DNA of 64,000 nucleotides from a virus, in IMG/VR virus record IMGVR_UViG_3300042691_043547, positions 5,422 to 69,421 of that record. One strand, 5' to 3'. The position numbers were made by a program, and so were the translations under genes. Below the pieces are notes generated by a model that saw only the letters and a program-made list of their open reading frames with translations, did no database searches and had not been told where the DNA came from. Positions 1 through 64,000 of this stretch are shown piece by piece (the stretch's first letter is position 1; every line of letters starts with the position of its first letter).

Positions 1-384
1 AAGACCAGAGAGCATGATGCCGTACTGTCGATCGTGGAAGAGGTTTTTGGTGACAAAGTAGTAATAGCTACTTCTCCAGCATCAACGCCAGGGTGTGTTG
101 AGGGCAAGATTGCCTGGATCAACAAACATCTTCCGGCTTATTCGCGCAGGTTTGTTGTGGGCGCCTCCAAACACCTCATGGCCAGTTACGGCAAAATCCT
201 GATAGACGATTACGAAGTCAACACAAAACGCTTTTTTGAGCACGGTGGAACAGCTATTCTTTTCCCTAGGTTGTACAACAGTCGTGGTCATCTGACTGTT
301 GACGGTCATTTTGACAAGATGGACACCTTTCATATGTGGCTAAAGGATGCGGTGCGTTACCATAATTTTTTCGGGGATGCTTAG
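1..384 (+). CDS. 5'(3')-deoxyribonucleotidase-like HAD phosphatase (5'-truncated by window)
   Basis: Frame is open from base 1. GKIAWINKHLP...K...ILIDD...N...GGTAILF..YN matches the phage NT5C-type HAD pattern. Confidence 0.7.
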   Translation, partial: KTREHDAVLSIVEEVFGDKVVIATSPASTPGCVEGKIAWINKHLPAYSRRFVVGASKHLMASYGKILIDDYEVNTKRFFEHGGTAILFPRLYNSRGHLTVDGHFDKMDTFHMWLKDAVRYHNFFGDA

Positions 385-426
385 GGGTAGGGGTTGGTTT
401 TTGTCTTTCAGGGGTGGGGGTTGTCA

Positions 427-2352
427 ATGAGTTGGGTTCCGCTGCATTGTCATAGCATGTATAGCTTGCTTGATGGGCTTAGCAAGCCTGATGCTATTGC
501 TAGCAGATGTGAGAAGTTGGGCTACAAGGCTTGTGCGATCACTGATCATGGCACGCTTTCTGGCGTCGCCGCTTTTTCCAAGGCTCTCCGCAAGAAAAAC
601 ATCAAGCCGATTCTTGGATCGGAGTTTTACCTTTGCTCTGGACCCGCACACGACAAGCGTCCTGAGAATGGCTCTCTGTCGCATCTGTGCGTGCTGGCAA
701 AGGGGGAGGAAGGATGGAAAAGGCTTGTGCAGGCCTCGAGCGACTCCAATGACCCCAACCATTTCTATCGTAAGCCTAGGCTGGATTTGGAGTTGCTGGC
801 AAAACATGCGGATGGCAAGTTCATTGTTTTTTCTGGACATCCCGGTAGTGACCTCTGCAATGCGCTGTTTGAAAATCCGAAAGCTGCCTACGGCTGCCAG
901 ACATACGAGCAGGCTCGGGCCATGGTGCCATCAGACTGGGAAAAAAGACTGCTTACAGTTACAAACCGTTACAAAAATCTTTTTGGGGACGAAAATTTTT
1001 GGATTGAGATACAAGCGGTTGACCAGGACAACCTTCCAGCTGCTGCGGTGACGGTGAAGGCGTTGCGTCATTTTGCCAAAAAGCACAACATCAAGACGCT
1101 GGCTACTCCAGACGCACATTATCCAGCTAGCGAAGATGCCGCAGACCAGAGGGTTTTGCTTTGTTCTGCTATGCAAACAACTTTGCCAACGATACATTCA
1201 GCATTAGCTAAGCAAGAAGATGTTTCTCTTGGTGGTTTTTTTAGGTCTAATCGTTATCACATTCCAGATTTTGATGAAGTCAAAGGCCTGCATCTCGGCC
1301 CTGAGATTGAGGCCTCTCTAGAAATCAGCGAAATCTGCGGGGATTACGACATCCTTTCCAAACCACAACTGCCTGAGTTTGCCTGCCCCAATGGCATGGG
1401 GGCTGATGATTATGTCCGCCAACTTTGTCGTGAAGGTTGGAAAAAGAAGCTGAAACATGCTATCCAGGGCAGTCCTGACTACACAACCTATGGTGATCGC
1501 ATCAAGAAGGAGCTTGGCGTCATCACCGAGGCGGGCCTGTCAGCCTACTTCCTGATCGTGTCCGAGTATTGCGATTGGGCCAGGAGCCAGGGTTGGCTGG
1601 TTGGCAAGGGGCGCGGTTCGGGCGCAGGATGCCTTGTCAGCTACCTGCTCGGAATCACCAATGTCGATCCGGTCAAATACAATCTGCTGTTTGAGCGTTT
1701 CTACAATGCGGGCCGCAACCAGCCTGGGCGGGTGTCGTTGCCAGACATCGATTGCGATTTTCCCATCTCGCACCGCGATGAAGTTGTACAACATATGCGG
1801 GATCGTTACGGCGAAGACCGCGTTGCCCAAATGGTCACATTTTCAAGATTGCAGGGGCGTGCAGCGATCAAGGATGTTTTACGCGCCCATGAAAAAGGCA
1901 CTTTTGATGAAATCAACAAAATTACCGAGCATATTCCTGACGAGGCCGCTATCTCCGACGAACTCCAGGAAATGCGCGAGGAGACCGGCGAAGCCTCCAT
2001 CTTGATGTGGGCGCTGGAAAACAATGCCAAGGAGCTTTCGCCCTGGTGCCGGGTCAACGACAGCGGCCAATTGGAAGGACCGCTGGCCGTAGAGTTTGCC
2101 CAAGCTATCCGTCTTGAAGGAACCAAGCGAAACCAATCAAAACATGCCGCAGGTGTGGTCATTGCGCCTAGATCGTTGGCCGACTGCTGCCCTATGGTAT
2201 TTGACAAGTCTACAAACCGTCGCATTTGCGGTGTGGAAATGTCTGACTTGGAAGCCATGGGTTTCGTCAAGTTTGACATTTTGGGGGTTGCGGCTCTCGA
2301 CAAGATGCAAGGGGCCATTTCTTTGTTGAAGGGGGGATCTGTCCGTGTTTGA
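427..2352 (+). CDS. dnaE: DNA polymerase III alpha subunit, N-terminal half (PHP + palm/thumb)
   Basis: LHCHSMYSLLDG, ITDHG and DAHY (PHP); GRGSGAG, LLFERF, PDIDCD, KHAAGVVI and VKFDILG (catalytic core). Start placed at ATG 427 (MSWVPLH). Confidence 0.95.
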   Translation: MSWVPLHCHSMYSLLDGLSKPDAIASRCEKLGYKACAITDHGTLSGVAAFSKALRKKNIKPILGSEFYLCSGPAHDKRPENGSLSHLCVLAKGEEGWKRLVQASSDSNDPNHFYRKPRLDLELLAKHADGKFIVFSGHPGSDLCNALFENPKAAYGCQTYEQARAMVPSDWEKRLLTVTNRYKNLFGDENFWIEIQAVDQDNLPAAAVTVKALRHFAKKHNIKTLATPDAHYPASEDAADQRVLLCSAMQTTLPTIHSALAKQEDVSLGGFFRSNRYHIPDFDEVKGLHLGPEIEASLEISEICGDYDILSKPQLPEFACPNGMGADDYVRQLCREGWKKKLKHAIQGSPDYTTYGDRIKKELGVITEAGLSAYFLIVSEYCDWARSQGWLVGKGRGSGAGCLVSYLLGITNVDPVKYNLLFERFYNAGRNQPGRVSLPDIDCDFPISHRDEVVQHMRDRYGEDRVAQMVTFSRLQGRAAIKDVLRAHEKGTFDEINKITEHIPDEAAISDELQEMREETGEASILMWALENNAKELSPWCRVNDSGQLEGPLAVEFAQAIRLEGTKRNQSKHAAGVVIAPRSLADCCPMVFDKSTNRRICGVEMSDLEAMGFVKFDILGVAALDKMQGAISLLKGGSVRV

Positions 2353-2635
2353 TGAAGAATCAGAAGAAGCTGGACTTTCCAAGCGTATGGTTGCGCACAA
2401 CCTGGCCCTGCTTGATGCTCTTGCCGAGGCTTCTGAAGCCAAGAAGCGCATGGCTGAAGAGATGGGGAATGTCATCAAGGCGATCCTGATCAAATTCGGG
2501 GGCGAGATCACTTTGGATGGCACCTTCATCGCCGCTGCCGAATCGCCGACCTGCACTTTGAATCACGAGATTCTGTCCAACGGCGAAGCCCTGCGTTTTT
2601 GGGTTGAGGAAGTTGAAGAGGGGGACGACGAATGA
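2345..2635 (+). CDS. small acidic hypothetical protein
   Basis: 96-aa ORF overlapping both neighbours; Glu/Asp-rich termini. Confidence 0.7.
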   Translation: MFDEESEEAGLSKRMVAHNLALLDALAEASEAKKRMAEEMGNVIKAILIKFGGEITLDGTFIAAAESPTCTLNHEILSNGEALRFWVEEVEEGDDE

Positions 2636-3288
2636 CCAACAACATCATCATCTGTTTTGATTTTGAGACCGGCGGTTTGGACATCAAAACCACCGAGCCG
2701 ATTGAGATTGCTGCGGTCGCCATCAACCCCAGGACGCTGTCGGTGGTGCCGGATGGCACCTTCTACAGCCTGTGCAAGCCGACCGATTTCTCTCTGCTGC
2801 AAGACCAGGCGTTGGCCGTCAACGGCAAAACGCGTGATCAGTTGAAGGCGGCTCCCGAACAGGAAGCGGTCTGGCGTTCATTCTGCTCGTTCATCAAGCG
2901 TTTCAACCCGAAGGGAAACAGTTTCACGACGGCCCCCATAGCCGCCGGAAAGAATATCCGCGCCTTTGATTTGCCGATCTTCAGTCGCCTTTGCGCCAAG
3001 TACGGCTTTGCCGACAAGAACGGGGATCAAAACCTGTTCCATCGTCGGAAGGTCTATGACCTAGAGGATTTGCTTGAGTTCTGGTTTCACGACTCCGAGG
3101 AGTTGCCGGATCGCAAGATGGATACCTTGCGCAGGTATTTTGGATTGAGCCGGGACGGGGCGCACTCGGCCATGATTGACACGAAACAGACAGCGGAGTT
3201 GATAGTGCGTTTCCTGAAGGTTCATCGCTATTACGCCGCCAAAATCCCGTTCCGCGGTGCGTGCGCCAAAAACTCGGTGATCATCTGA
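2632..3288 (+). CDS. dnaQ: DEDDh 3'-5' exonuclease (Pol III epsilon-like)
   Basis: ExoI DFETGG, ExoII GKNIRAFD, ExoIII HSAMID; ATGA overlap with the upstream gene. Confidence 0.88.
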   Translation: MTNNIIICFDFETGGLDIKTTEPIEIAAVAINPRTLSVVPDGTFYSLCKPTDFSLLQDQALAVNGKTRDQLKAAPEQEAVWRSFCSFIKRFNPKGNSFTTAPIAAGKNIRAFDLPIFSRLCAKYGFADKNGDQNLFHRRKVYDLEDLLEFWFHDSEELPDRKMDTLRRYFGLSRDGAHSAMIDTKQTAELIVRFLKVHRYYAAKIPFRGACAKNSVII

Positions 3289-4919
3289 TGGCCGAGCATC
3301 ACATGCCCTGCGGTTGTTCTTGGCCCGTTGTCGGCGATCCACCACGCCAGGGGGCATTGCCGCTTCTTGATGTCGATGTCGCCAGCCTGCCGGATTGTCA
3401 TCTGGCCTGGGATATCATGTCGATCGGCAACACCAAGGGCGTGTTCCAACTGGAGAGCCGGTTGGGGGCGACTTGGTCGAAAAAACTGAAGCCCAGAAAC
3501 GACGAGCACCTTTCAGCCTTGGGCGCCCTCTTGCGCCCCGGCTGTCTGGCCGCCAAGGACGAGAACGGCATCAGTCTGACCGAACACTACTGCCGTCGCG
3601 TCAACAAGGAAGAGCCTGCTGACTCGTTCGACCCCGCCTTGGATGACATCCTCGGGCCTACCGAGCAGATTCTGGTTTACCAAGAGCAGTCGATGCAGAT
3701 CGGGGCCAAGCTGGCCGGCTTCGACCTCAAGCAGGTGGACCGTCTGCGCAAGGCAATCGGCAAGAAGGATCAGAAGGAGATGGCCGAGGTCAAGCGGCTT
3801 TTTCTGGAGGGTGCTGAAAAAGTCAAGATTGTCTCCATGGATATAGCAGAAACTATCTGGAGTTGGATTGAGAAGAGCGGGCGCTATCAATTTAATAAAT
3901 CTCATAGTATGAGTTACGGGTTGACCGGGTACGACACCGCCTACCTCAAATCCCATTTCCCGGTGCAGTTCTACACCTCGTGGTTGGCGTTTGCTGAGGA
4001 CAAGGTTGATCCTGACCAGGAAGTCATGGAGTTGGTCGAGGATGCCCGCAGAGCGGGAATCACCGTGTTCCCTCCGGATGTGCGTCACAAACAGATGATT
4101 TTCTGGACGGACGGAGTCGACATCTATTTTGGCTTGTCCAACATCAAGGGGCTGGGGCAGTCGAATCTGCACAAGTTGTTTGAGGTCATGGACAAGGCCG
4201 AGCAGTCTCTGGCCAAAAAAGCCACGGATTTTACCTGGATGGAATGGCTTGTGCATGTCGCCGCAGAAATCCCCTCCGTCAACCACAAGTTGATCATGGC
4301 CGGAGCCTTGGATTGGACCGGAAGAAAGCGTCAATTGATGCTGGCCGAGATTGATGTCGTGGCTTCGCTCACCAAGAAGGAGCAGGCCTGGATTCTCAAG
4401 AATTGCAATGGCGACGAGCCTTTTGTGGATGTCCTGCGTCGTCTGGCCAAACCCAAAAAGGAAGGGGGCGGCGTGGCCAATATCAAGCGTGGTTCGCTGG
4501 TGAACGGCCAGGCCACCCTGCTGGAGCATCCGCCGACCCCGTTGAGCGACCATCCGGCGTGGATGGCGTGGGCCGAGGAGCAGGTCTTCGGATTCGCTCT
4601 GACCTGTTCTCGTGTCGACGGCTGTGATTTGGGTGATGCGAACACGACCTGCGGAGAATTCCTGGCGGGCAAGACCGGGTTCCTGCTGCTGGGCGTTGAG
4701 GTGCGCGGCGTCAGGTCGTTCAAGACAAAGAAGGGAACCATGATGGCGTTCCTTTCTCTATCGGATTCGTCCGGGATGCTGGACGATGTGGTGTGTTTCT
4801 CTGAGCCTTGGGAGGAGTACAAACACCTCCTGACTGAGGGGAACACGGTTTTGGTGCAGGGCGAACGAGACCCCAAGAAAGGTTCGTTGGTCGTGCGCAA
4901 GGTTTTTCAGATGTCATGA
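3288..4919 (+). CDS. dnaE: DNA polymerase III alpha subunit, C-terminal half (fingers, HhH, OB fold)
   Basis: GVFQLES, LLRPG, VYQEQ, LRKAIGKK, YQFNKSHS, YLKSHFP, HhH GLSNIKGLG and OB-fold TKKGTMMAF. Start at ATG 3288 in a TGATG overlap. Confidence 0.93.
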   Translation: MAEHHMPCGCSWPVVGDPPRQGALPLLDVDVASLPDCHLAWDIMSIGNTKGVFQLESRLGATWSKKLKPRNDEHLSALGALLRPGCLAAKDENGISLTEHYCRRVNKEEPADSFDPALDDILGPTEQILVYQEQSMQIGAKLAGFDLKQVDRLRKAIGKKDQKEMAEVKRLFLEGAEKVKIVSMDIAETIWSWIEKSGRYQFNKSHSMSYGLTGYDTAYLKSHFPVQFYTSWLAFAEDKVDPDQEVMELVEDARRAGITVFPPDVRHKQMIFWTDGVDIYFGLSNIKGLGQSNLHKLFEVMDKAEQSLAKKATDFTWMEWLVHVAAEIPSVNHKLIMAGALDWTGRKRQLMLAEIDVVASLTKKEQAWILKNCNGDEPFVDVLRRLAKPKKEGGGVANIKRGSLVNGQATLLEHPPTPLSDHPAWMAWAEEQVFGFALTCSRVDGCDLGDANTTCGEFLAGKTGFLLLGVEVRGVRSFKTKKGTMMAFLSLSDSSGMLDDVVCFSEPWEEYKHLLTEGNTVLVQGERDPKKGSLVVRKVFQMS

Positions 4920-4928
4920 GGTGAATTC

Positions 4929-5351
4929 GTGAACAATTGCATTTTTATTGGGAACTTCGTCCGCGACCCCGAGCTTCAGAATGTCGGGGCCGAGCACCGC
5001 GTGGCAAAATTTGCCATCGCTGTCAACGGTGGCCGCAAGAACCGCAACGGTGAAGAAGAGGTTGCGTTCATTGAGTGCGAAGCCTGGGACAAGTCGGCTG
5101 ACACCATCAGCAAGTATATGAAGAAGGGGTCTAAGATCGCCATCCAGGCGACCGCCCGCACCGACACCTGGACCGACAAGTCGAGCGGCACCAAGCGTTC
5201 GACCCTGAGGTTCCGGGTTAACAACTTCACCTTCCTGGGTGGCAAGGGCGCCGACACGAAAACGGGCAAGGCGGTGGCTGCCGGTGTCGGAGCCGAGGAC
5301 GAGGGCGTCGGTTTTGCCAGCGGTGCTGACGGCGAAGAAATCCCCTTCTGA
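4929..5351 (+). CDS. ssb: single-stranded DNA-binding protein
   Basis: N...IGNFVRDPEL, FIECEAW, KKGSKI and acidic tail EEIPF; GAGGTG SD. Confidence 0.93.
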   Translation: MNNCIFIGNFVRDPELQNVGAEHRVAKFAIAVNGGRKNRNGEEEVAFIECEAWDKSADTISKYMKKGSKIAIQATARTDTWTDKSSGTKRSTLRFRVNNFTFLGGKGADTKTGKAVAAGVGAEDEGVGFASGADGEEIPF

Positions 5352-5359
5352 GAATAGCA

Positions 5360-6961
5360 ATGGCACGCATCCTTTTGGTTGGCGAGGCGACTTGGTTGCA
5401 GACTGGCTACGCCACTTATGCAAGCCAGATTGCGCACAAACTCCAAGCCGCCGGTCATGAGATCGGGGAGTTGGCTTGTTACGGTGTCCCGAGCGATCCG
5501 AGGCGGGCCTCAAGCCCGTGGCCGGCTTTTTTCGTGACCACGAACACGGACAACTACCCGCCTCTGGCCATCAACCAGTCCAATCCTGCGCTGGGGGCCA
5601 CGATTTTTGAGGAAACGGTTCTGCGCTTCAAGCCGGATGTCGTGATCTCATTGCGTGACCCCTGGCAGGATGCGTTCATTGCCTATTCCCCGTTGCGCCC
5701 CTACTACCGGTGGGTTTTCATGCATCCGGTGGATGGGGAACCGCAGGATGACGAGTGGGTTGCGATCCTCAACCAAACCGATGCCGTGCTCTGTTATTCG
5801 GACTACGGCTTGAATGTGCTGAAGCAGTACCCCGGCCTCAATCTGGCCGGGGTCGCTTCCCCGGGCGCTGAACCGGATGTCTTCTTCCCGCACAGCCAGA
5901 AGGAATCTCGGGAAGCCCTGAACATCCCCCAGGACGCCTTGCTTGTCGGCACGGTGATGCGCAACCAGGCGCGCAAGTTGTACCCGGATCTTTTTGAAAG
6001 TTTCAAGAAGCTGCTGGATACTGCGCCGCCCCACATAGCTGACCGGCTTTATCTGTATTGCCACACGGCCTGGCCCGATGTCGGCTGGGACATGCCCAAA
6101 TATCTGTTGCGTCACAATGTCGCTCACAGAACCCTCTTCACATTCGCTTGCAAGAAGTGCGACCGGGCCTCTGCCCTGCTGTGGCAGCTGCCATCCGGGT
6201 ACTGTCCGTACTGTGCTAGTGGCGAATTGACCACCCCCGGCGTGGCCTCTGGCCTTCCCCGGTCGTTCATGCGGCCGGTGTATTCATCCATGGACATATT
6301 CGTGCAATACTCGGTGTGCGAGGGATTCGGAATGCCACAGGTTGAAGCAGCCTGTTGTGGTGTCCCGGTGATCTCAGTTGACTTCACCGCCATGTCTTCT
6401 GTGGCCTCGGCTATCGGGGCTGAAACCATCCCAGTCCAACGCGCTTTCCCCGAACTGGAAACCGGGCGCATGATGGCGTTGCCAGACAACCATGCCCTGG
6501 TATCCACCTTGACCAACTTCTTTTCGTCGCCGCCCGCATTGCGTCGGGCGATCGGCCAAAAACATAGAGATATGGCTAGTGCTAAATTTAGCTATAGTAA
6601 TGCTGCTTATGTATGGTTAAATGCAATAAATAAATTGCAACAACCAACAAAAAGCTATCAAGATACTAAAACAATATTGCCTAACTTATCTAGACCAGAA
6701 GACTATCTATCAAACAAAGAATGGGTTGACCAAGCTTTTGCGTCGGCTCTCGGTATCTCTTCTGCGCAAGCTGGATATTTGGCGCAAAGGATGTTGCGTG
6801 ATCTTTCTCGTGGTTATTGCGACACGACTTTTGTGCCTTCTCAGTACACAAGCTTTGGCCCCGGCGGCAAGCTAGGAGCTTTCAACCGGGATCATGCCTG
6901 GGATCAACTGTGTGCTGAGCGGCGCAGGATTGAGTTCTGGGAGGAGATGCGGACATCATGA
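5360..6961 (+). CDS. GT-B glycosyltransferase (GT4-like) with CxxC..CxxC insertion
   Basis: TGYATY at N-terminus, RNQARK, EGFGMPQVEAACCGVPVI; CKKC/CPYC insertion. Confidence 0.85.
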   Translation: MARILLVGEATWLQTGYATYASQIAHKLQAAGHEIGELACYGVPSDPRRASSPWPAFFVTTNTDNYPPLAINQSNPALGATIFEETVLRFKPDVVISLRDPWQDAFIAYSPLRPYYRWVFMHPVDGEPQDDEWVAILNQTDAVLCYSDYGLNVLKQYPGLNLAGVASPGAEPDVFFPHSQKESREALNIPQDALLVGTVMRNQARKLYPDLFESFKKLLDTAPPHIADRLYLYCHTAWPDVGWDMPKYLLRHNVAHRTLFTFACKKCDRASALLWQLPSGYCPYCASGELTTPGVASGLPRSFMRPVYSSMDIFVQYSVCEGFGMPQVEAACCGVPVISVDFTAMSSVASAIGAETIPVQRAFPELETGRMMALPDNHALVSTLTNFFSSPPALRRAIGQKHRDMASAKFSYSNAAYVWLNAINKLQQPTKSYQDTKTILPNLSRPEDYLSNKEWVDQAFASALGISSAQAGYLAQRMLRDLSRGYCDTTFVPSQYTSFGPGGKLGAFNRDHAWDQLCAERRRIEFWEEMRTS

Positions 6962-8088
6962 ACGATATCCTCTACATCGGCAATTTTCATGACGGCACCG
7001 GCTACGCCAGAGCCTGCTGTGAGACGGCTGTTGCGCTGGAAGAAGCAGGGGCGAGGGTGGTTTGCCGGCCGATCACCTTCAACGGCGGCGCCCAGCCCTG
7101 CCACGACAAGATCTACGAGCTGGAAGAGCGCAGCATGCCCGCCAGGTTCGACGCGGTCATCCAGCACACCCTGCCTCCCGTCATGAAGTTTGACCGCAGG
7201 CTCGGTTTGAATGTCGCGAATTTTTACTACGAGGCGAGCAGGTTCACTAGCGCCGGCTGGGATCTGCGCCTGAACATGATGGATGTCGTCGTCACCACGC
7301 CGGGAATCTCCACGGCGGCCTGCTCCAACAGCCGTGTCAACAAGCCGACCATCAGCCTGCCCCTCCCCAGCGATGCCCATCGCTATCTGAAAAAGTACCC
7401 GGTGCCAGAGTTCATCCGGCAATACGTCGACGAGAAGAAGTTTGTCTTCTACACGATCGGCGAGAATGTCCGCCGCAAGAATCTTGGCGGTCTGATCAAG
7501 GCCTACTACAGCGAGTTCTTGCCAACTGAAGATGTCGTGCTGGTCATCAAGACAAACGGTGACCCGCGCCATGTCCAGTCGATGATGCGTGAGATCGGGC
7601 AGGGAATGAAGCTGCCTTATCTGCCGGAGATAGTCGTGATCACGGAACGATTGGGAGAAGACCAGTTGATGGGTCTTCACGCCCATGGAACATGTTTTGT
7701 CCAGGCCTCTTGCGGTGAAGCCTGGTCTTATCCGGCCTTTGACGCAATGGCGATGGGCAGGACTCCGGTGGTCCCAGACACCGGAACCTATCGCTCTTAT
7801 ATCTCGGATGAGACTGGCTATCTTGTTCCTGTTTACGACGAGCCGTGCTCGGGCGGTCAGGACGAGTCGGCTGAGCTTTACCGTGGAGACGAACAATGGG
7901 AGGTTCCTTTTACCAAGGATCTGTCCCATGCGATGCGAAGGGCTTACAGGGAGGACGACCAGCGTCGAGCGAAAGCTTCGCTTGGTCTGGAAGTGGCGTA
8001 CCAATTCATCCCCCTGAAGGTCGGTAAGACCTTCCTGGAGGCTCTTAGCCATGAGACGCAAAAACAAGTTGTGGACCGATTTGCTTGA
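6958..8088 (+). CDS. GT-B glycosyltransferase (GT4-like)
   Basis: GTGYARA, FYTIGENVRRKN, GEAWSYPAFDAMAMG. Confidence 0.85.
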   Translation: MNDILYIGNFHDGTGYARACCETAVALEEAGARVVCRPITFNGGAQPCHDKIYELEERSMPARFDAVIQHTLPPVMKFDRRLGLNVANFYYEASRFTSAGWDLRLNMMDVVVTTPGISTAACSNSRVNKPTISLPLPSDAHRYLKKYPVPEFIRQYVDEKKFVFYTIGENVRRKNLGGLIKAYYSEFLPTEDVVLVIKTNGDPRHVQSMMREIGQGMKLPYLPEIVVITERLGEDQLMGLHAHGTCFVQASCGEAWSYPAFDAMAMGRTPVVPDTGTYRSYISDETGYLVPVYDEPCSGGQDESAELYRGDEQWEVPFTKDLSHAMRRAYREDDQRRAKASLGLEVAYQFIPLKVGKTFLEALSHETQKQVVDRFA

Positions 8089-8794
8089 AGATGATAATGA
8101 TCCAGAACTCATTCCGTGGCAACAAGTTAGGGACGCCGATGTCGAAAAAAGGATAGATGCTAAGAAGGCTGTTAAGAAGATCAAAGCAAGGACGCCGAAC
8201 CAACAGAATTACATCAACAACATCGAGGCCTGCACGCTGACGATCTGCACCGGCCCGGCTGGGTGCGGAAAAACCTACATCCCTTGCGGGCTGGCAGCCA
8301 ATTGGTTGAGCGAGAACAAGATCGAGAAAGTCATCCTGACCAGACCGATCGTGGAATGCGGCCAAAGGCTGGGCGCCCTGCCCGGCACGCTCGGGGAAAA
8401 GACCGACCCCTACATGGCTCCGATGTTCGATGCCTTTGGCGACTTCCTCGACCCGGGCTTCCTCAAGCATTGTCGGAACAAGGAGACCATCGAGGTGGTC
8501 CCGCTGGAGACCATGCGTGGCCGGACCTTCCACAATTCGGTGATTATCCTGGACGAGGCCCAGAATGTGACCCGTCGACAGATGAAGATGTTTCTCACTC
8601 GTTTCGGCGAGAACTCCAAAGTGATCGTCTGCGGTGATGTGACCCAGACCGACCTGCCCCATTCCGAGGGTAATCCGCTCATCTGGGTGTGGGACAGGCT
8701 GGGCCATTCTGATATCGCCAAGGTCACTCTGGGGCCGGAGGACGTGCAGCGTCACGGGCTGATCCGGCATATTCTTGAGCGTTTGGGTGACTGA
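8051..8794 (+). CDS. phoH: PhoH-family ATPase
   Basis: Walker A GPAGCGKT, LPGTLGEK, MRGRTF, ILDEAQN, GDVTQTD. Confidence 0.95.
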   Translation: MRRKNKLWTDLLEDDNDPELIPWQQVRDADVEKRIDAKKAVKKIKARTPNQQNYINNIEACTLTICTGPAGCGKTYIPCGLAANWLSENKIEKVILTRPIVECGQRLGALPGTLGEKTDPYMAPMFDAFGDFLDPGFLKHCRNKETIEVVPLETMRGRTFHNSVIILDEAQNVTRRQMKMFLTRFGENSKVIVCGDVTQTDLPHSEGNPLIWVWDRLGHSDIAKVTLGPEDVQRHGLIRHILERLGD

Positions 8795-8859
8795 TCCCTG
8801 TCCGGCATGGGTAAGATCGTTAGCGATGACCATCCGGGTCGTCTCAGCGGATCTTATCC

Positions 8860-9882
8860 ATGCCAGATATTGCCAGCATTCTCAAATCTGCCGTTCGCAA
8901 GCCTGACAGGATTAATGTCCTCACCTTCGTCACGCACGAACGGTACCAGAGCGCCTGGGGCGGGGTGGACGCCAACTTCTTTCTGTGGAATGACGAGAAG
9001 GCCAAGCCGTGGATGCACCAGTATGCGCCCATGCCAGCCAATCACATCCTGCTGCCCTTCCATCCGTCGACGCCCGATGTCCCCGTTGGCATAGATATCG
9101 ATCTGGTGATCACGCACCATCTTAGCCAGTACGACCGGGCTTTACAGGCTGCGACGCATCTGGGTGTTCCGCTGCTGCGCCTAGAACATTGCCTGCCCGA
9201 CGAAACTTGGTCGGAGAGAGACCGCAAGTTCGCCGCCTCCAAGTGCGGAGACTTCAATGTTTTCATAACCAATCACCAGATGCGGGAATGGGGTGGCCGG
9301 GACGGCGATCTGGTTATTTACAACGCCATAGACACGGAGTTGTTCAAGCCCACAGAGGGAGTGCGGCGCGAGCCGGTCTGCCTGAGCGTGGTCAACGACT
9401 GGATCAAGCGCGATTATGTCTGCGGGTTCAGTTTCTGGAAGCTGGCCACGAAGGATCTTCCTGTCCGCGTGCTGGGCGACACTCCGGGGCTTTCCAGGGC
9501 AGCCGCCAACGTGGAAGAGCTGGCTGGCGCCTATCGCAGTTCGCTGCTGTTCCTCTGCACGGCCACCAACAGTTCCCTGCCGACAACCGTCCTGGAAGCC
9601 ATGGCGTCCGGATGTTGCGTCGTTGCTTACAGGGCCACGGCCATCGAGGAAGCCATCGAGCATGGAGCAAACGGTTTTCTGGTGGACAGCCCCGAAGAGA
9701 TGAACGCCACCGTCAAGAGACTGATGGCCAACCCGTCGTACTGCGAGATGATCGGCGCAGCAGCCAGACAAAAGGCTGTCGGTCGCCACAACCTGAGTGT
9801 TTTTGTGGAGAAATGGAACCAGGCCCTGCGTCTGGCCGTAGACGCCCCGTGGTGGAGGAAACAATGGTCAAGTTGCGCTTGA
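8860..9882 (+). CDS. GT-B glycosyltransferase (GT4-like)
   Basis: IYNAIDTELFKP, PTTVLEAMASGCCVV, IEHGANGFL. Confidence 0.87.
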   Translation: MPDIASILKSAVRKPDRINVLTFVTHERYQSAWGGVDANFFLWNDEKAKPWMHQYAPMPANHILLPFHPSTPDVPVGIDIDLVITHHLSQYDRALQAATHLGVPLLRLEHCLPDETWSERDRKFAASKCGDFNVFITNHQMREWGGRDGDLVIYNAIDTELFKPTEGVRREPVCLSVVNDWIKRDYVCGFSFWKLATKDLPVRVLGDTPGLSRAAANVEELAGAYRSSLLFLCTATNSSLPTTVLEAMASGCCVVAYRATAIEEAIEHGANGFLVDSPEEMNATVKRLMANPSYCEMIGAAARQKAVGRHNLSVFVEKWNQALRLAVDAPWWRKQWSSCA

Positions 9883-10313
9883 GTGTGGGCGACTCAAAGA
9901 TGAGCCTGCCCGGGTTTGTCCAGATTGATCCGCTGAGCCAGGAGAATCCCGGTAATCCTGCCGATCTGTCGAGACATGCCGAGGAAGGTGAGGCCCTTGA
10001 GATCGTAGCCGCCGATGTCTTGGATTTTTATCCAGGAGAGTTTCGTCACCGCCTGCTGGGCCATTGGGTCTCCAGGCTGAGTCGCGGCGGCGTGATTTTG
10101 GTCGGCACCCGTGAAATCGTCGAAGTTTGTCGCCATGTCATGCTTGGGGAAGCGAACAGCTTCGGCCAGCTGGTCTTCGGTTCCGGTGGTCAGCGACGCC
10201 AGAGCGCGGGAACACTTCCCGAGTTGAAATCCATGCTCTCGCTGATGGGCACGACCCTTGTTCGTTCCTATGTCAAAGACTTCATGAGTTATGTGGAGGC
10301 CGTCCGTGATTAG
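9864..10313 (+). CDS. short SAM-methyltransferase-like protein (type 11-like, degenerate)
   Basis: GGAGG SD then ATG 9864. KLRLSVG..PGFVQID..EIVAADVLDF..W.SRL.RGG.I resembles the small MTases of glycan clusters. Confidence 0.55.
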   Translation: MVKLRLSVGDSKMSLPGFVQIDPLSQENPGNPADLSRHAEEGEALEIVAADVLDFYPGEFRHRLLGHWVSRLSRGGVILVGTREIVEVCRHVMLGEANSFGQLVFGSGGQRRQSAGTLPELKSMLSLMGTTLVRSYVKDFMSYVEAVRD

Positions 10314-11103
10314 TACATCGTGTCACAATTGTCGTTTCATCATCAAGGACGATAAGGGCGACCAGACCGGCTGCCAGGCAGACATACTCAAGCGTTTTCT
10401 GGACGAAGGCAAAGCCGAACTGGAAACGATTGAAGACACCAAGTCCTACAAAACGACCAATTGTTTTTGTCCGATGTTCCGTCCCGCCGACTGGATGGCG
10501 GACCTCGACCACCAACAGGCGGTTGCGGAGGCCCGTCGTGAGCGGACGCTGGCGGTGGCCTCTCTGGTCTCCTGTGAGAAAGGCGAGTTGTCGGATGTGG
10601 CCCGGACAGCCGAGATGCTGGAGCAACAGAAGCTCAAGCCGACCGAGGTTGTTTTCGTGATCACCGCCCGATCCAAGGTCAAGCCGAAAGATGTCCTCGC
10701 AACCCTGCGCGACCTTGATCTTTCCTACCAGTACTCGCTGCGTTTCGTCATGGATTCGTCCTACACCGAGCTGGACGCCCTCCAGGAAGGGGTCGGCAAC
10801 AACCTGAAATCGGTTTTCATCCTCTTCGTCGAGGCTGGACAACCTCTGGAGAATTGCTACCTGGCCGATCTGGACTATCTGATCAATGATCAGAATCAAC
10901 GGGTCGTATTGGTCGATCCCGGCAAAATCCACGGCATGCTTGTGCAGACCATGGCCTTCAACATGGTGGGCGGATTCCATGAGGTGGTCTGGGAGGAAAC
11001 CGAGGAAAAAATCGCCAGCGTCGCAGAAAAACTGAAACGCATCGCCAAAAGCCAGAATTCGCAGTACCTGATTCTAGACGGGGAACTTCCCCATGTCGCT
11101 TGA
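10306..11103 (+). CDS. hypothetical protein, Cys-rich N-terminus, possible GT-A-like remnant
   Basis: GGAGG SD then GTG 10306; CHNCRF...GC...C.C motif; packed in the operon. Confidence 0.65.
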   Translation: MISTSCHNCRFIIKDDKGDQTGCQADILKRFLDEGKAELETIEDTKSYKTTNCFCPMFRPADWMADLDHQQAVAEARRERTLAVASLVSCEKGELSDVARTAEMLEQQKLKPTEVVFVITARSKVKPKDVLATLRDLDLSYQYSLRFVMDSSYTELDALQEGVGNNLKSVFILFVEAGQPLENCYLADLDYLINDQNQRVVLVDPGKIHGMLVQTMAFNMVGGFHEVVWEETEEKIASVAEKLKRIAKSQNSQYLILDGELPHVA

Positions 11104-11842
11104 CCGGGTTTCGGTGGTTATAGCCAACCACAACTACGGTCACTTCCTGCCGGAAGCCATCGATTCGGCCGTCGCCGAAAAGCCGGGTCGCATCGTCATT
11201 GTTGACGATGGATCAACTGATGACTCGGTGAGCGTTGTTTTTCGCAAGCTGTCTGACGCAGCCGAGGAGGATCATGCCGGCGTGCCCTCGCTGGTCGGAC
11301 ATATCGACGGCGTGCAAATCCGCTTGTTTTCAGCGCATGAGTCGCGTGGACCTGCCGCTGCCCGCAACTGGGGGATGCGTGTCGCCTGGGATCAGACAGA
11401 TTACTTTGCCGTTCTTGATGCCGACGACAGGTTCCTGAGAGGCAGGCTCACGGCCTGCGTCGAATTGCTGGAAAAGTACGGGGAGTCAGCCGGTGCGGTT
11501 TATACGGATTATTACCATGTGCGCAATGGTGTTCATTTTCGTCACTGCAAAAAGTCGTTCGTAAAACGCGAACTTGCTTTTGACAACATGGTCCACTCGG
11601 CCTGTGTCATCCGGAAATCCGTGCTGGATGAAACCGGCCTGTATGACGAATCCATGCCGCCAGCCGAAGACTACGAGTTGTGGATGAGGATCGCCAAGAA
11701 CCGAGTCATCCTACATTTGCCAGAGGCAATGATGGATGTGAACGAGGGAGAATACCAGCTTTCGCGTCGGACCAAGTCTGACTTTTACGCCAAGCAACTA
11801 CAAACTCTCAGGGAGCGACATTGTCAGAGCTTGTTGTCGTAA
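11093..11842 (+). CDS. GT-A glycosyltransferase (GT2)
   Basis: VSVVIANHNY, IVDDGSTD, GPAAARNWG, LDADD, EDYELW. Confidence 0.93.
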   Translation: MSLDRVSVVIANHNYGHFLPEAIDSAVAEKPGRIVIVDDGSTDDSVSVVFRKLSDAAEEDHAGVPSLVGHIDGVQIRLFSAHESRGPAAARNWGMRVAWDQTDYFAVLDADDRFLRGRLTACVELLEKYGESAGAVYTDYYHVRNGVHFRHCKKSFVKRELAFDNMVHSACVIRKSVLDETGLYDESMPPAEDYELWMRIAKNRVILHLPEAMMDVNEGEYQLSRRTKSDFYAKQLQTLRERHCQSLLS

Positions 11843-12525
11843 TATCAGCCGCTGGCGCCGGTCGGCGCATGAAGGCCAGGGGGCCTAAGGCCCTCATTGA
11901 CATCGGCGGTGGCGAAACCGTGCTGAGCAGGCAGTTGGCGCTGGCAAGAAAAGCCATGCCAAACGCCGAATTGGTCGTGGTGGTCGGCTACCAGAAAGAA
12001 AAGGTGGTCAAGACCCTGCCGAAGGATGTTCGCTGGGTGGACAATACCGACCACGAGCAAACCAATGTGGCCCGTTCCCTGCTGATGGGCATGTCCGAAT
12101 GCCAGGCGCGCCGGGCGGTGCTGATGTGCGGCGACCTAGTCTTCGGCCCTGATTTTCTGTCGAGCATGCCGGATGATGGCTCGGCTGCCGTGATTGACGA
12201 GAACCACAACCATCGCTCCTCGGAAGTCGGCTGCAACATCGATCAGGGCCGCATCTGCCATTTCAGCTACGGCGTCTGGCCAAAATGGGGGCAGGCCGTG
12301 ATCCTCGGCGACAAGGAGCTTGAGCTTTACCGACGGATCGCCTCCAGAGACCAATGCGCACGCTGGTTCGCCTACGAGGTGCTGAACGCCGTCATTGATG
12401 CTGGGGGCGTGATTTCACCGACCTACCCCAAGAAATCCTATCTGGTCGAAATCGACAGCACCCAGGACATCGACAGGGCGAAGAGCATGGTTAGTAAATT
12501 GCGTCGGAAGGGAGTGGTTGCATGA
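11821..12525 (+). CDS. sugar/phospho-nucleotidyltransferase (NTP_transferase, LicC/HddC-like)
   Basis: AAGAGRRM..GPKAL, VVVVGY, GDLVF, EIDSTQD. Confidence 0.85.
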   Translation: MSELVVVISAAGAGRRMKARGPKALIDIGGGETVLSRQLALARKAMPNAELVVVVGYQKEKVVKTLPKDVRWVDNTDHEQTNVARSLLMGMSECQARRAVLMCGDLVFGPDFLSSMPDDGSAAVIDENHNHRSSEVGCNIDQGRICHFSYGVWPKWGQAVILGDKELELYRRIASRDQCARWFAYEVLNAVIDAGGVISPTYPKKSYLVEIDSTQDIDRAKSMVSKLRRKGVVA

Positions 12526-13316
12526 ATGTCCTGATTGTCAACGACGACAACGGTGTTGGCAGCGGCGCCTTGGCCCATGGATTTGCCGCACTCAAGCATG
12601 ATGTCGCCATGTGGTCTCCGGAAAAGATGCCGGCCTACCAGGCTTTCGACAGACAAAAGCCCGATCTCTTTATCGGGCCGACCTCCTCCTACACTCCAGC
12701 CGTGCAGCGGTCGGTTGGGAAAAGCCGGCTGGCCCTCTGGCAGGACGAGAGCACATTCTTCCAAGAAACGCCCGCAAATGTGTTTCTTTTTTCCGTCAGC
12801 GAGGAAAACGGCGACCTGCCCTACATCCCGTGGCCCTACCTGCCACTGGCCGAGACCCCCTATCGGGACGAGATGGCCACAGACATCCTGTTCCTTGACG
12901 AGTACCGTCCCGGGTTCGATGCTTTTTTCATGCCTCTCTTTGAGAAAGAAGGGGTTGTGGCCAGGATTCACAGCAAAAAACCTTGGCCCGTACCCTATTA
13001 TGCTGGCACTCTTGACCAGCGCGAGAGAACCGTCGCCATCGCTTCCACCATCGTTTGCCCAATGTATGCCGACGAGTCCAGAGACATCCGCAAGATGTAC
13101 GAAATCGTCAGAGCCGGGGCGGTGCCCATGGCGGTGGGCGACGATAAACTGCTTCCCTACGGTGGCAAGCCAGACGGCTACATCGAACTGATGCTTGAGA
13201 TCATCCACGATCGCGGTTCCAAGGAAAGAATCAACAGCTATCTCGTCGACCTGTTCTCGATGAACAATCCTGTTGACACGGCGGAAACCCTCCTGAGGAC
13301 AATGGTCACATGCTGA
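12522..13316 (+). CDS. hypothetical protein, possible divergent GT-B
   Basis: MNVLIV.. GFAALKHDV ..KPDLFI N-terminal pattern; glycan cluster context. Confidence 0.55.
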   Translation: MNVLIVNDDNGVGSGALAHGFAALKHDVAMWSPEKMPAYQAFDRQKPDLFIGPTSSYTPAVQRSVGKSRLALWQDESTFFQETPANVFLFSVSEENGDLPYIPWPYLPLAETPYRDEMATDILFLDEYRPGFDAFFMPLFEKEGVVARIHSKKPWPVPYYAGTLDQRERTVAIASTIVCPMYADESRDIRKMYEIVRAGAVPMAVGDDKLLPYGGKPDGYIELMLEIIHDRGSKERINSYLVDLFSMNNPVDTAETLLRTMVTC

Positions 13317-13933
13317 GCCTTATTCTTGACAAGCCGCACAATCTAGATGTGTTGTGCCGCTGCCTGTCCATGGTTGCCGCCTACCGCCCGTCCCCTGAGA
13401 CCGAAGTGATCGTGCCTTGGGACGGTCTGCCCAGGGATATCCTGCCGATCCTGAAGGCGTTCAGCTCACGCTTTTTCTGGAAGCTAGGCCTGTGCCCGCA
13501 GGATTACGCCGGGTACCTTGCTGTCGCACACCTGGCCAAATCCGAGCGGCCCGTGTTCATGAGTCATCGCCTGCTGATAACGGGTGAGGCCTTGTCTGTC
13601 CTAGAGGCATCCGAGACCGGCAGGGCTTGCGTCTACAGGACGGATGGCATGCTGTTGGAGTACGACCCGTACAGCTACTGGTTCCCGGAGGGGTATCGGC
13701 AAAACTGCCTGAGAATGCCGCACCAGACACCGGAAGTGCAGGCCGATCAAAACCCATACTGCGTGATCGGAGCCGGTTCGGCAACCGCGGTGGCTGAGCT
13801 TCCTTTTGTCGACGCCCAGGTGTTCCTGATGGAGGGACCGCCGGTATCGGTCGGGCAGCCTGTGCCCGGAGAGATTCCCTTCCTGTCCAGCACCGACACC
13901 CCGTGTTTCCCGCCCGATGCAGATCGAGTTTGA
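13310..13933 (+). CDS. hypothetical protein (possible degenerate GT-A)
   Basis: ORF overlaps both neighbours; no intact motif. Confidence 0.55.
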   Translation: MLSLILDKPHNLDVLCRCLSMVAAYRPSPETEVIVPWDGLPRDILPILKAFSSRFFWKLGLCPQDYAGYLAVAHLAKSERPVFMSHRLLITGEALSVLEASETGRACVYRTDGMLLEYDPYSYWFPEGYRQNCLRMPHQTPEVQADQNPYCVIGAGSATAVAELPFVDAQVFLMEGPPVSVGQPVPGEIPFLSSTDTPCFPPDADRV

Positions 13934-14606
13934 CCACATCGAGGGCTGGGGCAAGATCACCCAGCACGACCTGATCCACTCCCCCTGCTGGGTCATCCGG
14001 GAGGAAGAGTCACACGATCAGATGCTGGAGATGGGATTCCTGCCCTGGGCCGGCAAGTGGTTCCCGGCACGCTCGGTTCGCTACGATCTGGAACGGATGA
14101 CCTTCGGGCGCACAGTCGAAAAGAGTTTCCGCAAGGCCCTCAAGACCGCCAGCTGGCACGAGGAGAGGCCCGATATGGACGCTTACGAGCGGATCGTGGC
14201 TAGTTATCTCGTCCGGCACCAGTTCGCCAGCGGGCATGTCTTTGAGGAGTTGGCGGCCAACCGGGAGTTTTCCTGGCTGACCTACAGGGTGGACGGCAGC
14301 GCGGTCGCCTTTCTGGCCTACCTGAGTTATCCCCGCTCCTTTGTCGGCGTGCAGTTCGCCTGGGACTATGGCGACCCCAAGCTCTCCCTCGGCTCGGTTA
14401 GTACCTATGTCGAGGCCATGCTGGCCCGGTCAAACGGCTGTCGCTGGTACTACGTCATGGGAGGCTATGAGAATGCCAGCATCTACAAGGCACGCCACGA
14501 AGGTTTTGAGTTCTGGACCGGCAAGGAATGGTCGAAAGACACAGACCTCTACATCCAACTCTGTGAGCGAGACTCGAGGATCACATACGAAAATGTTTGT
14601 TCTTGA
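13917..14606 (+). CDS. ATE/Bpt-like aminoacyl-tRNA-protein transferase (GNAT fold)
   Basis: QFAWDY..PKLSLG..STYVE...A...G..WYYVMGGYE...IYKA matches the ATE_C signature (YD....LSLG....E...A...G..Y.YLG......YK). Confidence 0.72.
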   Translation: MQIEFDHIEGWGKITQHDLIHSPCWVIREEESHDQMLEMGFLPWAGKWFPARSVRYDLERMTFGRTVEKSFRKALKTASWHEERPDMDAYERIVASYLVRHQFASGHVFEELAANREFSWLTYRVDGSAVAFLAYLSYPRSFVGVQFAWDYGDPKLSLGSVSTYVEAMLARSNGCRWYYVMGGYENASIYKARHEGFEFWTGKEWSKDTDLYIQLCERDSRITYENVCS

Positions 14607-14799
14607 GCCAAAGCAATCGCTGGAAGTGGAAACTCCCAAAGGCAAGGGGCGGGTTTGGCTCGTCACCGACTACGGGCCGGAAACGGAGAAGCTGTTTGCG
14701 GTCATCCTTTACGAATCGGGTGAAATCTGGGAGTTCACCAACAAGGATGTCAAGGCCACAAAAAACCTGACCATGGGGCGGGGGAGCTGGTCGAAATGA
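14593..14799 (+). CDS. small hypothetical protein
   Basis: MFVLEPKQSLEVETPKGKG...; overlaps both neighbours. Confidence 0.65.
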   Translation: MFVLEPKQSLEVETPKGKGRVWLVTDYGPETEKLFAVILYESGEIWEFTNKDVKATKNLTMGRGSWSK

Positions 14800-15530
14800 G
14801 AATCGCATTTGCGCCCTACATACTGACCTTGGTCGGCACCGATCAATGCGGAACCGTCGACGGCGAAATCCATACCATCAAGGTGGCCTTGCGATCCGGC
14901 GTCTGGGCCGTCCGTCACAAGGAGCGGGTCCAATGCTTTCAGGATTTCCCGGACGCCCATCTCAGCCAGGATCTGTCCTGCAACCTGTCCACCAAAATCT
15001 TGCAGGATGACAGCTGGTATCCGGGTAAGGTGGACATATCGGAGAGCATCGACGAGATATGCGCTCGTGCCGGAGGCCTTGTGTCGCTGGCTAAGGACAG
15101 CATCGGTGTCAATGGCCCGTTCGTGTTGCCGTTCGGCGAGGGCCTGGAGAAAAACGGCATCCTGCTCCGGGTTGACGGGAATTCGACCAACTGGCAAAAG
15201 CCGATTGAACCCAGGCACGCCACCAGCCTGACCATCATGGCTGGGATGCTGGTCAAGAACATGGCCGCTGGCGATTGGGAAAAAGCCGGGGATGTGCTGG
15301 AGCAGTCCTGGAAGCTCGTCCGGGAGGAGGCACCGGCAGAGATTATCCGCGCCTACGCCGACGCCAGGATGAACGGGGCGTGGGGGTGTGTCTGGTGCGG
15401 AGACAACACATTGTTCTGTCTGGCTTCTCCAGAATGGCACGGTTCGATCTCCGGCATAGTCGGGGTGGAAAAACTGCCGTTCCAAATCAGCTATCAGGGG
15501 GCGGGTCTGAGGGCTGCGCTGAAGCCATGA
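14796..15530 (+). CDS. degenerate GHMP sugar-phosphate kinase-like protein (HddA-like)
   Basis: APYILTLVGTD resembles HddA APLRIS..GGGTD; PFGEGLEKN sits where PxGxGLGSS is expected; C-terminal Y..A...GAWG...G. Confidence 0.5.
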   Translation: MRIAFAPYILTLVGTDQCGTVDGEIHTIKVALRSGVWAVRHKERVQCFQDFPDAHLSQDLSCNLSTKILQDDSWYPGKVDISESIDEICARAGGLVSLAKDSIGVNGPFVLPFGEGLEKNGILLRVDGNSTNWQKPIEPRHATSLTIMAGMLVKNMAAGDWEKAGDVLEQSWKLVREEAPAEIIRAYADARMNGAWGCVWCGDNTLFCLASPEWHGSISGIVGVEKLPFQISYQGAGLRAALKP

Positions 15531-15979
15531 GAGTCCAATTCCTCGTCCCGACACTGGCGTCTTCGCATCAGGCACTAGCCCTTGTCCATTGTGGCAACGA
15601 GCTTGTTCGGAAAGGTCACGAGGTGCATGTCTTTGTGGAAGACAAGGGGGCGCCCCCTTCCAGACCCCACTTCCCCGTGTTTGATGCCGCCTATGCGTAC
15701 ACGCAACCGGGTCCGCTGATCGTCACGACGCTCTCAAGCCTGGCTTTGGCCGTGAACTCGCCGATCAAACGGGATGTCTGGTTCTACGCCTGGGATATGG
15801 AGTGGCTGAATGGCCAAGCCTTCGCTTGGCGAGACCTGCATCCGATGTATACTGCCGTTCCCCTGATTGCAAGATCGGATCATCACAGACGCATCCTACA
15901 GAACACTTGGGGAAAAAACGTGAGCCATATTGTCGAAGATTTCAGCGCAGATCAGATTGAGAGGCTGTTATGTCCATGA
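15527..15979 (+). CDS. GT-B N-terminal-domain-like protein
   Basis: ATGA overlap; NELVRKGHEVHVF, IVTT and WFYAWDME resemble WsaF-type GT N-domains; no donor-binding domain. Confidence 0.55.
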   Translation: MRVQFLVPTLASSHQALALVHCGNELVRKGHEVHVFVEDKGAPPSRPHFPVFDAAYAYTQPGPLIVTTLSSLALAVNSPIKRDVWFYAWDMEWLNGQAFAWRDLHPMYTAVPLIARSDHHRRILQNTWGKNVSHIVEDFSADQIERLLCP

Positions 15980-16752
15980 CCTACGAGTATCTTGTCGAGG
16001 AGTACGTCAACAAACAGAGGTCGACCCACGAGATTGCCGAGGAGCTTGGGACCTATCCCAACCGTGTCCGCCGGGCACTGAACAAGTTCGGCATCCCCGT
16101 CCGCAGTCGCTCCGAGGCCCAGCTGGTCGCTCTGGAGCAGGGCCGGCAGGAACATCCCACCAGAGGCAAGAAACTGTCCCCCGAACGCAAAGTCCAGATC
16201 GGCGAGAGGATGGCCGAGCAGTGGGGATCGATGTCCGACGAGGAACGGAAGCGTCGTTCGGAAATTTCCAAGAAACAATGGGAGACCATGGACGAGGGGC
16301 GAAGGGAATCGTTGCAGAAGAAAGCCCTGGACGCTGTGCGTGTCGCCGCCGATACCGGCAGTCGCCTAGAAAAATACCTGATCCGCGGCCTGACTCAAGC
16401 CAAGTATCCGGTGGATTTCCATGTCCAATTGGACCGCCAGCATATCGACATGGTTGTTGGCCGTAAAGTCGGTCAGTTTAAGGGGATAGCGATCGAAGTC
16501 AACGGTCCTTCCCACTACAAACCGATCTGGGGCGACGATTATTATGAAAAAAGAGCGGCCTCTGATGCGAAGAAGGTAGGGATGCTCGTCGGAAGTAACT
16601 TCCTAGTGATCATTATCAAAGACACCAAAGGAAGTCCTTCTGAAATTCGTATGAGAACTACTTTACAAAAGCTGTTGAGCATCATAGAATTGGCGAAGAC
16701 CGACCCCGGGGTGGGGTCATATCACGAGATTGAGGTGGGTGTCGATGGCTAA
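15970..16752 (+). CDS. HTH + NUMOD3-like + PD-(D/E)xK (DUF559/RAP-like) endonuclease
   Basis: N-terminal HTH (STHEIAEELG..VRRALNKFGIP), HPTRGKKLS..K..I.E basic region, IDM...IAIEVNGPSHY. Confidence 0.7.
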   Translation: MSMTYEYLVEEYVNKQRSTHEIAEELGTYPNRVRRALNKFGIPVRSRSEAQLVALEQGRQEHPTRGKKLSPERKVQIGERMAEQWGSMSDEERKRRSEISKKQWETMDEGRRESLQKKALDAVRVAADTGSRLEKYLIRGLTQAKYPVDFHVQLDRQHIDMVVGRKVGQFKGIAIEVNGPSHYKPIWGDDYYEKRAASDAKKVGMLVGSNFLVIIIKDTKGSPSEIRMRTTLQKLLSIIELAKTDPGVGSYHEIEVGVDG

Positions 16753-17602
16753 GAAGAAGCCTGTTTCCGTTGCGGATTTGGACGGCGAAAGTGTGCTGGA
16801 CACGGTCTCACTTGACACCCCCGTGGTGGTTGAGGACGGCGTCCAGTTCAACAGCGATGTCCTGGTGACCCAGGTTGGCCAGGAAGTGGCAGTCGAACCC
16901 CAGCAGTTTGACGCCGATCTCTACAAAGAACATTGCCCGACTGATCCGGATTGGACGGAATATGTTCTGTCCAAGCTGTCCCCCGACGAGCTGTCTCCCG
17001 AAGGGCGTCCCACCTGCGACGGTCTGCGCCGGGTGGCCGAGCTGGTTCTGGGGCCGACTCTCAAGTCAACCGTGCGGATTGTCCAGTCTCCCGCACCCGA
17101 CAACGGCATGACGGCGGTGGCCGAGTTCAGCTACACCTACCACTCCATTCATACCGACCGCGAGGTCACCTTCACCGCTGCCGCCGATGTCAATTCCGGC
17201 AACACGGACGGGATGTTCTCCAAGTTCGCCACGGCGATGGCCGAAACCCGTGCCGAGGGTCGGGCTTTGCGCAAGGCCCTGCGTCTGCGTCGGGTGCTGA
17301 CCGCCGAGGAGCCTTCAGCCCTGTTCCACGACGCCGATCTGTCCAATGGCGGCAAGTCAACGGAAATGCAGCATGCGTTCATCCAGACCCTGTGCAGCCG
17401 CAACGACATCAACATCGACGCCTATCTGGGGTCGTCCAAATCCTTCAAGTGGAACGGCAAGCTGGAGGATATCCCCCACAAGAGCGCCACGCTCATCATT
17501 GCGCATCTGAACGAGCTTCAGAGGGACAGGAGTAAGGTCGACCCGAGATTCAAAGGGTACGATGCTGACTGGAAGAAGAACGCCAACAAGACTACGGAGT
17601 AA
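16745..17602 (+). CDS. putative ssDNA-annealing recombinase (Rad52/Sak-like)
   Basis: GLRRVAE and AMAETRAEGRALRKAL helix typical of phage Rad52-like SSAPs; GAGGTG SD. Confidence 0.55.
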   Translation: MAKKKPVSVADLDGESVLDTVSLDTPVVVEDGVQFNSDVLVTQVGQEVAVEPQQFDADLYKEHCPTDPDWTEYVLSKLSPDELSPEGRPTCDGLRRVAELVLGPTLKSTVRIVQSPAPDNGMTAVAEFSYTYHSIHTDREVTFTAAADVNSGNTDGMFSKFATAMAETRAEGRALRKALRLRRVLTAEEPSALFHDADLSNGGKSTEMQHAFIQTLCSRNDINIDAYLGSSKSFKWNGKLEDIPHKSATLIIAHLNELQRDRSKVDPRFKGYDADWKKNANKTTE

Positions 17603-17604
17603 CC

Positions 17605-17970
17605 ATGAAAGCCCATATCCCAACCGCTCACGGCACGATTGAAATCGACGCCACCGATGTCAAGGAATTGTTCCGGCAAATCGCCGCCACGCACGAGGTT
17701 TTTGGAGATCATCGTTGCGGTGCCTGCGGTGAGGATCGGATCGCCCCCCGTGTTCGCCGGGTGACCAAGGGCAAGGTCGAGTACGAGTATTTTGAGATTT
17801 GCTGCAACAATCCGAAATGCCGGGCCAAGCTGGCCTTTGGGCAGTACCAGGATGGTAGCGGCCTGTTCCCCGTCCGCAAGCTGGACAAAGACGGCCAGCC
17901 GGATCGGGAAAACGGCACCTACGGCCAGCACAATGGCTGGAGCCGGTACCGTGGGGAACAGAAAGACTAG
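17605..17970 (+). CDS. zinc-ribbon hypothetical protein
   Basis: CGAC...C.NPKC; GGAG SD. Confidence 0.7.
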   Translation: MKAHIPTAHGTIEIDATDVKELFRQIAATHEVFGDHRCGACGEDRIAPRVRRVTKGKVEYEYFEICCNNPKCRAKLAFGQYQDGSGLFPVRKLDKDGQPDRENGTYGQHNGWSRYRGEQKD

Positions 17971-17992
17971 GGAACCTTGGCGGGATTCCCTT

Positions 17993-18031
17993 GAAGGGGG
18001 CGGGGGGTGTGTTACCCCCCGCTCTTTTTTA
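17993..18031 (+). terminator. intrinsic terminator at the convergence of the two arms
   Basis: GGGGGCGGGGGG-loop-CCCCCCGCTC followed by a T run, between convergent genes. Confidence 0.8.
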
Positions 18032-18214
18032 TTCTGCTGCTGGCGGGCTAGGAAGCTCGGTCTCGACCACCACCAGATCGATCGGGTGGGCGACGACCTG
18101 GAACGGCAAAAAGACCCGCGGGTCGATCAGGACGGACTGGTCTACCGTCGCCGTATACTCCGGGGTCGGAGATTCGAGGGCCGGTGTAATATCGATTTCT
18201 TCGGGGCCTGTCAT
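18029..18214 (-). CDS. small hypothetical protein
   Basis: ATGA-coupled to the upstream gene; ends at the terminator. Confidence 0.45.
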   Translation of the reverse strand: MTGPEEIDITPALESPTPEYTATVDQSVLIDPRVFLPFQVVAHPIDLVVVETELPSPPAAE

Positions 18215-18447
18215 GGTTGAATCCTCGTTCGTTCATCAGTCACTTCACCTTTAATCGGCCCACCGGCTAGGGCGCCACGCAAGTTACGCATCAGGCCAGC
18301 AACCAGAGGGCCAATCTCGGGTTGATATCCGCCCCACTCACAGAAGGGCAGTCTTTCTTCGAGCGTCGACAGGAAAGCGTCTGCCGCTGCCCATCCCGCC
18401 ATTTCCACGGCGTCTCGAATGTCCTTGGGGAAGTCTTCCAGTCGCAT
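18211..18447 (-). CDS. small hypothetical protein
   Basis: ATG 18447 in a TGATG overlap with the GT2 gene. Confidence 0.55.
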   Translation of the reverse strand: MRLEDFPKDIRDAVEMAGWAAADAFLSTLEERLPFCEWGGYQPEIGPLVAGLMRNLRGALAGGPIKGEVTDERTRIQP

Positions 18448-19484
18448 CAGACTTCCTCGTAGTCGTTGCAGTTTTGACAGCAGCGAATCCCATCGCCGTA
18501 ATCCCTGAACGGACGGCATTTCTCGTGAAGCTCGCACTTGTAGACGAACTTGAGCGGGCAGTTGCAGTCCCCCGTGTCGATCGGAGTGCTACTCCGGTGG
18601 AAACAGGGCAGGGTCCGTCGAACTGTTTTGATGGTGCGAAAGCGTTCAGGAAAAACACCCTGGTTTGGGTCAACGGCTTCGGCTTCCGCAAGCACATTGT
18701 TGAAGTTGGCCTCGGGCACTTTGGGACGGAAATGTTCAACCACATCCTCGTAGGACAGGCCGAGTTCACGGCGACCAACGACATAGTTGAAAATTCTGTC
18801 TTCCAAAAACAGGCGATAGGGGACACCCTTGGGTCGGCCGAACCGGTGCAGCCAGGTCATCCAGGGAACACACATCGCCTCGCCGCCGAACTTGCGGACC
18901 TTGGAATGTATATACCCCTCCTCGCCACCGAAGCCCCTGAACAGGGTGTTGAAGCCTGGCCACTCCTCCTTGCACATCATGAACTGGCCGAGGCCCTGCA
19001 TGGGGATCGGGAACGGCTCACCAAGCTTCACTCTTTCGTCTGTCGCCCAGGTGCCGTACATGCTGTCCCGCCAGGTCGGGTTAAAATGCGTGGCCATGTT
19101 GATGTGGTCGTCGTACAACAACGGGCCTTGGTAGAGGTTCTTCCTCCCGGCCTCGCCGGAACGGATGAACTCCTTGGTCTTGGCGACCACCCCTTGCGTC
19201 AACAGAACATGGCTGTCAACACACATCACCCACTCGCCCTGAGCCTCTTCAAAGACGAGTTGGCGCGGCAGCGAGGTGCCGGTGGCGTGGCCCCTGTGCA
19301 GGTAACGGGCCTTGGCCCATTCGGCGGCGCTCTTGGTGTGTGGGCAGCCATTGGGCAGATTGTCCACCACCAGCAACTCGACATCGTTCAGGTCGTGATA
19401 GGCCCGCAACGCTTGCAGGGTGAAGTAGACCCCGTCGTAATCGTCGTAGGTCGCCATCCCGATAGTTAGAAGTGGTTCCGCCAT
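18447..19484 (-). CDS. GT2 glycosyltransferase with Cys-rich C-terminal domain
   Basis: LTIGMATYDD, LLVVDN, CVDSH, GFGGEE; tail C.HR..CNC..CELH..C..CCQNC. Confidence 0.85.
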   Translation of the reverse strand: MAEPLLTIGMATYDDYDGVYFTLQALRAYHDLNDVELLVVDNLPNGCPHTKSAAEWAKARYLHRGHATGTSLPRQLVFEEAQGEWVMCVDSHVLLTQGVVAKTKEFIRSGEAGRKNLYQGPLLYDDHINMATHFNPTWRDSMYGTWATDERVKLGEPFPIPMQGLGQFMMCKEEWPGFNTLFRGFGGEEGYIHSKVRKFGGEAMCVPWMTWLHRFGRPKGVPYRLFLEDRIFNYVVGRRELGLSYEDVVEHFRPKVPEANFNNVLAEAEAVDPNQGVFPERFRTIKTVRRTLPCFHRSSTPIDTGDCNCPLKFVYKCELHEKCRPFRDYGDGIRCCQNCNDYEEV

Positions 19485-19532
19485 AGATTCTCCTCGTCAT
19501 ATGGTTCTATGCGCGTCGAGGAGGGTTTGGTT

Positions 19533-19564
19533 AAACGAAAAGACCCGCCGTTTTGGGCGGGTCT
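19533..19564 (-). terminator. intrinsic terminator
   Basis: AGACCCGCC-loop-GGCGGGTCT followed by TTTCGTTT on the minus strand, downstream of 19590..20261. Confidence 0.8.
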
Positions 19565-19589
19565 CTCCGTTGCGGTAGGAGGGGATCGG

Positions 19590-20261
19590 TCAGAGGTATT
19601 CCAGTTGGACCCAGAGTCCGAACTGTTTGCTTCCGATCCCGTCCGGTGAGGCCGACAAGGCCAGATACCAGTCGTGGCGGACATCTGTCGTGTTGGCACC
19701 CGACGGACGCAACCCCGAGGTCCCTGGCGAAGCGGTCAATGTAACTGGCTCACGCTGCGCCGGATTGGCCTGGTTGGCGGTCGTGAAGACCTCCCAGGCT
19801 GTCGAACCCGAACCCGTCGGATTGCCTGAATCCTGGACGGTCACGGGATGAATAATTTCGGCTAGATAAGTGGTTACACCGGAAGCGGGATTGGTTGGAA
19901 GAACTCTGTCATAGATGTAGGCTTTGACATTCTGTGTCTTGACCGCCGAGTCAGCGGTGAAGCGCACATTCAGGCTGCTTTGCCAGTTGGGAATGGCTCT
20001 GAGGGGAATGGCCGAAGTGCCGCGCCCTACCAGCCCGCTTCCTGCGTTGGCGTATTTCACATTCCAAGCTTCGGGGCCTTGGTTGGTCCCGGTTGAGTTG
20101 GTGATGAAGGTCTTGTCTTGTGCTTCGCCGACCGGAACGGATAGACCGAACCCGCCGCCATAAAAGCCCAGACCTGAGCCAGCCAAGCTGGCTATCTGGA
20201 ACGTCGAGAACGTGCCACCGTCCTCAAACTGTCCTGCGTAAAACGAAAGCGACGCGGGCAT
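19590..20261 (-). CDS. putative virion structural protein
   Basis: 223 aa, G/S/T/N-rich, beta-type; strong GGAGG SD, own upstream motif and terminator. Confidence 0.7.
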   Translation of the reverse strand: MPASLSFYAGQFEDGGTFSTFQIASLAGSGLGFYGGGFGLSVPVGEAQDKTFITNSTGTNQGPEAWNVKYANAGSGLVGRGTSAIPLRAIPNWQSSLNVRFTADSAVKTQNVKAYIYDRVLPTNPASGVTTYLAEIIHPVTVQDSGNPTGSGSTAWEVFTTANQANPAQREPVTLTASPGTSGLRPSGANTTDVRHDWYLALSASPDGIGSKQFGLWVQLEYL

Positions 20262-20280
20262 GTCTAGTACCTCCTTGAGA

Positions 20281-20290
20281 AATTACACCG
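20281..20290 (-). promoter_or_regulatory. putative late promoter motif CGGTGTAATT
   Basis: The same core recurs upstream of 38374, 41774 and 45300, with a variant at 46626. Confidence 0.45.
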
Positions 20291-20680
20291 TCACCACTTG
20301 CCGTCCGGGCACTTCTGCTCATCCCAGGACGCCTTCAGGTTCATGTAGCAACCACAACCAGAACAGCGATTGTCAGGCCGAAGTTTAGGACAAGTCTTGC
20401 AAATCGCCATTCTTTTTTGATAGGTTTCGCTATCAGCTGATTGCAATCCTCCGGCAACATGCTGAGCGAGGGCGGTGACGAAGTTGACCCCCTGCTGAAG
20501 CAGGCTGGGCAGTTTGTTTTCCTTGTCCCAGGCCAGCTTGCCGGTACACAAATCCTTGATGAAGGCGATCTGTTCGGGCTGGGTAACTCCCTCCCCGTTA
20601 CAGATGCGATATTCCTCTTCGGAAAGGACATAAGCCTTTCCTTGACTGCACGGCACATTGGGTTGACAGGGGCAGTTCAT
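20291..20680 (-). CDS. Cys-rich DUF6171-like protein
   Basis: R.AIC..CP......C..CGC....KA......CP..KW. Confidence 0.75.
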   Translation of the reverse strand: MNCPCQPNVPCSQGKAYVLSEEEYRICNGEGVTQPEQIAFIKDLCTGKLAWDKENKLPSLLQQGVNFVTALAQHVAGGLQSADSETYQKRMAICKTCPKLRPDNRCSGCGCYMNLKASWDEQKCPDGKW

Positions 20681-21186
20681 GAGTAGTCCGGCATCTCAAA
20701 GGTGAAACTGAAAGACTGTCCGCTAAAGCCCGAATAGACCGTGTTCAAGAAGCGGCGACACATCACCCACCTCTGCTGTGTCTCGTCGAAGTAGACGCCT
20801 GCCACCACGACGTTGCCGAAGTTGCCGTTGCCGTTGTTCTGGATGTTTTGCATCACCAGTGTGTTGGTCCTGCCTTCCAGCAGGTCGCCCGCATCAAGGG
20901 TGACCCGGGTCATACCTCGGGGGGTGCCGTTGTCGGGGTTGTTGCCGCAGCAGGAGATGCCAGGCTCCAGCAGGTCGATGGTCGGCTCAATGGTGGAGTT
21001 GGTCCGGAAGAATTTGCCGATGCAATTGTTGGAGTTGAGGATGATGTCTCCCATGTTCTTGCCGTTGAGGATCAGGCGGAAGTTGTCATCGGTGGCCGCA
21101 TTGCTGTTGCAGACATAGATGATGTAGTCGGTTTCGCGGTCGCAACCCAGGCAGCAGGGGGCGCAGTCGATGTATTCAATCTCCAT
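20677..21186 (-). CDS. hypothetical tail-associated protein, Cys/Asn-rich
   Basis: Coupled ORF downstream of the tail tip gene. Confidence 0.7.
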   Translation of the reverse strand: MEIEYIDCAPCCLGCDRETDYIIYVCNSNAATDDNFRLILNGKNMGDIILNSNNCIGKFFRTNSTIEPTIDLLEPGISCCGNNPDNGTPRGMTRVTLDAGDLLEGRTNTLVMQNIQNNGNGNFGNVVVAGVYFDETQQRWVMCRRFLNTVYSGFSGQSFSFTFEMPDYS

Positions 21187-24100
21187 CAGACAACCTCCAC
21201 GGCACCCAGAAAGTCGTAAGTCTTCTTGGTGACCTGGAGCAGGCCGCTCTGACAGACAAGGTTGGTGACAACTGTGATGCGCTTGTAGTCGCTGGCATCA
21301 AAGCTGTTGCCGCCGCCACCGCTGTACCACCTGCCCTCGTTGGGCACAAAGTGAGCCAACGCAAAGCCAGCCTTGATCTGGCCGGAACCGACCGGATGAA
21401 CCGGAATAGCCTTGTTGACCAAGGAGTTGCCGACATAAGGATAGCCCGAAGCGGGCGCTCCGGAGGCTGCGGCAGCGTAAATGTAAACCCGGGTAACTCC
21501 CGCTCCAGACCAGACTTTCCGGATGTCGTCCCACAACAGATCGGTTGGCCCCGCCTTGTGCTGGTCGGATCGGTACGCAAGATCGACATTGGTCGGGGCG
21601 ATCTGGCCCGGGTTATAGAGGTCCTGACCGTAGCCAACAACCATCAAGGGGCCGCGCAGCCCCATACTGCGCCCTTCAAAGGCCCCGTTGCCAGCACCGG
21701 AATTCCAGTTGTTGATCTCACACGGCAATCCGTTCGCCTGTTGGTAGGTGACGATTGAGATGTCTGTTTGGCCAGGGTAGGCGCTCGGGGTCAAGCTGGT
21801 TGCCGTTGTCGTATTAGAAATGTTGACCGGAAGCTCAACCTTCGGCAACAAGGAAGTGCTGGGCAGGGATTTGTAGGTCAAGCCGTGCTGGTTGACTGTG
21901 ATGCCGCCATTGACCGTCGGCGTTCGGAAGGGACGGAAGAGGGCGTCCTGACTGGTGATCGCCCTGTTGGCGTAGACATCAGGGCTGTCTGCGTCCGTAT
22001 TCGACATCAATTCATGGAGAGGGGCCGATTTCACATCCAATCGCACGGCGCTGCCGTTGGCGCTGGCAAACCCGGCCATGCACTCGTGCGGCGTTTGCAC
22101 TCGGTGGAACTTGTCGAAAGCCCCGGCTGTCATCGACAAAGAGAATGCCCCGGCACTGGCTCTGACCGCCCCCTGGCGCACTTTGTTTTGGTCAATGGCC
22201 AGTTTATACAGGTTTCTGCGCAACTGAAGACCGAGCTGGCCTGTCTTGCGCATCCGGTCGATAGTCTGCCTCGGGATGACACCAAAGCGCGGACTGTAGT
22301 TCTGGAAGGCGTAAGTTGAGGTAACCCCTCCCGTGCCGATGGAAATCTCAATCGATGTCACGGCTGGGCCGCTGGCCTGAAGAGCCTGACCCAAAGAAAC
22401 TTTTGGGTAATCCACCTGAGTGATTCGTCCGTGTTCCGTCAGCGCCATGCGGCTTGATCCGTCAAACAATCTCGCCATAGCCACGCGGTTCATCACATAT
22501 ATTGAGCCGAAATTGCTGGGCACCAGCTCGTTGTCAACTTCCACCTTGACGCGACCAGGCACACCGGAATAAACCCAGTAAGGGCCGTAGGTGATCCGGT
22601 TGCTCTTGAGTGGCACCACAAAAAAAGACGGGTAGACCGGCGGTGGATGGATGCGCGTTTTCGATGATTCAGCGTTGGTTTGATAAAGTCCTGCTGGTGT
22701 CCCCAGAAGTCTGCTGATGACGCTGTGATCCCCCGATGGATCTAGTGTCTTTGAGAAGATAGGTGTTTGGACAGTCATTCTGACCAGCGGACCACCCAGA
22801 TAAATCATCCCGGCGCCAGCAAGAACATAACCGATGTACTGGCTGGTTCTGTATGGCGTGGTGAACGAGGGGTAGTACATCTCCTCGATCTTCTCTCCCA
22901 AAGACGCCTTGACATAGGCGCCCAGCGAATCCATGACCACATCCTGCGGATTGTCGATGGAGGCGCCAGTCTGAATCAGCCGTTGATAGTTGTAAACGAC
23001 AAAAGGCTCAAAGCGACTCTGGTCATCAGAAAAATAGGTGCAAGAAAGCGGACTCAGGCCGAAGGGTGCGCCCTCGGCCTCCATGAAGGCACTCCTGGCG
23101 ATGTCGAACTCGTAGCGGATGTTGGGACGAAGGTCGGCCTTGAACGGCACATTGCTGTCGAGCGTCGACGCAGAAATACCAAGACTGACGATAAATTCCT
23201 TGCCGAGATACTGATTGGCCACTCCGGACAGCCAGCTGAAGAATCTACGGCGCGCCTCCGATCTGTCGTAGGTGGCTTCCAGAGCGCGAGCAAGGATGGC
23301 TTGCGGATTGGTCTGGACCAGACTTCCCGTGTTGACGCCGCTCAAAAGAACCTGATTTCCGCGAGTGCTTTCAAAGCCGGTCATGGCGAAAAAGACATCG
23401 GGACGGTATTTCTCGATATACTCCATCCAGCTGTCAATGCCAGCCATGGCGAACTGAAGCTCAAGTGTCGAACAGAAGTAGTACGATGAGCCGATGATGT
23501 CTTCGACCCCCTGTGCGTAGAGGTTCATCATCTCACAGGGGTAGGAAATGGGCGATTCGCCCGGCAGCTTGGGGGCCAGGATGACGAAGCCGGGATGGCC
23601 CAGGATCGGGTTCTTGTTCTGGTCATATCCCCAAAAAGAACAGTAGTTTGCTTTCCCGTACATTCCCTCGTAGGGGCCGCCGATCAGCATCGCTGCCGTT
23701 TGGTGACCCTGTGCCATCTCAATGCCGTGCTCAATGGCGGTGGCGTTTGAGCCTGGCTGGTTGACGATCGCCCCGATAGTCCCCAGGCTGGGCGCAAACC
23801 TTCTGTCTATGACGCGTATCTTGATCGTGTAGCCGACCAACTCAACGACAAAATCAAATCCAGCATCCTGGCAGACCTTGTTGATGACATCGTACAGGCT
23901 GACTACCGAGTTGCCTTCGATCCGATAATAGGGATCGGGGATCGGCAGTTCGCTGAGATCCAACGAGTAGTAGACGCCGTCTGGAAATTCGCGTGTCGGC
24001 AAACCCCACCGCATCGGCCCACCGAATGGGGTTGTGAGGGGCTGATTGCAGATTGATAGCACCGCCCTGAAAAAAGTGATCCACGGCATGCCAATTTCAT

Positions 24101-24539
24101 CGGAACCGGAAAAGCCAAAACCAATATTCTCCCAGAAACCATAGGCGTTGATAACATTAGTGACGCCTACCGGTATCGCCCCCACATACTGGCCAATGAT
24201 GACCTGTGTGGCTTGCAGGATTTCCCGCGGATCCACCACGACGATATCGTAGCCCAGACCGGAAACCTGTTTTTTCTGGGTGACTTTGGACAGAATGCCG
24301 CCAAAAAAATAACCGCCCAAACGAAATCGTAGGGGGTGGCCAACCTGACACGGGAAATCATTGTAAGAATAATTAAAGTCAGAATTTTCTTTAACAAGAG
24401 ATATATTTAGAGAGCTTCCGTTATCTCCCCAAGAGACACTGCTGCTAGCCTGTTGGACATAAAAGCCCAACAGGGTCCGGTTGTTGGAACCGTGTGTGAT
24501 CTGCGGCACAAGGTATTGGAAGTCACTTTCCGTAGGCAT
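21186..24539 (-). CDS. tail tip / baseplate hub-like protein
   Basis: 1117 aa, third gene after the TMP; N-terminal F.GI......G..Y...V.DPR and C...G.DF.V.L hub-like pattern. Confidence 0.65.
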   Translation of the reverse strand: MPTESDFQYLVPQITHGSNNRTLLGFYVQQASSSVSWGDNGSSLNISLVKENSDFNYSYNDFPCQVGHPLRFRLGGYFFGGILSKVTQKKQVSGLGYDIVVVDPREILQATQVIIGQYVGAIPVGVTNVINAYGFWENIGFGFSGSDEIGMPWITFFRAVLSICNQPLTTPFGGPMRWGLPTREFPDGVYYSLDLSELPIPDPYYRIEGNSVVSLYDVINKVCQDAGFDFVVELVGYTIKIRVIDRRFAPSLGTIGAIVNQPGSNATAIEHGIEMAQGHQTAAMLIGGPYEGMYGKANYCSFWGYDQNKNPILGHPGFVILAPKLPGESPISYPCEMMNLYAQGVEDIIGSSYYFCSTLELQFAMAGIDSWMEYIEKYRPDVFFAMTGFESTRGNQVLLSGVNTGSLVQTNPQAILARALEATYDRSEARRRFFSWLSGVANQYLGKEFIVSLGISASTLDSNVPFKADLRPNIRYEFDIARSAFMEAEGAPFGLSPLSCTYFSDDQSRFEPFVVYNYQRLIQTGASIDNPQDVVMDSLGAYVKASLGEKIEEMYYPSFTTPYRTSQYIGYVLAGAGMIYLGGPLVRMTVQTPIFSKTLDPSGDHSVISRLLGTPAGLYQTNAESSKTRIHPPPVYPSFFVVPLKSNRITYGPYWVYSGVPGRVKVEVDNELVPSNFGSIYVMNRVAMARLFDGSSRMALTEHGRITQVDYPKVSLGQALQASGPAVTSIEISIGTGGVTSTYAFQNYSPRFGVIPRQTIDRMRKTGQLGLQLRRNLYKLAIDQNKVRQGAVRASAGAFSLSMTAGAFDKFHRVQTPHECMAGFASANGSAVRLDVKSAPLHELMSNTDADSPDVYANRAITSQDALFRPFRTPTVNGGITVNQHGLTYKSLPSTSLLPKVELPVNISNTTTATSLTPSAYPGQTDISIVTYQQANGLPCEINNWNSGAGNGAFEGRSMGLRGPLMVVGYGQDLYNPGQIAPTNVDLAYRSDQHKAGPTDLLWDDIRKVWSGAGVTRVYIYAAAASGAPASGYPYVGNSLVNKAIPVHPVGSGQIKAGFALAHFVPNEGRWYSGGGGNSFDASDYKRITVVTNLVCQSGLLQVTKKTYDFLGAVEVV

Positions 24540-26181
24540 AGGTCACACTGAAGTTGTAGCGGCCAGTCGTGTAGTTGAATCCATCGGTTATTTTTTCAAC
24601 AAATAACTTTGGATAGATGGCCGTGTTGGGGATGATGTTGAGTTGGGCAAGCGCCGTGAAGGCCTGTTCTCTGGTCGGCTTGACCGGACGCCCATCCGTT
24701 TGATTCACCGTGCCCACTACCACTTCCATGGTGATGTCCCGAGTTGTCTTGGTGATATTCATCAAATTCTGATAGACAGGACCCTTGCCAAGCGGGTTGG
24801 CCCCATCGACCCGCCCCAAGACATCGATGGCGGCAAAAAGTGGCCCGCCACCATTGTCCGTAAAACTAACCTCAAAGAACTTGGCGTCAACAAATACAGG
24901 TGGGCGGTATTTGTTGTTGAATTCGACATTGTAAGTGATCGTGCCAGCCACCTTGTTGTGGCCGATTGTCACTTGAGCTGGTTTGTTTGACAAATACTCG
25001 GAACCCAAAACCGCTATTACTCGGTCGCGGATCAATCTGTACTCGTTGGCAGCCAGCAAATCCCATTTGCTTTTGGCGTGTACATATTTGGTTTCCGGCT
25101 GCTCAAAAGCCCCCGTTCTGCTGGTTCGCAAAGCGGTGATGGTGCCGTCGATGGAAATCGTCTTCAGCGTGGATTCTGCCGAGTCCTTGATGCTAATGTT
25201 GAATTCTTCCAGAGCCGGGATGTAATTGTTGCCCGACAAGGCCCCCAGCAGATCGGCGTTTGCCTTCGCCAAATCAACAATGGTCCAGGACTCGCTGACG
25301 CTGAACTTGCCGCCCGCCTCATCGACCGTGACGGTTCGGATGGCATCGTAGGCCCTGACCGTGTCTTGGCCAGCAGAAGGCTGTTCGCTGAAGGCGTTGG
25401 CCAAAGCCCCGCCAAGACCGAAATAACTGAGTCCAGCTGGTTGATCGTTCAGTTTGATTCTGCTGGAGGGTGGTGATGAGAGAGCGGCATTGTCGGAAAG
25501 GTCGGTATCTGACGCCAACTTTTTCAGAACCGCAGCCCGGGCAATCTCAAAGCCGCGCATGTTCCGGTTGGTTGTGCCACCCACCCATCGTGTCGTCGCT
25601 TGGGCGCTGACCTGATGAGTCAGCTTGTATTTCCGCAGGCTGTCATCCGGCTCCATCGACCAAGATTCTTCGACGCCGACATCGTCTTCTGCGTCCATGC
25701 CGATGGTGTTGGTGCCGATCCTGAGGTAGTCGGCCTCCAGATTGATCGTGTACTCGAAGTAGTCGGTGAACGGCCCCTCGGGGATATCGATCGATTTGAC
25801 GCGAGGATAGCAGAGGATCGTGGAGAGGGAACCCGAAGCGTCCCACGGGGTGATCTGAAGGGTGACGCGTTCGGTCGGATTCAGCGGGTTTTTGGGACGA
25901 AACAACTCGTTGAGTTGTCCTATTTTCTTTTGGATTTCGGCCTGACGACTGTTTGGCGTAACCACAGACGGTTGCTGGTTGGCCTGACTGAGCAAATCGG
26001 CCGTGCTGGTGTTCGCAAGAACCCCGCCCTTGTAGGCCAGCATCCGCCCTTTGAGGCTGATATTGAATAAGTACTTCTTGACGCGACCATCTTCAAACCG
26101 GTCAATTTGGGTGGAGATGGAGACAAAGGGTCCTGGGGCGAGAACCTTTTCTTGCCCCTGCGGGCCGTAAAGAACTGGCAT
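24523..26181 (-). CDS. minor tail protein
   Basis: 552 aa after the TMP; repeated EESW / E.FN beta segments. Confidence 0.65.
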   Translation of the reverse strand: MPVLYGPQGQEKVLAPGPFVSISTQIDRFEDGRVKKYLFNISLKGRMLAYKGGVLANTSTADLLSQANQQPSVVTPNSRQAEIQKKIGQLNELFRPKNPLNPTERVTLQITPWDASGSLSTILCYPRVKSIDIPEGPFTDYFEYTINLEADYLRIGTNTIGMDAEDDVGVEESWSMEPDDSLRKYKLTHQVSAQATTRWVGGTTNRNMRGFEIARAAVLKKLASDTDLSDNAALSSPPSSRIKLNDQPAGLSYFGLGGALANAFSEQPSAGQDTVRAYDAIRTVTVDEAGGKFSVSESWTIVDLAKANADLLGALSGNNYIPALEEFNISIKDSAESTLKTISIDGTITALRTSRTGAFEQPETKYVHAKSKWDLLAANEYRLIRDRVIAVLGSEYLSNKPAQVTIGHNKVAGTITYNVEFNNKYRPPVFVDAKFFEVSFTDNGGGPLFAAIDVLGRVDGANPLGKGPVYQNLMNITKTTRDITMEVVVGTVNQTDGRPVKPTREQAFTALAQLNIIPNTAIYPKLFVEKITDGFNYTTGRYNFSVTYAYGK

Positions 26182-26783
26182 TAATTGCCTCCTATAGTCA
26201 GATCAAGAGAACCGGTGCCCACGCCAGTACCCGCCGTGATCATGGCCAGCGACCCGCTGCTTCCAGCCGGACCAGCCAAATACAATACGCAGCCAGCACT
26301 GGCTTCCTGGGCATAGCCGGTCACCGTCAGCGGCAACATGGAAAAGGCTTCAGGCGTGCGCCAGACCACGAGATTCAAGCCGGTGCCGAAGACTGGGGCT
26401 TCCAAAATCAACGGCAATGCGTTTTCCACCAATTCGGTGGCACTATTGACTGTCACCAGAGACAATGAACCCGAAAGGTTCTTGTTGGCTCCTTCGACAA
26501 ACAAATTCATGTTTTGTTGGCTATCAGATTTATTACACAAGATATATAAATTTAACCCCTTGCCATAAGCCTTACCACTAACGACTAGGGGGAGCGTGTT
26601 GGCGACGCCGGAAAATACGCCAAGGGTGTGGAGTGGCAGCGAATTCCCACCCGAAGGTATCTCGGTGACCTTCAGGAACAGATTCAACGACTCCCAGGAA
26701 AGCGACTCGCCGCCAAACCCGAGGACTAGTCCCCCGGGTGTGGCGAGTATGTCCCCCAGCCTGCCCGTGAAGACACTCATCAC
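26181..26783 (-). CDS. minor tail protein with short repeats (L.L...G)
   Basis: Directly follows the TMP; repeating 'LNL/LPL..G' units. Confidence 0.65.
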   Translation of the reverse strand: MMSVFTGRLGDILATPGGLVLGFGGESLSWESLNLFLKVTEIPSGGNSLPLHTLGVFSGVANTLPLVVSGKAYGKGLNLYILCNKSDSQQNMNLFVEGANKNLSGSLSLVTVNSATELVENALPLILEAPVFGTGLNLVVWRTPEAFSMLPLTVTGYAQEASAGCVLYLAGPAGSSGSLAMITAGTGVGTGSLDLTIGGN

Positions 26784-29700
26784 TGCGCCCTCTGCTCAAC
26801 CGGCTGACTATCCCGGATTGCCTGGGCGATCATCGGCCCGATAGCCTCGGTGACCGCCTTGACGATGGAATCCTGGCCCATCAGGTTGACCACGATGTCG
26901 TTCGCCCCAGACAGTTCGATCTGGCCTGGAATCTTGCCCACCGCCTCGTCGAACTTGTCCACAAAGGTGCCGAAGTTGGCCACGGCCCCGTTGAAGGTAC
27001 TAACCGAGGTGGAGAAGCCGGACAGCCCCTGGCTGATCTGGGTGGCAGCCTGGTTGAAGCGGGCGGCGACGTCGAGAAGGTCAGGCCCGCCCTGTGCCAT
27101 TCCTCCGTTGGCGAATCCCTGGATGCCGCCCACCACGCCGCCGTTGGCGAATTTCTGGACCTGTCTTTTGGGCACGACTAGTTCGCCTGGCTCCAGCAAG
27201 GCGGGGACGGTATCTCCAGACCCAACGCCAGGCACTATGCCGCCCGTAGCTCTTTTAACAATGTCTTTTTTGTCAAGATAAGGAGAATCTGCCAGTCGAG
27301 CATACATCGCAGCATGTATTGGGTTGCGATTGAGGCGCTCGTTGCTTTCTCTATTAAGTTCTTTCAGGCGATTTTCAACAAATCCCTTATTCTTTTCATC
27401 CCATTCCTTCTGCATTTTTGGCATGTTTTCTTCGTAGGTCGGGGCGTGGGCAAAGACCCGACCTTCAAACTCTTGCCTTTGCTTATCTTTCTCTGCGTAA
27501 AACTTCCTTAGTTTTTCTGCTCCACGCTTAACTCCACCTGGATCTCTAATGTCCTCAATGCCTTCTCGCACATGCCAACGAGCTATTTCATTGCCATGTT
27601 CTTCGCTTTGTTTTTTGGCGCGATAGTCATCCATCTTGCGTTTGGCTTCAGCTTCTTCTTCAGCCCGAACCTTTTCAGGATTTTTTATTTTGTTAATTTC
27701 TTGGAGATAGCGTGGATCGCCAGTTTTTAGATAATTTTCTTGGGCAATTTCCAACATCTTTTTAAGATGATTGGCTTCTGCCTCTTGACGATTTGGTTCG
27801 GCTTTATTTTGACCGTTAGCTCTAACTCTTGCGTTGTGGGCTTCGACTGGATTTGAAGCGGATGCCATATTTTCGTTAGCAAGAGCGGGATTGAGACGCA
27901 GCAGGCCACCCTGCAATGGATCGTTCCCGGCAGCAATAAATTGCTGTTGCTGTTTGATTTGTTGATCTTTTTGGGCTGCTGCTGCCGCTCCTCTAAGTGC
28001 GCGAGGATCAATGAACCTAGCAGCATAGTTCATTTGATTAAGTTGTTCTTTAGCTGCTACACGTTCTTCCATTGAGGCTTTGGTGTTTGCCGCCAACGCC
28101 CGAAGTTCTTTCGACCGAGCGATAAAGGCTTTTGGATCCTGCTGAAAAGAAGCGAATGCGTCTTGAGCACCAAGCATTTGACGCTGCGCATCCATTTGTG
28201 CAACTAACGGATTGGTCAAAGTTGCATATAGTTGTCGAAATTCAGCAATTTTTTCTTTGGTTCTATTTCTTGGATTTTTTAGTTCGTCACGAAGAGAGAA
28301 AAATTTAGCTTTGGCACCCGTGATTCCGCCATTGCCACCAATCATTTGGTTCATCGCTTCCATAGCGAGGAACTGTTGTTCATTTAGATTGCCATTATTA
28401 TTGTTTGCTAAAGGATTGACTGTATTTTTAACAGTTTGCGGTTGGAACCCCATTTGAATATTTCGGTTCCCGCCCCACTTCGCAGCGCCAGCAGGAACCA
28501 AATTGTATTTGACTCCGTTGATGACAACATCGCCACCTTCTGCATATCCTGGTAATTTTCCGGTAGAGTTAATATGGTCGAGATTGTTTTTCCCAATCTT
28601 GGAAGCTTCGCTTGGCGTGAAAATGTGTTCGCCAGGCATAACCATGGCTGGAACAACCCCGCCCCTAGCCATGCGAGGAAGAGCAGCTAAGGTGTCAGCA
28701 CCCAATTTTTGAACGGAAGACTTGCGGACAACATAGCTGCCTACCGGCAAATTGGCTCGGACAGAGTCAGTATTACCAACACCAGGCACCAGACCCCCAG
28801 AGGCAAATCCAAGAAGACCTTTGCCAGATTTGAATGCTTCAATTAGTCCGTTTGCGACACCAGGCCCTAAAACAGCTTGGCTAATAGCAATAGCATTTTC
28901 CTTTTGGCTCAAAAAATCTTGCTTAACTTTTTCAGCTTCATCAAGTTGTTTTTTGTTTTTTAGGCTTCTGTCCTTAAATACATCAGAGGCCTTTGGTAAG
29001 GTGGTGGGTGCACCATAAGCACTAGCTAGAATCTCAAGAAGAGCAGCGTCTTTGGCATAACCAAAAGGACCTTTGTCTTCAGATTTCTTTAGCATATTGT
29101 TGATTGCGCCCGGGTTGGAAGTTATCCACATCCCGATTCGATTTAAGGTCATCGCATTTTTTCGGCCATTAACTTCATCAAGGGCAGCTGATCGGCCTTC
29201 TGCGTCCACAGCAATGAGATAAGCTGCCTTCTCTGCTGAACTCAAACTGTCTGGGTCTTCATTAAATTTGCCTTGAGATTGAGCGGCAATTTTGCCCATT
29301 AGAACATCTAGAGCTGCTCTTTGGATTAGGGTCATTTTGTTGCGGTTTGCAGCGTAACCGCGAATTTCATCTCCCGTTACATCTTCGGTGGAATTAATAA
29401 GCTTGTCCAGCCCCATAGCAGTCATTTGGGCTTGTTCAGCAGGACTCAACTTATTTTCAAGTATGCGACGCCTTTTAATCTCCAAAAGCTTAGTTTGAAC
29501 AGCAGGGTTCAATTTATTAAAGGCATCGGCTTCCATGGCCATAAGCTGAAGCTTCATCAACTCCATATCTTGTTTAGGGCCAAACTGAGCATTATTGCGC
29601 TCTTCAAAAATCTTAGCGATACCTTGCTCTGGGGTCTGCAAAGAACCAATTCTACCTTGCTGAATTCCTTTTACCAAGTCATTAGCTTTAGCAAGCTTTT

Positions 29701-32700
29701 GACCTTCTGCTTTTTGATTTGCTAAATCATTTTGAGCCTTATCAATAAGGGCCGAAATCGTTTTTTCAAAATCAAAATCTAAACCAAGCTTTTTGGTTCT
29801 ATCTGTTTTTTTGGCCCACGCATCCATGTCTCCAGAAAATTCATTCGGGGAAGTAATTGCTAGACGCTGAAGGGCGTCGCCATAAATTTTACCAAAAATT
29901 CCAGGAGGATAATATTTTTGAAGTATTTTTGTGTCAATTTTTCGTTTTTCTTTTTCTTGCAATTCGCCAATTACAGGCAAGTTTCCAATTTCGTTATAGT
30001 CATTTGCAAAAATGACACTTGATGTCCAATCTTTTGCAGTTTTAGCATATATTTTTGTGTCAGTCCAAAGAGATTCAAATTCTCTGCGGAGAGGATCAAT
30101 ATCCCCCAAAAGTTTTAACGCTCCATCTTCGTTTAAGGTATTTGCCATACGATCAACATTATTAAGGAATAAATGCCTTTTCAAATCTGGCTCTGATTGA
30201 ATTATGTCATTCAAGCTAGAACCAATTCCAATTTTAAATTTATCATTAACATTATTTGTGAAAATTTCAGCTTCTTTTCCTACTTCGATAAACTTCTTTA
30301 CTGCCTCATATATTTCCGAAACGCCGACTTCAATTTTAGTCGGTAGGGTTTTTATCGCCTTTGCGATTCCCATTTTTCTTTTGCCAACATGATAACTTTC
30401 AAGGTCTCGGAAATTTAAAGTTTTATTTTTTTGATCTTCTATTGACATTAATTGAGCTAGGGCGTTCTTGATGCCAAGTTGCTCATCTGTTTCCTTGCCA
30501 GAAATAGATTTGATCCAATCTTTTTGCTTGTTGACAAATTTAAATCGCTCATCAGGCTTCATGTTTCTGAGCTGAAGAAGGAAAAGAATTTCTGAATTTG
30601 CGCGAGCCACTTTGCGAGCTTGCTCGGCAGCCTCCATAGTTTTTACAGGATTTATAATATCCGTAGTATCTGCTCCAATATTTTTTTGTGCGTTAGCAAT
30701 ATTATTTCTGGCTTCTTCAACCGTTCCACCATCTGCATATCCGGCGTTTATTTTCTCTAAAAGCTTTTTGTTTCTTTGGGCAGGTCCTGCCGCAACAACA
30801 AATTCACTAGGGTTAATTCTGGCGTTTACGGTATCAGAAGAATGGGGATTGAGACTGCCGCCCGAACCCCAGCCGCCCTTGTTGAAATAACGAACCATAC
30901 CGCCGTTAGCTCTTCCTTCGGGCCTAATAGCTAAGACTTCACCAAATCCCTGGACTTGTTGTCGCGCCTGATCAAGAGCGCCATTCAGTTCAGAGAACTT
31001 TTTGTTCGTGTTTCCGACAGCAGAAACAGATTCGCGCAATGTTTTGACGGTGATGTTGTCTCCTTCTTCCTTTGCGGCTTTAATAAGATTATCAATGATT
31101 TTGTTATCGATGGTGCCTTGATTGCGCAAATCTTTTCCGGCTTGAAAAATATTTGAATTTGTTCGTTCGTTGGATTCTTTCTGGTATGTGGTAATTGCGT
31201 AACGGAAAGCTTCTGCAATATTCTCTTTGTTGCCGCTAAGAGTCGAAAGATATCCCGCTTTCGCATCCATGCTTTCCGAAAATAATGAAAGCAGTTTTTT
31301 TTGGTCAACGGCAGAAGTGAATCCCATGTCACCAAACTTATTCATCAGGATGCCAGAGACATCACTTTTTGCAGTCCCTCGAGCATAATCGTTGCCTGCT
31401 AAAGCAACAATATCATCAACAAAACTATTGGTATTGCCTAATGCCTTATCGGTTTTGCCTTGGACAATTCGTTGGTTCTTTCCAGCCTCAAAAATAGCAT
31501 CAATACTCTTATTTTTTGGATCGTTCAAAGTATCTTTCAAGGCTTTGAACTGATCATCGGTTCCAACTCCGATTTTACCAAGCATGGAAGACTGGCCAAC
31601 TTGTTTCTCCAAGCCCTCCAGACGACTTTGTGCCTGCATCTGAAGGCTTTCCCGCATGAGCTTTTGATTTTCCATCATTGCTCGGGAAAGTTCATTGATA
31701 AAAGTTTGCTGGCCAGCTTGAAGTCTTGAGAAAAAGTCTGCTTGCAACTTTTGTTGCATTTCAACTTGAATGCGTGATGCTTCAACAGCAACATCATAAT
31801 TTGATTGAACAAAATTATCCAAAGCGCGCTCAAGAGCTGCCGTTTGAGGATCAAGGTCAAATGCGCCCCCAAAAGTTGTTTTCATAAGTTGAGTGGTCAA
31901 ATCCTTGACATTAATACCACCCAAACCTGGCAATTTCATTTGGGGCGACAACGAAGAAAGCAGACCAAAGATTTGATTTTGTTGTTTTGTCGAGAAAGTC
32001 GCCGCAGTCCCCATGCGGGCAGCAGCCGCAAGCAACCTGAATGAGGATGCTATTTCTGCTCGACCTTCCGTATTTGCCGTGGCGTAGCGAAGCCCAAGAG
32101 CCTGCCTGCCTTCACGGTCAGATTGAATTTTGGAAAGTTTCTCCTGGGCTTGGGATGTCCTTTCGGAAACATCCGTCAGATGCTTTAGGGCTTGGCCGAG
32201 TTCGGCGGCTTTGGTTTTAAGGGATGACAGTTGAGTGATTGCCGCATTTTGTTCGGCAATGTTGCCACCCTTTGTTGCCTTGGCTATCTGCTCTTCCGTT
32301 CGACGAATTTCGTCAAACACCCCACCCATGGCACTAGCAATAAATTGGGGATTTCCGGAACCGGGTCCGCCAAAACCAGTCAACCTTTGCTGCCTTGCTT
32401 GTTGTAGGCCTTGATTCATGTTGAAGAGACCTGCGTCAGCAGCGTCTTCAGAAATCAAACGCCTTTTGAGTCCAACCTGGATGCGATTACGCACCGAAGC
32501 CATTTCGGCCATATTGGCCTTGTCCATCAACTCTCCGGTGGCGCGTGTCCTGTTGGCGAGTTCCGACAAGCCTTCCGCAAACATGCGGCCACGCTCATCG
32601 AGGTTCTTGGCGATTTCAGTAAAAGATTGCTTAAGAGGTTCGGCCATGGGGCCAAGGAGCTTCTGGATAACCTTGCCCATATCCTGGCCGGTTTCACGAA

Positions 32701-35700
32701 GCATTTTACTGAAATCTTCTGACCCCAACTGACTAGAGACCATGTTTGTAACCATGGCCGCAGAAGTATTATCGACCCCGCGGGCAGCAAGACCTTTGCG
32801 AAGGTTTTCCCCGATTTGAACGCTCATGTCGGCTCCGGTGGCCAAATTGGCGACCGGTTGAGAACGCACGGCGTTTATGATGCCAGGCAAAAGACGTCCG
32901 GCAACGGTGACAGCGTCAGCAGTCTTTTCTGCGTCTCCACCCGCTACACCAGCAGTCTTTGTAATAGAACGAACAGCCCCCATAAAATCTTCACGGTCGG
33001 AACCAAGTGGTCTTTGGAGGGATTCTGTTAAGCCAGAACCAGAGAACGGAGTTGTGCTGCCATCCATAAAGTCGGAAACATTTTTAAGGGACGCAGTCAT
33101 CCGTGTTAATCGTTGAGTGGCAACTTCAACCGCAGAAGACAAACCGCCAAATGTGGCAGCGGAACGATTAATGTCAGTTTCGGAAGTTTGTTGTCGGCGT
33201 TTAAGAACCTCACTTTCTTTGGTTTTTTGGAACATATCAAACAGGGTTTTTCGGAACATCTCAGGGTCTTGTTCCGTGGCGGTGGCTACCCTTGAAAACA
33301 AGCGAGAGCCAATACCACCATTTTGAGAAAGGGCGGCTTCAAAATCTTTGCGAAGTGAAGCCGTATCTTGAATGTCTGCATTACCAGTATTACGAACGGC
33401 TTGTTCCTGCACTAATTTGGTTAGTGCGTCCATCATGGAGGCGGCTTGACCAGCCATTGCCTCCCGCATATTCTTTGTTAATTCAGTTTGGAAGTTTTCC
33501 TGAGACCCAGAAACTAAACCAAAAAGATAGGATGTATTTCTTCCGGATTTTGCGGCAGTTTCCCGATCAATTGTGTTAAAATTACCCTCAATAGTCTTAG
33601 AGTTTTGAGGGGTAAGGGCATAAGTGCCTTTGGCAAAGTTGGAAAGCGCATCGGTTGTTTTCTTGAGAGCTAGTCCGATTTTAGCTTCAGAAATCTCTTG
33701 AGCAGCTTCTTTGAAGGAATTAACAAGACCAAAAAGGCCACCTGTCGCAGCACCGATACCAGCTCCGAGAGGACCAAAAGCAGACCCAACCTGAGCGCCC
33801 GTAACAAGGCCAGACAATCCACCACTAAGCACTCTGGCGGTTTTATAAGAACCCTCTCTGCCGTTGACGGCGGCATTGTCAGCACTTCCAGCAACATTTG
33901 ACAATGCGTCCGACACATAACTGGCAATTACTTGACCACCCAAAAATCCAGATTGAGAAGAAAAAGCATTACCCAATACGCCTTTTGTAGAATTTAAAGC
34001 ATTTGAAAACTTCTGTTTTAGGCCACCGCCGTAACCTTGCTTTAAGGCTTCGGCATCAAGCAACCTGTTATTTTTGACAACGATTTCCGCACCGCTGCGT
34101 AGTGCGTGTTCAAACTTTTGAGTGGTAAGAAAGCGAGCGGTTTCTATATCTTTAATTTGATTTTGTTGTTGGACTTGTAGACTTACGCTGTCTACATACC
34201 GTTTCATGACATTGTTTTTGGCGTTTTCGGAGATGTCTTTTTTCTGGGCATCGCTTACATTTTTGCCACGACCTTTAGGGTCGATGACATCGTACATTTT
34301 TTGTATTTCGTCATTTAGTATTTTTCCAAGAGTATTTTTATTAGGATTGGCTCGTGGCGGGATAGTGCCTGCGCCGTAGGCAGCTTCAGCCCCACGGAAA
34401 TTGACCTTAACCTGGCCAGAGGCATCGGTGGAAGTAGATATGCCAATTCCTTGGAGTTTCTCTTGATTTTTTTCAAGGATGGCTCTTTGACGAACTTCCT
34501 CGGCTGCTGCTCCGCGGGCATCGCTTTCATAGCCAGAACGATAACCTTTAAGTAGGTCACGAGCCGACTTTGTAGACGATACACGCCCGGATTTGCTAAT
34601 CTTACCCAGTTCTTTGAAATCAATACCTTCGTTATCTGCAATCCTTTTGGCTATTTCCTGACGGGTTGTCGTTAATCTTTTTGCTTCGGCAACTGCTTCG
34701 GGGTCAAAGTCAGCTCTCTTTTGAAGTCGGTTTATGTTCCGGCTTAACTGCATGTATTGATCGATATCGCCGGCCCGACTTGTTGCCTGAGTGCGAATAT
34801 TACTGACTTGGTTGAGGCGCTCCTGAGCACGGCTAACCTGTTCGGCCGCTTTCATGATGCGGGTTGTCTGCATCGCAGCAACCTTTTGAACTCCCTTTTC
34901 ATTCATTCCGGGATTGTTGGTTCGCAAATTCTGTCCAATGGCCTCTTGCAACATTTGAGGCCGATAACCGCCGACTTTACGCAATTCACCCAAGAACTGA
35001 ATTGACTCCGCACCCGAAAATTGTGGCATTTCGGTGGAGTATGCTCCGATCTGATTGCCGGTTTTCATCGCTGATTCGATGAGTTCCCGGTATTTCATTT
35101 CGGATTTGAAAGCAGCGTAGCCACGCCTTTTTTTAGGGGGCGGTGGAGGGGGTGGAGAAGGAGGACTAGGTGGCAGATCAGAAGGAGTAGGAGGGCTAGG
35201 AGGACTTCCACCACCATCAGTAGGAATGGAGCCTTTGCCAGGAGGTCCACTGCCATCTAGCCTTCCAAAATAATCATTAAAATCTCGATATTCCTTGACG
35301 GAATTAAATCCCCAATACCTTGCTTCTTTTAATTCAGCATATACCTTAGAGTTATAAGCTTCATAACGCTTACGATCTTCCCTAGTGAGGCCTGGAGGCG
35401 CAACACGGGTGCCGGTTATTTTGTCAGTAGCCTTACTTATCGAAACAGTTGCCAATTCATTAGCAGCAATACCTGTGGGCAAAACAGCTTTGTGGCGTTC
35501 TGCGCGTCCCTGATTCATTCTTTCGGTAATGGCATGGGCTGCCAAATACCCTTGGGAGTTTTCTGGAAAAGTGCCGCCAGGCGTCTTTTCGTTACTGAGA
35601 ATTTCCCTAATCGGTTCTTTTACAATGACTTCCGGTTTGGCCGGAAGCCCTTCTTTTTTCTTGCGTTTTCCACGAACGGGAGCAATTCCTTCATCACGCA

Positions 35701-38374
35701 TGGCCTGCCGGACATCGCGTTTGGCGTCTGCTTCTCGCTTTGCGTCCATTTCGGCCCTGCGCCGTATGAGGTACTCACGACTCTCTGCCTTGGTCATGGG
35801 CCGGGCAGCTGGTTCAGCAACCGCAACAGGTACTGGGTCTGATTCCGGCTCCTTTACTTTTTTAACTGCTTCCGTAATTTGTTTGCCAACAGATGCAACT
35901 TTCTTCCGGGCTTGTTCAACCTTCTTTGTTGGCCCAGAGTCAGCCTTTGGCTGGGTGGCCCCCATTTTTTCGACAACTTCCTTGCGGAAAGTCTGATCCA
36001 CCTCCTTGACCAGAGCCAATAGCTGTGCTTGTTCTTTTTTGGTCACCCCCTGCATATCCTTAAAGGCATCCAGAGGATTCTCCAAAGACATTGCTTGGAC
36101 GGATTTTGCCAAAATCTCATGTGGTTGAAGTCTATACTTTATATAGTCTTGTTTGTTTTTGCCTGTATTCTTAAACTCGTCAGGCTCCATTCCCATCAAG
36201 CCCTTTTCAAACAACGGAGCCAATTTTTTAATGATAGTATTTGTTTCTGTTCCTTCTTGATTAGACAGAAAGTTGCGACCTGTTTTCTTGCCAGCTATTT
36301 TTCGGCCAGCCGCTAGGTCTGCAACATGCGCCATTTCATGAACAACAGTACTCAAAGGGTTCGGTGCATTTTTCAAATTAGATGTTATATATACTTTATT
36401 TTTTTGTTCATTTGCGTCAACAAACCCGTATGCTTTACTTAGAGGTTTTGATGAGACCCCATATTCAACCTTTGTGTCAGCCAAACTAGGAATAACTTTT
36501 GCCAAATCGGCAAAATTACCTGATTTGAACGCCTCTTTCTGTAGGCGACTAGCATACTGCTGGAATTTGGCTTCTTTGTTTGGATCCTTGCCTTGCTTCA
36601 AAATCTGGTCGATCAAGCGAACCGTTGGGCGGGCAGCCGTCTGATTGGCATCCGGCAACGAAGGGGAGCTGAGGTAGGATTTCAAATAGTCGAAAAATCC
36701 ACCCAAAGCATAACCAGGCAATTTCCCGCTGCGATTAATCTGATTGAGGCTGGAGGCACCGATTTTCTTAGCCTGGTCAGGAGTATAAACATACTCACCA
36801 GGTGTCAGCATCACATTTGCTTTATTGCCAAGCCTAGAAAGGTTTTCTGCGCCAAACTTTTGAACGGCAGATTTACGGACTACATACGAGCCGGACGGGA
36901 GGGACGCAGGAACGGTGTCCTTGTCGCCGACGCCAGGAACCATACCACCGGACGCAAAACCGACAGGACCGCCCTGGTTGCGAGCCAGCAGAGAACCCTT
37001 GTCGTGGTAAGTTACCCCCTGATAAAACCTAGCTGCTACTGGGGCAATGCTTTGGATTATTTTTGCGGAGGCCATTGCCGTAAGCATGGGGAGGAGTGGC
37101 TTTGCCGCCTCCAAAACCATCAACATGCCTTTGGCTAGAGACTCAAAACCCGAAAAAGCCACTTTAAAAGAATTGTTGTCCAACAACGAGCGGCCGAGCG
37201 AAAGGTAACTTTCTTGAAGTTTGGTCAAGCGATTAGCGTAGGATTCTGTTGCTTGCGAAGCATTGACGGTCAAACTCACCCGCCCAGCTTCTGCCACCAT
37301 CAAAGCTCGTTCGGTGGTTGACCATTGCTGAATCAAAGGAATTACTTTAGAGATTTGTCGGTAGCCGCCCAAATCTTCAACGATGGCGCTATACCTTGGG
37401 TCTGCTTCTGGCAATTGGGTCAGGGCAGACGAAAGTCGCCGGATAGCCTCGTATGCGCCCACGAATTGATTGGTGAGACCAAGGTCTCCCGCCTTCATGG
37501 CCTCCTCGCGAGTGAACCGCAAGTTAACCCCAAACTCTTTCAAGGCGTTTACGGTATCGTTGCGCTGGATGCGGGTAAAGATAGTTCGCAAGCCGGTTGC
37601 GATGGATTCCGCTGATTCACGAGTTGTTTGACGAACAGAGGTAAACAGGGCAAGTAACTGATTGAGATCGCCACCGGTTGCCTTAAAGGCACCACCCGTC
37701 CTTCGGACGGCTTCGATCAAGTCGCCAGCTTCAACCGCAAAAGCTCCGGCCACCGCATTCATTGAGCCGATGGCCTTGTCTAGGTCGGCAGCCTGAATTT
37801 GAAACTGCTTCATCACCGCAATGGCACCTTCGCCGGTTTGAGCCATTGAGTCAAAGTTGGGGGCGAGGGCAGATTTTGCTAAGGCCTCAAGAGCATCCCT
37901 AGTTTCATTAATGTTGAAGTCTGCTTGCTTCAACGTCACCGCCATCTTGATGAGTTCTTTGCTAGAAACGCCGTAAGCCGTAGCTAAACGAGTAACTTCC
38001 TGGCCAACCTGGGCAACCTCTGATGCCGATTCAACGCTCACTTGGCGTAAACGAACCATTTCTCTGTCAAATTCAATAGCTTGAGTTACGGCACTGCGAA
38101 TTCCAGATGCCACCGCAATAAAAGGTACTGCTGCCGAACTGAAGGCGGCAAAACGCTTAAATGCTAAGCCGGACTGCTGGGCAAACTTGTCCATGGCCGT
38201 GCCGGCCCCGCTGATTGCCTCTTTTACCGCCCGAATATTGTTCATGTCGGCCCGGACAGGGACGGACACGCCACGGGTTGTGCCACGAAGGCCCGTGTTA
38301 ATTTCGTTGGCGATATTGCGGATTGCCCCGGATGCGAGGCGTAGATTTAGCTGTCCTGTGATATCAAATGCCAT
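26780..38374 (-). CDS. tape measure protein (TP901-type N-terminus), 3864 aa, with inserted domains
   Basis: AIEFDREM, FTSVRQTTRESAESIATGLRTIFTRI (PhageMin_Tail-like); glycine-zipper TM segment; position after the tail chaperones. Confidence 0.9.
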   Translation of the reverse strand: MAFDITGQLNLRLASGAIRNIANEINTGLRGTTRGVSVPVRADMNNIRAVKEAISGAGTAMDKFAQQSGLAFKRFAAFSSAAVPFIAVASGIRSAVTQAIEFDREMVRLRQVSVESASEVAQVGQEVTRLATAYGVSSKELIKMAVTLKQADFNINETRDALEALAKSALAPNFDSMAQTGEGAIAVMKQFQIQAADLDKAIGSMNAVAGAFAVEAGDLIEAVRRTGGAFKATGGDLNQLLALFTSVRQTTRESAESIATGLRTIFTRIQRNDTVNALKEFGVNLRFTREEAMKAGDLGLTNQFVGAYEAIRRLSSALTQLPEADPRYSAIVEDLGGYRQISKVIPLIQQWSTTERALMVAEAGRVSLTVNASQATESYANRLTKLQESYLSLGRSLLDNNSFKVAFSGFESLAKGMLMVLEAAKPLLPMLTAMASAKIIQSIAPVAARFYQGVTYHDKGSLLARNQGGPVGFASGGMVPGVGDKDTVPASLPSGSYVVRKSAVQKFGAENLSRLGNKANVMLTPGEYVYTPDQAKKIGASSLNQINRSGKLPGYALGGFFDYLKSYLSSPSLPDANQTAARPTVRLIDQILKQGKDPNKEAKFQQYASRLQKEAFKSGNFADLAKVIPSLADTKVEYGVSSKPLSKAYGFVDANEQKNKVYITSNLKNAPNPLSTVVHEMAHVADLAAGRKIAGKKTGRNFLSNQEGTETNTIIKKLAPLFEKGLMGMEPDEFKNTGKNKQDYIKYRLQPHEILAKSVQAMSLENPLDAFKDMQGVTKKEQAQLLALVKEVDQTFRKEVVEKMGATQPKADSGPTKKVEQARKKVASVGKQITEAVKKVKEPESDPVPVAVAEPAARPMTKAESREYLIRRRAEMDAKREADAKRDVRQAMRDEGIAPVRGKRKKKEGLPAKPEVIVKEPIREILSNEKTPGGTFPENSQGYLAAHAITERMNQGRAERHKAVLPTGIAANELATVSISKATDKITGTRVAPPGLTREDRKRYEAYNSKVYAELKEARYWGFNSVKEYRDFNDYFGRLDGSGPPGKGSIPTDGGGSPPSPPTPSDLPPSPPSPPPPPPPKKRRGYAAFKSEMKYRELIESAMKTGNQIGAYSTEMPQFSGAESIQFLGELRKVGGYRPQMLQEAIGQNLRTNNPGMNEKGVQKVAAMQTTRIMKAAEQVSRAQERLNQVSNIRTQATSRAGDIDQYMQLSRNINRLQKRADFDPEAVAEAKRLTTTRQEIAKRIADNEGIDFKELGKISKSGRVSSTKSARDLLKGYRSGYESDARGAAAEEVRQRAILEKNQEKLQGIGISTSTDASGQVKVNFRGAEAAYGAGTIPPRANPNKNTLGKILNDEIQKMYDVIDPKGRGKNVSDAQKKDISENAKNNVMKRYVDSVSLQVQQQNQIKDIETARFLTTQKFEHALRSGAEIVVKNNRLLDAEALKQGYGGGLKQKFSNALNSTKGVLGNAFSSQSGFLGGQVIASYVSDALSNVAGSADNAAVNGREGSYKTARVLSGGLSGLVTGAQVGSAFGPLGAGIGAATGGLFGLVNSFKEAAQEISEAKIGLALKKTTDALSNFAKGTYALTPQNSKTIEGNFNTIDRETAAKSGRNTSYLFGLVSGSQENFQTELTKNMREAMAGQAASMMDALTKLVQEQAVRNTGNADIQDTASLRKDFEAALSQNGGIGSRLFSRVATATEQDPEMFRKTLFDMFQKTKESEVLKRRQQTSETDINRSAATFGGLSSAVEVATQRLTRMTASLKNVSDFMDGSTTPFSGSGLTESLQRPLGSDREDFMGAVRSITKTAGVAGGDAEKTADAVTVAGRLLPGIINAVRSQPVANLATGADMSVQIGENLRKGLAARGVDNTSAAMVTNMVSSQLGSEDFSKMLRETGQDMGKVIQKLLGPMAEPLKQSFTEIAKNLDERGRMFAEGLSELANRTRATGELMDKANMAEMASVRNRIQVGLKRRLISEDAADAGLFNMNQGLQQARQQRLTGFGGPGSGNPQFIASAMGGVFDEIRRTEEQIAKATKGGNIAEQNAAITQLSSLKTKAAELGQALKHLTDVSERTSQAQEKLSKIQSDREGRQALGLRYATANTEGRAEIASSFRLLAAAARMGTAATFSTKQQNQIFGLLSSLSPQMKLPGLGGINVKDLTTQLMKTTFGGAFDLDPQTAALERALDNFVQSNYDVAVEASRIQVEMQQKLQADFFSRLQAGQQTFINELSRAMMENQKLMRESLQMQAQSRLEGLEKQVGQSSMLGKIGVGTDDQFKALKDTLNDPKNKSIDAIFEAGKNQRIVQGKTDKALGNTNSFVDDIVALAGNDYARGTAKSDVSGILMNKFGDMGFTSAVDQKKLLSLFSESMDAKAGYLSTLSGNKENIAEAFRYAITTYQKESNERTNSNIFQAGKDLRNQGTIDNKIIDNLIKAAKEEGDNITVKTLRESVSAVGNTNKKFSELNGALDQARQQVQGFGEVLAIRPEGRANGGMVRYFNKGGWGSGGSLNPHSSDTVNARINPSEFVVAAGPAQRNKKLLEKINAGYADGGTVEEARNNIANAQKNIGADTTDIINPVKTMEAAEQARKVARANSEILFLLQLRNMKPDERFKFVNKQKDWIKSISGKETDEQLGIKNALAQLMSIEDQKNKTLNFRDLESYHVGKRKMGIAKAIKTLPTKIEVGVSEIYEAVKKFIEVGKEAEIFTNNVNDKFKIGIGSSLNDIIQSEPDLKRHLFLNNVDRMANTLNEDGALKLLGDIDPLRREFESLWTDTKIYAKTAKDWTSSVIFANDYNEIGNLPVIGELQEKEKRKIDTKILQKYYPPGIFGKIYGDALQRLAITSPNEFSGDMDAWAKKTDRTKKLGLDFDFEKTISALIDKAQNDLANQKAEGQKLAKANDLVKGIQQGRIGSLQTPEQGIAKIFEERNNAQFGPKQDMELMKLQLMAMEADAFNKLNPAVQTKLLEIKRRRILENKLSPAEQAQMTAMGLDKLINSTEDVTGDEIRGYAANRNKMTLIQRAALDVLMGKIAAQSQGKFNEDPDSLSSAEKAAYLIAVDAEGRSAALDEVNGRKNAMTLNRIGMWITSNPGAINNMLKKSEDKGPFGYAKDAALLEILASAYGAPTTLPKASDVFKDRSLKNKKQLDEAEKVKQDFLSQKENAIAISQAVLGPGVANGLIEAFKSGKGLLGFASGGLVPGVGNTDSVRANLPVGSYVVRKSSVQKLGADTLAALPRMARGGVVPAMVMPGEHIFTPSEASKIGKNNLDHINSTGKLPGYAEGGDVVINGVKYNLVPAGAAKWGGNRNIQMGFQPQTVKNTVNPLANNNNGNLNEQQFLAMEAMNQMIGGNGGITGAKAKFFSLRDELKNPRNRTKEKIAEFRQLYATLTNPLVAQMDAQRQMLGAQDAFASFQQDPKAFIARSKELRALAANTKASMEERVAAKEQLNQMNYAARFIDPRALRGAAAAAQKDQQIKQQQQFIAAGNDPLQGGLLRLNPALANENMASASNPVEAHNARVRANGQNKAEPNRQEAEANHLKKMLEIAQENYLKTGDPRYLQEINKIKNPEKVRAEEEAEAKRKMDDYRAKKQSEEHGNEIARWHVREGIEDIRDPGGVKRGAEKLRKFYAEKDKQRQEFEGRVFAHAPTYEENMPKMQKEWDEKNKGFVENRLKELNRESNERLNRNPIHAAMYARLADSPYLDKKDIVKRATGGIVPGVGSGDTVPALLEPGELVVPKRQVQKFANGGVVGGIQGFANGGMAQGGPDLLDVAARFNQAATQISQGLSGFSTSVSTFNGAVANFGTFVDKFDEAVGKIPGQIELSGANDIVVNLMGQDSIVKAVTEAIGPMIAQAIRDSQPVEQRAQ

Positions 38375-38383
38375 ATTAACCCC

Positions 38384-38470
38384 GCAAAATAAATGGGCGG
38401 CGGCCCCACCTCACGAAGGAGAAGAGACCACCGCCCGCAAAGCCTGTCCGGTTCAACAGGAATTACACCG
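38384..38470 (-). promoter_or_regulatory. GGTGTA motif plus structured leader (two hairpins, U-rich tail) upstream of the TMP
   Basis: CGGTGTAATT at 38461-38470; CCTGT/ACAGG hairpin; 13-bp GC/GU stem 38395-38436 followed by ATTTATTTT. Confidence 0.55.
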
Positions 38471-39299
38471 CGGCGGGAGCCGGGGTGGAGGTAGAAGCTT
38501 CGGTCAAAACCGGGTTTCCTTCATCGTCCAGGAAGGGCTTTTCATCCACCAGATAGTTGCCATCGGCGTCCACCCGGTTCCCCTCCCTATCCACATATTC
38601 CCCGGCTTCGTTGATGTACCGGCCCTCTTCGTCAACGAGTCGGCCATCGGCATCGATCTTCCGGCCCTGCTTGTCGATGAGGTGAAGACTGTCATCGGCA
38701 AACTTGAACTTGAGAAGGAACTGGTTTTCAGGCAGCTTCTTCTCGTAGTCGTCCTCAAGGTTGTAGATGATCTTCGCTAGGGCGCTGGCGGCGGGGCCGA
38801 CGGCGGGGTCATCCTCCTTGGTCATGTAGTCCTCGTAGGACTTGAAATAGGGCTTCCCATCGTTGGCGTGGACAGTACACGCCGACACGAAGAAGTTGAA
38901 CTGGGCGTTGTCGGCCTGAGCCTCGCAAGAGTTGTTGTCCAGGCTCATCCGCTCGGAATTGAGGGCGCGAAGTTCACCACGGTCCCGGCGAAGCTGGATG
39001 GCCATTTCTCGGGCCTCCGAAAGCTTGATGCCACCCCCGCGGATTTTGCGTTCCTTTTCGGCGATTTGACCTTGCAGCTTGCGGAGTTCTGCCTCTTTGG
39101 CATCGTCCCAGAGCTTTTGCTCACGCATCACCGACTCAATCTTGGCCCGGAGAATAGCCCCGGACTCAACAGCATCCCGGAAAGCCTTGTTGTAGACCTT
39201 CTGGGCATCCTGGCGAACCTTGGCGTTCGGGCGAAGAACAGCCAGCTCGACTTCTTTTCCACCAATCTCAACCTTAACCACTTTCTTGTTGGCGCTCAC
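38463..39299 (-). CDS. putative tail assembly chaperone with C-terminal DxxG heptad repeats
   Basis: Position just before the TMP; coiled coil plus (D/N)xxGxx(hydrophobic) repeats. Confidence 0.65.
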   Translation of the reverse strand: MSANKKVVKVEIGGKEVELAVLRPNAKVRQDAQKVYNKAFRDAVESGAILRAKIESVMREQKLWDDAKEAELRKLQGQIAEKERKIRGGGIKLSEAREMAIQLRRDRGELRALNSERMSLDNNSCEAQADNAQFNFFVSACTVHANDGKPYFKSYEDYMTKEDDPAVGPAASALAKIIYNLEDDYEKKLPENQFLLKFKFADDSLHLIDKQGRKIDADGRLVDEEGRYINEAGEYVDREGNRVDADGNYLVDEKPFLDDEGNPVLTEASTSTPAPAAV

Positions 39300-39664
39300 G
39301 ATTCATCCTCCACGGGTAGGGTCTTCTGACAACGGTTCCAGCTAACCGTGTATTGGGCCAATTCTGATTCGACGGCACGCAGCTGGGCGTTGCCGTTGTT
39401 CAGGATTGAGGAGCGACAGGTTTCCCAAATCTGCTTCCATTTCTCCTTTGCTGCTTCCCGCTGTTCCGGCGTGGCGTTGTGGCCCCACAACTCGCCGAAA
39501 CTTTGTTCCACGGCACTCAAGGCACCAATGAAAGCGGTTCGCATTTTCGTGGAGAGAATCCTCTGGAGACGAACGCGTGAATTGCGCTCGTGATTCCTAG
39601 CGGCTTCTTCCTCATTACGACGGGCTGCGTCCGCAGCAGCCTCTATCTGGTTATAAGCATCCAC
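39296..39664 (-). CDS. hypothetical protein (tail chaperone region)
   Basis: Helical 122-aa ORF with GGAGG SD. Confidence 0.7.
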   Translation of the reverse strand: MDAYNQIEAAADAARRNEEEAARNHERNSRVRLQRILSTKMRTAFIGALSAVEQSFGELWGHNATPEQREAAKEKWKQIWETCRSSILNNGNAQLRAVESELAQYTVSWNRCQKTLPVEDES

Positions 39665-39674
39665 TTGATCCTCC

Positions 39675-40718
39675 TTACTGGCCTGGCAAAGACCGTTGAG
39701 CCATTAGCATGATTTCCCGACGGGAATCAGGCATGTGTTGCTCCTCGACTTCGCCCTTTTTAGCGATGTGCGCCAGTCTCTCTCTTTTAATCGCAGCAGC
39801 CTGGGGGCTGTTCAAAGATTCAATATTTTGTAAATCTTCATCTGTTTCTGCCATCAAGAAAATCTCGCCGGATTCAGGCAAATTCATACCGGAAAGCATG
39901 CCTTCAGCAGTCGCTTCCTTGCGTTGACGCTCTCTTTCCCTGCGTTGGATAACCAACCAGCCATCAAAGGCGTCATCATCCCGTATGATGTCATCGTGCG
40001 GTGGGTTGGGGTGTTCGGCGATGCTGTCGTACAACTGTGACCAAGACAGCAAATTGCGCTGCTCCTCGGTCAAATCGACGGCACACCGACCAAATATATC
40101 CAGGCAATTATCCTTGCAGTTCCATACCGAACGCCATTGATCGGAACGAGCCAAAGCACGCATGACCACATCTGAAATTTGAGCTTCCGAATAAGCAGTA
40201 ACTGCCTCATCAAGCAGGGAATCATTACCCTTGTAAAACTCATCATCTTTCCAGACGCGCTTACCTTTATCGTTCAGCAAGCCGCTACCAACCAAATAGC
40301 GGGTGCGGGCGACCTGGGCAAAGCCGGTTGCTCCCATCGGCGAATAAATGTTTTTTTGTGCGTAAAGGGAGGCGAGTTCCTGTTTGGCGGCAGAAAGTGC
40401 CTTCCGGATGACATCTCGTTCCTTGGACTTGAAGAATGCCCTAAACAACCCGACCTTGAGCTTTTCAATATCCTTGTCTAAGGTTGCCGTCTGTTTTTGT
40501 CGCTCGTCATCCCAGAGTCCATTGGATCGCAACAGATTTTCTATTTCACTATCGCTGTAAAGTTCGTCTTCCAAAGCTTCAGTTAAGGCTTCTTGGTAAA
40601 CCTGCTGGGCTTTATAACGACGGAGACGGCCTGGCTGGCGGATCAGATACCGCTTGCCGTCAACGGAGAAGCGCAGACAGCCCGCAATGATACGGGCGAT
40701 CAGAAGGTCAAAATCCAA
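39675..40718 (-). CDS. putative tail assembly chaperone
   Basis: GGAGG then TTG at 40718; follows the major tail gene; W...YD.I.EH..P...II.DDD..DGW. Confidence 0.65.
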   Translation of the reverse strand: MDFDLLIARIIAGCLRFSVDGKRYLIRQPGRLRRYKAQQVYQEALTEALEDELYSDSEIENLLRSNGLWDDERQKQTATLDKDIEKLKVGLFRAFFKSKERDVIRKALSAAKQELASLYAQKNIYSPMGATGFAQVARTRYLVGSGLLNDKGKRVWKDDEFYKGNDSLLDEAVTAYSEAQISDVVMRALARSDQWRSVWNCKDNCLDIFGRCAVDLTEEQRNLLSWSQLYDSIAEHPNPPHDDIIRDDDAFDGWLVIQRRERERQRKEATAEGMLSGMNLPESGEIFLMAETDEDLQNIESLNSPQAAAIKRERLAHIAKKGEVEEQHMPDSRREIMLMAQRSLPGQ

Positions 40719-40728
40719 GGTGTCCTCC

Positions 40729-40760
40729 AAAGAGAAGAGGGGGCCTTGCGGCCCCCCCTC
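40729..40760 (-). terminator. intrinsic terminator after the major tail gene
   Basis: GGGGGCC-GCAA-GGCCCCC then TCTTCTCTTT on the minus strand. Confidence 0.75.
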
Positions 40761-40787
40761 CGTCATTCCTTACTAACCGGGCAAGGC

Positions 40788-41774
40788 TTAGACCTTGTTC
40801 ACGGTCAGGTCGTTGAAGGTGCGGAAGCTGTAGGTCACCGTGCGGTTGGCGCCGTCGGTTCCGCCACCCTGGTAGTTGGCGGATTGCAGCTTGCACTTGT
40901 CGCCGAGGTCGATGTCGGTGCCGTCGGCGAAGAAGATGTGGATCGACTCGTCGTTCAGCTGGTCGGCATTGCCGTCATTGGCCTGGGCGAAGTCGCCGGA
41001 TTGGGTCAGGACCTCAAATTCCGCAGTCACTTCCACGGGGAACTTGACATAGCGGAAGAAGGGACCCTTGCGGCCCAGCTCCATCAGCTGCTCACGACCC
41101 AGGTTGCAGTTGATGCTGACAGACTGGATGTGGGCGCTGTAGCCGCTGCCGGGGATGTCGGTCAGCTTGCCGGTGCCGCTGTTGACGCCGGGGATCACCT
41201 TGGGGAAGATGCAGTCGTCCATGAGGACGTGTTGCCGACGCACGATGCCGGAAGCGGCGGTGGGGGCCTCAGAAGCCGGGGCGTTGGGGGTCCAGTAGCC
41301 GCCGCCGGAAGCCCAGATCTTGTTGTTGCCCACCACGGTCATCGACTCGGTGGCATTGCCGTCCATCGCGCTCTTGAAGCTGATGGCCGAGGCGTAGGCG
41401 CCGGACACCAGACACTGGGCGACAGGCGTGCCGCTGGCGGACACGGCGGTGTCGGCGTGGACCGACAGCACCAAGTTGCAGCGGGAGTTGGCGCGGCCGA
41501 TGAGGGTGTTGTTGACGCGGCCGGAGGTGGCCAGGTCGAACATCAGCGGGGTGCCGTCCAGAACGCGCTCGAGCTGGACTTCGATTTCCGGCACGCCTTC
41601 GATGTTCTGGTACAGGGAGAGCATACCCAGTTCGTAGGCAGCTTCCAGATTGTAGTTGGTGGTGATGGTTGCGCTCTGAAGGCCACGAACGCGGGTGTAG
41701 GTGCCCGCATTAGCGCCACTGTGTGGGCCGATTCCAACAGCAGTGATGGCGTAGAATACGCGATTGTTTGCCAC
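40788..41774 (-). CDS. major tail (tube) protein
   Basis: Strongly biased codons, AAGGAG SD, own terminator; ELG...Y and ELG..GP..R.V.FP tube-type motifs; synteny. Confidence 0.75.
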   Translation of the reverse strand: MANNRVFYAITAVGIGPHSGANAGTYTRVRGLQSATITTNYNLEAAYELGMLSLYQNIEGVPEIEVQLERVLDGTPLMFDLATSGRVNNTLIGRANSRCNLVLSVHADTAVSASGTPVAQCLVSGAYASAISFKSAMDGNATESMTVVGNNKIWASGGGYWTPNAPASEAPTAASGIVRRQHVLMDDCIFPKVIPGVNSGTGKLTDIPGSGYSAHIQSVSINCNLGREQLMELGRKGPFFRYVKFPVEVTAEFEVLTQSGDFAQANDGNADQLNDESIHIFFADGTDIDLGDKCKLQSANYQGGGTDGANRTVTYSFRTFNDLTVNKV

Positions 41775-41783
41775 GGTGTTCTC

Positions 41784-41832
41784 CTTGATTCGGGAATTGG
41801 CCCAATGGGCTTACCGCAATCAAGTACACCGG
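41784..41832 (-). promoter_or_regulatory. GGTGTA motif plus SD-overlapping hairpin
   Basis: CCGGTGTAC followed by CTTGATT(G)CGG...CCGAATCAAG, which pairs into the AAGGAG SD. Confidence 0.5.
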
Positions 41833-42813
41833 CTAGGGTAGATCGACAGACAAAGTAGCTCGGACAACAGCCCGAAAAAGAGGGGGTTTGGACGGCATCT
41901 CGGCAGACTTTATTTCTTCCCAAGTTATTTTGCGCCAAGTATAGGCTCCGGATCCGGCTGGTTCGACCATTTGCGGGTAGGTGTAGCCAGACGGGTTAAT
42001 TTGGCCATCGTAGGTAAGAGGGAAACGATTGTCGTTGGCTAGTCTCTTCTTATCGATGCCCTCAATCCTGCGTTGCCATTGATTAACAATGATGTCGTGA
42101 AGCTGCTTCCGGTCAAACTTGGTTTCGGCCAAGATGTGGAAAACAACATCCTGACTGTGGATTCGCGACAGATTGCCCATTTGCAGGCCTTCCATGTCGA
42201 CGCGGGGAGCGGCTCCGATGACGATGGCGGGCAGCTGAACCCGGTTGGCCGACAGGACGTCCCAGGCGCCCGAGCCAGCTGGCGACTTGAACTGGGGGTC
42301 CGCCGGATTGAAGCTGTCAAACTGCACAGCCTTGAACCACTGGGCCTCGTCCATATCCAGCCGGACATTCTTGAACGAAAACTCGCAGGCGATCCGGGTG
42401 CCGGTCGGCACGGGGGTATTCAGAACGACTCGCCCCTCCGGATAATTGATCCGGTAGCCAGAAACCCCGACGCTGGTGTTGGGCCGGAAGATGCCGCCAA
42501 CATAGATGCCGCTGACCTGTATCGGTTGGCGGTTGTAGTCGACGCCGGACTCGTAGACCCAATTGGAGCGAAACCCCTCCCAGACCGTCCCTGCCGTGTA
42601 ACGCGGGTCACGCGCTGGCCTCAGGACATATGGCTCGGCCCCGTGCGAACCCACCCCGGATGGATAGGTCCCGGACGGGAAAGTCACATTAGTGAAGGCG
42701 CCGACGCTGAGAAGCCCCCAATCAAGGAACTGGTAGCAGGACCACTCCAGAAGGTCGCTAACAAGGGGATCGCCATACTGGCTAACGCCGGATAATCTCG
42801 TTAAATTGCTCAT
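41833..42813 (-). CDS. tail completion/terminator-like protein
   Basis: Immediately upstream of the major tail gene; RVQLPAIVI motif. Confidence 0.6.
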   Translation of the reverse strand: MSNLTRLSGVSQYGDPLVSDLLEWSCYQFLDWGLLSVGAFTNVTFPSGTYPSGVGSHGAEPYVLRPARDPRYTAGTVWEGFRSNWVYESGVDYNRQPIQVSGIYVGGIFRPNTSVGVSGYRINYPEGRVVLNTPVPTGTRIACEFSFKNVRLDMDEAQWFKAVQFDSFNPADPQFKSPAGSGAWDVLSANRVQLPAIVIGAAPRVDMEGLQMGNLSRIHSQDVVFHILAETKFDRKQLHDIIVNQWQRRIEGIDKKRLANDNRFPLTYDGQINPSGYTYPQMVEPAGSGAYTWRKITWEEIKSAEMPSKPPLFRAVVRATLSVDLP

Positions 42814-43493
42814 GACAAGGCGTCCCTAATTTTCTGGACAAGAATTTCCTTGATTCTCTCTTCCGCTCTTACTCCTGCTCTAGTGATCCAGTTATTTCCA
42901 GCAGTACCAGCATAAAAGGGAGCAATTCGGAAGTTTTTCTTGGATTCTCCGCTTTTCACCATGATGGCATCGTTGGTTCTAGAAGCTGGGCTGTTGTGGC
43001 CGTACATTACATAGTAATCGCTAATGATTACTTCTGTTCCGCTGTACAATAACCAGGAAAGCCACTCAACTTCACCGCCGTAGCTGCTGTATGAGGCTTC
43101 ACCCAGATTTAATAAGAATTTCAAGTCTTGAGGAACGATAACCACACGCAAGCCACCTAACGAAGAAACGGTGCCGAAATAATATTTGCCTGTGGATTTA
43201 ATCACATCGACCCTCAATGCACCGACTACCGCCTCGATAATCGCATTAACAGTAGATTCGGGGTCTTCAATACCTAATTCACCCTGTAGGCCCATTTCTC
43301 GGGCCGATTGGACTTCCATGAATAGGGCTTTATATTCTCTGCTGGTTTTTAGGGACTGGCGAAGAATTCTTCTGCATTCATTCCGGGCATTTTTTGCGGC
43401 CCTAGAAAGAGCAAAGTTAATCCGGATTGCCCAACGCTCCATGAGTGCTGGCCCAAACTCTTCCGGATTAACCTTTATGTCAAAACCGATCAC
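42810..43493 (-). CDS. neck protein (HK97 gp10-like position)
   Basis: GTGA overlap start; W L.WLL..G and GT..NNWITRA C-terminus. Confidence 0.55.
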   Translation of the reverse strand: MIGFDIKVNPEEFGPALMERWAIRINFALSRAAKNARNECRRILRQSLKTSREYKALFMEVQSAREMGLQGELGIEDPESTVNAIIEAVVGALRVDVIKSTGKYYFGTVSSLGGLRVVIVPQDLKFLLNLGEASYSSYGGEVEWLSWLLYSGTEVIISDYYVMYGHNSPASRTNDAIMVKSGESKKNFRIAPFYAGTAGNNWITRAGVRAEERIKEILVQKIRDALS

Positions 43494-44011
43494 GCCCCGA
43501 TCCTCGTCCAGGTGGCCGTCCAAAACTTGCCCTGAGCGATATTGTTGGTATCGACTGGTTCGCCGTACATCTCGTAGGTCAGGCGAAGGGCGTTGGAAAG
43601 ATCACTCTGAACGATGATTTTGCGGGTCTGGAGCACATCTGCCAGGTCAGCCATCATCCCCTTAGTGGTGATAACTCCATCTGGCACTTGATATCTTGTT
43701 GGCATATTCTGCAAGAATCTTGCAGGAACTGTGCTGACCAACAGCTTGATCGATTTGGTGATCTCTCTGGAATGCAATCCCTGACCATTGCAGGATGGGC
43801 AAACGGAACCGTTCGGGAAGGGGAGGGGGCCACCCGTGCGCCAATGATTGGAGGACTTGTTGCCAATCTCGTCGAACAAGCAGTTGGCGCACGGTTCCCA
43901 AGTCGGGGGATAAACCAGGAGACAGGTCTTCCCCAACTGATCGATGAGATCCGTGATGGCTTGCTCAGCCACCGTGCGGATCTCCTGGTCGATCGAAAAG
44001 AGGTAGGCCAT
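43490..44011 (-). CDS. head closure-like protein with Zn ribbon
   Basis: C.NC..D......CP.C.G.G, typical of large-phage head closure proteins. Confidence 0.55.
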   Translation of the reverse strand: MAYLFSIDQEIRTVAEQAITDLIDQLGKTCLLVYPPTWEPCANCLFDEIGNKSSNHWRTGGPLPFPNGSVCPSCNGQGLHSREITKSIKLLVSTVPARFLQNMPTRYQVPDGVITTKGMMADLADVLQTRKIIVQSDLSNALRLTYEMYGEPVDTNNIAQGKFWTATWTRIGA

Positions 44012-44538
44012 TACTGGATCCGGCGTCCGATGATGTTGATGTCGCCCGTCACGCCCGCCCCGCCTGCCGACAGCGTGATGATGACGGCGGTGTTGGGGGA
44101 GCAGACCTTGGGCGGATAGAAGTTGACCGACTCAAAGCCAGCACCAGTGATGGGGGCCTTGTAGACCACATTGCCGGAGCCGTCTTCAATCTTGACGATG
44201 GCGCCGGAGGCGGGGGTGGCGTTGTAGCCAAAGGTGAGGCCGGTGATCACATGGTTGCGACCCGGGCCGGCAGCCGGCAAATTGATGACCGCGGCGGCAT
44301 TGGTGCCGGTGGCGTAATCTCCGGACGCAACGGGCAAAGTCTCAAACTTGTCCTCGTTCCAGGACAGGTAACGCTGGTCAAGCGAGACGCCGACTTTGCC
44401 GGTGTTGATGTCAGCCACGACATTGGCGCGGCGGTCGAGGGTGGTGACCAGGCCGGAGGGATTGCTCTGGGGGACGGCGCAAATGACCGCCGAACCGTCC
44501 TTGATCGGGTTGCCGCCGGGTTGGTATGCGATTGCCAT
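44011..44538 (-). CDS. putative virion protein
   Basis: GGAG SD, biased codons, beta-sandwich-like composition. Confidence 0.65.
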   Translation of the reverse strand: MAIAYQPGGNPIKDGSAVICAVPQSNPSGLVTTLDRRANVVADINTGKVGVSLDQRYLSWNEDKFETLPVASGDYATGTNAAAVINLPAAGPGRNHVITGLTFGYNATPASGAIVKIEDGSGNVVYKAPITGAGFESVNFYPPKVCSPNTAVIITLSAGGAGVTGDINIIGRRIQ

Positions 44539-44539
44539 G

Positions 44540-44749
44540 TCAGTTCTTCTCCTTGATTCTCATTGGCCAGAAAAGGTGCCCTAGGACAACGCCGACGAGC
44601 AAAGGCACCACAGGCTCTCGTTGCGCCAAATCCAGAATGACCGTGCTGAAGGTGTAATCGCTGCCCCAGGCGAGGATGGCAAAGAGGTCGTAGCAGGCGA
44701 TGATCAGGACGATCAGGCCGATCATGATGTAGGTGGGTGTTCCCTTCAT
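44540..44749 (-). CDS. small two-TM membrane protein (holin-like)
   Basis: Two hydrophobic segments, GHLFWP, basic tail. Confidence 0.55.
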   Translation of the reverse strand: MKGTPTYIMIGLIVLIIACYDLFAILAWGSDYTFSTVILDLAQREPVVPLLVGVVLGHLFWPMRIKEKN

Positions 44750-44760
44750 GGCGACCTCCC

Positions 44761-45300
44761 TTAGCGGATGAATGTCTGGCGACCTTCGGGGACCGGGTAG
44801 TAGTTCTGATCGCCGTAACCGGCGAAGATGCGGAAGGGGCTGAGGATGGCGGCACCAGCAACGACCCCGGCCCGGCCAGCCTTGTATTCCAGTTTGGCGT
44901 CGTCGTAGGCCTTGCAGTAGCCCTCCTTGAGCAGGGCGATACGTCCCTGGAGGGGGCCTCTAAGATCGATTGCCGAAGAGCCGTCTCGGATGGAGATGCC
45001 CTGTCGTACCGCGTTCCGGGCCTCGCCGCGCTCGGTGATGCAAGCAGCTTTGAGACAGACTAGGTTGATGAAGTTGTCATCCCTTGTGGGGCTGGCCTCG
45101 TCACGGTCGGTGGGGTCGGGGGTGATGGACAGAGCCTGGACATCGGCCTCGTAAACGAGGGGGAAATTCAACTCGCTCAACACCAGCTGGGCGGCGGCAC
45201 AGATCGTCTGATAGACCCTTTGGTCCGAAAACTGGTACGGAACCGTGAAGTCGTTCAGCAGAACCCTCAAGAGGGTTCCCATTTCTGTTTGCCAGCTCAT
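44761..45300 (-). CDS. head-tail adaptor-like protein
   Basis: LRVLLND....QFSD.R pattern of adaptor N-termini; GGAGG SD. Confidence 0.6.
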   Translation of the reverse strand: MSWQTEMGTLLRVLLNDFTVPYQFSDQRVYQTICAAAQLVLSELNFPLVYEADVQALSITPDPTDRDEASPTRDDNFINLVCLKAACITERGEARNAVRQGISIRDGSSAIDLRGPLQGRIALLKEGYCKAYDDAKLEYKAGRAGVVAGAAILSPFRIFAGYGDQNYYPVPEGRQTFIR

Positions 45301-45306
45301 CAGCGC

Positions 45307-45330
45307 ACCTCCTACTGGAGATACACCGCA
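45307..45330 (-). promoter_or_regulatory. GGTGTA motif plus SD-sequestering hairpin
   Basis: GCGGTGT-ATCTCC-AGTA-GGAGGT. Confidence 0.5.
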
Positions 45331-45332
45331 GG

Positions 45333-45638
45333 CTATTCGACCAGATAGACTGAAATGTGGCCGGTGGCCGGGGTCAGGACATGCCCGTTGGACAGGGTGG
45401 TGCGGATTTCAAAGGGATGGAAGCCGTTGCCCAAAAAGTACATGGTGGCCCGGGCAATCATGATTTCCAGTTTGCCGTTGACGAAGGGAAGGGGCTTGGA
45501 GAAGTCATCTCGAAATAAAATGATAGCACTTGATGGCTCGGGTGAATCAACTGTGAAAACCAGCGGGTCGGTATACCTGTCCACCCTCAGTCCAAAGTCG
45601 AGGTGGGGAACGGTGAAATCGGGCAGCTGGATCAACAT
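45333..45638 (-). CDS. hypothetical protein
   Basis: Coupled 101-aa ORF resembling the C-terminus of the upstream gene. Confidence 0.6.
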   Translation of the reverse strand: MLIQLPDFTVPHLDFGLRVDRYTDPLVFTVDSPEPSSAIILFRDDFSKPLPFVNGKLEIMIARATMYFLGNGFHPFEIRTTLSNGHVLTPATGHISVYLVE

Positions 45639-46276
45639 CAGTTGAACGGGGCCACAATCTGGAAGATACCTTTGAGCAGGGTCAACAGGTGGTCGTTGGG
45701 CAACCGGGTGTTGATCTCAAAGGGCCATCGCCCACTCCCCATCTGGGCCAGTTCCAAGCTGGATAGCTCAACCCTGACGGTATTGTCAGGCAGGACGGGG
45801 AGAGTCTTGGTGAAGCCGGTCCTTTTGGATTTGACGGTCAGTCGGACGATGGACTCGGCCAGCGGTGGCCAGGCCTCGCTGATGACATCGATGGATCGGC
45901 CCTCGGCAGCAAAGTAATCGTCCGTCTGGCGGAACACGACTGGCGTTCCCTCGTCGGCGACAACGGGAATGCTGAAGGTCGGGACTTTGATGGCAGAGGT
46001 CAGGCGGGAGGAGATCGGGGCATCGACATATTCCAGCAACTCGGGATTAATGGTCATGAAAGCCATTAAGTTGTTGCCAGAAAAGAACTTAACGCCACCC
46101 CGGAAGCTGGCCGGGAACTGGTCGTAAGTCCACATGTAATTCCCCTGGCCAATCTCCACAAAGCCAGAGGAAATCAGGCTACCGACCGGCGTGCCGCTGG
46201 GGCTGACAAGTTGAGCCGAAAGGCTCTGGCCCGTCTTGGATACCCCCAGGACGACGCCGATCGTCGCCTTGTACAT
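45638..46276 (-). CDS. hypothetical virion-associated protein
   Basis: Coupled ORF; EIGQGNY; BppU-like beta C-terminus. Confidence 0.65.
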   Translation of the reverse strand: MYKATIGVVLGVSKTGQSLSAQLVSPSGTPVGSLISSGFVEIGQGNYMWTYDQFPASFRGGVKFFSGNNLMAFMTINPELLEYVDAPISSRLTSAIKVPTFSIPVVADEGTPVVFRQTDDYFAAEGRSIDVISEAWPPLAESIVRLTVKSKRTGFTKTLPVLPDNTVRVELSSLELAQMGSGRWPFEINTRLPNDHLLTLLKGIFQIVAPFN

Positions 46277-46626
46277 CAGATGACGCCTTTGGCTTTGGCG
46301 ACTTTATCGAGAGCAGCCACGACCAGACCAAAAGCCTGGGCCACATCAGCGTCCTCGGCGGCCAGTTCGTACAGGTTGGGCACGAACAGGTTGGTCTTCA
46401 TGTTCGGGTTGACTTCGATCTTCTCAACCGTGGTGGCCTCGCCGGTCTCGGGATTGGTCACCGTCTCGCTGTAGACGCGACTTTTCACGAAGATCACATG
46501 CAGCTGGACAGGAGAGGTCGAGCCGTCCCCAACCGTGCTGAACTGCTCAATCCGCCACTTGTCGAATACCTTCTCGGCAATCGAGGGAACAACGCTGGGT
46601 TCGGTCGCTTCAATCCACTGTGCCAT
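46276..46626 (-). CDS. hypothetical protein
   Basis: AGGAG SD then ATG 46626. Confidence 0.7.
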   Translation of the reverse strand: MAQWIEATEPSVVPSIAEKVFDKWRIEQFSTVGDGSTSPVQLHVIFVKSRVYSETVTNPETGEATTVEKIEVNPNMKTNLFVPNLYELAAEDADVAQAFGLVVAALDKVAKAKGVI

Positions 46627-46674
46627 GTCAAAACTCCTAAAAAAAAGAGGAACCACAAGATAATACACTTACCA

Positions 46675-47667
46675 CTACAGACCAAATCTGCTTTTCGTTT
46701 TATTGAATGTGTTACTGATTTGCGTTCCTGTCATAACAGAGTTATAAAAAGCTATATTTGTTAAGTAGCAGTTAGTGAGTGGATAGGAGGACAACTGGGT
46801 CGATCCGGTGGCCCCGCCCCGCGCTATTTGCAGGGTGGAGTGGGTGATGGCCGATCCGTAGGACTCTGTCCCTTTCTGCACTCCGTCGATGTAGACTGTC
46901 TGGGTCTTGGTCGAAAACTTGTAGGTCAGGGTGAACATATGCCAGCCGTTCCGGACGGAGGCTGTGGTTGCCCAGTTTAGACCCCCACCCCCGCCGTTGT
47001 TCGTCCACGAGCGGATGTTCGCCCCAGTCCCGCCGGTCGCAATGGCAAACCCATTCCAGCTGGTATCCCAGGTCGAAAGAATACCCTGTTCGGTCGCATT
47101 GTTGCTGATGTAGTACATCCAAAAATTGACGCTGAAATCGGCGTTGTTGGTCAGGCCGGAGTTGCCGTAAGCATAAGACGCAGTTCCGTCAAAAATAAAA
47201 TAGCCATCATTATTGATGGAATAGGTGGGATTGCTGACAAAGGTGGCGTCGTTGCCGCTGTAGCTTAAATCGTTCCAGGTCCCGCTGTTGGGTCCGAAAT
47301 TGGTGGCATACTGATCTAGGAAAAGTGTCGCTCCCACGCAGTTGAAAACATCCGTATTGTTGAAAGTCTGTCCTGTGACAAAAGCGCCGTCGACGGCAGA
47401 CTGGATGGTATTGTCGGCAATCGTGATCGAAATCGTGTCACCAGGCGAAACGGTGACTCCAGACAAAGTGAAGACCACCGCTTCATCGTTATAGGCGGGA
47501 TCGCTGGTGGCTAAGGTGAGGGTGGCGTTGACCGGAGCAGCCGTCGTGGTCGTCGGCGTCAGGGTAGTCGTGGTTGTCGTGGTGGTCGTGGTGGTCGTGG
47601 TCGTTGTCGGCGTGGTTGTCGTAGTCGTGGTCGTAGTGGTTGTTGTTGGAAAAGGCGTCCCGGACAT
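46675..47667 (-). CDS. LamG/concanavalin-like protein with N-terminal poly-Thr tract
   Basis: W.DLS, FDG, W.M.T.TY, YIDG, FYN..T..QI...F...KSRFGL. Confidence 0.8.
   Translation of the reverse strand: MSGTPFPTTTTTTTTTTTTPTTTTTTTTTTTTTTTLTPTTTTAAPVNATLTLATSDPAYNDEAVVFTLSGVTVSPGDTISITIADNTIQSAVDGAFVTGQTFNNTDVFNCVGATLFLDQYATNFGPNSGTWNDLSYSGNDATFVSNPTYSINNDGYFIFDGTASYAYGNSGLTNNADFSVNFWMYYISNNATEQGILSTWDTSWNGFAIATGGTGANIRSWTNNGGGGGLNWATTASVRNGWHMFTLTYKFSTKTQTVYIDGVQKGTESYGSAITHSTLQIARGGATGSTQLSSYPLTNCYLTNIAFYNSVMTGTQISNTFNKTKSRFGL
47543..47647 (-). repeat. (ACN)n poly-threonine coding tract
   Basis: About 35 codons, almost all Thr. Confidence 0.9.
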
Positions 47668-47677
47668 GATACCCTCC

Positions 47678-47944
47678 TTAGACCTTCGTCACCGTGACTG
47701 TTATACCGGAAGCGGTGGGTACTACTGGTCCCGTGAAGGGAATGACAATCGTGGTACTTGATTTGACCACGGGTTTTGGGGGCGTCCTCGGCGGGGGCGC
47801 TGGCGGGTTGGTTGGGCTTCTTTTGATAACCCCCGTCGAGGTTCCACCTGGGTATACCGTAATGGGCGTGCCCGGCCCTTGGGCGGGACACCCCTGTACA
47901 CCGCTGTTCGGACGCCTTTTGCACCGACGAGTAATTCCAGCCAT
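47678..47944 (-). CDS. small basic Pro-rich protein
   Basis: ATG in a TGATG overlap with the fibre gene; fills the gap to the next SD. Confidence 0.5.
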   Translation of the reverse strand: MAGITRRCKRRPNSGVQGCPAQGPGTPITVYPGGTSTGVIKRSPTNPPAPPPRTPPKPVVKSSTTIVIPFTGPVVPTASGITVTVTKV

Positions 47945-50900
47945 CAGTGGACTCTCCAGCATGGGTTATTCTGACCACCAACGAGACCCCCGTCCGTCCC
48001 GTCGTAGATCAGTTCGGCATAGTCACGCGGGGCGAGAACGATATCCACGGCCTGCACACAGCAGAACCGATTGGCGATTGCGGAACTGGTGCTGTTGTGC
48101 TTCAGGGTGAGATTGGCTGTGCCCACATTGTAGATACGCATCATACGACCATCGATGTGGGAACCGCTGGGCGGGGCAACGCCCGTCAGGTTGCAGGCGG
48201 TCGTGCAGTTCAGCCTCTGGAAGGCGCTGCCATTCAAAACCAAATCGTTGGTGGGAGCAGAAATGTTGGTGGTGTTGCTCTTGTACGCAAGCGATCCACC
48301 GCCAGTCGAGCCGTTGGTTACACTCAGTACCCCGACCCCATCCCGCCTTAAACCGATGTCGCCGTACCATGCGATATGGCCGTCCTGACGCATCCAGATG
48401 TAATTGATGTTATCAGTGCTGGTGCCGTTGGAAGAACCAAGCTGAACACTTGCTCCAAATGTTGAACGCAAAGTAGTTGAAGAAAGATAAAAAGAGCCAG
48501 CAAAAAGGGCAGAAGTATTTACAGTTCCCAACCCTCTTATGTTTGTGCCGTTGAAATTGATACCGCCAGTATTAACATCATTGGAAATACCAACCAAACC
48601 AATGTCGAGCGCAGAAGTGCTGGGTGCAATATAAAAATACTGAGCGGTATTGGACGGGTTAATAAACCGGATCGACCCGTTCCCTCCCGTGGTCGCTTGC
48701 GCACCTGGCTGAAGGATAATCGACCCACCAGCACCACTGGTGGAACCATTATTCGCAAGGATGGTAAGACTCACGCCTGCGCCAGAAGTGTAGGGATTTG
48801 GTGCTGGCGAAATTGTTGGGTTTAGATAGTCGCGCCCATACAGATAACCACTTAAAGCCGAAGTACCTGTGCCGGTGCTTTCAGTAATGCCATTAGCCGT
48901 GCCTATGCTTCGGATGACACAATAAAATGTGCCAGCATCAGTACCAATAGTGCGTTTAATCCTAAACATCGATTGATAGGTATTAAACTGCAAGGTTTCT
49001 AGCTCAAATCCCAAACTAGAATTATCTTGGCTGTCAGACACCATGTTTGGAGCTACAACACCATTTTGAATTCCCCAGACGGTCGAATATCGATACTTCT
49101 TTGTCAAGGTACGAGACGTACTGTTTATGGCATGTAACTCAATCTCGACAGTTGTCGCCACATTACCTTGAACATAGAATATTTCGCGATAATTACCGAC
49201 AACGGTTGGAATTGATCCTGTGAAATATCTCTGTCGTGTTAAAGAACCCGTATATTGCTCGGCATTAGCGGTAGTGGTTAGCGTTCCTGTAAAAGAACCG
49301 GAGTGCGTAGCATTTATGACGCCAGACGCATCAACACTTGCAAGCACAGTCCCACCGCTGTTCTGCCACTCCTGCAAGTTCGCACTCTGCGAGGCTGCGC
49401 CACGAACAATCAGACCTTTAGTTGCTGCTGCCGACGGGACAACCAACACCTGTGCCCCAGGTGAACTATTGGTGCCAAACGACATGCCATCCAGAATCCA
49501 ACCATTTCCTCCAGCGTAAATTTGGCAACGAATTGTTCCGTTGTGCATCAACTGAAGAAGACCGTACTCATTACCACCTGTGGTTCCCGAGTTACTGTTA
49601 CTGCTGCCAGTTCCAAGTACCGCAATTTGTTGAGCCGAGTTAATCGAGCCATCAGGCGACTTGTAAATGGTGATTTGGGGGGTGGCGGCATTACCAGCAA
49701 TAGTCAAAAGCTTGTCAGGCACTTTTGTGCCAATGCCAACATTGCCGTTGCCGCCCAAAATACGCATACGCTCTGTTCGCGCAGATGGGTCGCCACTGTT
49801 TCCAGTCTTGAAGTACATGTCCCATCTGGCACTGCTGCTGTTGTAGGTTCCAGCAATGTCGGCAAAGCCGACAGAAATTAGACCAGCATCGCCGTTGGAC
49901 CAGAAAGATTTGTGGCCAAAATTCGCAACGCTTTCTTCAAGACCGCCTTGAGCGCCATCGCCAGCTTGTAGGACATTTAATTTACAAGCAGAGCTAATCC
50001 ATGAACGCGCACTACCGGTGCTATCTTGCCACTCTTGTAGGTTGACGCTCTGCGAGGCTGCGGCACGGACAACCAAACCTTTTGTTCCAGAAGCTTGTGG
50101 TGCAATGTAAACTTGCCCACCACCAGCAGCAGTTGTTGCGCCGACAGCCAGAGCGCCACCAGTAAAATAACTGGTTCCGTTCGGATTTAGGCTCACCCTC
50201 CACTGCGTGGATGTATTAGCGATATTAAACGAATTGTCTACACTATAAAGATATGCTGCATACCGATCAGATACTGAGAAATAGATACTTCCATCTGATC
50301 GCAGGGTTGGGTAACGATTAGCTGCATAACCAGGAAGGTCGCCAGTCAAAGCTAAATAGGTTCCATCACCGCCACCTGTATAGCCACTAGAACGAATCGC
50401 CCCAACAACATGTAGTTTTGTGGCTGGCGAAGATGTGCCGATACCAACATCACCACCATTTGGCTGAAGAACAACATTACCAAAGTTTGCGCCCCATCCA
50501 GAAGCATTAAAGCCCGTTCCGCCCTGGATGAAAACCCGTCCGCCGATCTTCCCGGTCGTATTATCGGATTTGCCACCCAACAACATGATATCGCGGCCAT
50601 TTCCTGCGCCCTGATCAGATGGAGTCTGGCCACCCGCTCCCCAAGGCATCAGGACAACACGACCCGTGTAATACTCTCCAAATTGAATAAGGTTGGTTGT
50701 ACCAGTGCCAGCAGTCGCCGTTCCACCGTTGCCGCCATCAGTGAACAAAGCCGTCAGGCGGGCGTGGGTTTGGGTATCTGGTTCGTAAGTCGGCCAAGCC
50801 GCAACAGCGGTAGCCACCGCAGTAGTAGGACGGGTGACATGTAGTGGGGCCGCAGGTCCCGAAGGGAAATAGGTTGTGCTAGGAACGCCGACAGCTAGGT

Positions 50901-53346
50901 CGCCAGTCGAGTCCACATAGACCAGATTCGTGCCCGAACTGTTCTGAATCTCTAAAAGATTTGCTGTTTGTGAAGCTGCTGCCTTTACGACAAGACCCTT
51001 AGTCGAAGCCGATGTTGGGTTTGCCTGAATCATTCCCGTAACATCTGCTGTTGCGCTCGTGCCAACACCAAATCGTCCACCAGAAGTTAACATCGCCTGA
51101 ACGCTACTGCCAGCATTCATAGAGAATAGGATATTCACATTGTCAGCCCGGAATCCGAAGTCCGAGGCGCTGGGTGGGTTGAGAATGTAGGCGTTGGTGG
51201 TCCCGCAGATGCCGAATGCGGCACGCTGAACACCATTTTGCTGCATCGTTACTTCGACAGATTCTGTAGCAACCGTATTGTTCAATACGATGTAGCTTGG
51301 ACGAGTGCCGCTTTTTGCAATGGACAGCGTACCAGCCGAACTGACAGAAATCGGGACATTTCCAGCACTATCCTGCCACTCTTGGAGATTGGCGCTTTGC
51401 GAGGCTGCGCCTTTTACAATTAAACCCTTCGTGCCAGCAGCCAATGCGGTTACTTGCAGCTGCGCTCCTGGGTCGGAGGAATTGTTTCCAATTCCAAAAT
51501 TTCCATTGGCTAACAAATACAAACGAGTAGCATCTGAAGCATTTGCATCTGCGACCTGAAAAGCACCATTATTGGCAGAGTTAATTATAAAGGTTCTGCC
51601 AGTTGTAGCAGTCGTATTGGTTAAATAAATACTTGGAGAAGTAGCAGTATTATATCCTGTGCCGGCAGATTTAATGGTTCCGGCGACATCTAGTCTGTAA
51701 GACGGCGAAGTTGTGCCGATACCGACATTTCCACCGCTAGAAATTGTGACGCGGGTTGCTGCGGTTCCAGCACTATCCCGAGTCTGCAACTTCATAACAG
51801 ATTCATTATTGGCACCAACACGTTGGCCCACTATGATGGCGCCAGCAGTTCCATTTGCTCCTAAGCCTATCGCTGAACCTGCGTTGGTGGTCGCATTACT
51901 GTTCAAAAAGAGAGAATAAACGCCGATATCCGACTCAGGATTTGTTAGGGCGCTATCAGCAACAACATGTAGCTTGGCACTTGGCGAAGCCGTACCAATG
52001 CCAACATTTGTGCCATTGTCAAAAATTTGGCTGTTGCCAACCGCACTCGTCCCAGTAAACTTCGTCACATAATTGGTGGTGCCACTCCCGCTGACCCCAC
52101 CAGAAGAAGTCGCCCAGGAGAGAGTGCCACTGCCGTTGGTCGTCAGAACTTGACCATTAGTGCCGTCGGTGGTGGGGAAGTTGTACGGATACATCTCACC
52201 GTTGACGCGCCACTTAGTAGAAGTCGAGTCATAAGTACATTGGACGATCCGGTTGGGGCCGAGAACAATGTCGCCGCCGCCTTCGTTGATGAATTGGTTG
52301 GCTGCGGTACTGGTCTGGCTGTGCTTCAGGGTGATGTTGAAGGAGCCGACATTGTGTAGCCACATGACGCGGCCATCGACATGGGCGCCACCGGATGGGG
52401 GGGCGATGCCAGTCACGGCTAACGCCGACGAAGAAGAGAGGCGCTGGAAGGCAGAGCCGCTTAGCGCAAGATCATTGGTCGGATTAGTAGAGAGCGCAGA
52501 TGGCGTCGAAGAAGTGTAGCACAGCGACCCACCGCCCGAAGAATAATTACCTACAACCAGCTGTCTAACTGATCCGCGATAAAAACCAACATCGGTCCAG
52601 TTGATGGGATAAGTCGAATTACTTGGTTCCCAAGCGCCAGAATAAAAATTTGAATACCACCAACCAGCATAAACGGTCTGACTGCTTGGATTGCCAATAG
52701 CAATTGTGCTTGTGCCAACTGGATAAACCCCGACAGTGCTAGGACCAACACGACCGATTTGTACGCCGAAATCATTTGAAGATTTAAGTATGATTGAGCT
52801 GGATGTTCCGTAGTCGGCGACAGCCGTGAAATTCTTAATGTGGAACTGCGACCCATCATGCCACATCTGCACTTCGTTCGTGCCAGCCGTACCACCAGGC
52901 TGACGAACAATGATCTTGCCATCCCCACCCGTTGTTGCCTGCAAACCCGGCAACAGAAGAATGTTTCCGCCCGCACCACTCGTCAATCCGTCAGCGGCAC
53001 GAACAGTGACGCTGTTGCCTGATCCAGCCACCGTCCTCGGCACCGCATACAGCGTGTTGCTGTAAACAGTCCCTCCCAACGGAGCCAGTCGGACAAGGCC
53101 GGAGGCATCGACATCGATCATCGGGATGCCGGACACATCGTTGACGGAGAAGATTGTGCCGGAGGCTAGATTATTGTTGATGCTAAAAAGCTGGCCTGCC
53201 GACCCCTCAAAGCTCAGAGTGCCAGTGGAGTCGTCCAGTACGCGAAGCGTAATCGGTATATTGCCCTTGCCGGTAAAAGCAATGCTGGGTTGCGCCGTTT
53301 GGGAACGGTTGGGGGTAATAAGGATATTCTTGTCCGAATCTGCCAT
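47944..53346 (-). CDS. long mosaic tail fibre protein (1800 aa)
   Basis: GNVGIGT.SP repeats, GQVLTTNGSGTLSW, repeated QSANLQEWQ modules. Confidence 0.85.
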   Translation of the reverse strand: MADSDKNILITPNRSQTAQPSIAFTGKGNIPITLRVLDDSTGTLSFEGSAGQLFSINNNLASGTIFSVNDVSGIPMIDVDASGLVRLAPLGGTVYSNTLYAVPRTVAGSGNSVTVRAADGLTSGAGGNILLLPGLQATTGGDGKIIVRQPGGTAGTNEVQMWHDGSQFHIKNFTAVADYGTSSSIILKSSNDFGVQIGRVGPSTVGVYPVGTSTIAIGNPSSQTVYAGWWYSNFYSGAWEPSNSTYPINWTDVGFYRGSVRQLVVGNYSSGGGSLCYTSSTPSALSTNPTNDLALSGSAFQRLSSSSALAVTGIAPPSGGAHVDGRVMWLHNVGSFNITLKHSQTSTAANQFINEGGGDIVLGPNRIVQCTYDSTSTKWRVNGEMYPYNFPTTDGTNGQVLTTNGSGTLSWATSSGGVSGSGTTNYVTKFTGTSAVGNSQIFDNGTNVGIGTASPSAKLHVVADSALTNPESDIGVYSLFLNSNATTNAGSAIGLGANGTAGAIIVGQRVGANNESVMKLQTRDSAGTAATRVTISSGGNVGIGTTSPSYRLDVAGTIKSAGTGYNTATSPSIYLTNTTATTGRTFIINSANNGAFQVADANASDATRLYLLANGNFGIGNNSSDPGAQLQVTALAAGTKGLIVKGAASQSANLQEWQDSAGNVPISVSSAGTLSIAKSGTRPSYIVLNNTVATESVEVTMQQNGVQRAAFGICGTTNAYILNPPSASDFGFRADNVNILFSMNAGSSVQAMLTSGGRFGVGTSATADVTGMIQANPTSASTKGLVVKAAASQTANLLEIQNSSGTNLVYVDSTGDLAVGVPSTTYFPSGPAAPLHVTRPTTAVATAVAAWPTYEPDTQTHARLTALFTDGGNGGTATAGTGTTNLIQFGEYYTGRVVLMPWGAGGQTPSDQGAGNGRDIMLLGGKSDNTTGKIGGRVFIQGGTGFNASGWGANFGNVVLQPNGGDVGIGTSSPATKLHVVGAIRSSGYTGGGDGTYLALTGDLPGYAANRYPTLRSDGSIYFSVSDRYAAYLYSVDNSFNIANTSTQWRVSLNPNGTSYFTGGALAVGATTAAGGGQVYIAPQASGTKGLVVRAAASQSVNLQEWQDSTGSARSWISSACKLNVLQAGDGAQGGLEESVANFGHKSFWSNGDAGLISVGFADIAGTYNSSSARWDMYFKTGNSGDPSARTERMRILGGNGNVGIGTKVPDKLLTIAGNAATPQITIYKSPDGSINSAQQIAVLGTGSSNSNSGTTGGNEYGLLQLMHNGTIRCQIYAGGNGWILDGMSFGTNSSPGAQVLVVPSAAATKGLIVRGAASQSANLQEWQNSGGTVLASVDASGVINATHSGSFTGTLTTTANAEQYTGSLTRQRYFTGSIPTVVGNYREIFYVQGNVATTVEIELHAINSTSRTLTKKYRYSTVWGIQNGVVAPNMVSDSQDNSSLGFELETLQFNTYQSMFRIKRTIGTDAGTFYCVIRSIGTANGITESTGTGTSALSGYLYGRDYLNPTISPAPNPYTSGAGVSLTILANNGSTSGAGGSIILQPGAQATTGGNGSIRFINPSNTAQYFYIAPSTSALDIGLVGISNDVNTGGINFNGTNIRGLGTVNTSALFAGSFYLSSTTLRSTFGASVQLGSSNGTSTDNINYIWMRQDGHIAWYGDIGLRRDGVGVLSVTNGSTGGGSLAYKSNTTNISAPTNDLVLNGSAFQRLNCTTACNLTGVAPPSGSHIDGRMMRIYNVGTANLTLKHNSTSSAIANRFCCVQAVDIVLAPRDYAELIYDGTDGGLVGGQNNPCWRVH

Positions 53347-53355
53347 GATAAGCTC

Positions 53356-54000
53356 CTATATTCCGAAACGACCGCGCATAGCCACATATACTTTGATGAC
53401 TTCCTCTTCTGACAATACCCGGTTGTAGGCCATGAGGAAGCTGAGTTGGGCTTGACTTCTTTCGTAAGTTGAACTCCATGCGCCGACACAGAAGGAGGTG
53501 GGGCCATACGCCCCCCCGTTGTTGCTGCCGATCAAAACGCCATTGTTGTAAAGTGCCCATATATCTGAACTATAGTTTCCTATGCCAGCGTATATGGTCC
53601 ATAAAGTTCCGTCAGCCGAACCGTTGACCACCCAGCCCTCAGCGTAATACTTGTTGCCCGAGCCGCCATGGTGACCCAGGAGCCAGTTGCCACCACTGGA
53701 ACTGACCACCCTGCCGTTGTAGCCAGACCCAGGTTTTCTTCTGGAGCCGGTAATGATCGTGTGGTTTACAGTCTGGAGATTGGGGCCGCCGGTAATCTGA
53801 CTGTCCACACCGTTGGTTTCCAGGATACCCCCAGCAGTATTGCCATCAAAAGTCACCGTATTGACGAGAGTGCCGTTATTGCCGTTGCCGCTAAGGTCAT
53901 AAAGGACCGTACCTGTGCCTGGGTAAGATTGACGATCAGAAACATCCCAGTGCATGACTAGGCCATTGGTGGGAATGGAAGGTCCAGCGTAAACGCTCAC
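53356..54000 (-). CDS. LamG-like protein
   Basis: GTG start in a GTGA overlap; P.I.TNGL..D...SYPGTG...DLSGN...YNR.LS..RGRFGI. Confidence 0.8.
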   Translation of the reverse strand: MSVYAGPSIPTNGLVMHWDVSDRQSYPGTGTVLYDLSGNGNNGTLVNTVTFDGNTAGGILETNGVDSQITGGPNLQTVNHTIITGSRRKPGSGYNGRVVSSSGGNWLLGHHGGSGNKYYAEGWVVNGSADGTLWTIYAGIGNYSSDIWALYNNGVLIGSNNGGAYGPTSFCVGAWSSTYERSQAQLSFLMAYNRVLSEEEVIKVYVAMRGRFGI

Positions 54001-55352
54001 AGTCCGAACCTCCCGCGAACAGATGAAAAGTTTTGAGCAACTTGGGCATCGGTCAAGGCAGCGTTGTAACAACGAACCAGAGCAATTTCTCCCTTGAAGT
54101 AATAACTACTCCAAGCAGAGTATCCGACCGTAAAGGCAGTCAAATTTGTCATGAGCGGAGAGCCAGAGGCGTTTCCAACGGTTCGTTTCAAGCCATCCAG
54201 CCAAATATCATAAGTCGATGTCCCGTTGTTGTAGTTGATCAGAAGGTGGTGGAATCCATATGGGACATTGTCGGTTATGTAGCTGCCATATGAATTAGGA
54301 TAATTAGTCCACCAAGAAATGGTTTCGCCAGCGAACGCGCTAGTCCAACTTCCTAAACCAACAGTTCTAATATTTGAACCACCAGAGACAAAACCAACAA
54401 GACTGTAATAAGGACTGTTGTCAGTCTCAGGGCTTGAAACTAAAGCTTGGTAATTTCTGAAGACAATTTCCAAAGTGTAAAGCGTTGTGTTGAGTCCAGT
54501 AATTGTTGCGCTGCCAGCTCCGTTAAAATACATAGCGTTGGCGTTGACAAAACAACCTCCGCTTAATGTGGCGTTATTGTTGTTTCCACTCAAGTCTGCC
54601 CAGCTGGTCATGCTGTAAGAAGGCATCTGCGAGGTGGGCGGGGTGAAATTGCTCGTATACCTTGCGTACTTAGTTAACCTGAAGTCGTCTATGTACCCGT
54701 TAAAGTTTTGACCGTTAGCGCCGCCGTCAGAGTTTCCAATATAAACAGATTTACCAGAGTCGTATACTGATCCGCTAAATGACGCAGAAACGCCACCGTA
54801 GATTCCGTTAAGGTATCCTTTAATTGTGTTGCCATTTCGCACTACTGCGACATGATGCCAGGTATTCGGAGTAACTCCAGAAGCCAGGTTTACGCCACCC
54901 AAAGTCCAAGTACCTGCCGTGTTAGTGATTGTTATCCACAAATTGTTGCTGGCGTCAGTTCCAATGCAATACGCATCGTAAGTTCCTGCGTTCCTTTTGC
55001 ATATGATTCCGTTCAAAGTGGCTGAAGTTATGTAAACCCAGCATTCAATAGTCCAATCACCGCTACCTAACTGAAAAATTGCGTTGTTTGGAGTGCTAAG
55101 ATAATTGCCGTTTCCGGCAAAATACAAGCTTTTTGTCCCATACTTGTATTGAGTTGAACTCGGCCCAGCCGAACCAGTTGCGGTCATGGTAACAGCATTT
55201 GAGCTGCTGTCTGTTGTCGTTTCTCCTAGAAGAAGAAGCGAGACATTTGAAAAAAGAAAATCTCCTCCGCTATTTGTCGCTCTTGGATTCGCAGCATCAA
55301 GCAAGAGAAACAAATTGTTTGTTGCAATAGACGGGGAGTGCGAGAGTCCCAT
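53997..55352 (-). CDS. double (nested) LamG protein
   Basis: GDWTIECW, WHHVAVVR, GYIDDFR, FTPPT domain inside a DLSGN...RGRFGL domain. Confidence 0.85.
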   Translation of the reverse strand: MGLSHSPSIATNNLFLLLDAANPRATNSGGDFLFSNVSLLLLGETTTDSSSNAVTMTATGSAGPSSTQYKYGTKSLYFAGNGNYLSTPNNAIFQLGSGDWTIECWVYITSATLNGIICKRNAGTYDAYCIGTDASNNLWITITNTAGTWTLGGVNLASGVTPNTWHHVAVVRNGNTIKGYLNGIYGGVSASFSGSVYDSGKSVYIGNSDGGANGQNFNGYIDDFRLTKYARYTSNFTPPTSQMPSYSMTSWADLSGNNNNATLSGGCFVNANAMYFNGAGSATITGLNTTLYTLEIVFRNYQALVSSPETDNSPYYSLVGFVSGGSNIRTVGLGSWTSAFAGETISWWTNYPNSYGSYITDNVPYGFHHLLINYNNGTSTYDIWLDGLKRTVGNASGSPLMTNLTAFTVGYSAWSSYYFKGEIALVRCYNAALTDAQVAQNFSSVRGRFGL

Positions 55353-56026
55353 TAGAGTCCAAACCTCCCCCGCATGGCGTTGAAGTTCTGAAGAACTTGG
55401 GTCGCTGTTAATGCCAAATTGTAAAAGCTTACTTTGCCTATCGAACCAGTAAAGTTATATGAGCCATCATATCTCCAAGCTATTTTGACTGACTGGCCGG
55501 TAGACAAAGAGCCGCTAGCAACATGTGTGCTGTCTAAAACACCGTTTATATATTTGGATACGGTGCCTGAAAGCCTAGAAATTACTAGGTGATACCAAGT
55601 ATTAGTGCTTATTTGACTAACACTATTGTTGGCTGTATTGGCGACCCAAGTACGAAAATTATTAGGAGAAGCAGCCAAATAATATGTTATTCCAGCACCA
55701 TTAAGGTTGTCATCTAGAGAAAAAGGTAGCGAGTAAGGAGCAAAAGATGAAACTCTTGCCCAACACTCTACTGTAAAATCACCCGTACCGACATTAAAAA
55801 GAGATGACGAAGTTGTGGCGGTAGCGCCAACATTGGCTCCCGAATATGTTAGGATGCCGCCGTTCGTAGAACTGAAAGTGGGACTATTGCCTATGGTGGC
55901 ACTGAGTCCGTTGCCCGACAAATCACTCCAAGCGGTGCCGCTGCCAGCATAACTTCTTGCGTTCCCAGGGTCTAAACAAACAACCAAGCCACTTGTGATG
56001 ATGTTGGGGTTGTAATTAGTTGCCAT
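55352..56026 (-). CDS. LamG-like protein
   Basis: GLVVCLD.GN..SY.GSGT.W.DLSGN, FTVECW, WYHLV, QNFNAMRGRFGL. Confidence 0.85.
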   Translation of the reverse strand: MATNYNPNIITSGLVVCLDPGNARSYAGSGTAWSDLSGNGLSATIGNSPTFSSTNGGILTYSGANVGATATTSSSLFNVGTGDFTVECWARVSSFAPYSLPFSLDDNLNGAGITYYLAASPNNFRTWVANTANNSVSQISTNTWYHLVISRLSGTVSKYINGVLDSTHVASGSLSTGQSVKIAWRYDGSYNFTGSIGKVSFYNLALTATQVLQNFNAMRGRFGL

Positions 56027-59000
56027 CTGGCTCCACCTCCAGCTTGGCGATATCTTTACGCGTTGCGTAAACAATAAAATCACAGCAGACCTGGCGGTCG
56101 GATTCGATAACGACCCTCTCTGCGTTGGCGTCAACAACAAAGAGCGAGGGTTGGGCAAACTTCCGGGCAGTCAGGTTGACCGTAATGCTCTCGGGATCAA
56201 CGAGATCGACCCAGTAGTCCGGCAGGATGATGACATTCTCCCCTTCCAGCCTGCCCCTGAAGTAGACGCCGTTTTCTGGACCTTCCAATGAGGCGTAGCG
56301 GAGCTTCTTGCCTTCGGCGGCCTTTGCAGGAGTCGGGTGGGGGATAAGGAACGACTTGGTCACAGCGGCGAAGTTGCCGTTGGCGTCCATGTAGGCCAGG
56401 GCCGTACCGCCGTTGTTCTGCCATTCCTGGATGTTAGCCGTCTGGCTTGCTTTTGCTCTGAAAACTACAGGCGATCCACCAGAAACATCTCTGCCGACTC
56501 TTAAGACATAAGTGCCAGCCATGTCCCAATCAAGGCCATAGCCGCTAGCCGTGTAAAAACCAACATTGGAACTGTTGGTGTTAATTGTAAGCGTGCTAGT
56601 TCCAGTAAACCTAAAAGCTTGGCCTACCGAGCTAAAATTTAGGGCTGGTCCAGTATCTGTCCAAATGTCGCTATAGTATGCGCTGTTGGTGTTTGTTGAC
56701 TCAGTAAGTCTAAGCTTGAAGCCGTTTGAATACGGCACCGTAGAAATATAAGCTAAACCAGTTGAAGACTGGATTTCTAAAGGATTTGCTGTCTGCCCCA
56801 GGAAGGCCTTGATAATCTGACCCTTGGTGCCGGTGGCTCCGGTATCAACCTGGAGCTTCGCACCAGGAGAGGTAGTGTTGATCCCGACATTGCCGTCAGA
56901 AATACAAAGGCGCGTAGCTACTGTGCGGGCGTTGTCTGCGGTATCGATGTAAAATTTCGTAGCATTGTAGCCTGAGCCGACTTCCGTATAAATCCGAGCC
57001 TTATAGTAACCAGTATTTCCGTTGTACCAACTAATGGCCTGACGGCCCGTACCCTGCGCACTCGCTTCGTATAAATAAATCGAATCACGAGTGGTCCCAT
57101 CTGCCACGGTCTGTTCAATGTAAAGCGGGTTGCTTGTACCGTTATTAAGATAAGTTTGACCAGAAACATGCAATCGATACGAAGGAGAGTTTGTGCCAAT
57201 TCCTACATTGCCAGAAGAATCTATGACAGCTCGTTCGCTATTATTAGTATAAAACCTTAATGGAGTGACACCTGCGGTGCCTATCTGCATTGTTGACGCA
57301 TTGTTTGCGGCCCAAATTTGAAAATTATTTGCGCCGCCATACACTCCGGCCCCAGCCGTATAGCCTGATCCGGTATAAGAAATTATGCCATAAACCCCGC
57401 CCGACATCGCTCTACCAACGGCCACCACAGCTCTTGCTGCTGTGCCGACATTTGTATTAGCTGTAGCGAAGCCAGAATCGTTATTGGTGCTAGCGTTTGA
57501 ATAAATCCCAGCACTGACGACATTCGATGGGGTGGTAGTGCCTATGCCGAGTGACGTACCATCATCATATAAAAGGCTGTTGCCCAGCGTCTGTTGGCTC
57601 GTGAACTTCGGATGATAACCGGCGGTGCCGGAGATGCCGAAGGGCTGGCCGATGGGGCCAAACTGCACATTGTTAATTGCAGCATTTAAGTTGTAGAAAG
57701 AAGTGTCAAAGTACAACGGATTGCCCGTTGAGCGGGCAACCGTCCGCTGAATTACGCCATCTTTCCAGTATTGAACATTGGAACCGTCGTAAGTGATCGA
57801 CAACACAGTAGAGGTAGTATAAGCGCCATATGTAGATCCTGCGCCACCACTTTCATATATTTGAAGAATGCCATCGTTTCTAAAATACCAAGCGTAATCC
57901 AAAGTGCCATAATCAGCATTTGTTGTCGGGTCGCTATTAAGCCCAAACATGATGTAGCCGTTTGTCTGCGAGGCTCTAGCTGCGCAGTAAACATTCTTCG
58001 TGTAGCCTTCGCTAGAATAAACCTGCCCATCCCATGTGTTGGCGTTTCCAGTACTTTTCGTATAAGTGCCAGCACTAGGGGAGGTGACACCTCCGGTGTA
58101 ATTCGGCGTCCAATAATTATTCCCGAAGATAGTGGTTGTGGAGTTAAACGTCCCGTAGGGCGTGAAAGACGAACCCGTAAAAGCCCCCGTCGGACTCACC
58201 GCCGCAACCACGGCCCCGGTGCTGTCTTGCCACTCCGTCAAGTTCGCAGACTGCGTAGCTGCGCCCTTGACGATTAAACCTTTTGTTGCTGCGGCTGAAC
58301 TAGTTACTTGTAGTTGTGCGCCGGGCGAAGCCGTTCCGATACCAACATTACCAGCAGAATCAATCCTCATTTTTTCGGCATTATTCGTATAGAAGGTCAT
58401 GCCGATGGGATTATAGGTTCCGCCCTGATTTAGCCTAAGCTCACCAGTTCCAGAGGTATTGTTGATTTCAAAAACATAGATATCATTACCAGTTGTGCCT
58501 TTGTAACCTATCAGAGCGTATTCGCCATCGCCGGAACCACGTTGAAAACCGATCTTGCCTGCCGAAGCACCAATTGACAGATTGTTGCTCGGCGAAGCCG
58601 TGCCAATCCCAACATTGCCCGAAGTATCAATCGTCAACTTTGGCGTCAAACCACCGCCGCTATTGCGAGTGATAACCTGGAACTTACCTTGGGGAACGCC
58701 AAGAGTGGTGTGGGTCAGGTTGTTAAAACCAATGGCTCCGACACCGTACAGGGTAGAGTTGGTCGTGGCTGTATTGAACCCAATCGCAATTCCGTTGCCA
58801 GCTGTCGTGTTGCTGTTGTTGACCGAAAGACCCAGGGCGTTATTGGCACCAGACTCTAGGTTAGACGCAGAACTAGTTATGCCACGAATTGGCTCGTAAA
58901 CATTTGCGCCAACGACATCAAGGCGACCCTGGGCCGAAGTTGTGCCAATACCAACATTGCTGCCATCATCATAAATGAGACTGTTACCGACCGCTGTCGA

Positions 59001-60059
59001 TCCGGTGAACTTGGCAATGTAATTGGTGGTGCCGCTAACTGTCCCGCCCGAAGTGACGGTCGTCCACGACAGCGTCCCGCTCCCGTTCGTCGTCAGGACC
59101 TGGCCGTTGGTGCCGTCTGCGGTGGGGAAGACATAGGGGTAGGTTTCACCCGTAGCACGCCAACGAGCAGAGGTGGCATCATAAACAACCTGCATCATCC
59201 TGCCCGGGCCAAGAACGACATTAGCACCTGTCTGGGTGGTGATGCGATTGCCCGCCGTGCTGGATGCGCTCTCGTTTACCAGCGTGATGTTGAAAGTGCC
59301 GATGTTGTACAGCCAGAACACGCGGCCGTCGCTATGGACCCAAGTTGGACTGCCGCTCCCGCCAGCTGTCGAGGCAGGGGCAATTCCCGTGATGGTGGTC
59401 GCTGCGGTGGCGTTCAGCCTTTGGAACGCAGAGTGTCCGGCCAGATTCAGATCGTTGTAAGAAGTGTTGACTGTTGTCGTGGACGACCGATAGGCCCAGG
59501 CCCCACCACCCGTACTGCCGTCTGTCAGTTCAAGGGTGGCCTTTTTGCCATTCGTGTTGTCGCCAGTATAGGCCAGCCCGAAGTTGGCATACCCCTTGAT
59601 GTGTGACCAGCCTACTCGCAGATTAAAGCCTTGGTTCCAGTTTGGTCCATTTCCATCAATCGCCCAACCATAACTGTCGTTGGTCTGGCCGTCAGCGTTG
59701 ATGATATTGGACGAATAGAGTCCATCGCAATAAATGGTCCCGGCGGTCAGGTTGGTCTTGGCATTGTTGGCGGTAGTCCTCAGAGCGATGTGGCTGCCGC
59801 CAAGTTGCAAAACGCCATCCTTGTTGATGACGCTGCCTTTGCCGCCATCGTGCGACAGCTGGATTTCGTCCGTCCCCGCCACGCCGCTGGGTTGGCGGAC
59901 AATCAAAAGGCCATTGCCGCCTGTAGTCGCCTGAGCGCCCGGCTGGATAATGATGCTGCCGCCAGCCCCGCTGGTGTTCGCATTACCGGCCTTGATCTGG
60001 ACATCATCACCCGCCCCCGACGAGGTTTTGTCCTGGGCGGCGATTACTCTAGTTGCCAT
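56016..60059 (-). CDS. mosaic tail fibre protein (1347 aa)
   Basis: GNVGIGT repeats; C-terminal KSFLIPHP..LEGPENGVY.RG..LPDYW domain. Confidence 0.85.
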   Translation of the reverse strand: MATRVIAAQDKTSSGAGDDVQIKAGNANTSGAGGSIIIQPGAQATTGGNGLLIVRQPSGVAGTDEIQLSHDGGKGSVINKDGVLQLGGSHIALRTTANNAKTNLTAGTIYCDGLYSSNIINADGQTNDSYGWAIDGNGPNWNQGFNLRVGWSHIKGYANFGLAYTGDNTNGKKATLELTDGSTGGGAWAYRSSTTTVNTSYNDLNLAGHSAFQRLNATAATTITGIAPASTAGGSGSPTWVHSDGRVFWLYNIGTFNITLVNESASSTAGNRITTQTGANVVLGPGRMMQVVYDATSARWRATGETYPYVFPTADGTNGQVLTTNGSGTLSWTTVTSGGTVSGTTNYIAKFTGSTAVGNSLIYDDGSNVGIGTTSAQGRLDVVGANVYEPIRGITSSASNLESGANNALGLSVNNSNTTAGNGIAIGFNTATTNSTLYGVGAIGFNNLTHTTLGVPQGKFQVITRNSGGGLTPKLTIDTSGNVGIGTASPSNNLSIGASAGKIGFQRGSGDGEYALIGYKGTTGNDIYVFEINNTSGTGELRLNQGGTYNPIGMTFYTNNAEKMRIDSAGNVGIGTASPGAQLQVTSSAAATKGLIVKGAATQSANLTEWQDSTGAVVAAVSPTGAFTGSSFTPYGTFNSTTTIFGNNYWTPNYTGGVTSPSAGTYTKSTGNANTWDGQVYSSEGYTKNVYCAARASQTNGYIMFGLNSDPTTNADYGTLDYAWYFRNDGILQIYESGGAGSTYGAYTTSTVLSITYDGSNVQYWKDGVIQRTVARSTGNPLYFDTSFYNLNAAINNVQFGPIGQPFGISGTAGYHPKFTSQQTLGNSLLYDDGTSLGIGTTTPSNVVSAGIYSNASTNNDSGFATANTNVGTAARAVVAVGRAMSGGVYGIISYTGSGYTAGAGVYGGANNFQIWAANNASTMQIGTAGVTPLRFYTNNSERAVIDSSGNVGIGTNSPSYRLHVSGQTYLNNGTSNPLYIEQTVADGTTRDSIYLYEASAQGTGRQAISWYNGNTGYYKARIYTEVGSGYNATKFYIDTADNARTVATRLCISDGNVGINTTSPGAKLQVDTGATGTKGQIIKAFLGQTANPLEIQSSTGLAYISTVPYSNGFKLRLTESTNTNSAYYSDIWTDTGPALNFSSVGQAFRFTGTSTLTINTNSSNVGFYTASGYGLDWDMAGTYVLRVGRDVSGGSPVVFRAKASQTANIQEWQNNGGTALAYMDANGNFAAVTKSFLIPHPTPAKAAEGKKLRYASLEGPENGVYFRGRLEGENVIILPDYWVDLVDPESITVNLTARKFAQPSLFVVDANAERVVIESDRQVCCDFIVYATRKDIAKLEVEPDGN

Positions 60060-60074
60060 TTGTCAAACTCCAGA

Positions 60075-62033
60075 TTAGGCCAAGCCACTACCGAGACCGC
60101 TACCGCCGCCACCACCACCGCCGCCACCCGCCGTGCCGACCCGCACCAGAGACACCTTCGACTGCCAGTAGATGGTCTTGTTGGCCTCGCCTGTGCAGCT
60201 GATTTTCAAGGCGTTGTTCGCCGTGTCGGCTGTTGCCGTCGCCGCCCAGTTCGCTGCCCCCGTGTCGCGGGCATCGATGTCCTGCGAGGTCGATCCGACC
60301 ATCGAGGTCGTGCCGCCCGAAGAACGCTTGATGACCCCGGTAAAACGGGTCGCAAAGCTGTCACCTACCGTACCCGAGATGCCACCCGTCTGGGTGCCCA
60401 AAACCCTGGCTTCGTAATACCAGGCTTCGCCATTGGACAGACTCATGCGGGTGCTGGAGCCGTCGATGAATAGATCGACCGGAGTGGCCGAGGACGAGGT
60501 GTTGTAGGGGAACAGGTCGGTGTTCTTGGAGTTGTTGGTGCCGATCCAGCGGTCAAACTGGCGGACGGGCGTGCCGGAAGCCCCGATGCCGACATAGTTG
60601 TTCACCGACGGCGTGATCTGGCTGACCACGATCCCGGAAGCGAAGGTCTTGATCCCGTTGACCGTCTGGGTCGTGTTCAGCGTGACATAGGTCGAGGAAA
60701 GGTCGGGGATGTCCGACGCCGACAGCGAACCGGAGGACAGGTTGGTGCCGTCGCTCTTGAGGATGCCCGAGGCGAACGCCGTCTGGCCCGTACCACCGTT
60801 GGCGATGGGCAGCGTGCCGGTGACAGCCGAGGTGCTGGCGAGGTTGATGGCCCCGAAGGCGGGCGCACCACCACCGGATGGAACGCGCAGCACTTGGTTG
60901 GCAGTTCCTGCGACGGTCGCTTGGACGGCCGAGGTGCCGTTGCCCAGCAGGACGCCGTTGCTGGTGAGCGTGTTGGCTCCGGTGCCACCGTTGCTGACGC
61001 CTAGTGTGCCCGAGATATCAGAAGCTGGCACAGTCGAGGAGGCCGTGAGGGCGCTGGCCCCGTTGCCTTTCAGGTAGCCCGTCAACGTGGAGAGGATCGG
61101 AGCAGCCGAGAAAGTCTTGATGCCCGAGATCGTCTGGTTGCCCGACAGGGTCACATAGGTGGCCGACAGGTCGGGGATATCGCCGGAGGTGAGGGTGGCG
61201 TAGCTCAGGCTGGTGCCGTTGCCCTTGAGGAAGCCCGTGCCGACCGTGGTCAGGCCGGTGCCACCATTGGTCGTCGTGACAGGGGTGATCAGCGCAATCG
61301 TGTTGCCCGACTTGGTCAGGCCGGTCCCGGCGGTGATCTGGCCCGCGCCGGAGAACTGCGACCATGTCAGAGCGGTGGTGCCCAGCACATAAGTGCCAGC
61401 CGGTTGTTGCAGCACCCAGCCCGTGGTGGCGTAGGTATTGCCCTCTTCGACGAAGACAAAGGCGCCGCCGTTGAGCTTGGTGACGCTGTCGGCATCGGTG
61501 GCCCGCGTCATGGCCGAGGCGGCACCGTTCCAGACATAGATGCCGTTCTGGCTGGCTGTAGACTGATCCTTCACCAGCACCCGGTCGCCCGACACCATGG
61601 TGACGCCATCAATTGTGCCACCAGGCGAGGACAGGTTCAGGTTGGTTGTCGTAGCGACATGGACGGAGTTCTTCGGGTCCAGCCCCTGGCTGACGCTATC
61701 GACATAGTCCTTGTTAGCCGCATCGGTAGCGTTGGTGGGGGTGGCCAGGTTGATGATCTTCTGGCTGTTCAGGTTGACCGATGCGGTCGGCACCGCCATC
61801 TGATCCAGCCTGCTCGTCCTCACCTGCGTGTCGAAGTCGCTGATCTTGGACGCAGTCAACGTCGGGATGTCGGAGGCGATCAGGCTGATGAAGCTGAGCG
61901 TACCCGTGCCATTCGTGGACAGCAGCTGGCGGTTCGATCCGTCTGCGGACGGCAGGACAAGCGTGGTGGAGCCGCTGGAAGGGGCGCGGAGCGTGATAGA
62001 CCCGGATGGACTCTTATCAAAATTAATTGGCAC
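60075..62033 (-). CDS. tail fibre protein
   Basis: DAANKDYVD, GDRVLVKDQ..QNGIY, GGTG repeats, QTI.G.KTF. Confidence 0.82.
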   Translation of the reverse strand: MPINFDKSPSGSITLRAPSSGSTTLVLPSADGSNRQLLSTNGTGTLSFISLIASDIPTLTASKISDFDTQVRTSRLDQMAVPTASVNLNSQKIINLATPTNATDAANKDYVDSVSQGLDPKNSVHVATTTNLNLSSPGGTIDGVTMVSGDRVLVKDQSTASQNGIYVWNGAASAMTRATDADSVTKLNGGAFVFVEEGNTYATTGWVLQQPAGTYVLGTTALTWSQFSGAGQITAGTGLTKSGNTIALITPVTTTNGGTGLTTVGTGFLKGNGTSLSYATLTSGDIPDLSATYVTLSGNQTISGIKTFSAAPILSTLTGYLKGNGASALTASSTVPASDISGTLGVSNGGTGANTLTSNGVLLGNGTSAVQATVAGTANQVLRVPSGGGAPAFGAINLASTSAVTGTLPIANGGTGQTAFASGILKSDGTNLSSGSLSASDIPDLSSTYVTLNTTQTVNGIKTFASGIVVSQITPSVNNYVGIGASGTPVRQFDRWIGTNNSKNTDLFPYNTSSSATPVDLFIDGSSTRMSLSNGEAWYYEARVLGTQTGGISGTVGDSFATRFTGVIKRSSGGTTSMVGSTSQDIDARDTGAANWAATATADTANNALKISCTGEANKTIYWQSKVSLVRVGTAGGGGGGGGGSGLGSGLA

Positions 62034-63588
62034 GGCGCACCTCGACTGTCTTGACGGCGGCCACCCAACGGATGGACTTGGAGGACTCGCCGGTTACCAC
62101 AATGCTGATCGCCCCATTGGTCGTGTCCGTACTGACGGAAACATCCCAGGGGACTTCGGACTTGGATATGCTGGTTTTGCTGACGCCGCCGATGAGGATG
62201 TCTACCGTTGCCGCCCCGGTATTCCGGAAGGCGACCCCCTCAAAGCGGAACGCCGCCCTCTCCCCGATAGCATCTTCGCGCTGTGCGCTGACAAGAATAT
62301 CAAAGAGATAGGTTGCGTTATCAGGCATTATCACCTGATTACTGCCAGTCACCGCCTGCCCGTCCGTGGTCAACTTTTCCGGGGTGGCCGACTGGGTCAG
62401 CTTGTGGACAACATAGAGGCCGCACCGCGTGTTCGTTGAGCCGGTCAGGAGCGGCCCCTGCACTCGCAAGTCCGATCCATCTGTAAATACACCTGTGGCT
62501 CCCGCCAGAAACCCCGAGGCGGCATATTGCACGGCCCCGTCGGCTCCCTGCGCCCCGGATGCCCCGGCGCTGCCTCCCGACACGACCCATCTCGACACAG
62601 TCGAGTCATAAACCAAGTCCAGGCTTGTGTTTGGGGGAACCTGCAAGGTCGAACCGTTGGCCGCATTGCCCGTCAGACGGAGCCGGTTGGAGGCGGTGCT
62701 GAGGTTCCCCTCCTGGAGAATGGCCAGGTTGGCGGTGCCGACATTGAACAGGCTCACCTTCCGACCATCGACATGTGCGCCACCGGAGGGAGGGGCGATG
62801 CCGGTCAGGGTGCTGGTGGCAGTGACAGACAGCCGGACATACGACGCTGCGCCGATGGCGAGATCGTTGGCGTTGCCGCCCGCCAATGTCAGGGTGGATG
62901 ACGGCGACGAGAAGGAGCCGCCCCCCGACGCCCCGTTGGTGACCTTGAGGATACCCTTGTTGGCCCGCTCAAGGCCCACATCGGGAGCGCCCGAGCCGGA
63001 CAGGGCCAGCGTCGAAATCTTGCTGGGCCAGAGCAGCTTCGGGTTGACGAGGTCAAACGACGAGAAATCGTCCTTGTGGACCCCCTGCGATCCTGTGACG
63101 AACAGGCCGGTGGCGTGGAGGGGGCCATCGATGCCGACAACCGCGCCCGTGGACAGGCTCTTGCCGACATGGACGGAGCAGGCGACCGAGGTGCCGCTCT
63201 TCAGCAGCAACGACTTGCCCGTGCCCGACTCACCCGCCGCCAGGATGGCCGTGTCGGTGTCGAAGGCAAAAAAAGCGTCGGCGCTGGCCGGGGAAGTGCC
63301 ACCGGAGGCGACCAGATAGATGCGCCCGTAGTAGGTGGACGGGTCGCCGCCGGGACCGCCCGCCTTCTTGCCGGGAACCAGCAGGATGTGTCCACCCGCG
63401 CCCGCCGAGGTGCGGGTCGGGCCGATGATGGGCAAAGAGTTGCCGCCCGTGTCCACCGACTGGTCGAGGCCGTTGCGGATCAACTGGAACAGCCGGGAAC
63501 GGTTGGCGGGTCCGCCCGTGATCGTGGAGACCACCCAGTCGCTGTTGGCTGGCGTGGCATCGTTCAGCTGGTCGATTCTTTTGGCCAT
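62023..63588 (-). CDS. tail fibre-related protein
   Basis: Shares modules with the 47944 and 56016 genes, and its C-terminal domain with the 60075 and 63588 genes. Confidence 0.78.
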   Translation of the reverse strand: MAKRIDQLNDATPANSDWVVSTITGGPANRSRLFQLIRNGLDQSVDTGGNSLPIIGPTRTSAGAGGHILLVPGKKAGGPGGDPSTYYGRIYLVASGGTSPASADAFFAFDTDTAILAAGESGTGKSLLLKSGTSVACSVHVGKSLSTGAVVGIDGPLHATGLFVTGSQGVHKDDFSSFDLVNPKLLWPSKISTLALSGSGAPDVGLERANKGILKVTNGASGGGSFSSPSSTLTLAGGNANDLAIGAASYVRLSVTATSTLTGIAPPSGGAHVDGRKVSLFNVGTANLAILQEGNLSTASNRLRLTGNAANGSTLQVPPNTSLDLVYDSTVSRWVVSGGSAGASGAQGADGAVQYAASGFLAGATGVFTDGSDLRVQGPLLTGSTNTRCGLYVVHKLTQSATPEKLTTDGQAVTGSNQVIMPDNATYLFDILVSAQREDAIGERAAFRFEGVAFRNTGAATVDILIGGVSKTSISKSEVPWDVSVSTDTTNGAISIVVTGESSKSIRWVAAVKTVEVRRAN

Positions 63589-64000
63589 TAGGCGGTCACC
63601 TCCGTGATCTTGGCGGTGGCCACCCAGCGGATCGTCTTAGCCGCCTGGCCGGTGACATTGACAACGAGCCGGCCGTTGGTGGCGTCGGCCACGACATTGC
63701 AGTCCCAGGCATCGGTTGTCTTGGCGACCGTGGTCTTGCCGACGGTGCCGACGATGGCCGTGGTGGCGGCGGTGGCGTCCCGGGAGATGCAGCCGGAGAA
63801 GTGCCAGGCCCCGTGTTCGCCGGTCGTGTCCGTCCTGCGGGCCACGACACTGATGTCGAAGTGGAAGGTGGCGTTGTTCGGCAACACGAAGGTGTTGGAG
63901 TTGCTGGCGGCCGCCCCGTCCAGGCTCAGCTCCGTGGTGGTGGCCGTCGTGGTGGAGAACCGCAAAACGCCGATGCGGTGCTGGGCGTCTCCCGTCGCCG
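63588..64000 (-). CDS. tail fibre-related protein (5'-truncated by window)
   Basis: Frame is open to the window end (..GDAQHRIGVLRFSTT..TEL..DG); C-terminal domain paralogous to its neighbours. Confidence 0.75.
   Translation of the reverse strand, partial: ATGDAQHRIGVLRFSTTTATTTELSLDGAAASNSNTFVLPNNATFHFDISVVARRTDTTGEHGAWHFSGCISRDATAATTAIVGTVGKTTVAKTTDAWDCNVVADATNGRLVVNVTGQAAKTIRWVATAKITEVTA

What the first reader, a model, noticed from the sequence alone, without database searches (positions are those of the whole stretch)
13917..14606. Phage-encoded ATE/Bpt-like aminoacyl-tRNA transferase inside the glycan cluster
Seen: ATE_C-like signature with a shortened N-domain that lacks the Cys cluster of cellular ATE1. 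Known: ATE1 and Bpt use aminoacyl-tRNA to tag N-terminal Asp/Glu for N-degron proteolysis, and related GNATs (Fem, MprF) aminoacylate envelope polymers. Inference: either phage-directed degradation tagging of host proteins, or aminoacylation of the glycan or nucleotide made by its neighbours.
Basis: partly seen in the sequence, partly recalled or inferred. Interest (0 to 1): 0.7.

Follow-up and report, generated by a model that had tools for sequence, protein, structure and literature searches.

The report
Phage mini-ATE aminoacyl-tRNA transferase family
This phage gene belongs to a large, almost purely viral family of small enzymes related to the arginyl/leucyl-tRNA protein transferases ATE1 and Bpt; it keeps their catalytic core but has lost the parts that recognise their usual targets, so what it modifies is unknown.

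Summary
The ORF at 13917-14606 (+, 229 aa) is a real gene under purifying selection (dN/dS 0.09-0.15) in a freshwater phage fragment. Its Pfam hits are sub-threshold. A 48-sequence family profile hits only ATE1 structures (E 7e-8) and aligns to canonical Bpt (hhalign 96.7%, E 3e-10). The AlphaFold model (pLDDT 86) matches ATE1 best (Z 15.0 and 13.7), followed by other aminoacyl-tRNA transferases.

Kept: the catalytic Lys (48/48), the ATE1-type donor-pocket Glu (45/48) and a basic tRNA-type helix.

Lost: the Cys metal site (an 8-residue deletion) and the Arg that reads N-terminal Asp/Glu (0/48 basic).

The family is abundant in viral contigs (508 confirmed loci), absent from 50,697 GenBank phage records and found in only 8 MAG contigs among about 185,000 genomes. 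The glycosyltransferase context holds in only 5-6 of 81 loci. ClpS co-occurrence is weak.

Verdict: a tRNA-dependent aminoacyl transferase with a remodelled acceptor site. The donor is probably a basic amino acid; the acceptor is unknown. New variant of a known kind.

The parts
13917..14606 (+). Whole gene for the 229-aa mini-ATE (ATE/Bpt-like) protein, stop codon included
   Evidence: ORF. dN/dS 0.149 and 0.093 against the orthologues in L001 and L015. Homologues. Model pLDDT 86.1, pTM 0.83.
13917..14096 (+). N-terminal beta-rich lobe (residues 1-60), a remnant of ATE_N without the metal site. Residues 9-20 are low-confidence.
   Evidence: Secondary structure and pLDDT. hhalign aligns residues 18-60 to Bpt 29-79, with an 8-residue gap at the Bpt Cys segment. 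G40, W48, R52 and R55 are invariant.
14040..14045 (+). Codons for L42-P43, at the position of the 'RR' of Bpt/ATE1 G(F/W)RRSG.
   Evidence: Codons verified. Column 42 is L33/I10/other 5 with 0 of 48 K/R; column 43 is P in 42 of 48. The role of Arg80 is from PMC9351520 section 7.
14100..14156 (+). Basic segment and helix (residues 62-80), the presumed tRNA acceptor-arm binding helix
   Evidence: Helix 65-77 in the model. Median net charge is +5 here against -3 for the whole protein. K/R occurs at positions 65, 68, 69, 72 and 73 in 43, 38, 47, 44 and 40 of 48 sequences. The feature is described for aa-tRNA transferases in PMC9351520 section 6 and PMC10115844 section 10.
14271..14531 (+). GNAT catalytic core (residues 119-205) with the family motifs QFAWDY..PKLSLG and Y.Y..GGYE....YK....GFEFWTG.EW
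   Evidence: Profile residues 121-195 align to ATE1 at E 7e-8. Invariant columns are listed.
14412..14414 (+). Codon for E166, equivalent to klAte1 Glu277 (the Arg side-chain pocket)
   Evidence: Alignment, with chain numbering minus 4 reproducing all five residues named in the paper. Glu in 45 of 48. Role from PMC9351520 section 8.
14487..14489 (+). Codon for K191, equivalent to klAte1 Lys304 and FemX Lys305 (the catalytic lysine)
   Evidence: alignment. Lys in 48 of 48. Role from PMC9351520 sections 6 and 8.
5360..13933 (+). Context: upstream same-strand run of glycosyltransferase-type genes, a PhoH gene (8051-8794), an NTP-transferase gene and unknowns. The last six genes overlap each other by 4-22 nt.
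   Evidence: Pfam and PHROG hits. Gene junctions. Atlas leads for 12522-13316 (GT-B-like) and 13310-13933 (GT2-like); these are leads only.
14593..15530 (+). Context: two downstream overlapping ORFs of unknown function, 68 aa at 14593-14799 and 244 aa at 14796-15530
   Evidence: No Pfam, PHROG or PADLOC family found.

Best explanation
The gene encodes a small ('mini-ATE') member of the ATE1/Bpt branch of the aminoacyl-tRNA-dependent GNAT transferases. It belongs to a large family found almost only in phage genomes. Inferred mechanism: the basic helix (residues 65-77) docks on the acceptor arm of a charged tRNA. The aminoacyl moiety sits in a pocket lined by G144, S162, E166 and Y178. The invariant K191 stabilises the tetrahedral intermediate while a primary amine of an acceptor attacks the aminoacyl ester. 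Because the pocket keeps the ATE1-type Glu, and in this clade three of the four ATE1 pocket residues, the donor is most likely a basic amino acid, Arg-tRNA first. The acceptor side has been rebuilt: the Cys metal site is deleted and the arginine that reads N-terminal Asp/Glu is replaced by Leu/Ile-Pro. The enzyme therefore does not do the canonical Asp/Glu N-degron reaction. It most probably aminoacylates a different amine, with my leading guess a non-acidic protein or peptide N-terminus of host or phage. Shown here: homology, fold, and residue conservation and loss. Inferred: tRNA dependence, donor identity and acceptor class.
For: Profile to solved structures: only ATE1 chains are significant (E 7e-8 to 3e-7). 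hhalign to 8 canonical Bpt: 96.7%, E 3.2e-10, window residues 18-207 against Bpt 29-236. Foldseek: every listed row above rank 33 is an ATE1 chain (E about 1e-8); then Sba18/Sbb17, aaPGS/MprF and FemX. VIA-align: human ATE1 Z 15.0 (213 residues aligned, model 1-221), KlAte1 Z 13.7 (217 aligned), L-PGS 12.6, MprF 12.5, FemX 11.9, Aat 8.6. Catalytic Lys in 48/48; Glu at the klAte1-Glu277 position in 45/48; a second acidic residue, E185, in 45/48. Basic helix with net charge +5 against -3 for the whole protein. Both distinguishing features of aa-tRNA transferases named in PMC9351520 section 6 are present. Acceptor remodelling: an 8-residue gap at the Bpt Cys segment and LP in place of RR. PMC10115844 section 10 states that tRNA recognition is shared in this group while the acceptor-sensing domains diverge. 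Purifying selection and wide viral spread argue for an active enzyme.
Against: There is no biochemical evidence. This protein is below the Pfam cut-offs. The query and the 9 homologues scanned score 13-47 bits against Bpt equivalog cut-offs of 170-358. In ATE1 the zinc finger contributes to tRNA binding and keeps the substrate channel open (PMC10115844 section 9), so its loss could mean a different way of binding, or none. The donor inference rests mainly on one Glu, and 2 of 8 sampled Bpt sequences also have Glu there. Pocket residues differ among subclades: G-S-E-Y, A-A-E-V, S-A-E-M. Acyl-CoA GNATs still score Z 8-10. No conserved partner gene and no domain fusion point to an acceptor.
Confidence: 0.65

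Rival explanations
1. It is a canonical N-degron enzyme. Like Bpt or ATE1, it adds Leu or Arg to N-terminal Asp/Glu of host proteins so that ClpS/ClpAP (with host Aat if Arg is added) degrades them.
For: It is homologous to Bpt and ATE1 over almost the whole length. A ClpS-like gene above the Pfam cut-off lies about 10 kb from the gene in 3 of 24 family-carrying records.
Against: The Arg80 equivalent, whose positive charge is essential for acting on acidic N-termini (PMC9351520 section 7), is Leu/Ile, with 0 of 48 basic. The metal site is deleted. ClpS is absent from the complete 149-kb close relative G046 and from 21 of 24 records. Only 3 of 17 ClpS-carrying records of at least 40 kb have the gene. 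ClpP and Aat were found in 0 of 5 complete records.
Confidence: 0.1
2. In this phage lineage the enzyme aminoacylates a non-protein acceptor made by its operon: a glycan, a nucleotide-sugar, or glycosylated DNA or virion. This would parallel FemX on UDP-MurNAc-pentapeptide or MprF on lipids.
For: The gene is embedded in a tightly overlapping same-strand operon of glycosyltransferase-type genes and an NTP-transferase gene. The same six upstream genes are kept in L003, where the protein is only 58% identical. The acceptor site is no longer the ATE1/Bpt type. The next-best structural relatives all act on non-protein acceptors.
Against: The glycan context is present in only 5 of 81 loci by synteny and 6 of 81 by phmmer. 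The pocket residues of this clade are identical to those of the next clade (P0009-P0018, G-S-E-Y), and the viral loci at that identity level (43-45%, L004-L014) have no glycosyltransferases nearby. The whole-length best match is a protein-modifying enzyme. Operon synteny among close relatives may reflect only shared ancestry.
Confidence: 0.12
3. It is an ordinary acyl-CoA-dependent GNAT acyltransferase that merely resembles ATE_C.
For: Pfam Acetyltransf_6 scores slightly higher than ATE_C for the single sequence (21.6 against 20.7 bits). Acyl-CoA GNATs appear at Z 8-10.
Against: No acyl-CoA enzyme ranks above the aa-tRNA transferases in either structural search. The FemX/ATE1 catalytic Lys and the basic helix, described as absent from other GNATs (PMC9351520 section 6), are conserved. 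The profile hits only ATE1 among solved structures.
Confidence: 0.07
4. It is a non-catalytic binder that sequesters charged tRNA or a host protein.
For: The acceptor-recognition elements are lost.
Against: The catalytic Lys is invariant and the pocket Glu residues are nearly invariant across sequences as low as 25-30% identical. That is not expected of a pseudo-enzyme.
Confidence: 0.04

Closest known systems
Bacterial Bpt (aspartate/glutamate leucyl-tRNA-protein transferase; Pfam ATE_N + ATE_C; NCBIfam NF002341-NF002347)
   Same: Similar size (229 aa against 235-270 aa). Colinear homology over window residues 18-207 (hhalign 96.7%). Shared GNAT core motifs, catalytic Lys, basic segment after the N-lobe, and an invariant Arg (R55 = Bpt R74).
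   Different: The four invariant Bpt Cys are missing, with an 8-residue deletion. 'RRSG' becomes '(L/I)P'. The donor-pocket position is Glu in 45/48 here, against Q5/E2/T1 in 8 Bpt. Equivalog scores are 13-47 bits against cut-offs of 170-358. The Bpt profile hits ATE1 at 83-111 bits, the phage profile at only 34-36 bits. Distribution is viral rather than cellular.
Eukaryotic ATE1 arginyltransferase (PDB 7WFX/7WG4, 7TIF, 8E3S, 8TZV)
   Same: Best structural match over nearly the whole protein (Z 15.0 and 13.7; Foldseek E about 1e-8). Lys304 = K191, Glu277 = E166, Ser273 = S162, Tyr289 = Y178.
   Different: Less than half the length. No C4 zinc finger, no Arg80 equivalent, and none of the large insertions or C-terminal region. 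Ser255 is Gly here.
FemX / aaPGS (MprF C-terminal domain) / Sba18-Sbb17 aminoacyl-tRNA-dependent transferases
   Same: Same GNAT-based aa-tRNA transferase class, with a catalytic Lys and a basic tRNA helix. Z 10.4-12.6.
   Different: These act on peptidoglycan precursors, lipids or small molecules. They have other accessory domains and lower scores, with alignments that mostly cover only the GNAT core (for example model residues 42-202 for L-PGS).
Aat (leucyl/phenylalanyl-tRNA-protein transferase)
   Same: A small bacterial N-degron aa-tRNA transferase with a GNAT-like fold.
   Different: A much weaker match (Z 8.6). PF03588 was not found in 5 complete family-carrying phage records.

Membership tests
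ATE1/Bpt arginyl/leucyl-tRNA-protein transferases | ATE_C GNAT core detectable by sequence profile | tested here: met
   The family profile hits ATE1 at E 7e-8. hhalign to Bpt gives 96.7% and E 3.2e-10. 90 of 101 homologues carry PF04377. The window protein alone is below the Pfam cut-off (20.7 against 25 bits).
ATE1/Bpt arginyl/leucyl-tRNA-protein transferases | ATE_N domain with four conserved Cys (zinc or Fe-S site) | tested here: not met
   No PF04376 match in the record. There is an 8-residue gap at the Bpt Cys segment. The first 70 residues hold 0-3 Cys and have no conserved Cys column. Bpt controls: C20, C64, C67 and C70 in 8/8.
ATE1/Bpt arginyl/leucyl-tRNA-protein transferases | Basic residue (klAte1 Arg80, first R of G(F/W)RRSG) that recognises N-terminal Asp/Glu | tested here: not met
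   The aligned column is L33/I10/other 5, with 0 of 48 K/R. The mapping comes; chain numbering minus 4 reproduces Arg80, Tyr87 and Cys95/96 of PMC9351520. Bpt controls: R53 and R54 in 8/8.
ATE1/Bpt arginyl/leucyl-tRNA-protein transferases | Catalytic lysine (klAte1 Lys304 / FemX Lys305) | tested here: met
   K191 in 48/48.
ATE1/Bpt arginyl/leucyl-tRNA-protein transferases | Score above the NCBIfam arginyltransferase equivalog cut-offs | tested here: not met
   13.9 bits for the window protein and at most 46.7 bits for 9 homologues, against cut-offs of 170-358.
ATE1 (arginine-specific subgroup) | Acidic residue in the donor pocket (klAte1 Glu277) that binds the Arg side chain | tested here: met
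   E166 in 45/48. However, 2 of 8 Bpt also have Glu here, so the feature does not fully discriminate.
Aminoacyl-tRNA-dependent GNAT transferases (ATE1, Bpt, FemX, aaPGS, Aat) | Positively charged helix that binds the tRNA acceptor arm, absent from other GNATs | tested here: met
   Residues 62-80 have median net charge +5 against -3 for the whole protein, with K/R at five helix positions in 38-47 of 48 sequences. That this helix is the alpha3/alpha-f helix is inferred from its position in the alignment, not from a superposition.
Aminoacyl-tRNA-dependent GNAT transferases (ATE1, Bpt, FemX, aaPGS, Aat) | Transfer of an amino acid from aminoacyl-tRNA (RNase-sensitive activity) | not testable with these tools
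   This needs an in vitro assay.
Acyl-CoA-dependent GNAT acetyltransferases | Closest structural relatives are acyl-CoA enzymes; CoA pyrophosphate-binding motif after strand 4 (motif recalled from memory, not taken from a call) | tested here: inconclusive
   The highest acyl-CoA GNATs score Z 10.2 and below, under ATE1, aaPGS, MprF, FemX and Sbb17. At the loop around the invariant G159, the nearly invariant L156 stands where I recall a Q/R, but the motif register was not established.

The most novel reading that the evidence does not exclude
In this phage lineage the mini-ATE has been recruited into a glycosylation operon of at least seven genes. It would use a charged tRNA to attach an amino acid (probably Arg or Lys) to a phage-made glycan, nucleotide-sugar, or glycosylated DNA or virion. 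That would be a tRNA-dependent aminoacylation of a viral glycoconjugate, a chemistry not known from any virus.
Probability: 0.12. Interest if true: 0.85.

Novelty: new variant of a known kind. Interest (0 to 1): 0.6.

Why it matters
ATE1 and Bpt are the entry enzymes of the Arg and Leu N-degron pathways, and tRNA-dependent aminoacyl transferases in general are few and cellular. This family is a compact version about 225-265 aa long, found almost only in viruses. It comprises 143 clusters at 50% identity and at least 508 viral loci, yet no cultured phage in GenBank carries it. It keeps the tRNA- and donor-handling half of the enzyme and has discarded the acceptor-reading half. If active, it would show that phages divert charged tRNA into a post-translational or other aminoacylation reaction during infection. 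It would also be a natural minimal scaffold for studying how acceptor specificity evolves in this enzyme class. Five full-text searches found no description of a viral ATE-like enzyme in the returned listings. Automated annotation calls relatives 'arginyl-tRNA--protein-N-Asp/Glu arginylyltransferase', a name that the missing Arg80 equivalent argues against.

Tried and rejected
- **Single-sequence search of solved structures:** only a chance citrate synthase hit at E 0.76.
- **PHROGs on the protein:** no family.
- **PADLOC:** one 13.7-bit hit at E 0.006, taken as noise.
- **GenBank phages:** tblastn found no match with the window protein or with the distant member P0072.
- **Domain fusions:** the search for longer proteins scored none of 5,735 candidates. 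The tool itself calls this weak evidence.
- **Conserved partner gene:** recurrent neighbour clusters turned out heterogeneous: PD-(D/E)XK exonuclease, PhoH, terminase, portal, a pyrimidine-dimer-glycosylase-like protein, a PNK/HAD phosphatase, a GroES-like protein, DUF3310, an HU-like protein, cobalamin adenosyltransferase, and several unknowns. None is shared by all contexts.
- **ClpS coupling:** tested in both directions and rejected as a family-wide link. ClpP and Aat were not found in 5 complete records.
- **tRNA-Arg(TCT) near the gene:** 6 of the 34 loci scanned, out of 80 held. I do not use it as evidence because there is no background control and, from my own knowledge, this is among the commonest phage tRNAs.
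- **Transcription:** no RNA holder is listed among the public runs for window 12522-15530.
- **BFVD:** the best viral structure match is an uncharacterised 143-aa protein, and nothing annotated is close.
- **Pocket geometry:** the model's coordinates are not exposed to scripts, so no superposition on ATE1 complexes was possible.
- **P0220:** a 955-aa RTX-repeat protein, which Pfam showed to be a chance hit.
- **Relatives of a virus record:** cannot be drawn.
- **Supplement:** SI Appendix Fig. S5 of PMC9351520 (the ATE1/Bpt alignment) could not be seen, so I rebuilt the residue equivalences.
Full report
**1. The observation**

An ATG-started ORF occupies 13917-14606 on the + strand and encodes 229 aa. 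It overlaps the stop of the upstream gene by 17 nt, and a 68-aa downstream ORF overlaps it by 14 nt. It sits in a run of same-strand genes that overlap by 4-22 nt. Against its orthologues in two related viral contigs (84-86% nucleotide identity), dN/dS is 0.149 and 0.093, so it is a real gene under purifying selection.

For the single sequence, Pfam gives only sub-threshold hits: Acetyltransf_6 at 21.6 bits (cut-off 22) and ATE_C at 20.7 bits (cut-off 25). PHROGs gives nothing.

The window is phage DNA. It holds a DNA polymerase split into two ORFs, several glycosyltransferases, and baseplate and virion proteins. The record is a 69,421-base linear IMG/VR virus fragment that CheckV estimates at 47% complete.

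**2. The family**

A word-indexed search found 101 homologues among 182 candidates, and 90 of the 101 carry a precomputed PF04377 (ATE_C) hit. An exhaustive HMMER search of 1.84 billion representatives found 143 clusters at E<=0.001 and 79 at E<=1e-10. One of these, P0220, is a chance RTX-repeat hit.

In contrast, tblastn found nothing in 50,697 GenBank phage records, with either the window protein or a distant member. A scan of one genome for each of about 185,000 prokaryotic species confirmed only 8 of 25 candidates. All 8 are MAG contigs from scattered phyla, which fits viral contigs being binned into MAGs. That scan is pattern-based, so it can miss divergent members. The family is therefore large, diverse and essentially viral, and it is known only from uncultivated phages.

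**3. Relationship to ATE1 and Bpt**

A 48-sequence alignment (A1) used as a profile against all PDB sequences hits only ATE1 chains: yeast at E 7e-8 and K. lactis at 3e-7. The next hit is at E 0.03.

I took canonical Bpt genes from unnamed GTDB genomes, where 17 of 41 sampled genomes have ATE_N. Eight were aligned as A2. hhalign of A1 against A2 gives 96.7% probability and E 3.2e-10 over 188 columns, covering window residues 18-207 against Bpt residues 29-236.

The family is still far from true Bpt. The window protein and the 9 homologues scanned score 13-47 bits on the NCBIfam arginyltransferase equivalogs, whose cut-offs are 170-358. The Bpt profile hits ATE1 at 83-111 bits, while the phage profile reaches only 34-36 bits.

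**4. Structure**

AlphaFold2 with A1 gives mean pLDDT 86.1 and pTM 0.83. Only residues 9-20 are poorly predicted.

In Foldseek against the PDB, every listed row above rank 33 is an ATE1 chain (E about 1e-8). After that come Sba18/Sbb17, aaPGS/MprF and FemX.

VIA-align against 48,161 representative chains gives:

| Match | Z | Notes |
|---|---|---|
| Human ATE1 | 15.0 | 213 residues aligned, model 1-221 |
| KlAte1 | 13.7 | 217 residues aligned |
| L-PGS | 12.6 | |
| MprF | 12.5 | |
| FemX | 11.9 | |
| Sbb17 | 10.4 | |
| First acyl-CoA GNATs | 10.2 and below | |
| Aat | 8.6 | |

**5. Residue-level reading**

From Kim et al. 2022 (PMC9351520) I read passages and sections 6, 7 and 8. From Abeywansha et al. 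2023 (PMC10115844) I read passages and sections 9 and 10.

Kim et al. name the following in klAte1:
- The catalytic Lys304, equivalent to FemX Lys305.
- The Arg-binding pocket Ser255/Ser273/Glu277/Tyr289. The Bpt equivalents are Ala/Ala/Gln/Leu. E277K is inactive and E277D behaves like wild type.
- Arg80, whose positive charge is essential for acting on N-terminal Asp/Glu.
- Tyr25 and Tyr87.
- The zinc finger Cys23/26/95/96.

In the HMMER alignments, chain index minus 4 reproduces every one of these residue identities, so the mapping is secure. The mapping onto the phage protein:

| klAte1 residue | Phage protein | Count in the family |
|---|---|---|
| Lys304 | K191 | 48/48 |
| Glu277 | E166 | 45/48 |
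| Ser255 | G144 | S18/G17/A12 |
| Ser273 | S162 | A29/S15 |
| Tyr289 | Y178 | M17/Y16/V13 |

The window's clade and its nearest neighbours have G-S-E-Y, the combination closest to ATE1. Other clades have A-A-E-V or S-A-E-M. Three outliers lose E166, E185 and the L-P motif together.

On the acceptor side:
- klAte1 Arg80 is the first R of GFRRSG, which is Bpt R53. That position aligns to L42, and the column has 0 of 48 K/R.
- The Cys95/Cys96 segment falls in the Bpt 'C..C..C' stretch, which is an 8-residue gap in the phage family.
- The first 17 residues, where Bpt has C20 and Y22, do not align at all.
- Controls: in the 8 Bpt sequences, C20, Y22, R53, R54, Y60, C64, C67, C70 and R74 are each 8/8.

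The basic segment 62-80 has a median net charge of +5, against -3 for the whole protein. K/R falls on one helical face at positions 65, 68, 69, 72 and 73, in 38-47 of 48 sequences. This matches the tRNA-binding helix that both papers describe as the hallmark of aminoacyl-tRNA transferases.

One caveat applies to the donor inference: the Glu277 position is Q5/E2/T1 in my 8 Bpt sequences, so Glu does not perfectly mark an Arg donor.

**6. Context**

I called ORFs in the 80 viral loci plus the window and clustered them. The six upstream genes of the window recur only in L001, L002, L003 and L015, making 5 of 81 loci with that context. phmmer with six of the window's cluster proteins found relatives in 6 of 81 loci. 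Two proteins I had meant to include were missing from my ORF set, and single-sequence sensitivity is limited.

Other clades place the gene in at least three other contexts:
- Between a PD-(D/E)XK exonuclease with PhoH upstream and an unknown 170-aa gene, terminase and portal downstream.
- Beside a pyrimidine-dimer-glycosylase-like gene and a PNK/HAD phosphatase.
- Ahead of small unknown genes and a tail-fibre-like gene.

The glycan link is therefore specific to one clade. Within that clade it persists down to 58% protein identity (L003).

**7. N-degron test**

ClpS (PF02617) is present above the cut-off in 3 of 24 family-carrying records, which is 3 of the 8 that are at least 86% complete. In each case it lies about 10 kb from the gene. 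It is absent from the complete 149-kb close relative G046.

In the reverse direction, this phage ClpS family occurs in 77 viral contigs. Of the 17 records of at least 40 kb, 3 carry the mini-ATE, and 2 of the 5 that are at least 90% complete do.

ClpP and Aat were not found in 5 complete records. The genes are not coupled.

**8. Conclusion**

- **Shown:** homology and fold of the ATE1/Bpt type; retention of the catalytic Lys, the donor-pocket Glu and the basic helix; loss of the metal site and of the acid-reading Arg; viral distribution; a glycan context limited to one clade.
- **Inferred:** the protein transfers an amino acid from a charged tRNA. The donor is probably basic. The acceptor is not N-terminal Asp/Glu. 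My leading guess is another protein N-terminus, and a glycoconjugate is the bolder alternative for this lineage.

Five full-text searches returned no listing that describes a viral ATE-like enzyme. I saw listings and abstract openings only. The supplements of the two structural papers were not available.

Noticed in passing
window 394-4919: The DNA polymerase (phrog_405) is split into two ORFs, 394-2352 (profile positions 41-615) and 3261-4919 (positions 634-1074). An RNase_T-type exonuclease ORF (2632-3288) lies between them.
   Followed up: no
window 8051-8794; L020, L021, L028, L033, L054, L055, L065, L078 and others: A PhoH-like gene lies upstream of the mini-ATE gene in 15 of 81 loci, on the same strand in 13. 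It is about 5 kb away in the window's clade and only 93-355 nt away in another clade. PhoH is common in phages, so this may be background.
   Followed up: partly
L036, L045, L049, L050, L056, L057: tRNA-Arg(TCT) genes lie within the held flanks of the mini-ATE gene in 6 of the 34 loci scanned. tRNA-Met is the next most common, in 4 loci. There are no tRNAs in the window itself. No background control was made.
   Followed up: partly
L100 1492-1746, L102 1489-1749; L103-L179: A family of short (84-86 aa) phage ClpS-like proteins scores above the Pfam cut-off. It sits directly after a 363-381-aa ORF and is present in 77 viral contigs. It is not linked to the mini-ATE. I found no description of phage-encoded ClpS in the listing.
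   Followed up: partly
window 26780-38374, 47944-53346, 56016-60059 (- strand): There are giant ORFs of 3,864, 1,800 and 1,347 aa among virion and baseplate genes. G+C drops to 0.40-0.43 at 28-32 kb, inside the largest ORF, against 0.55-0.58 in the glycosyltransferase region.
   Followed up: no
window 18447-19484 (- strand): A further GT2-type glycosyltransferase (Pfam 30.6 bits) lies on the opposite strand, just past the + strand operon.
   Followed up: no
L004 and L012 (same 221,321-base viral record): One IMG/VR record holds two copies of the mini-ATE locus about 150 kb apart. Downstream genes are the same but upstream genes differ. The record may join two related genomes or be a concatemer.
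   Followed up: no
window 12522-15530: This stretch recurs nearly identically (83-100% of sampled words) in contigs of 20 public runs from 13 studies. The runs are labelled lake water, freshwater or 'fungus' metagenome and date from 2019-2025. Eleven of the runs may be the source sample. This suggests a persistent freshwater phage.
   Followed up: no
window 15970-16752: An HNH-endonuclease/DNA-binding-like ORF (phrog_8446, E 3.6e-10) lies inside the same-strand operon.
   Followed up: no
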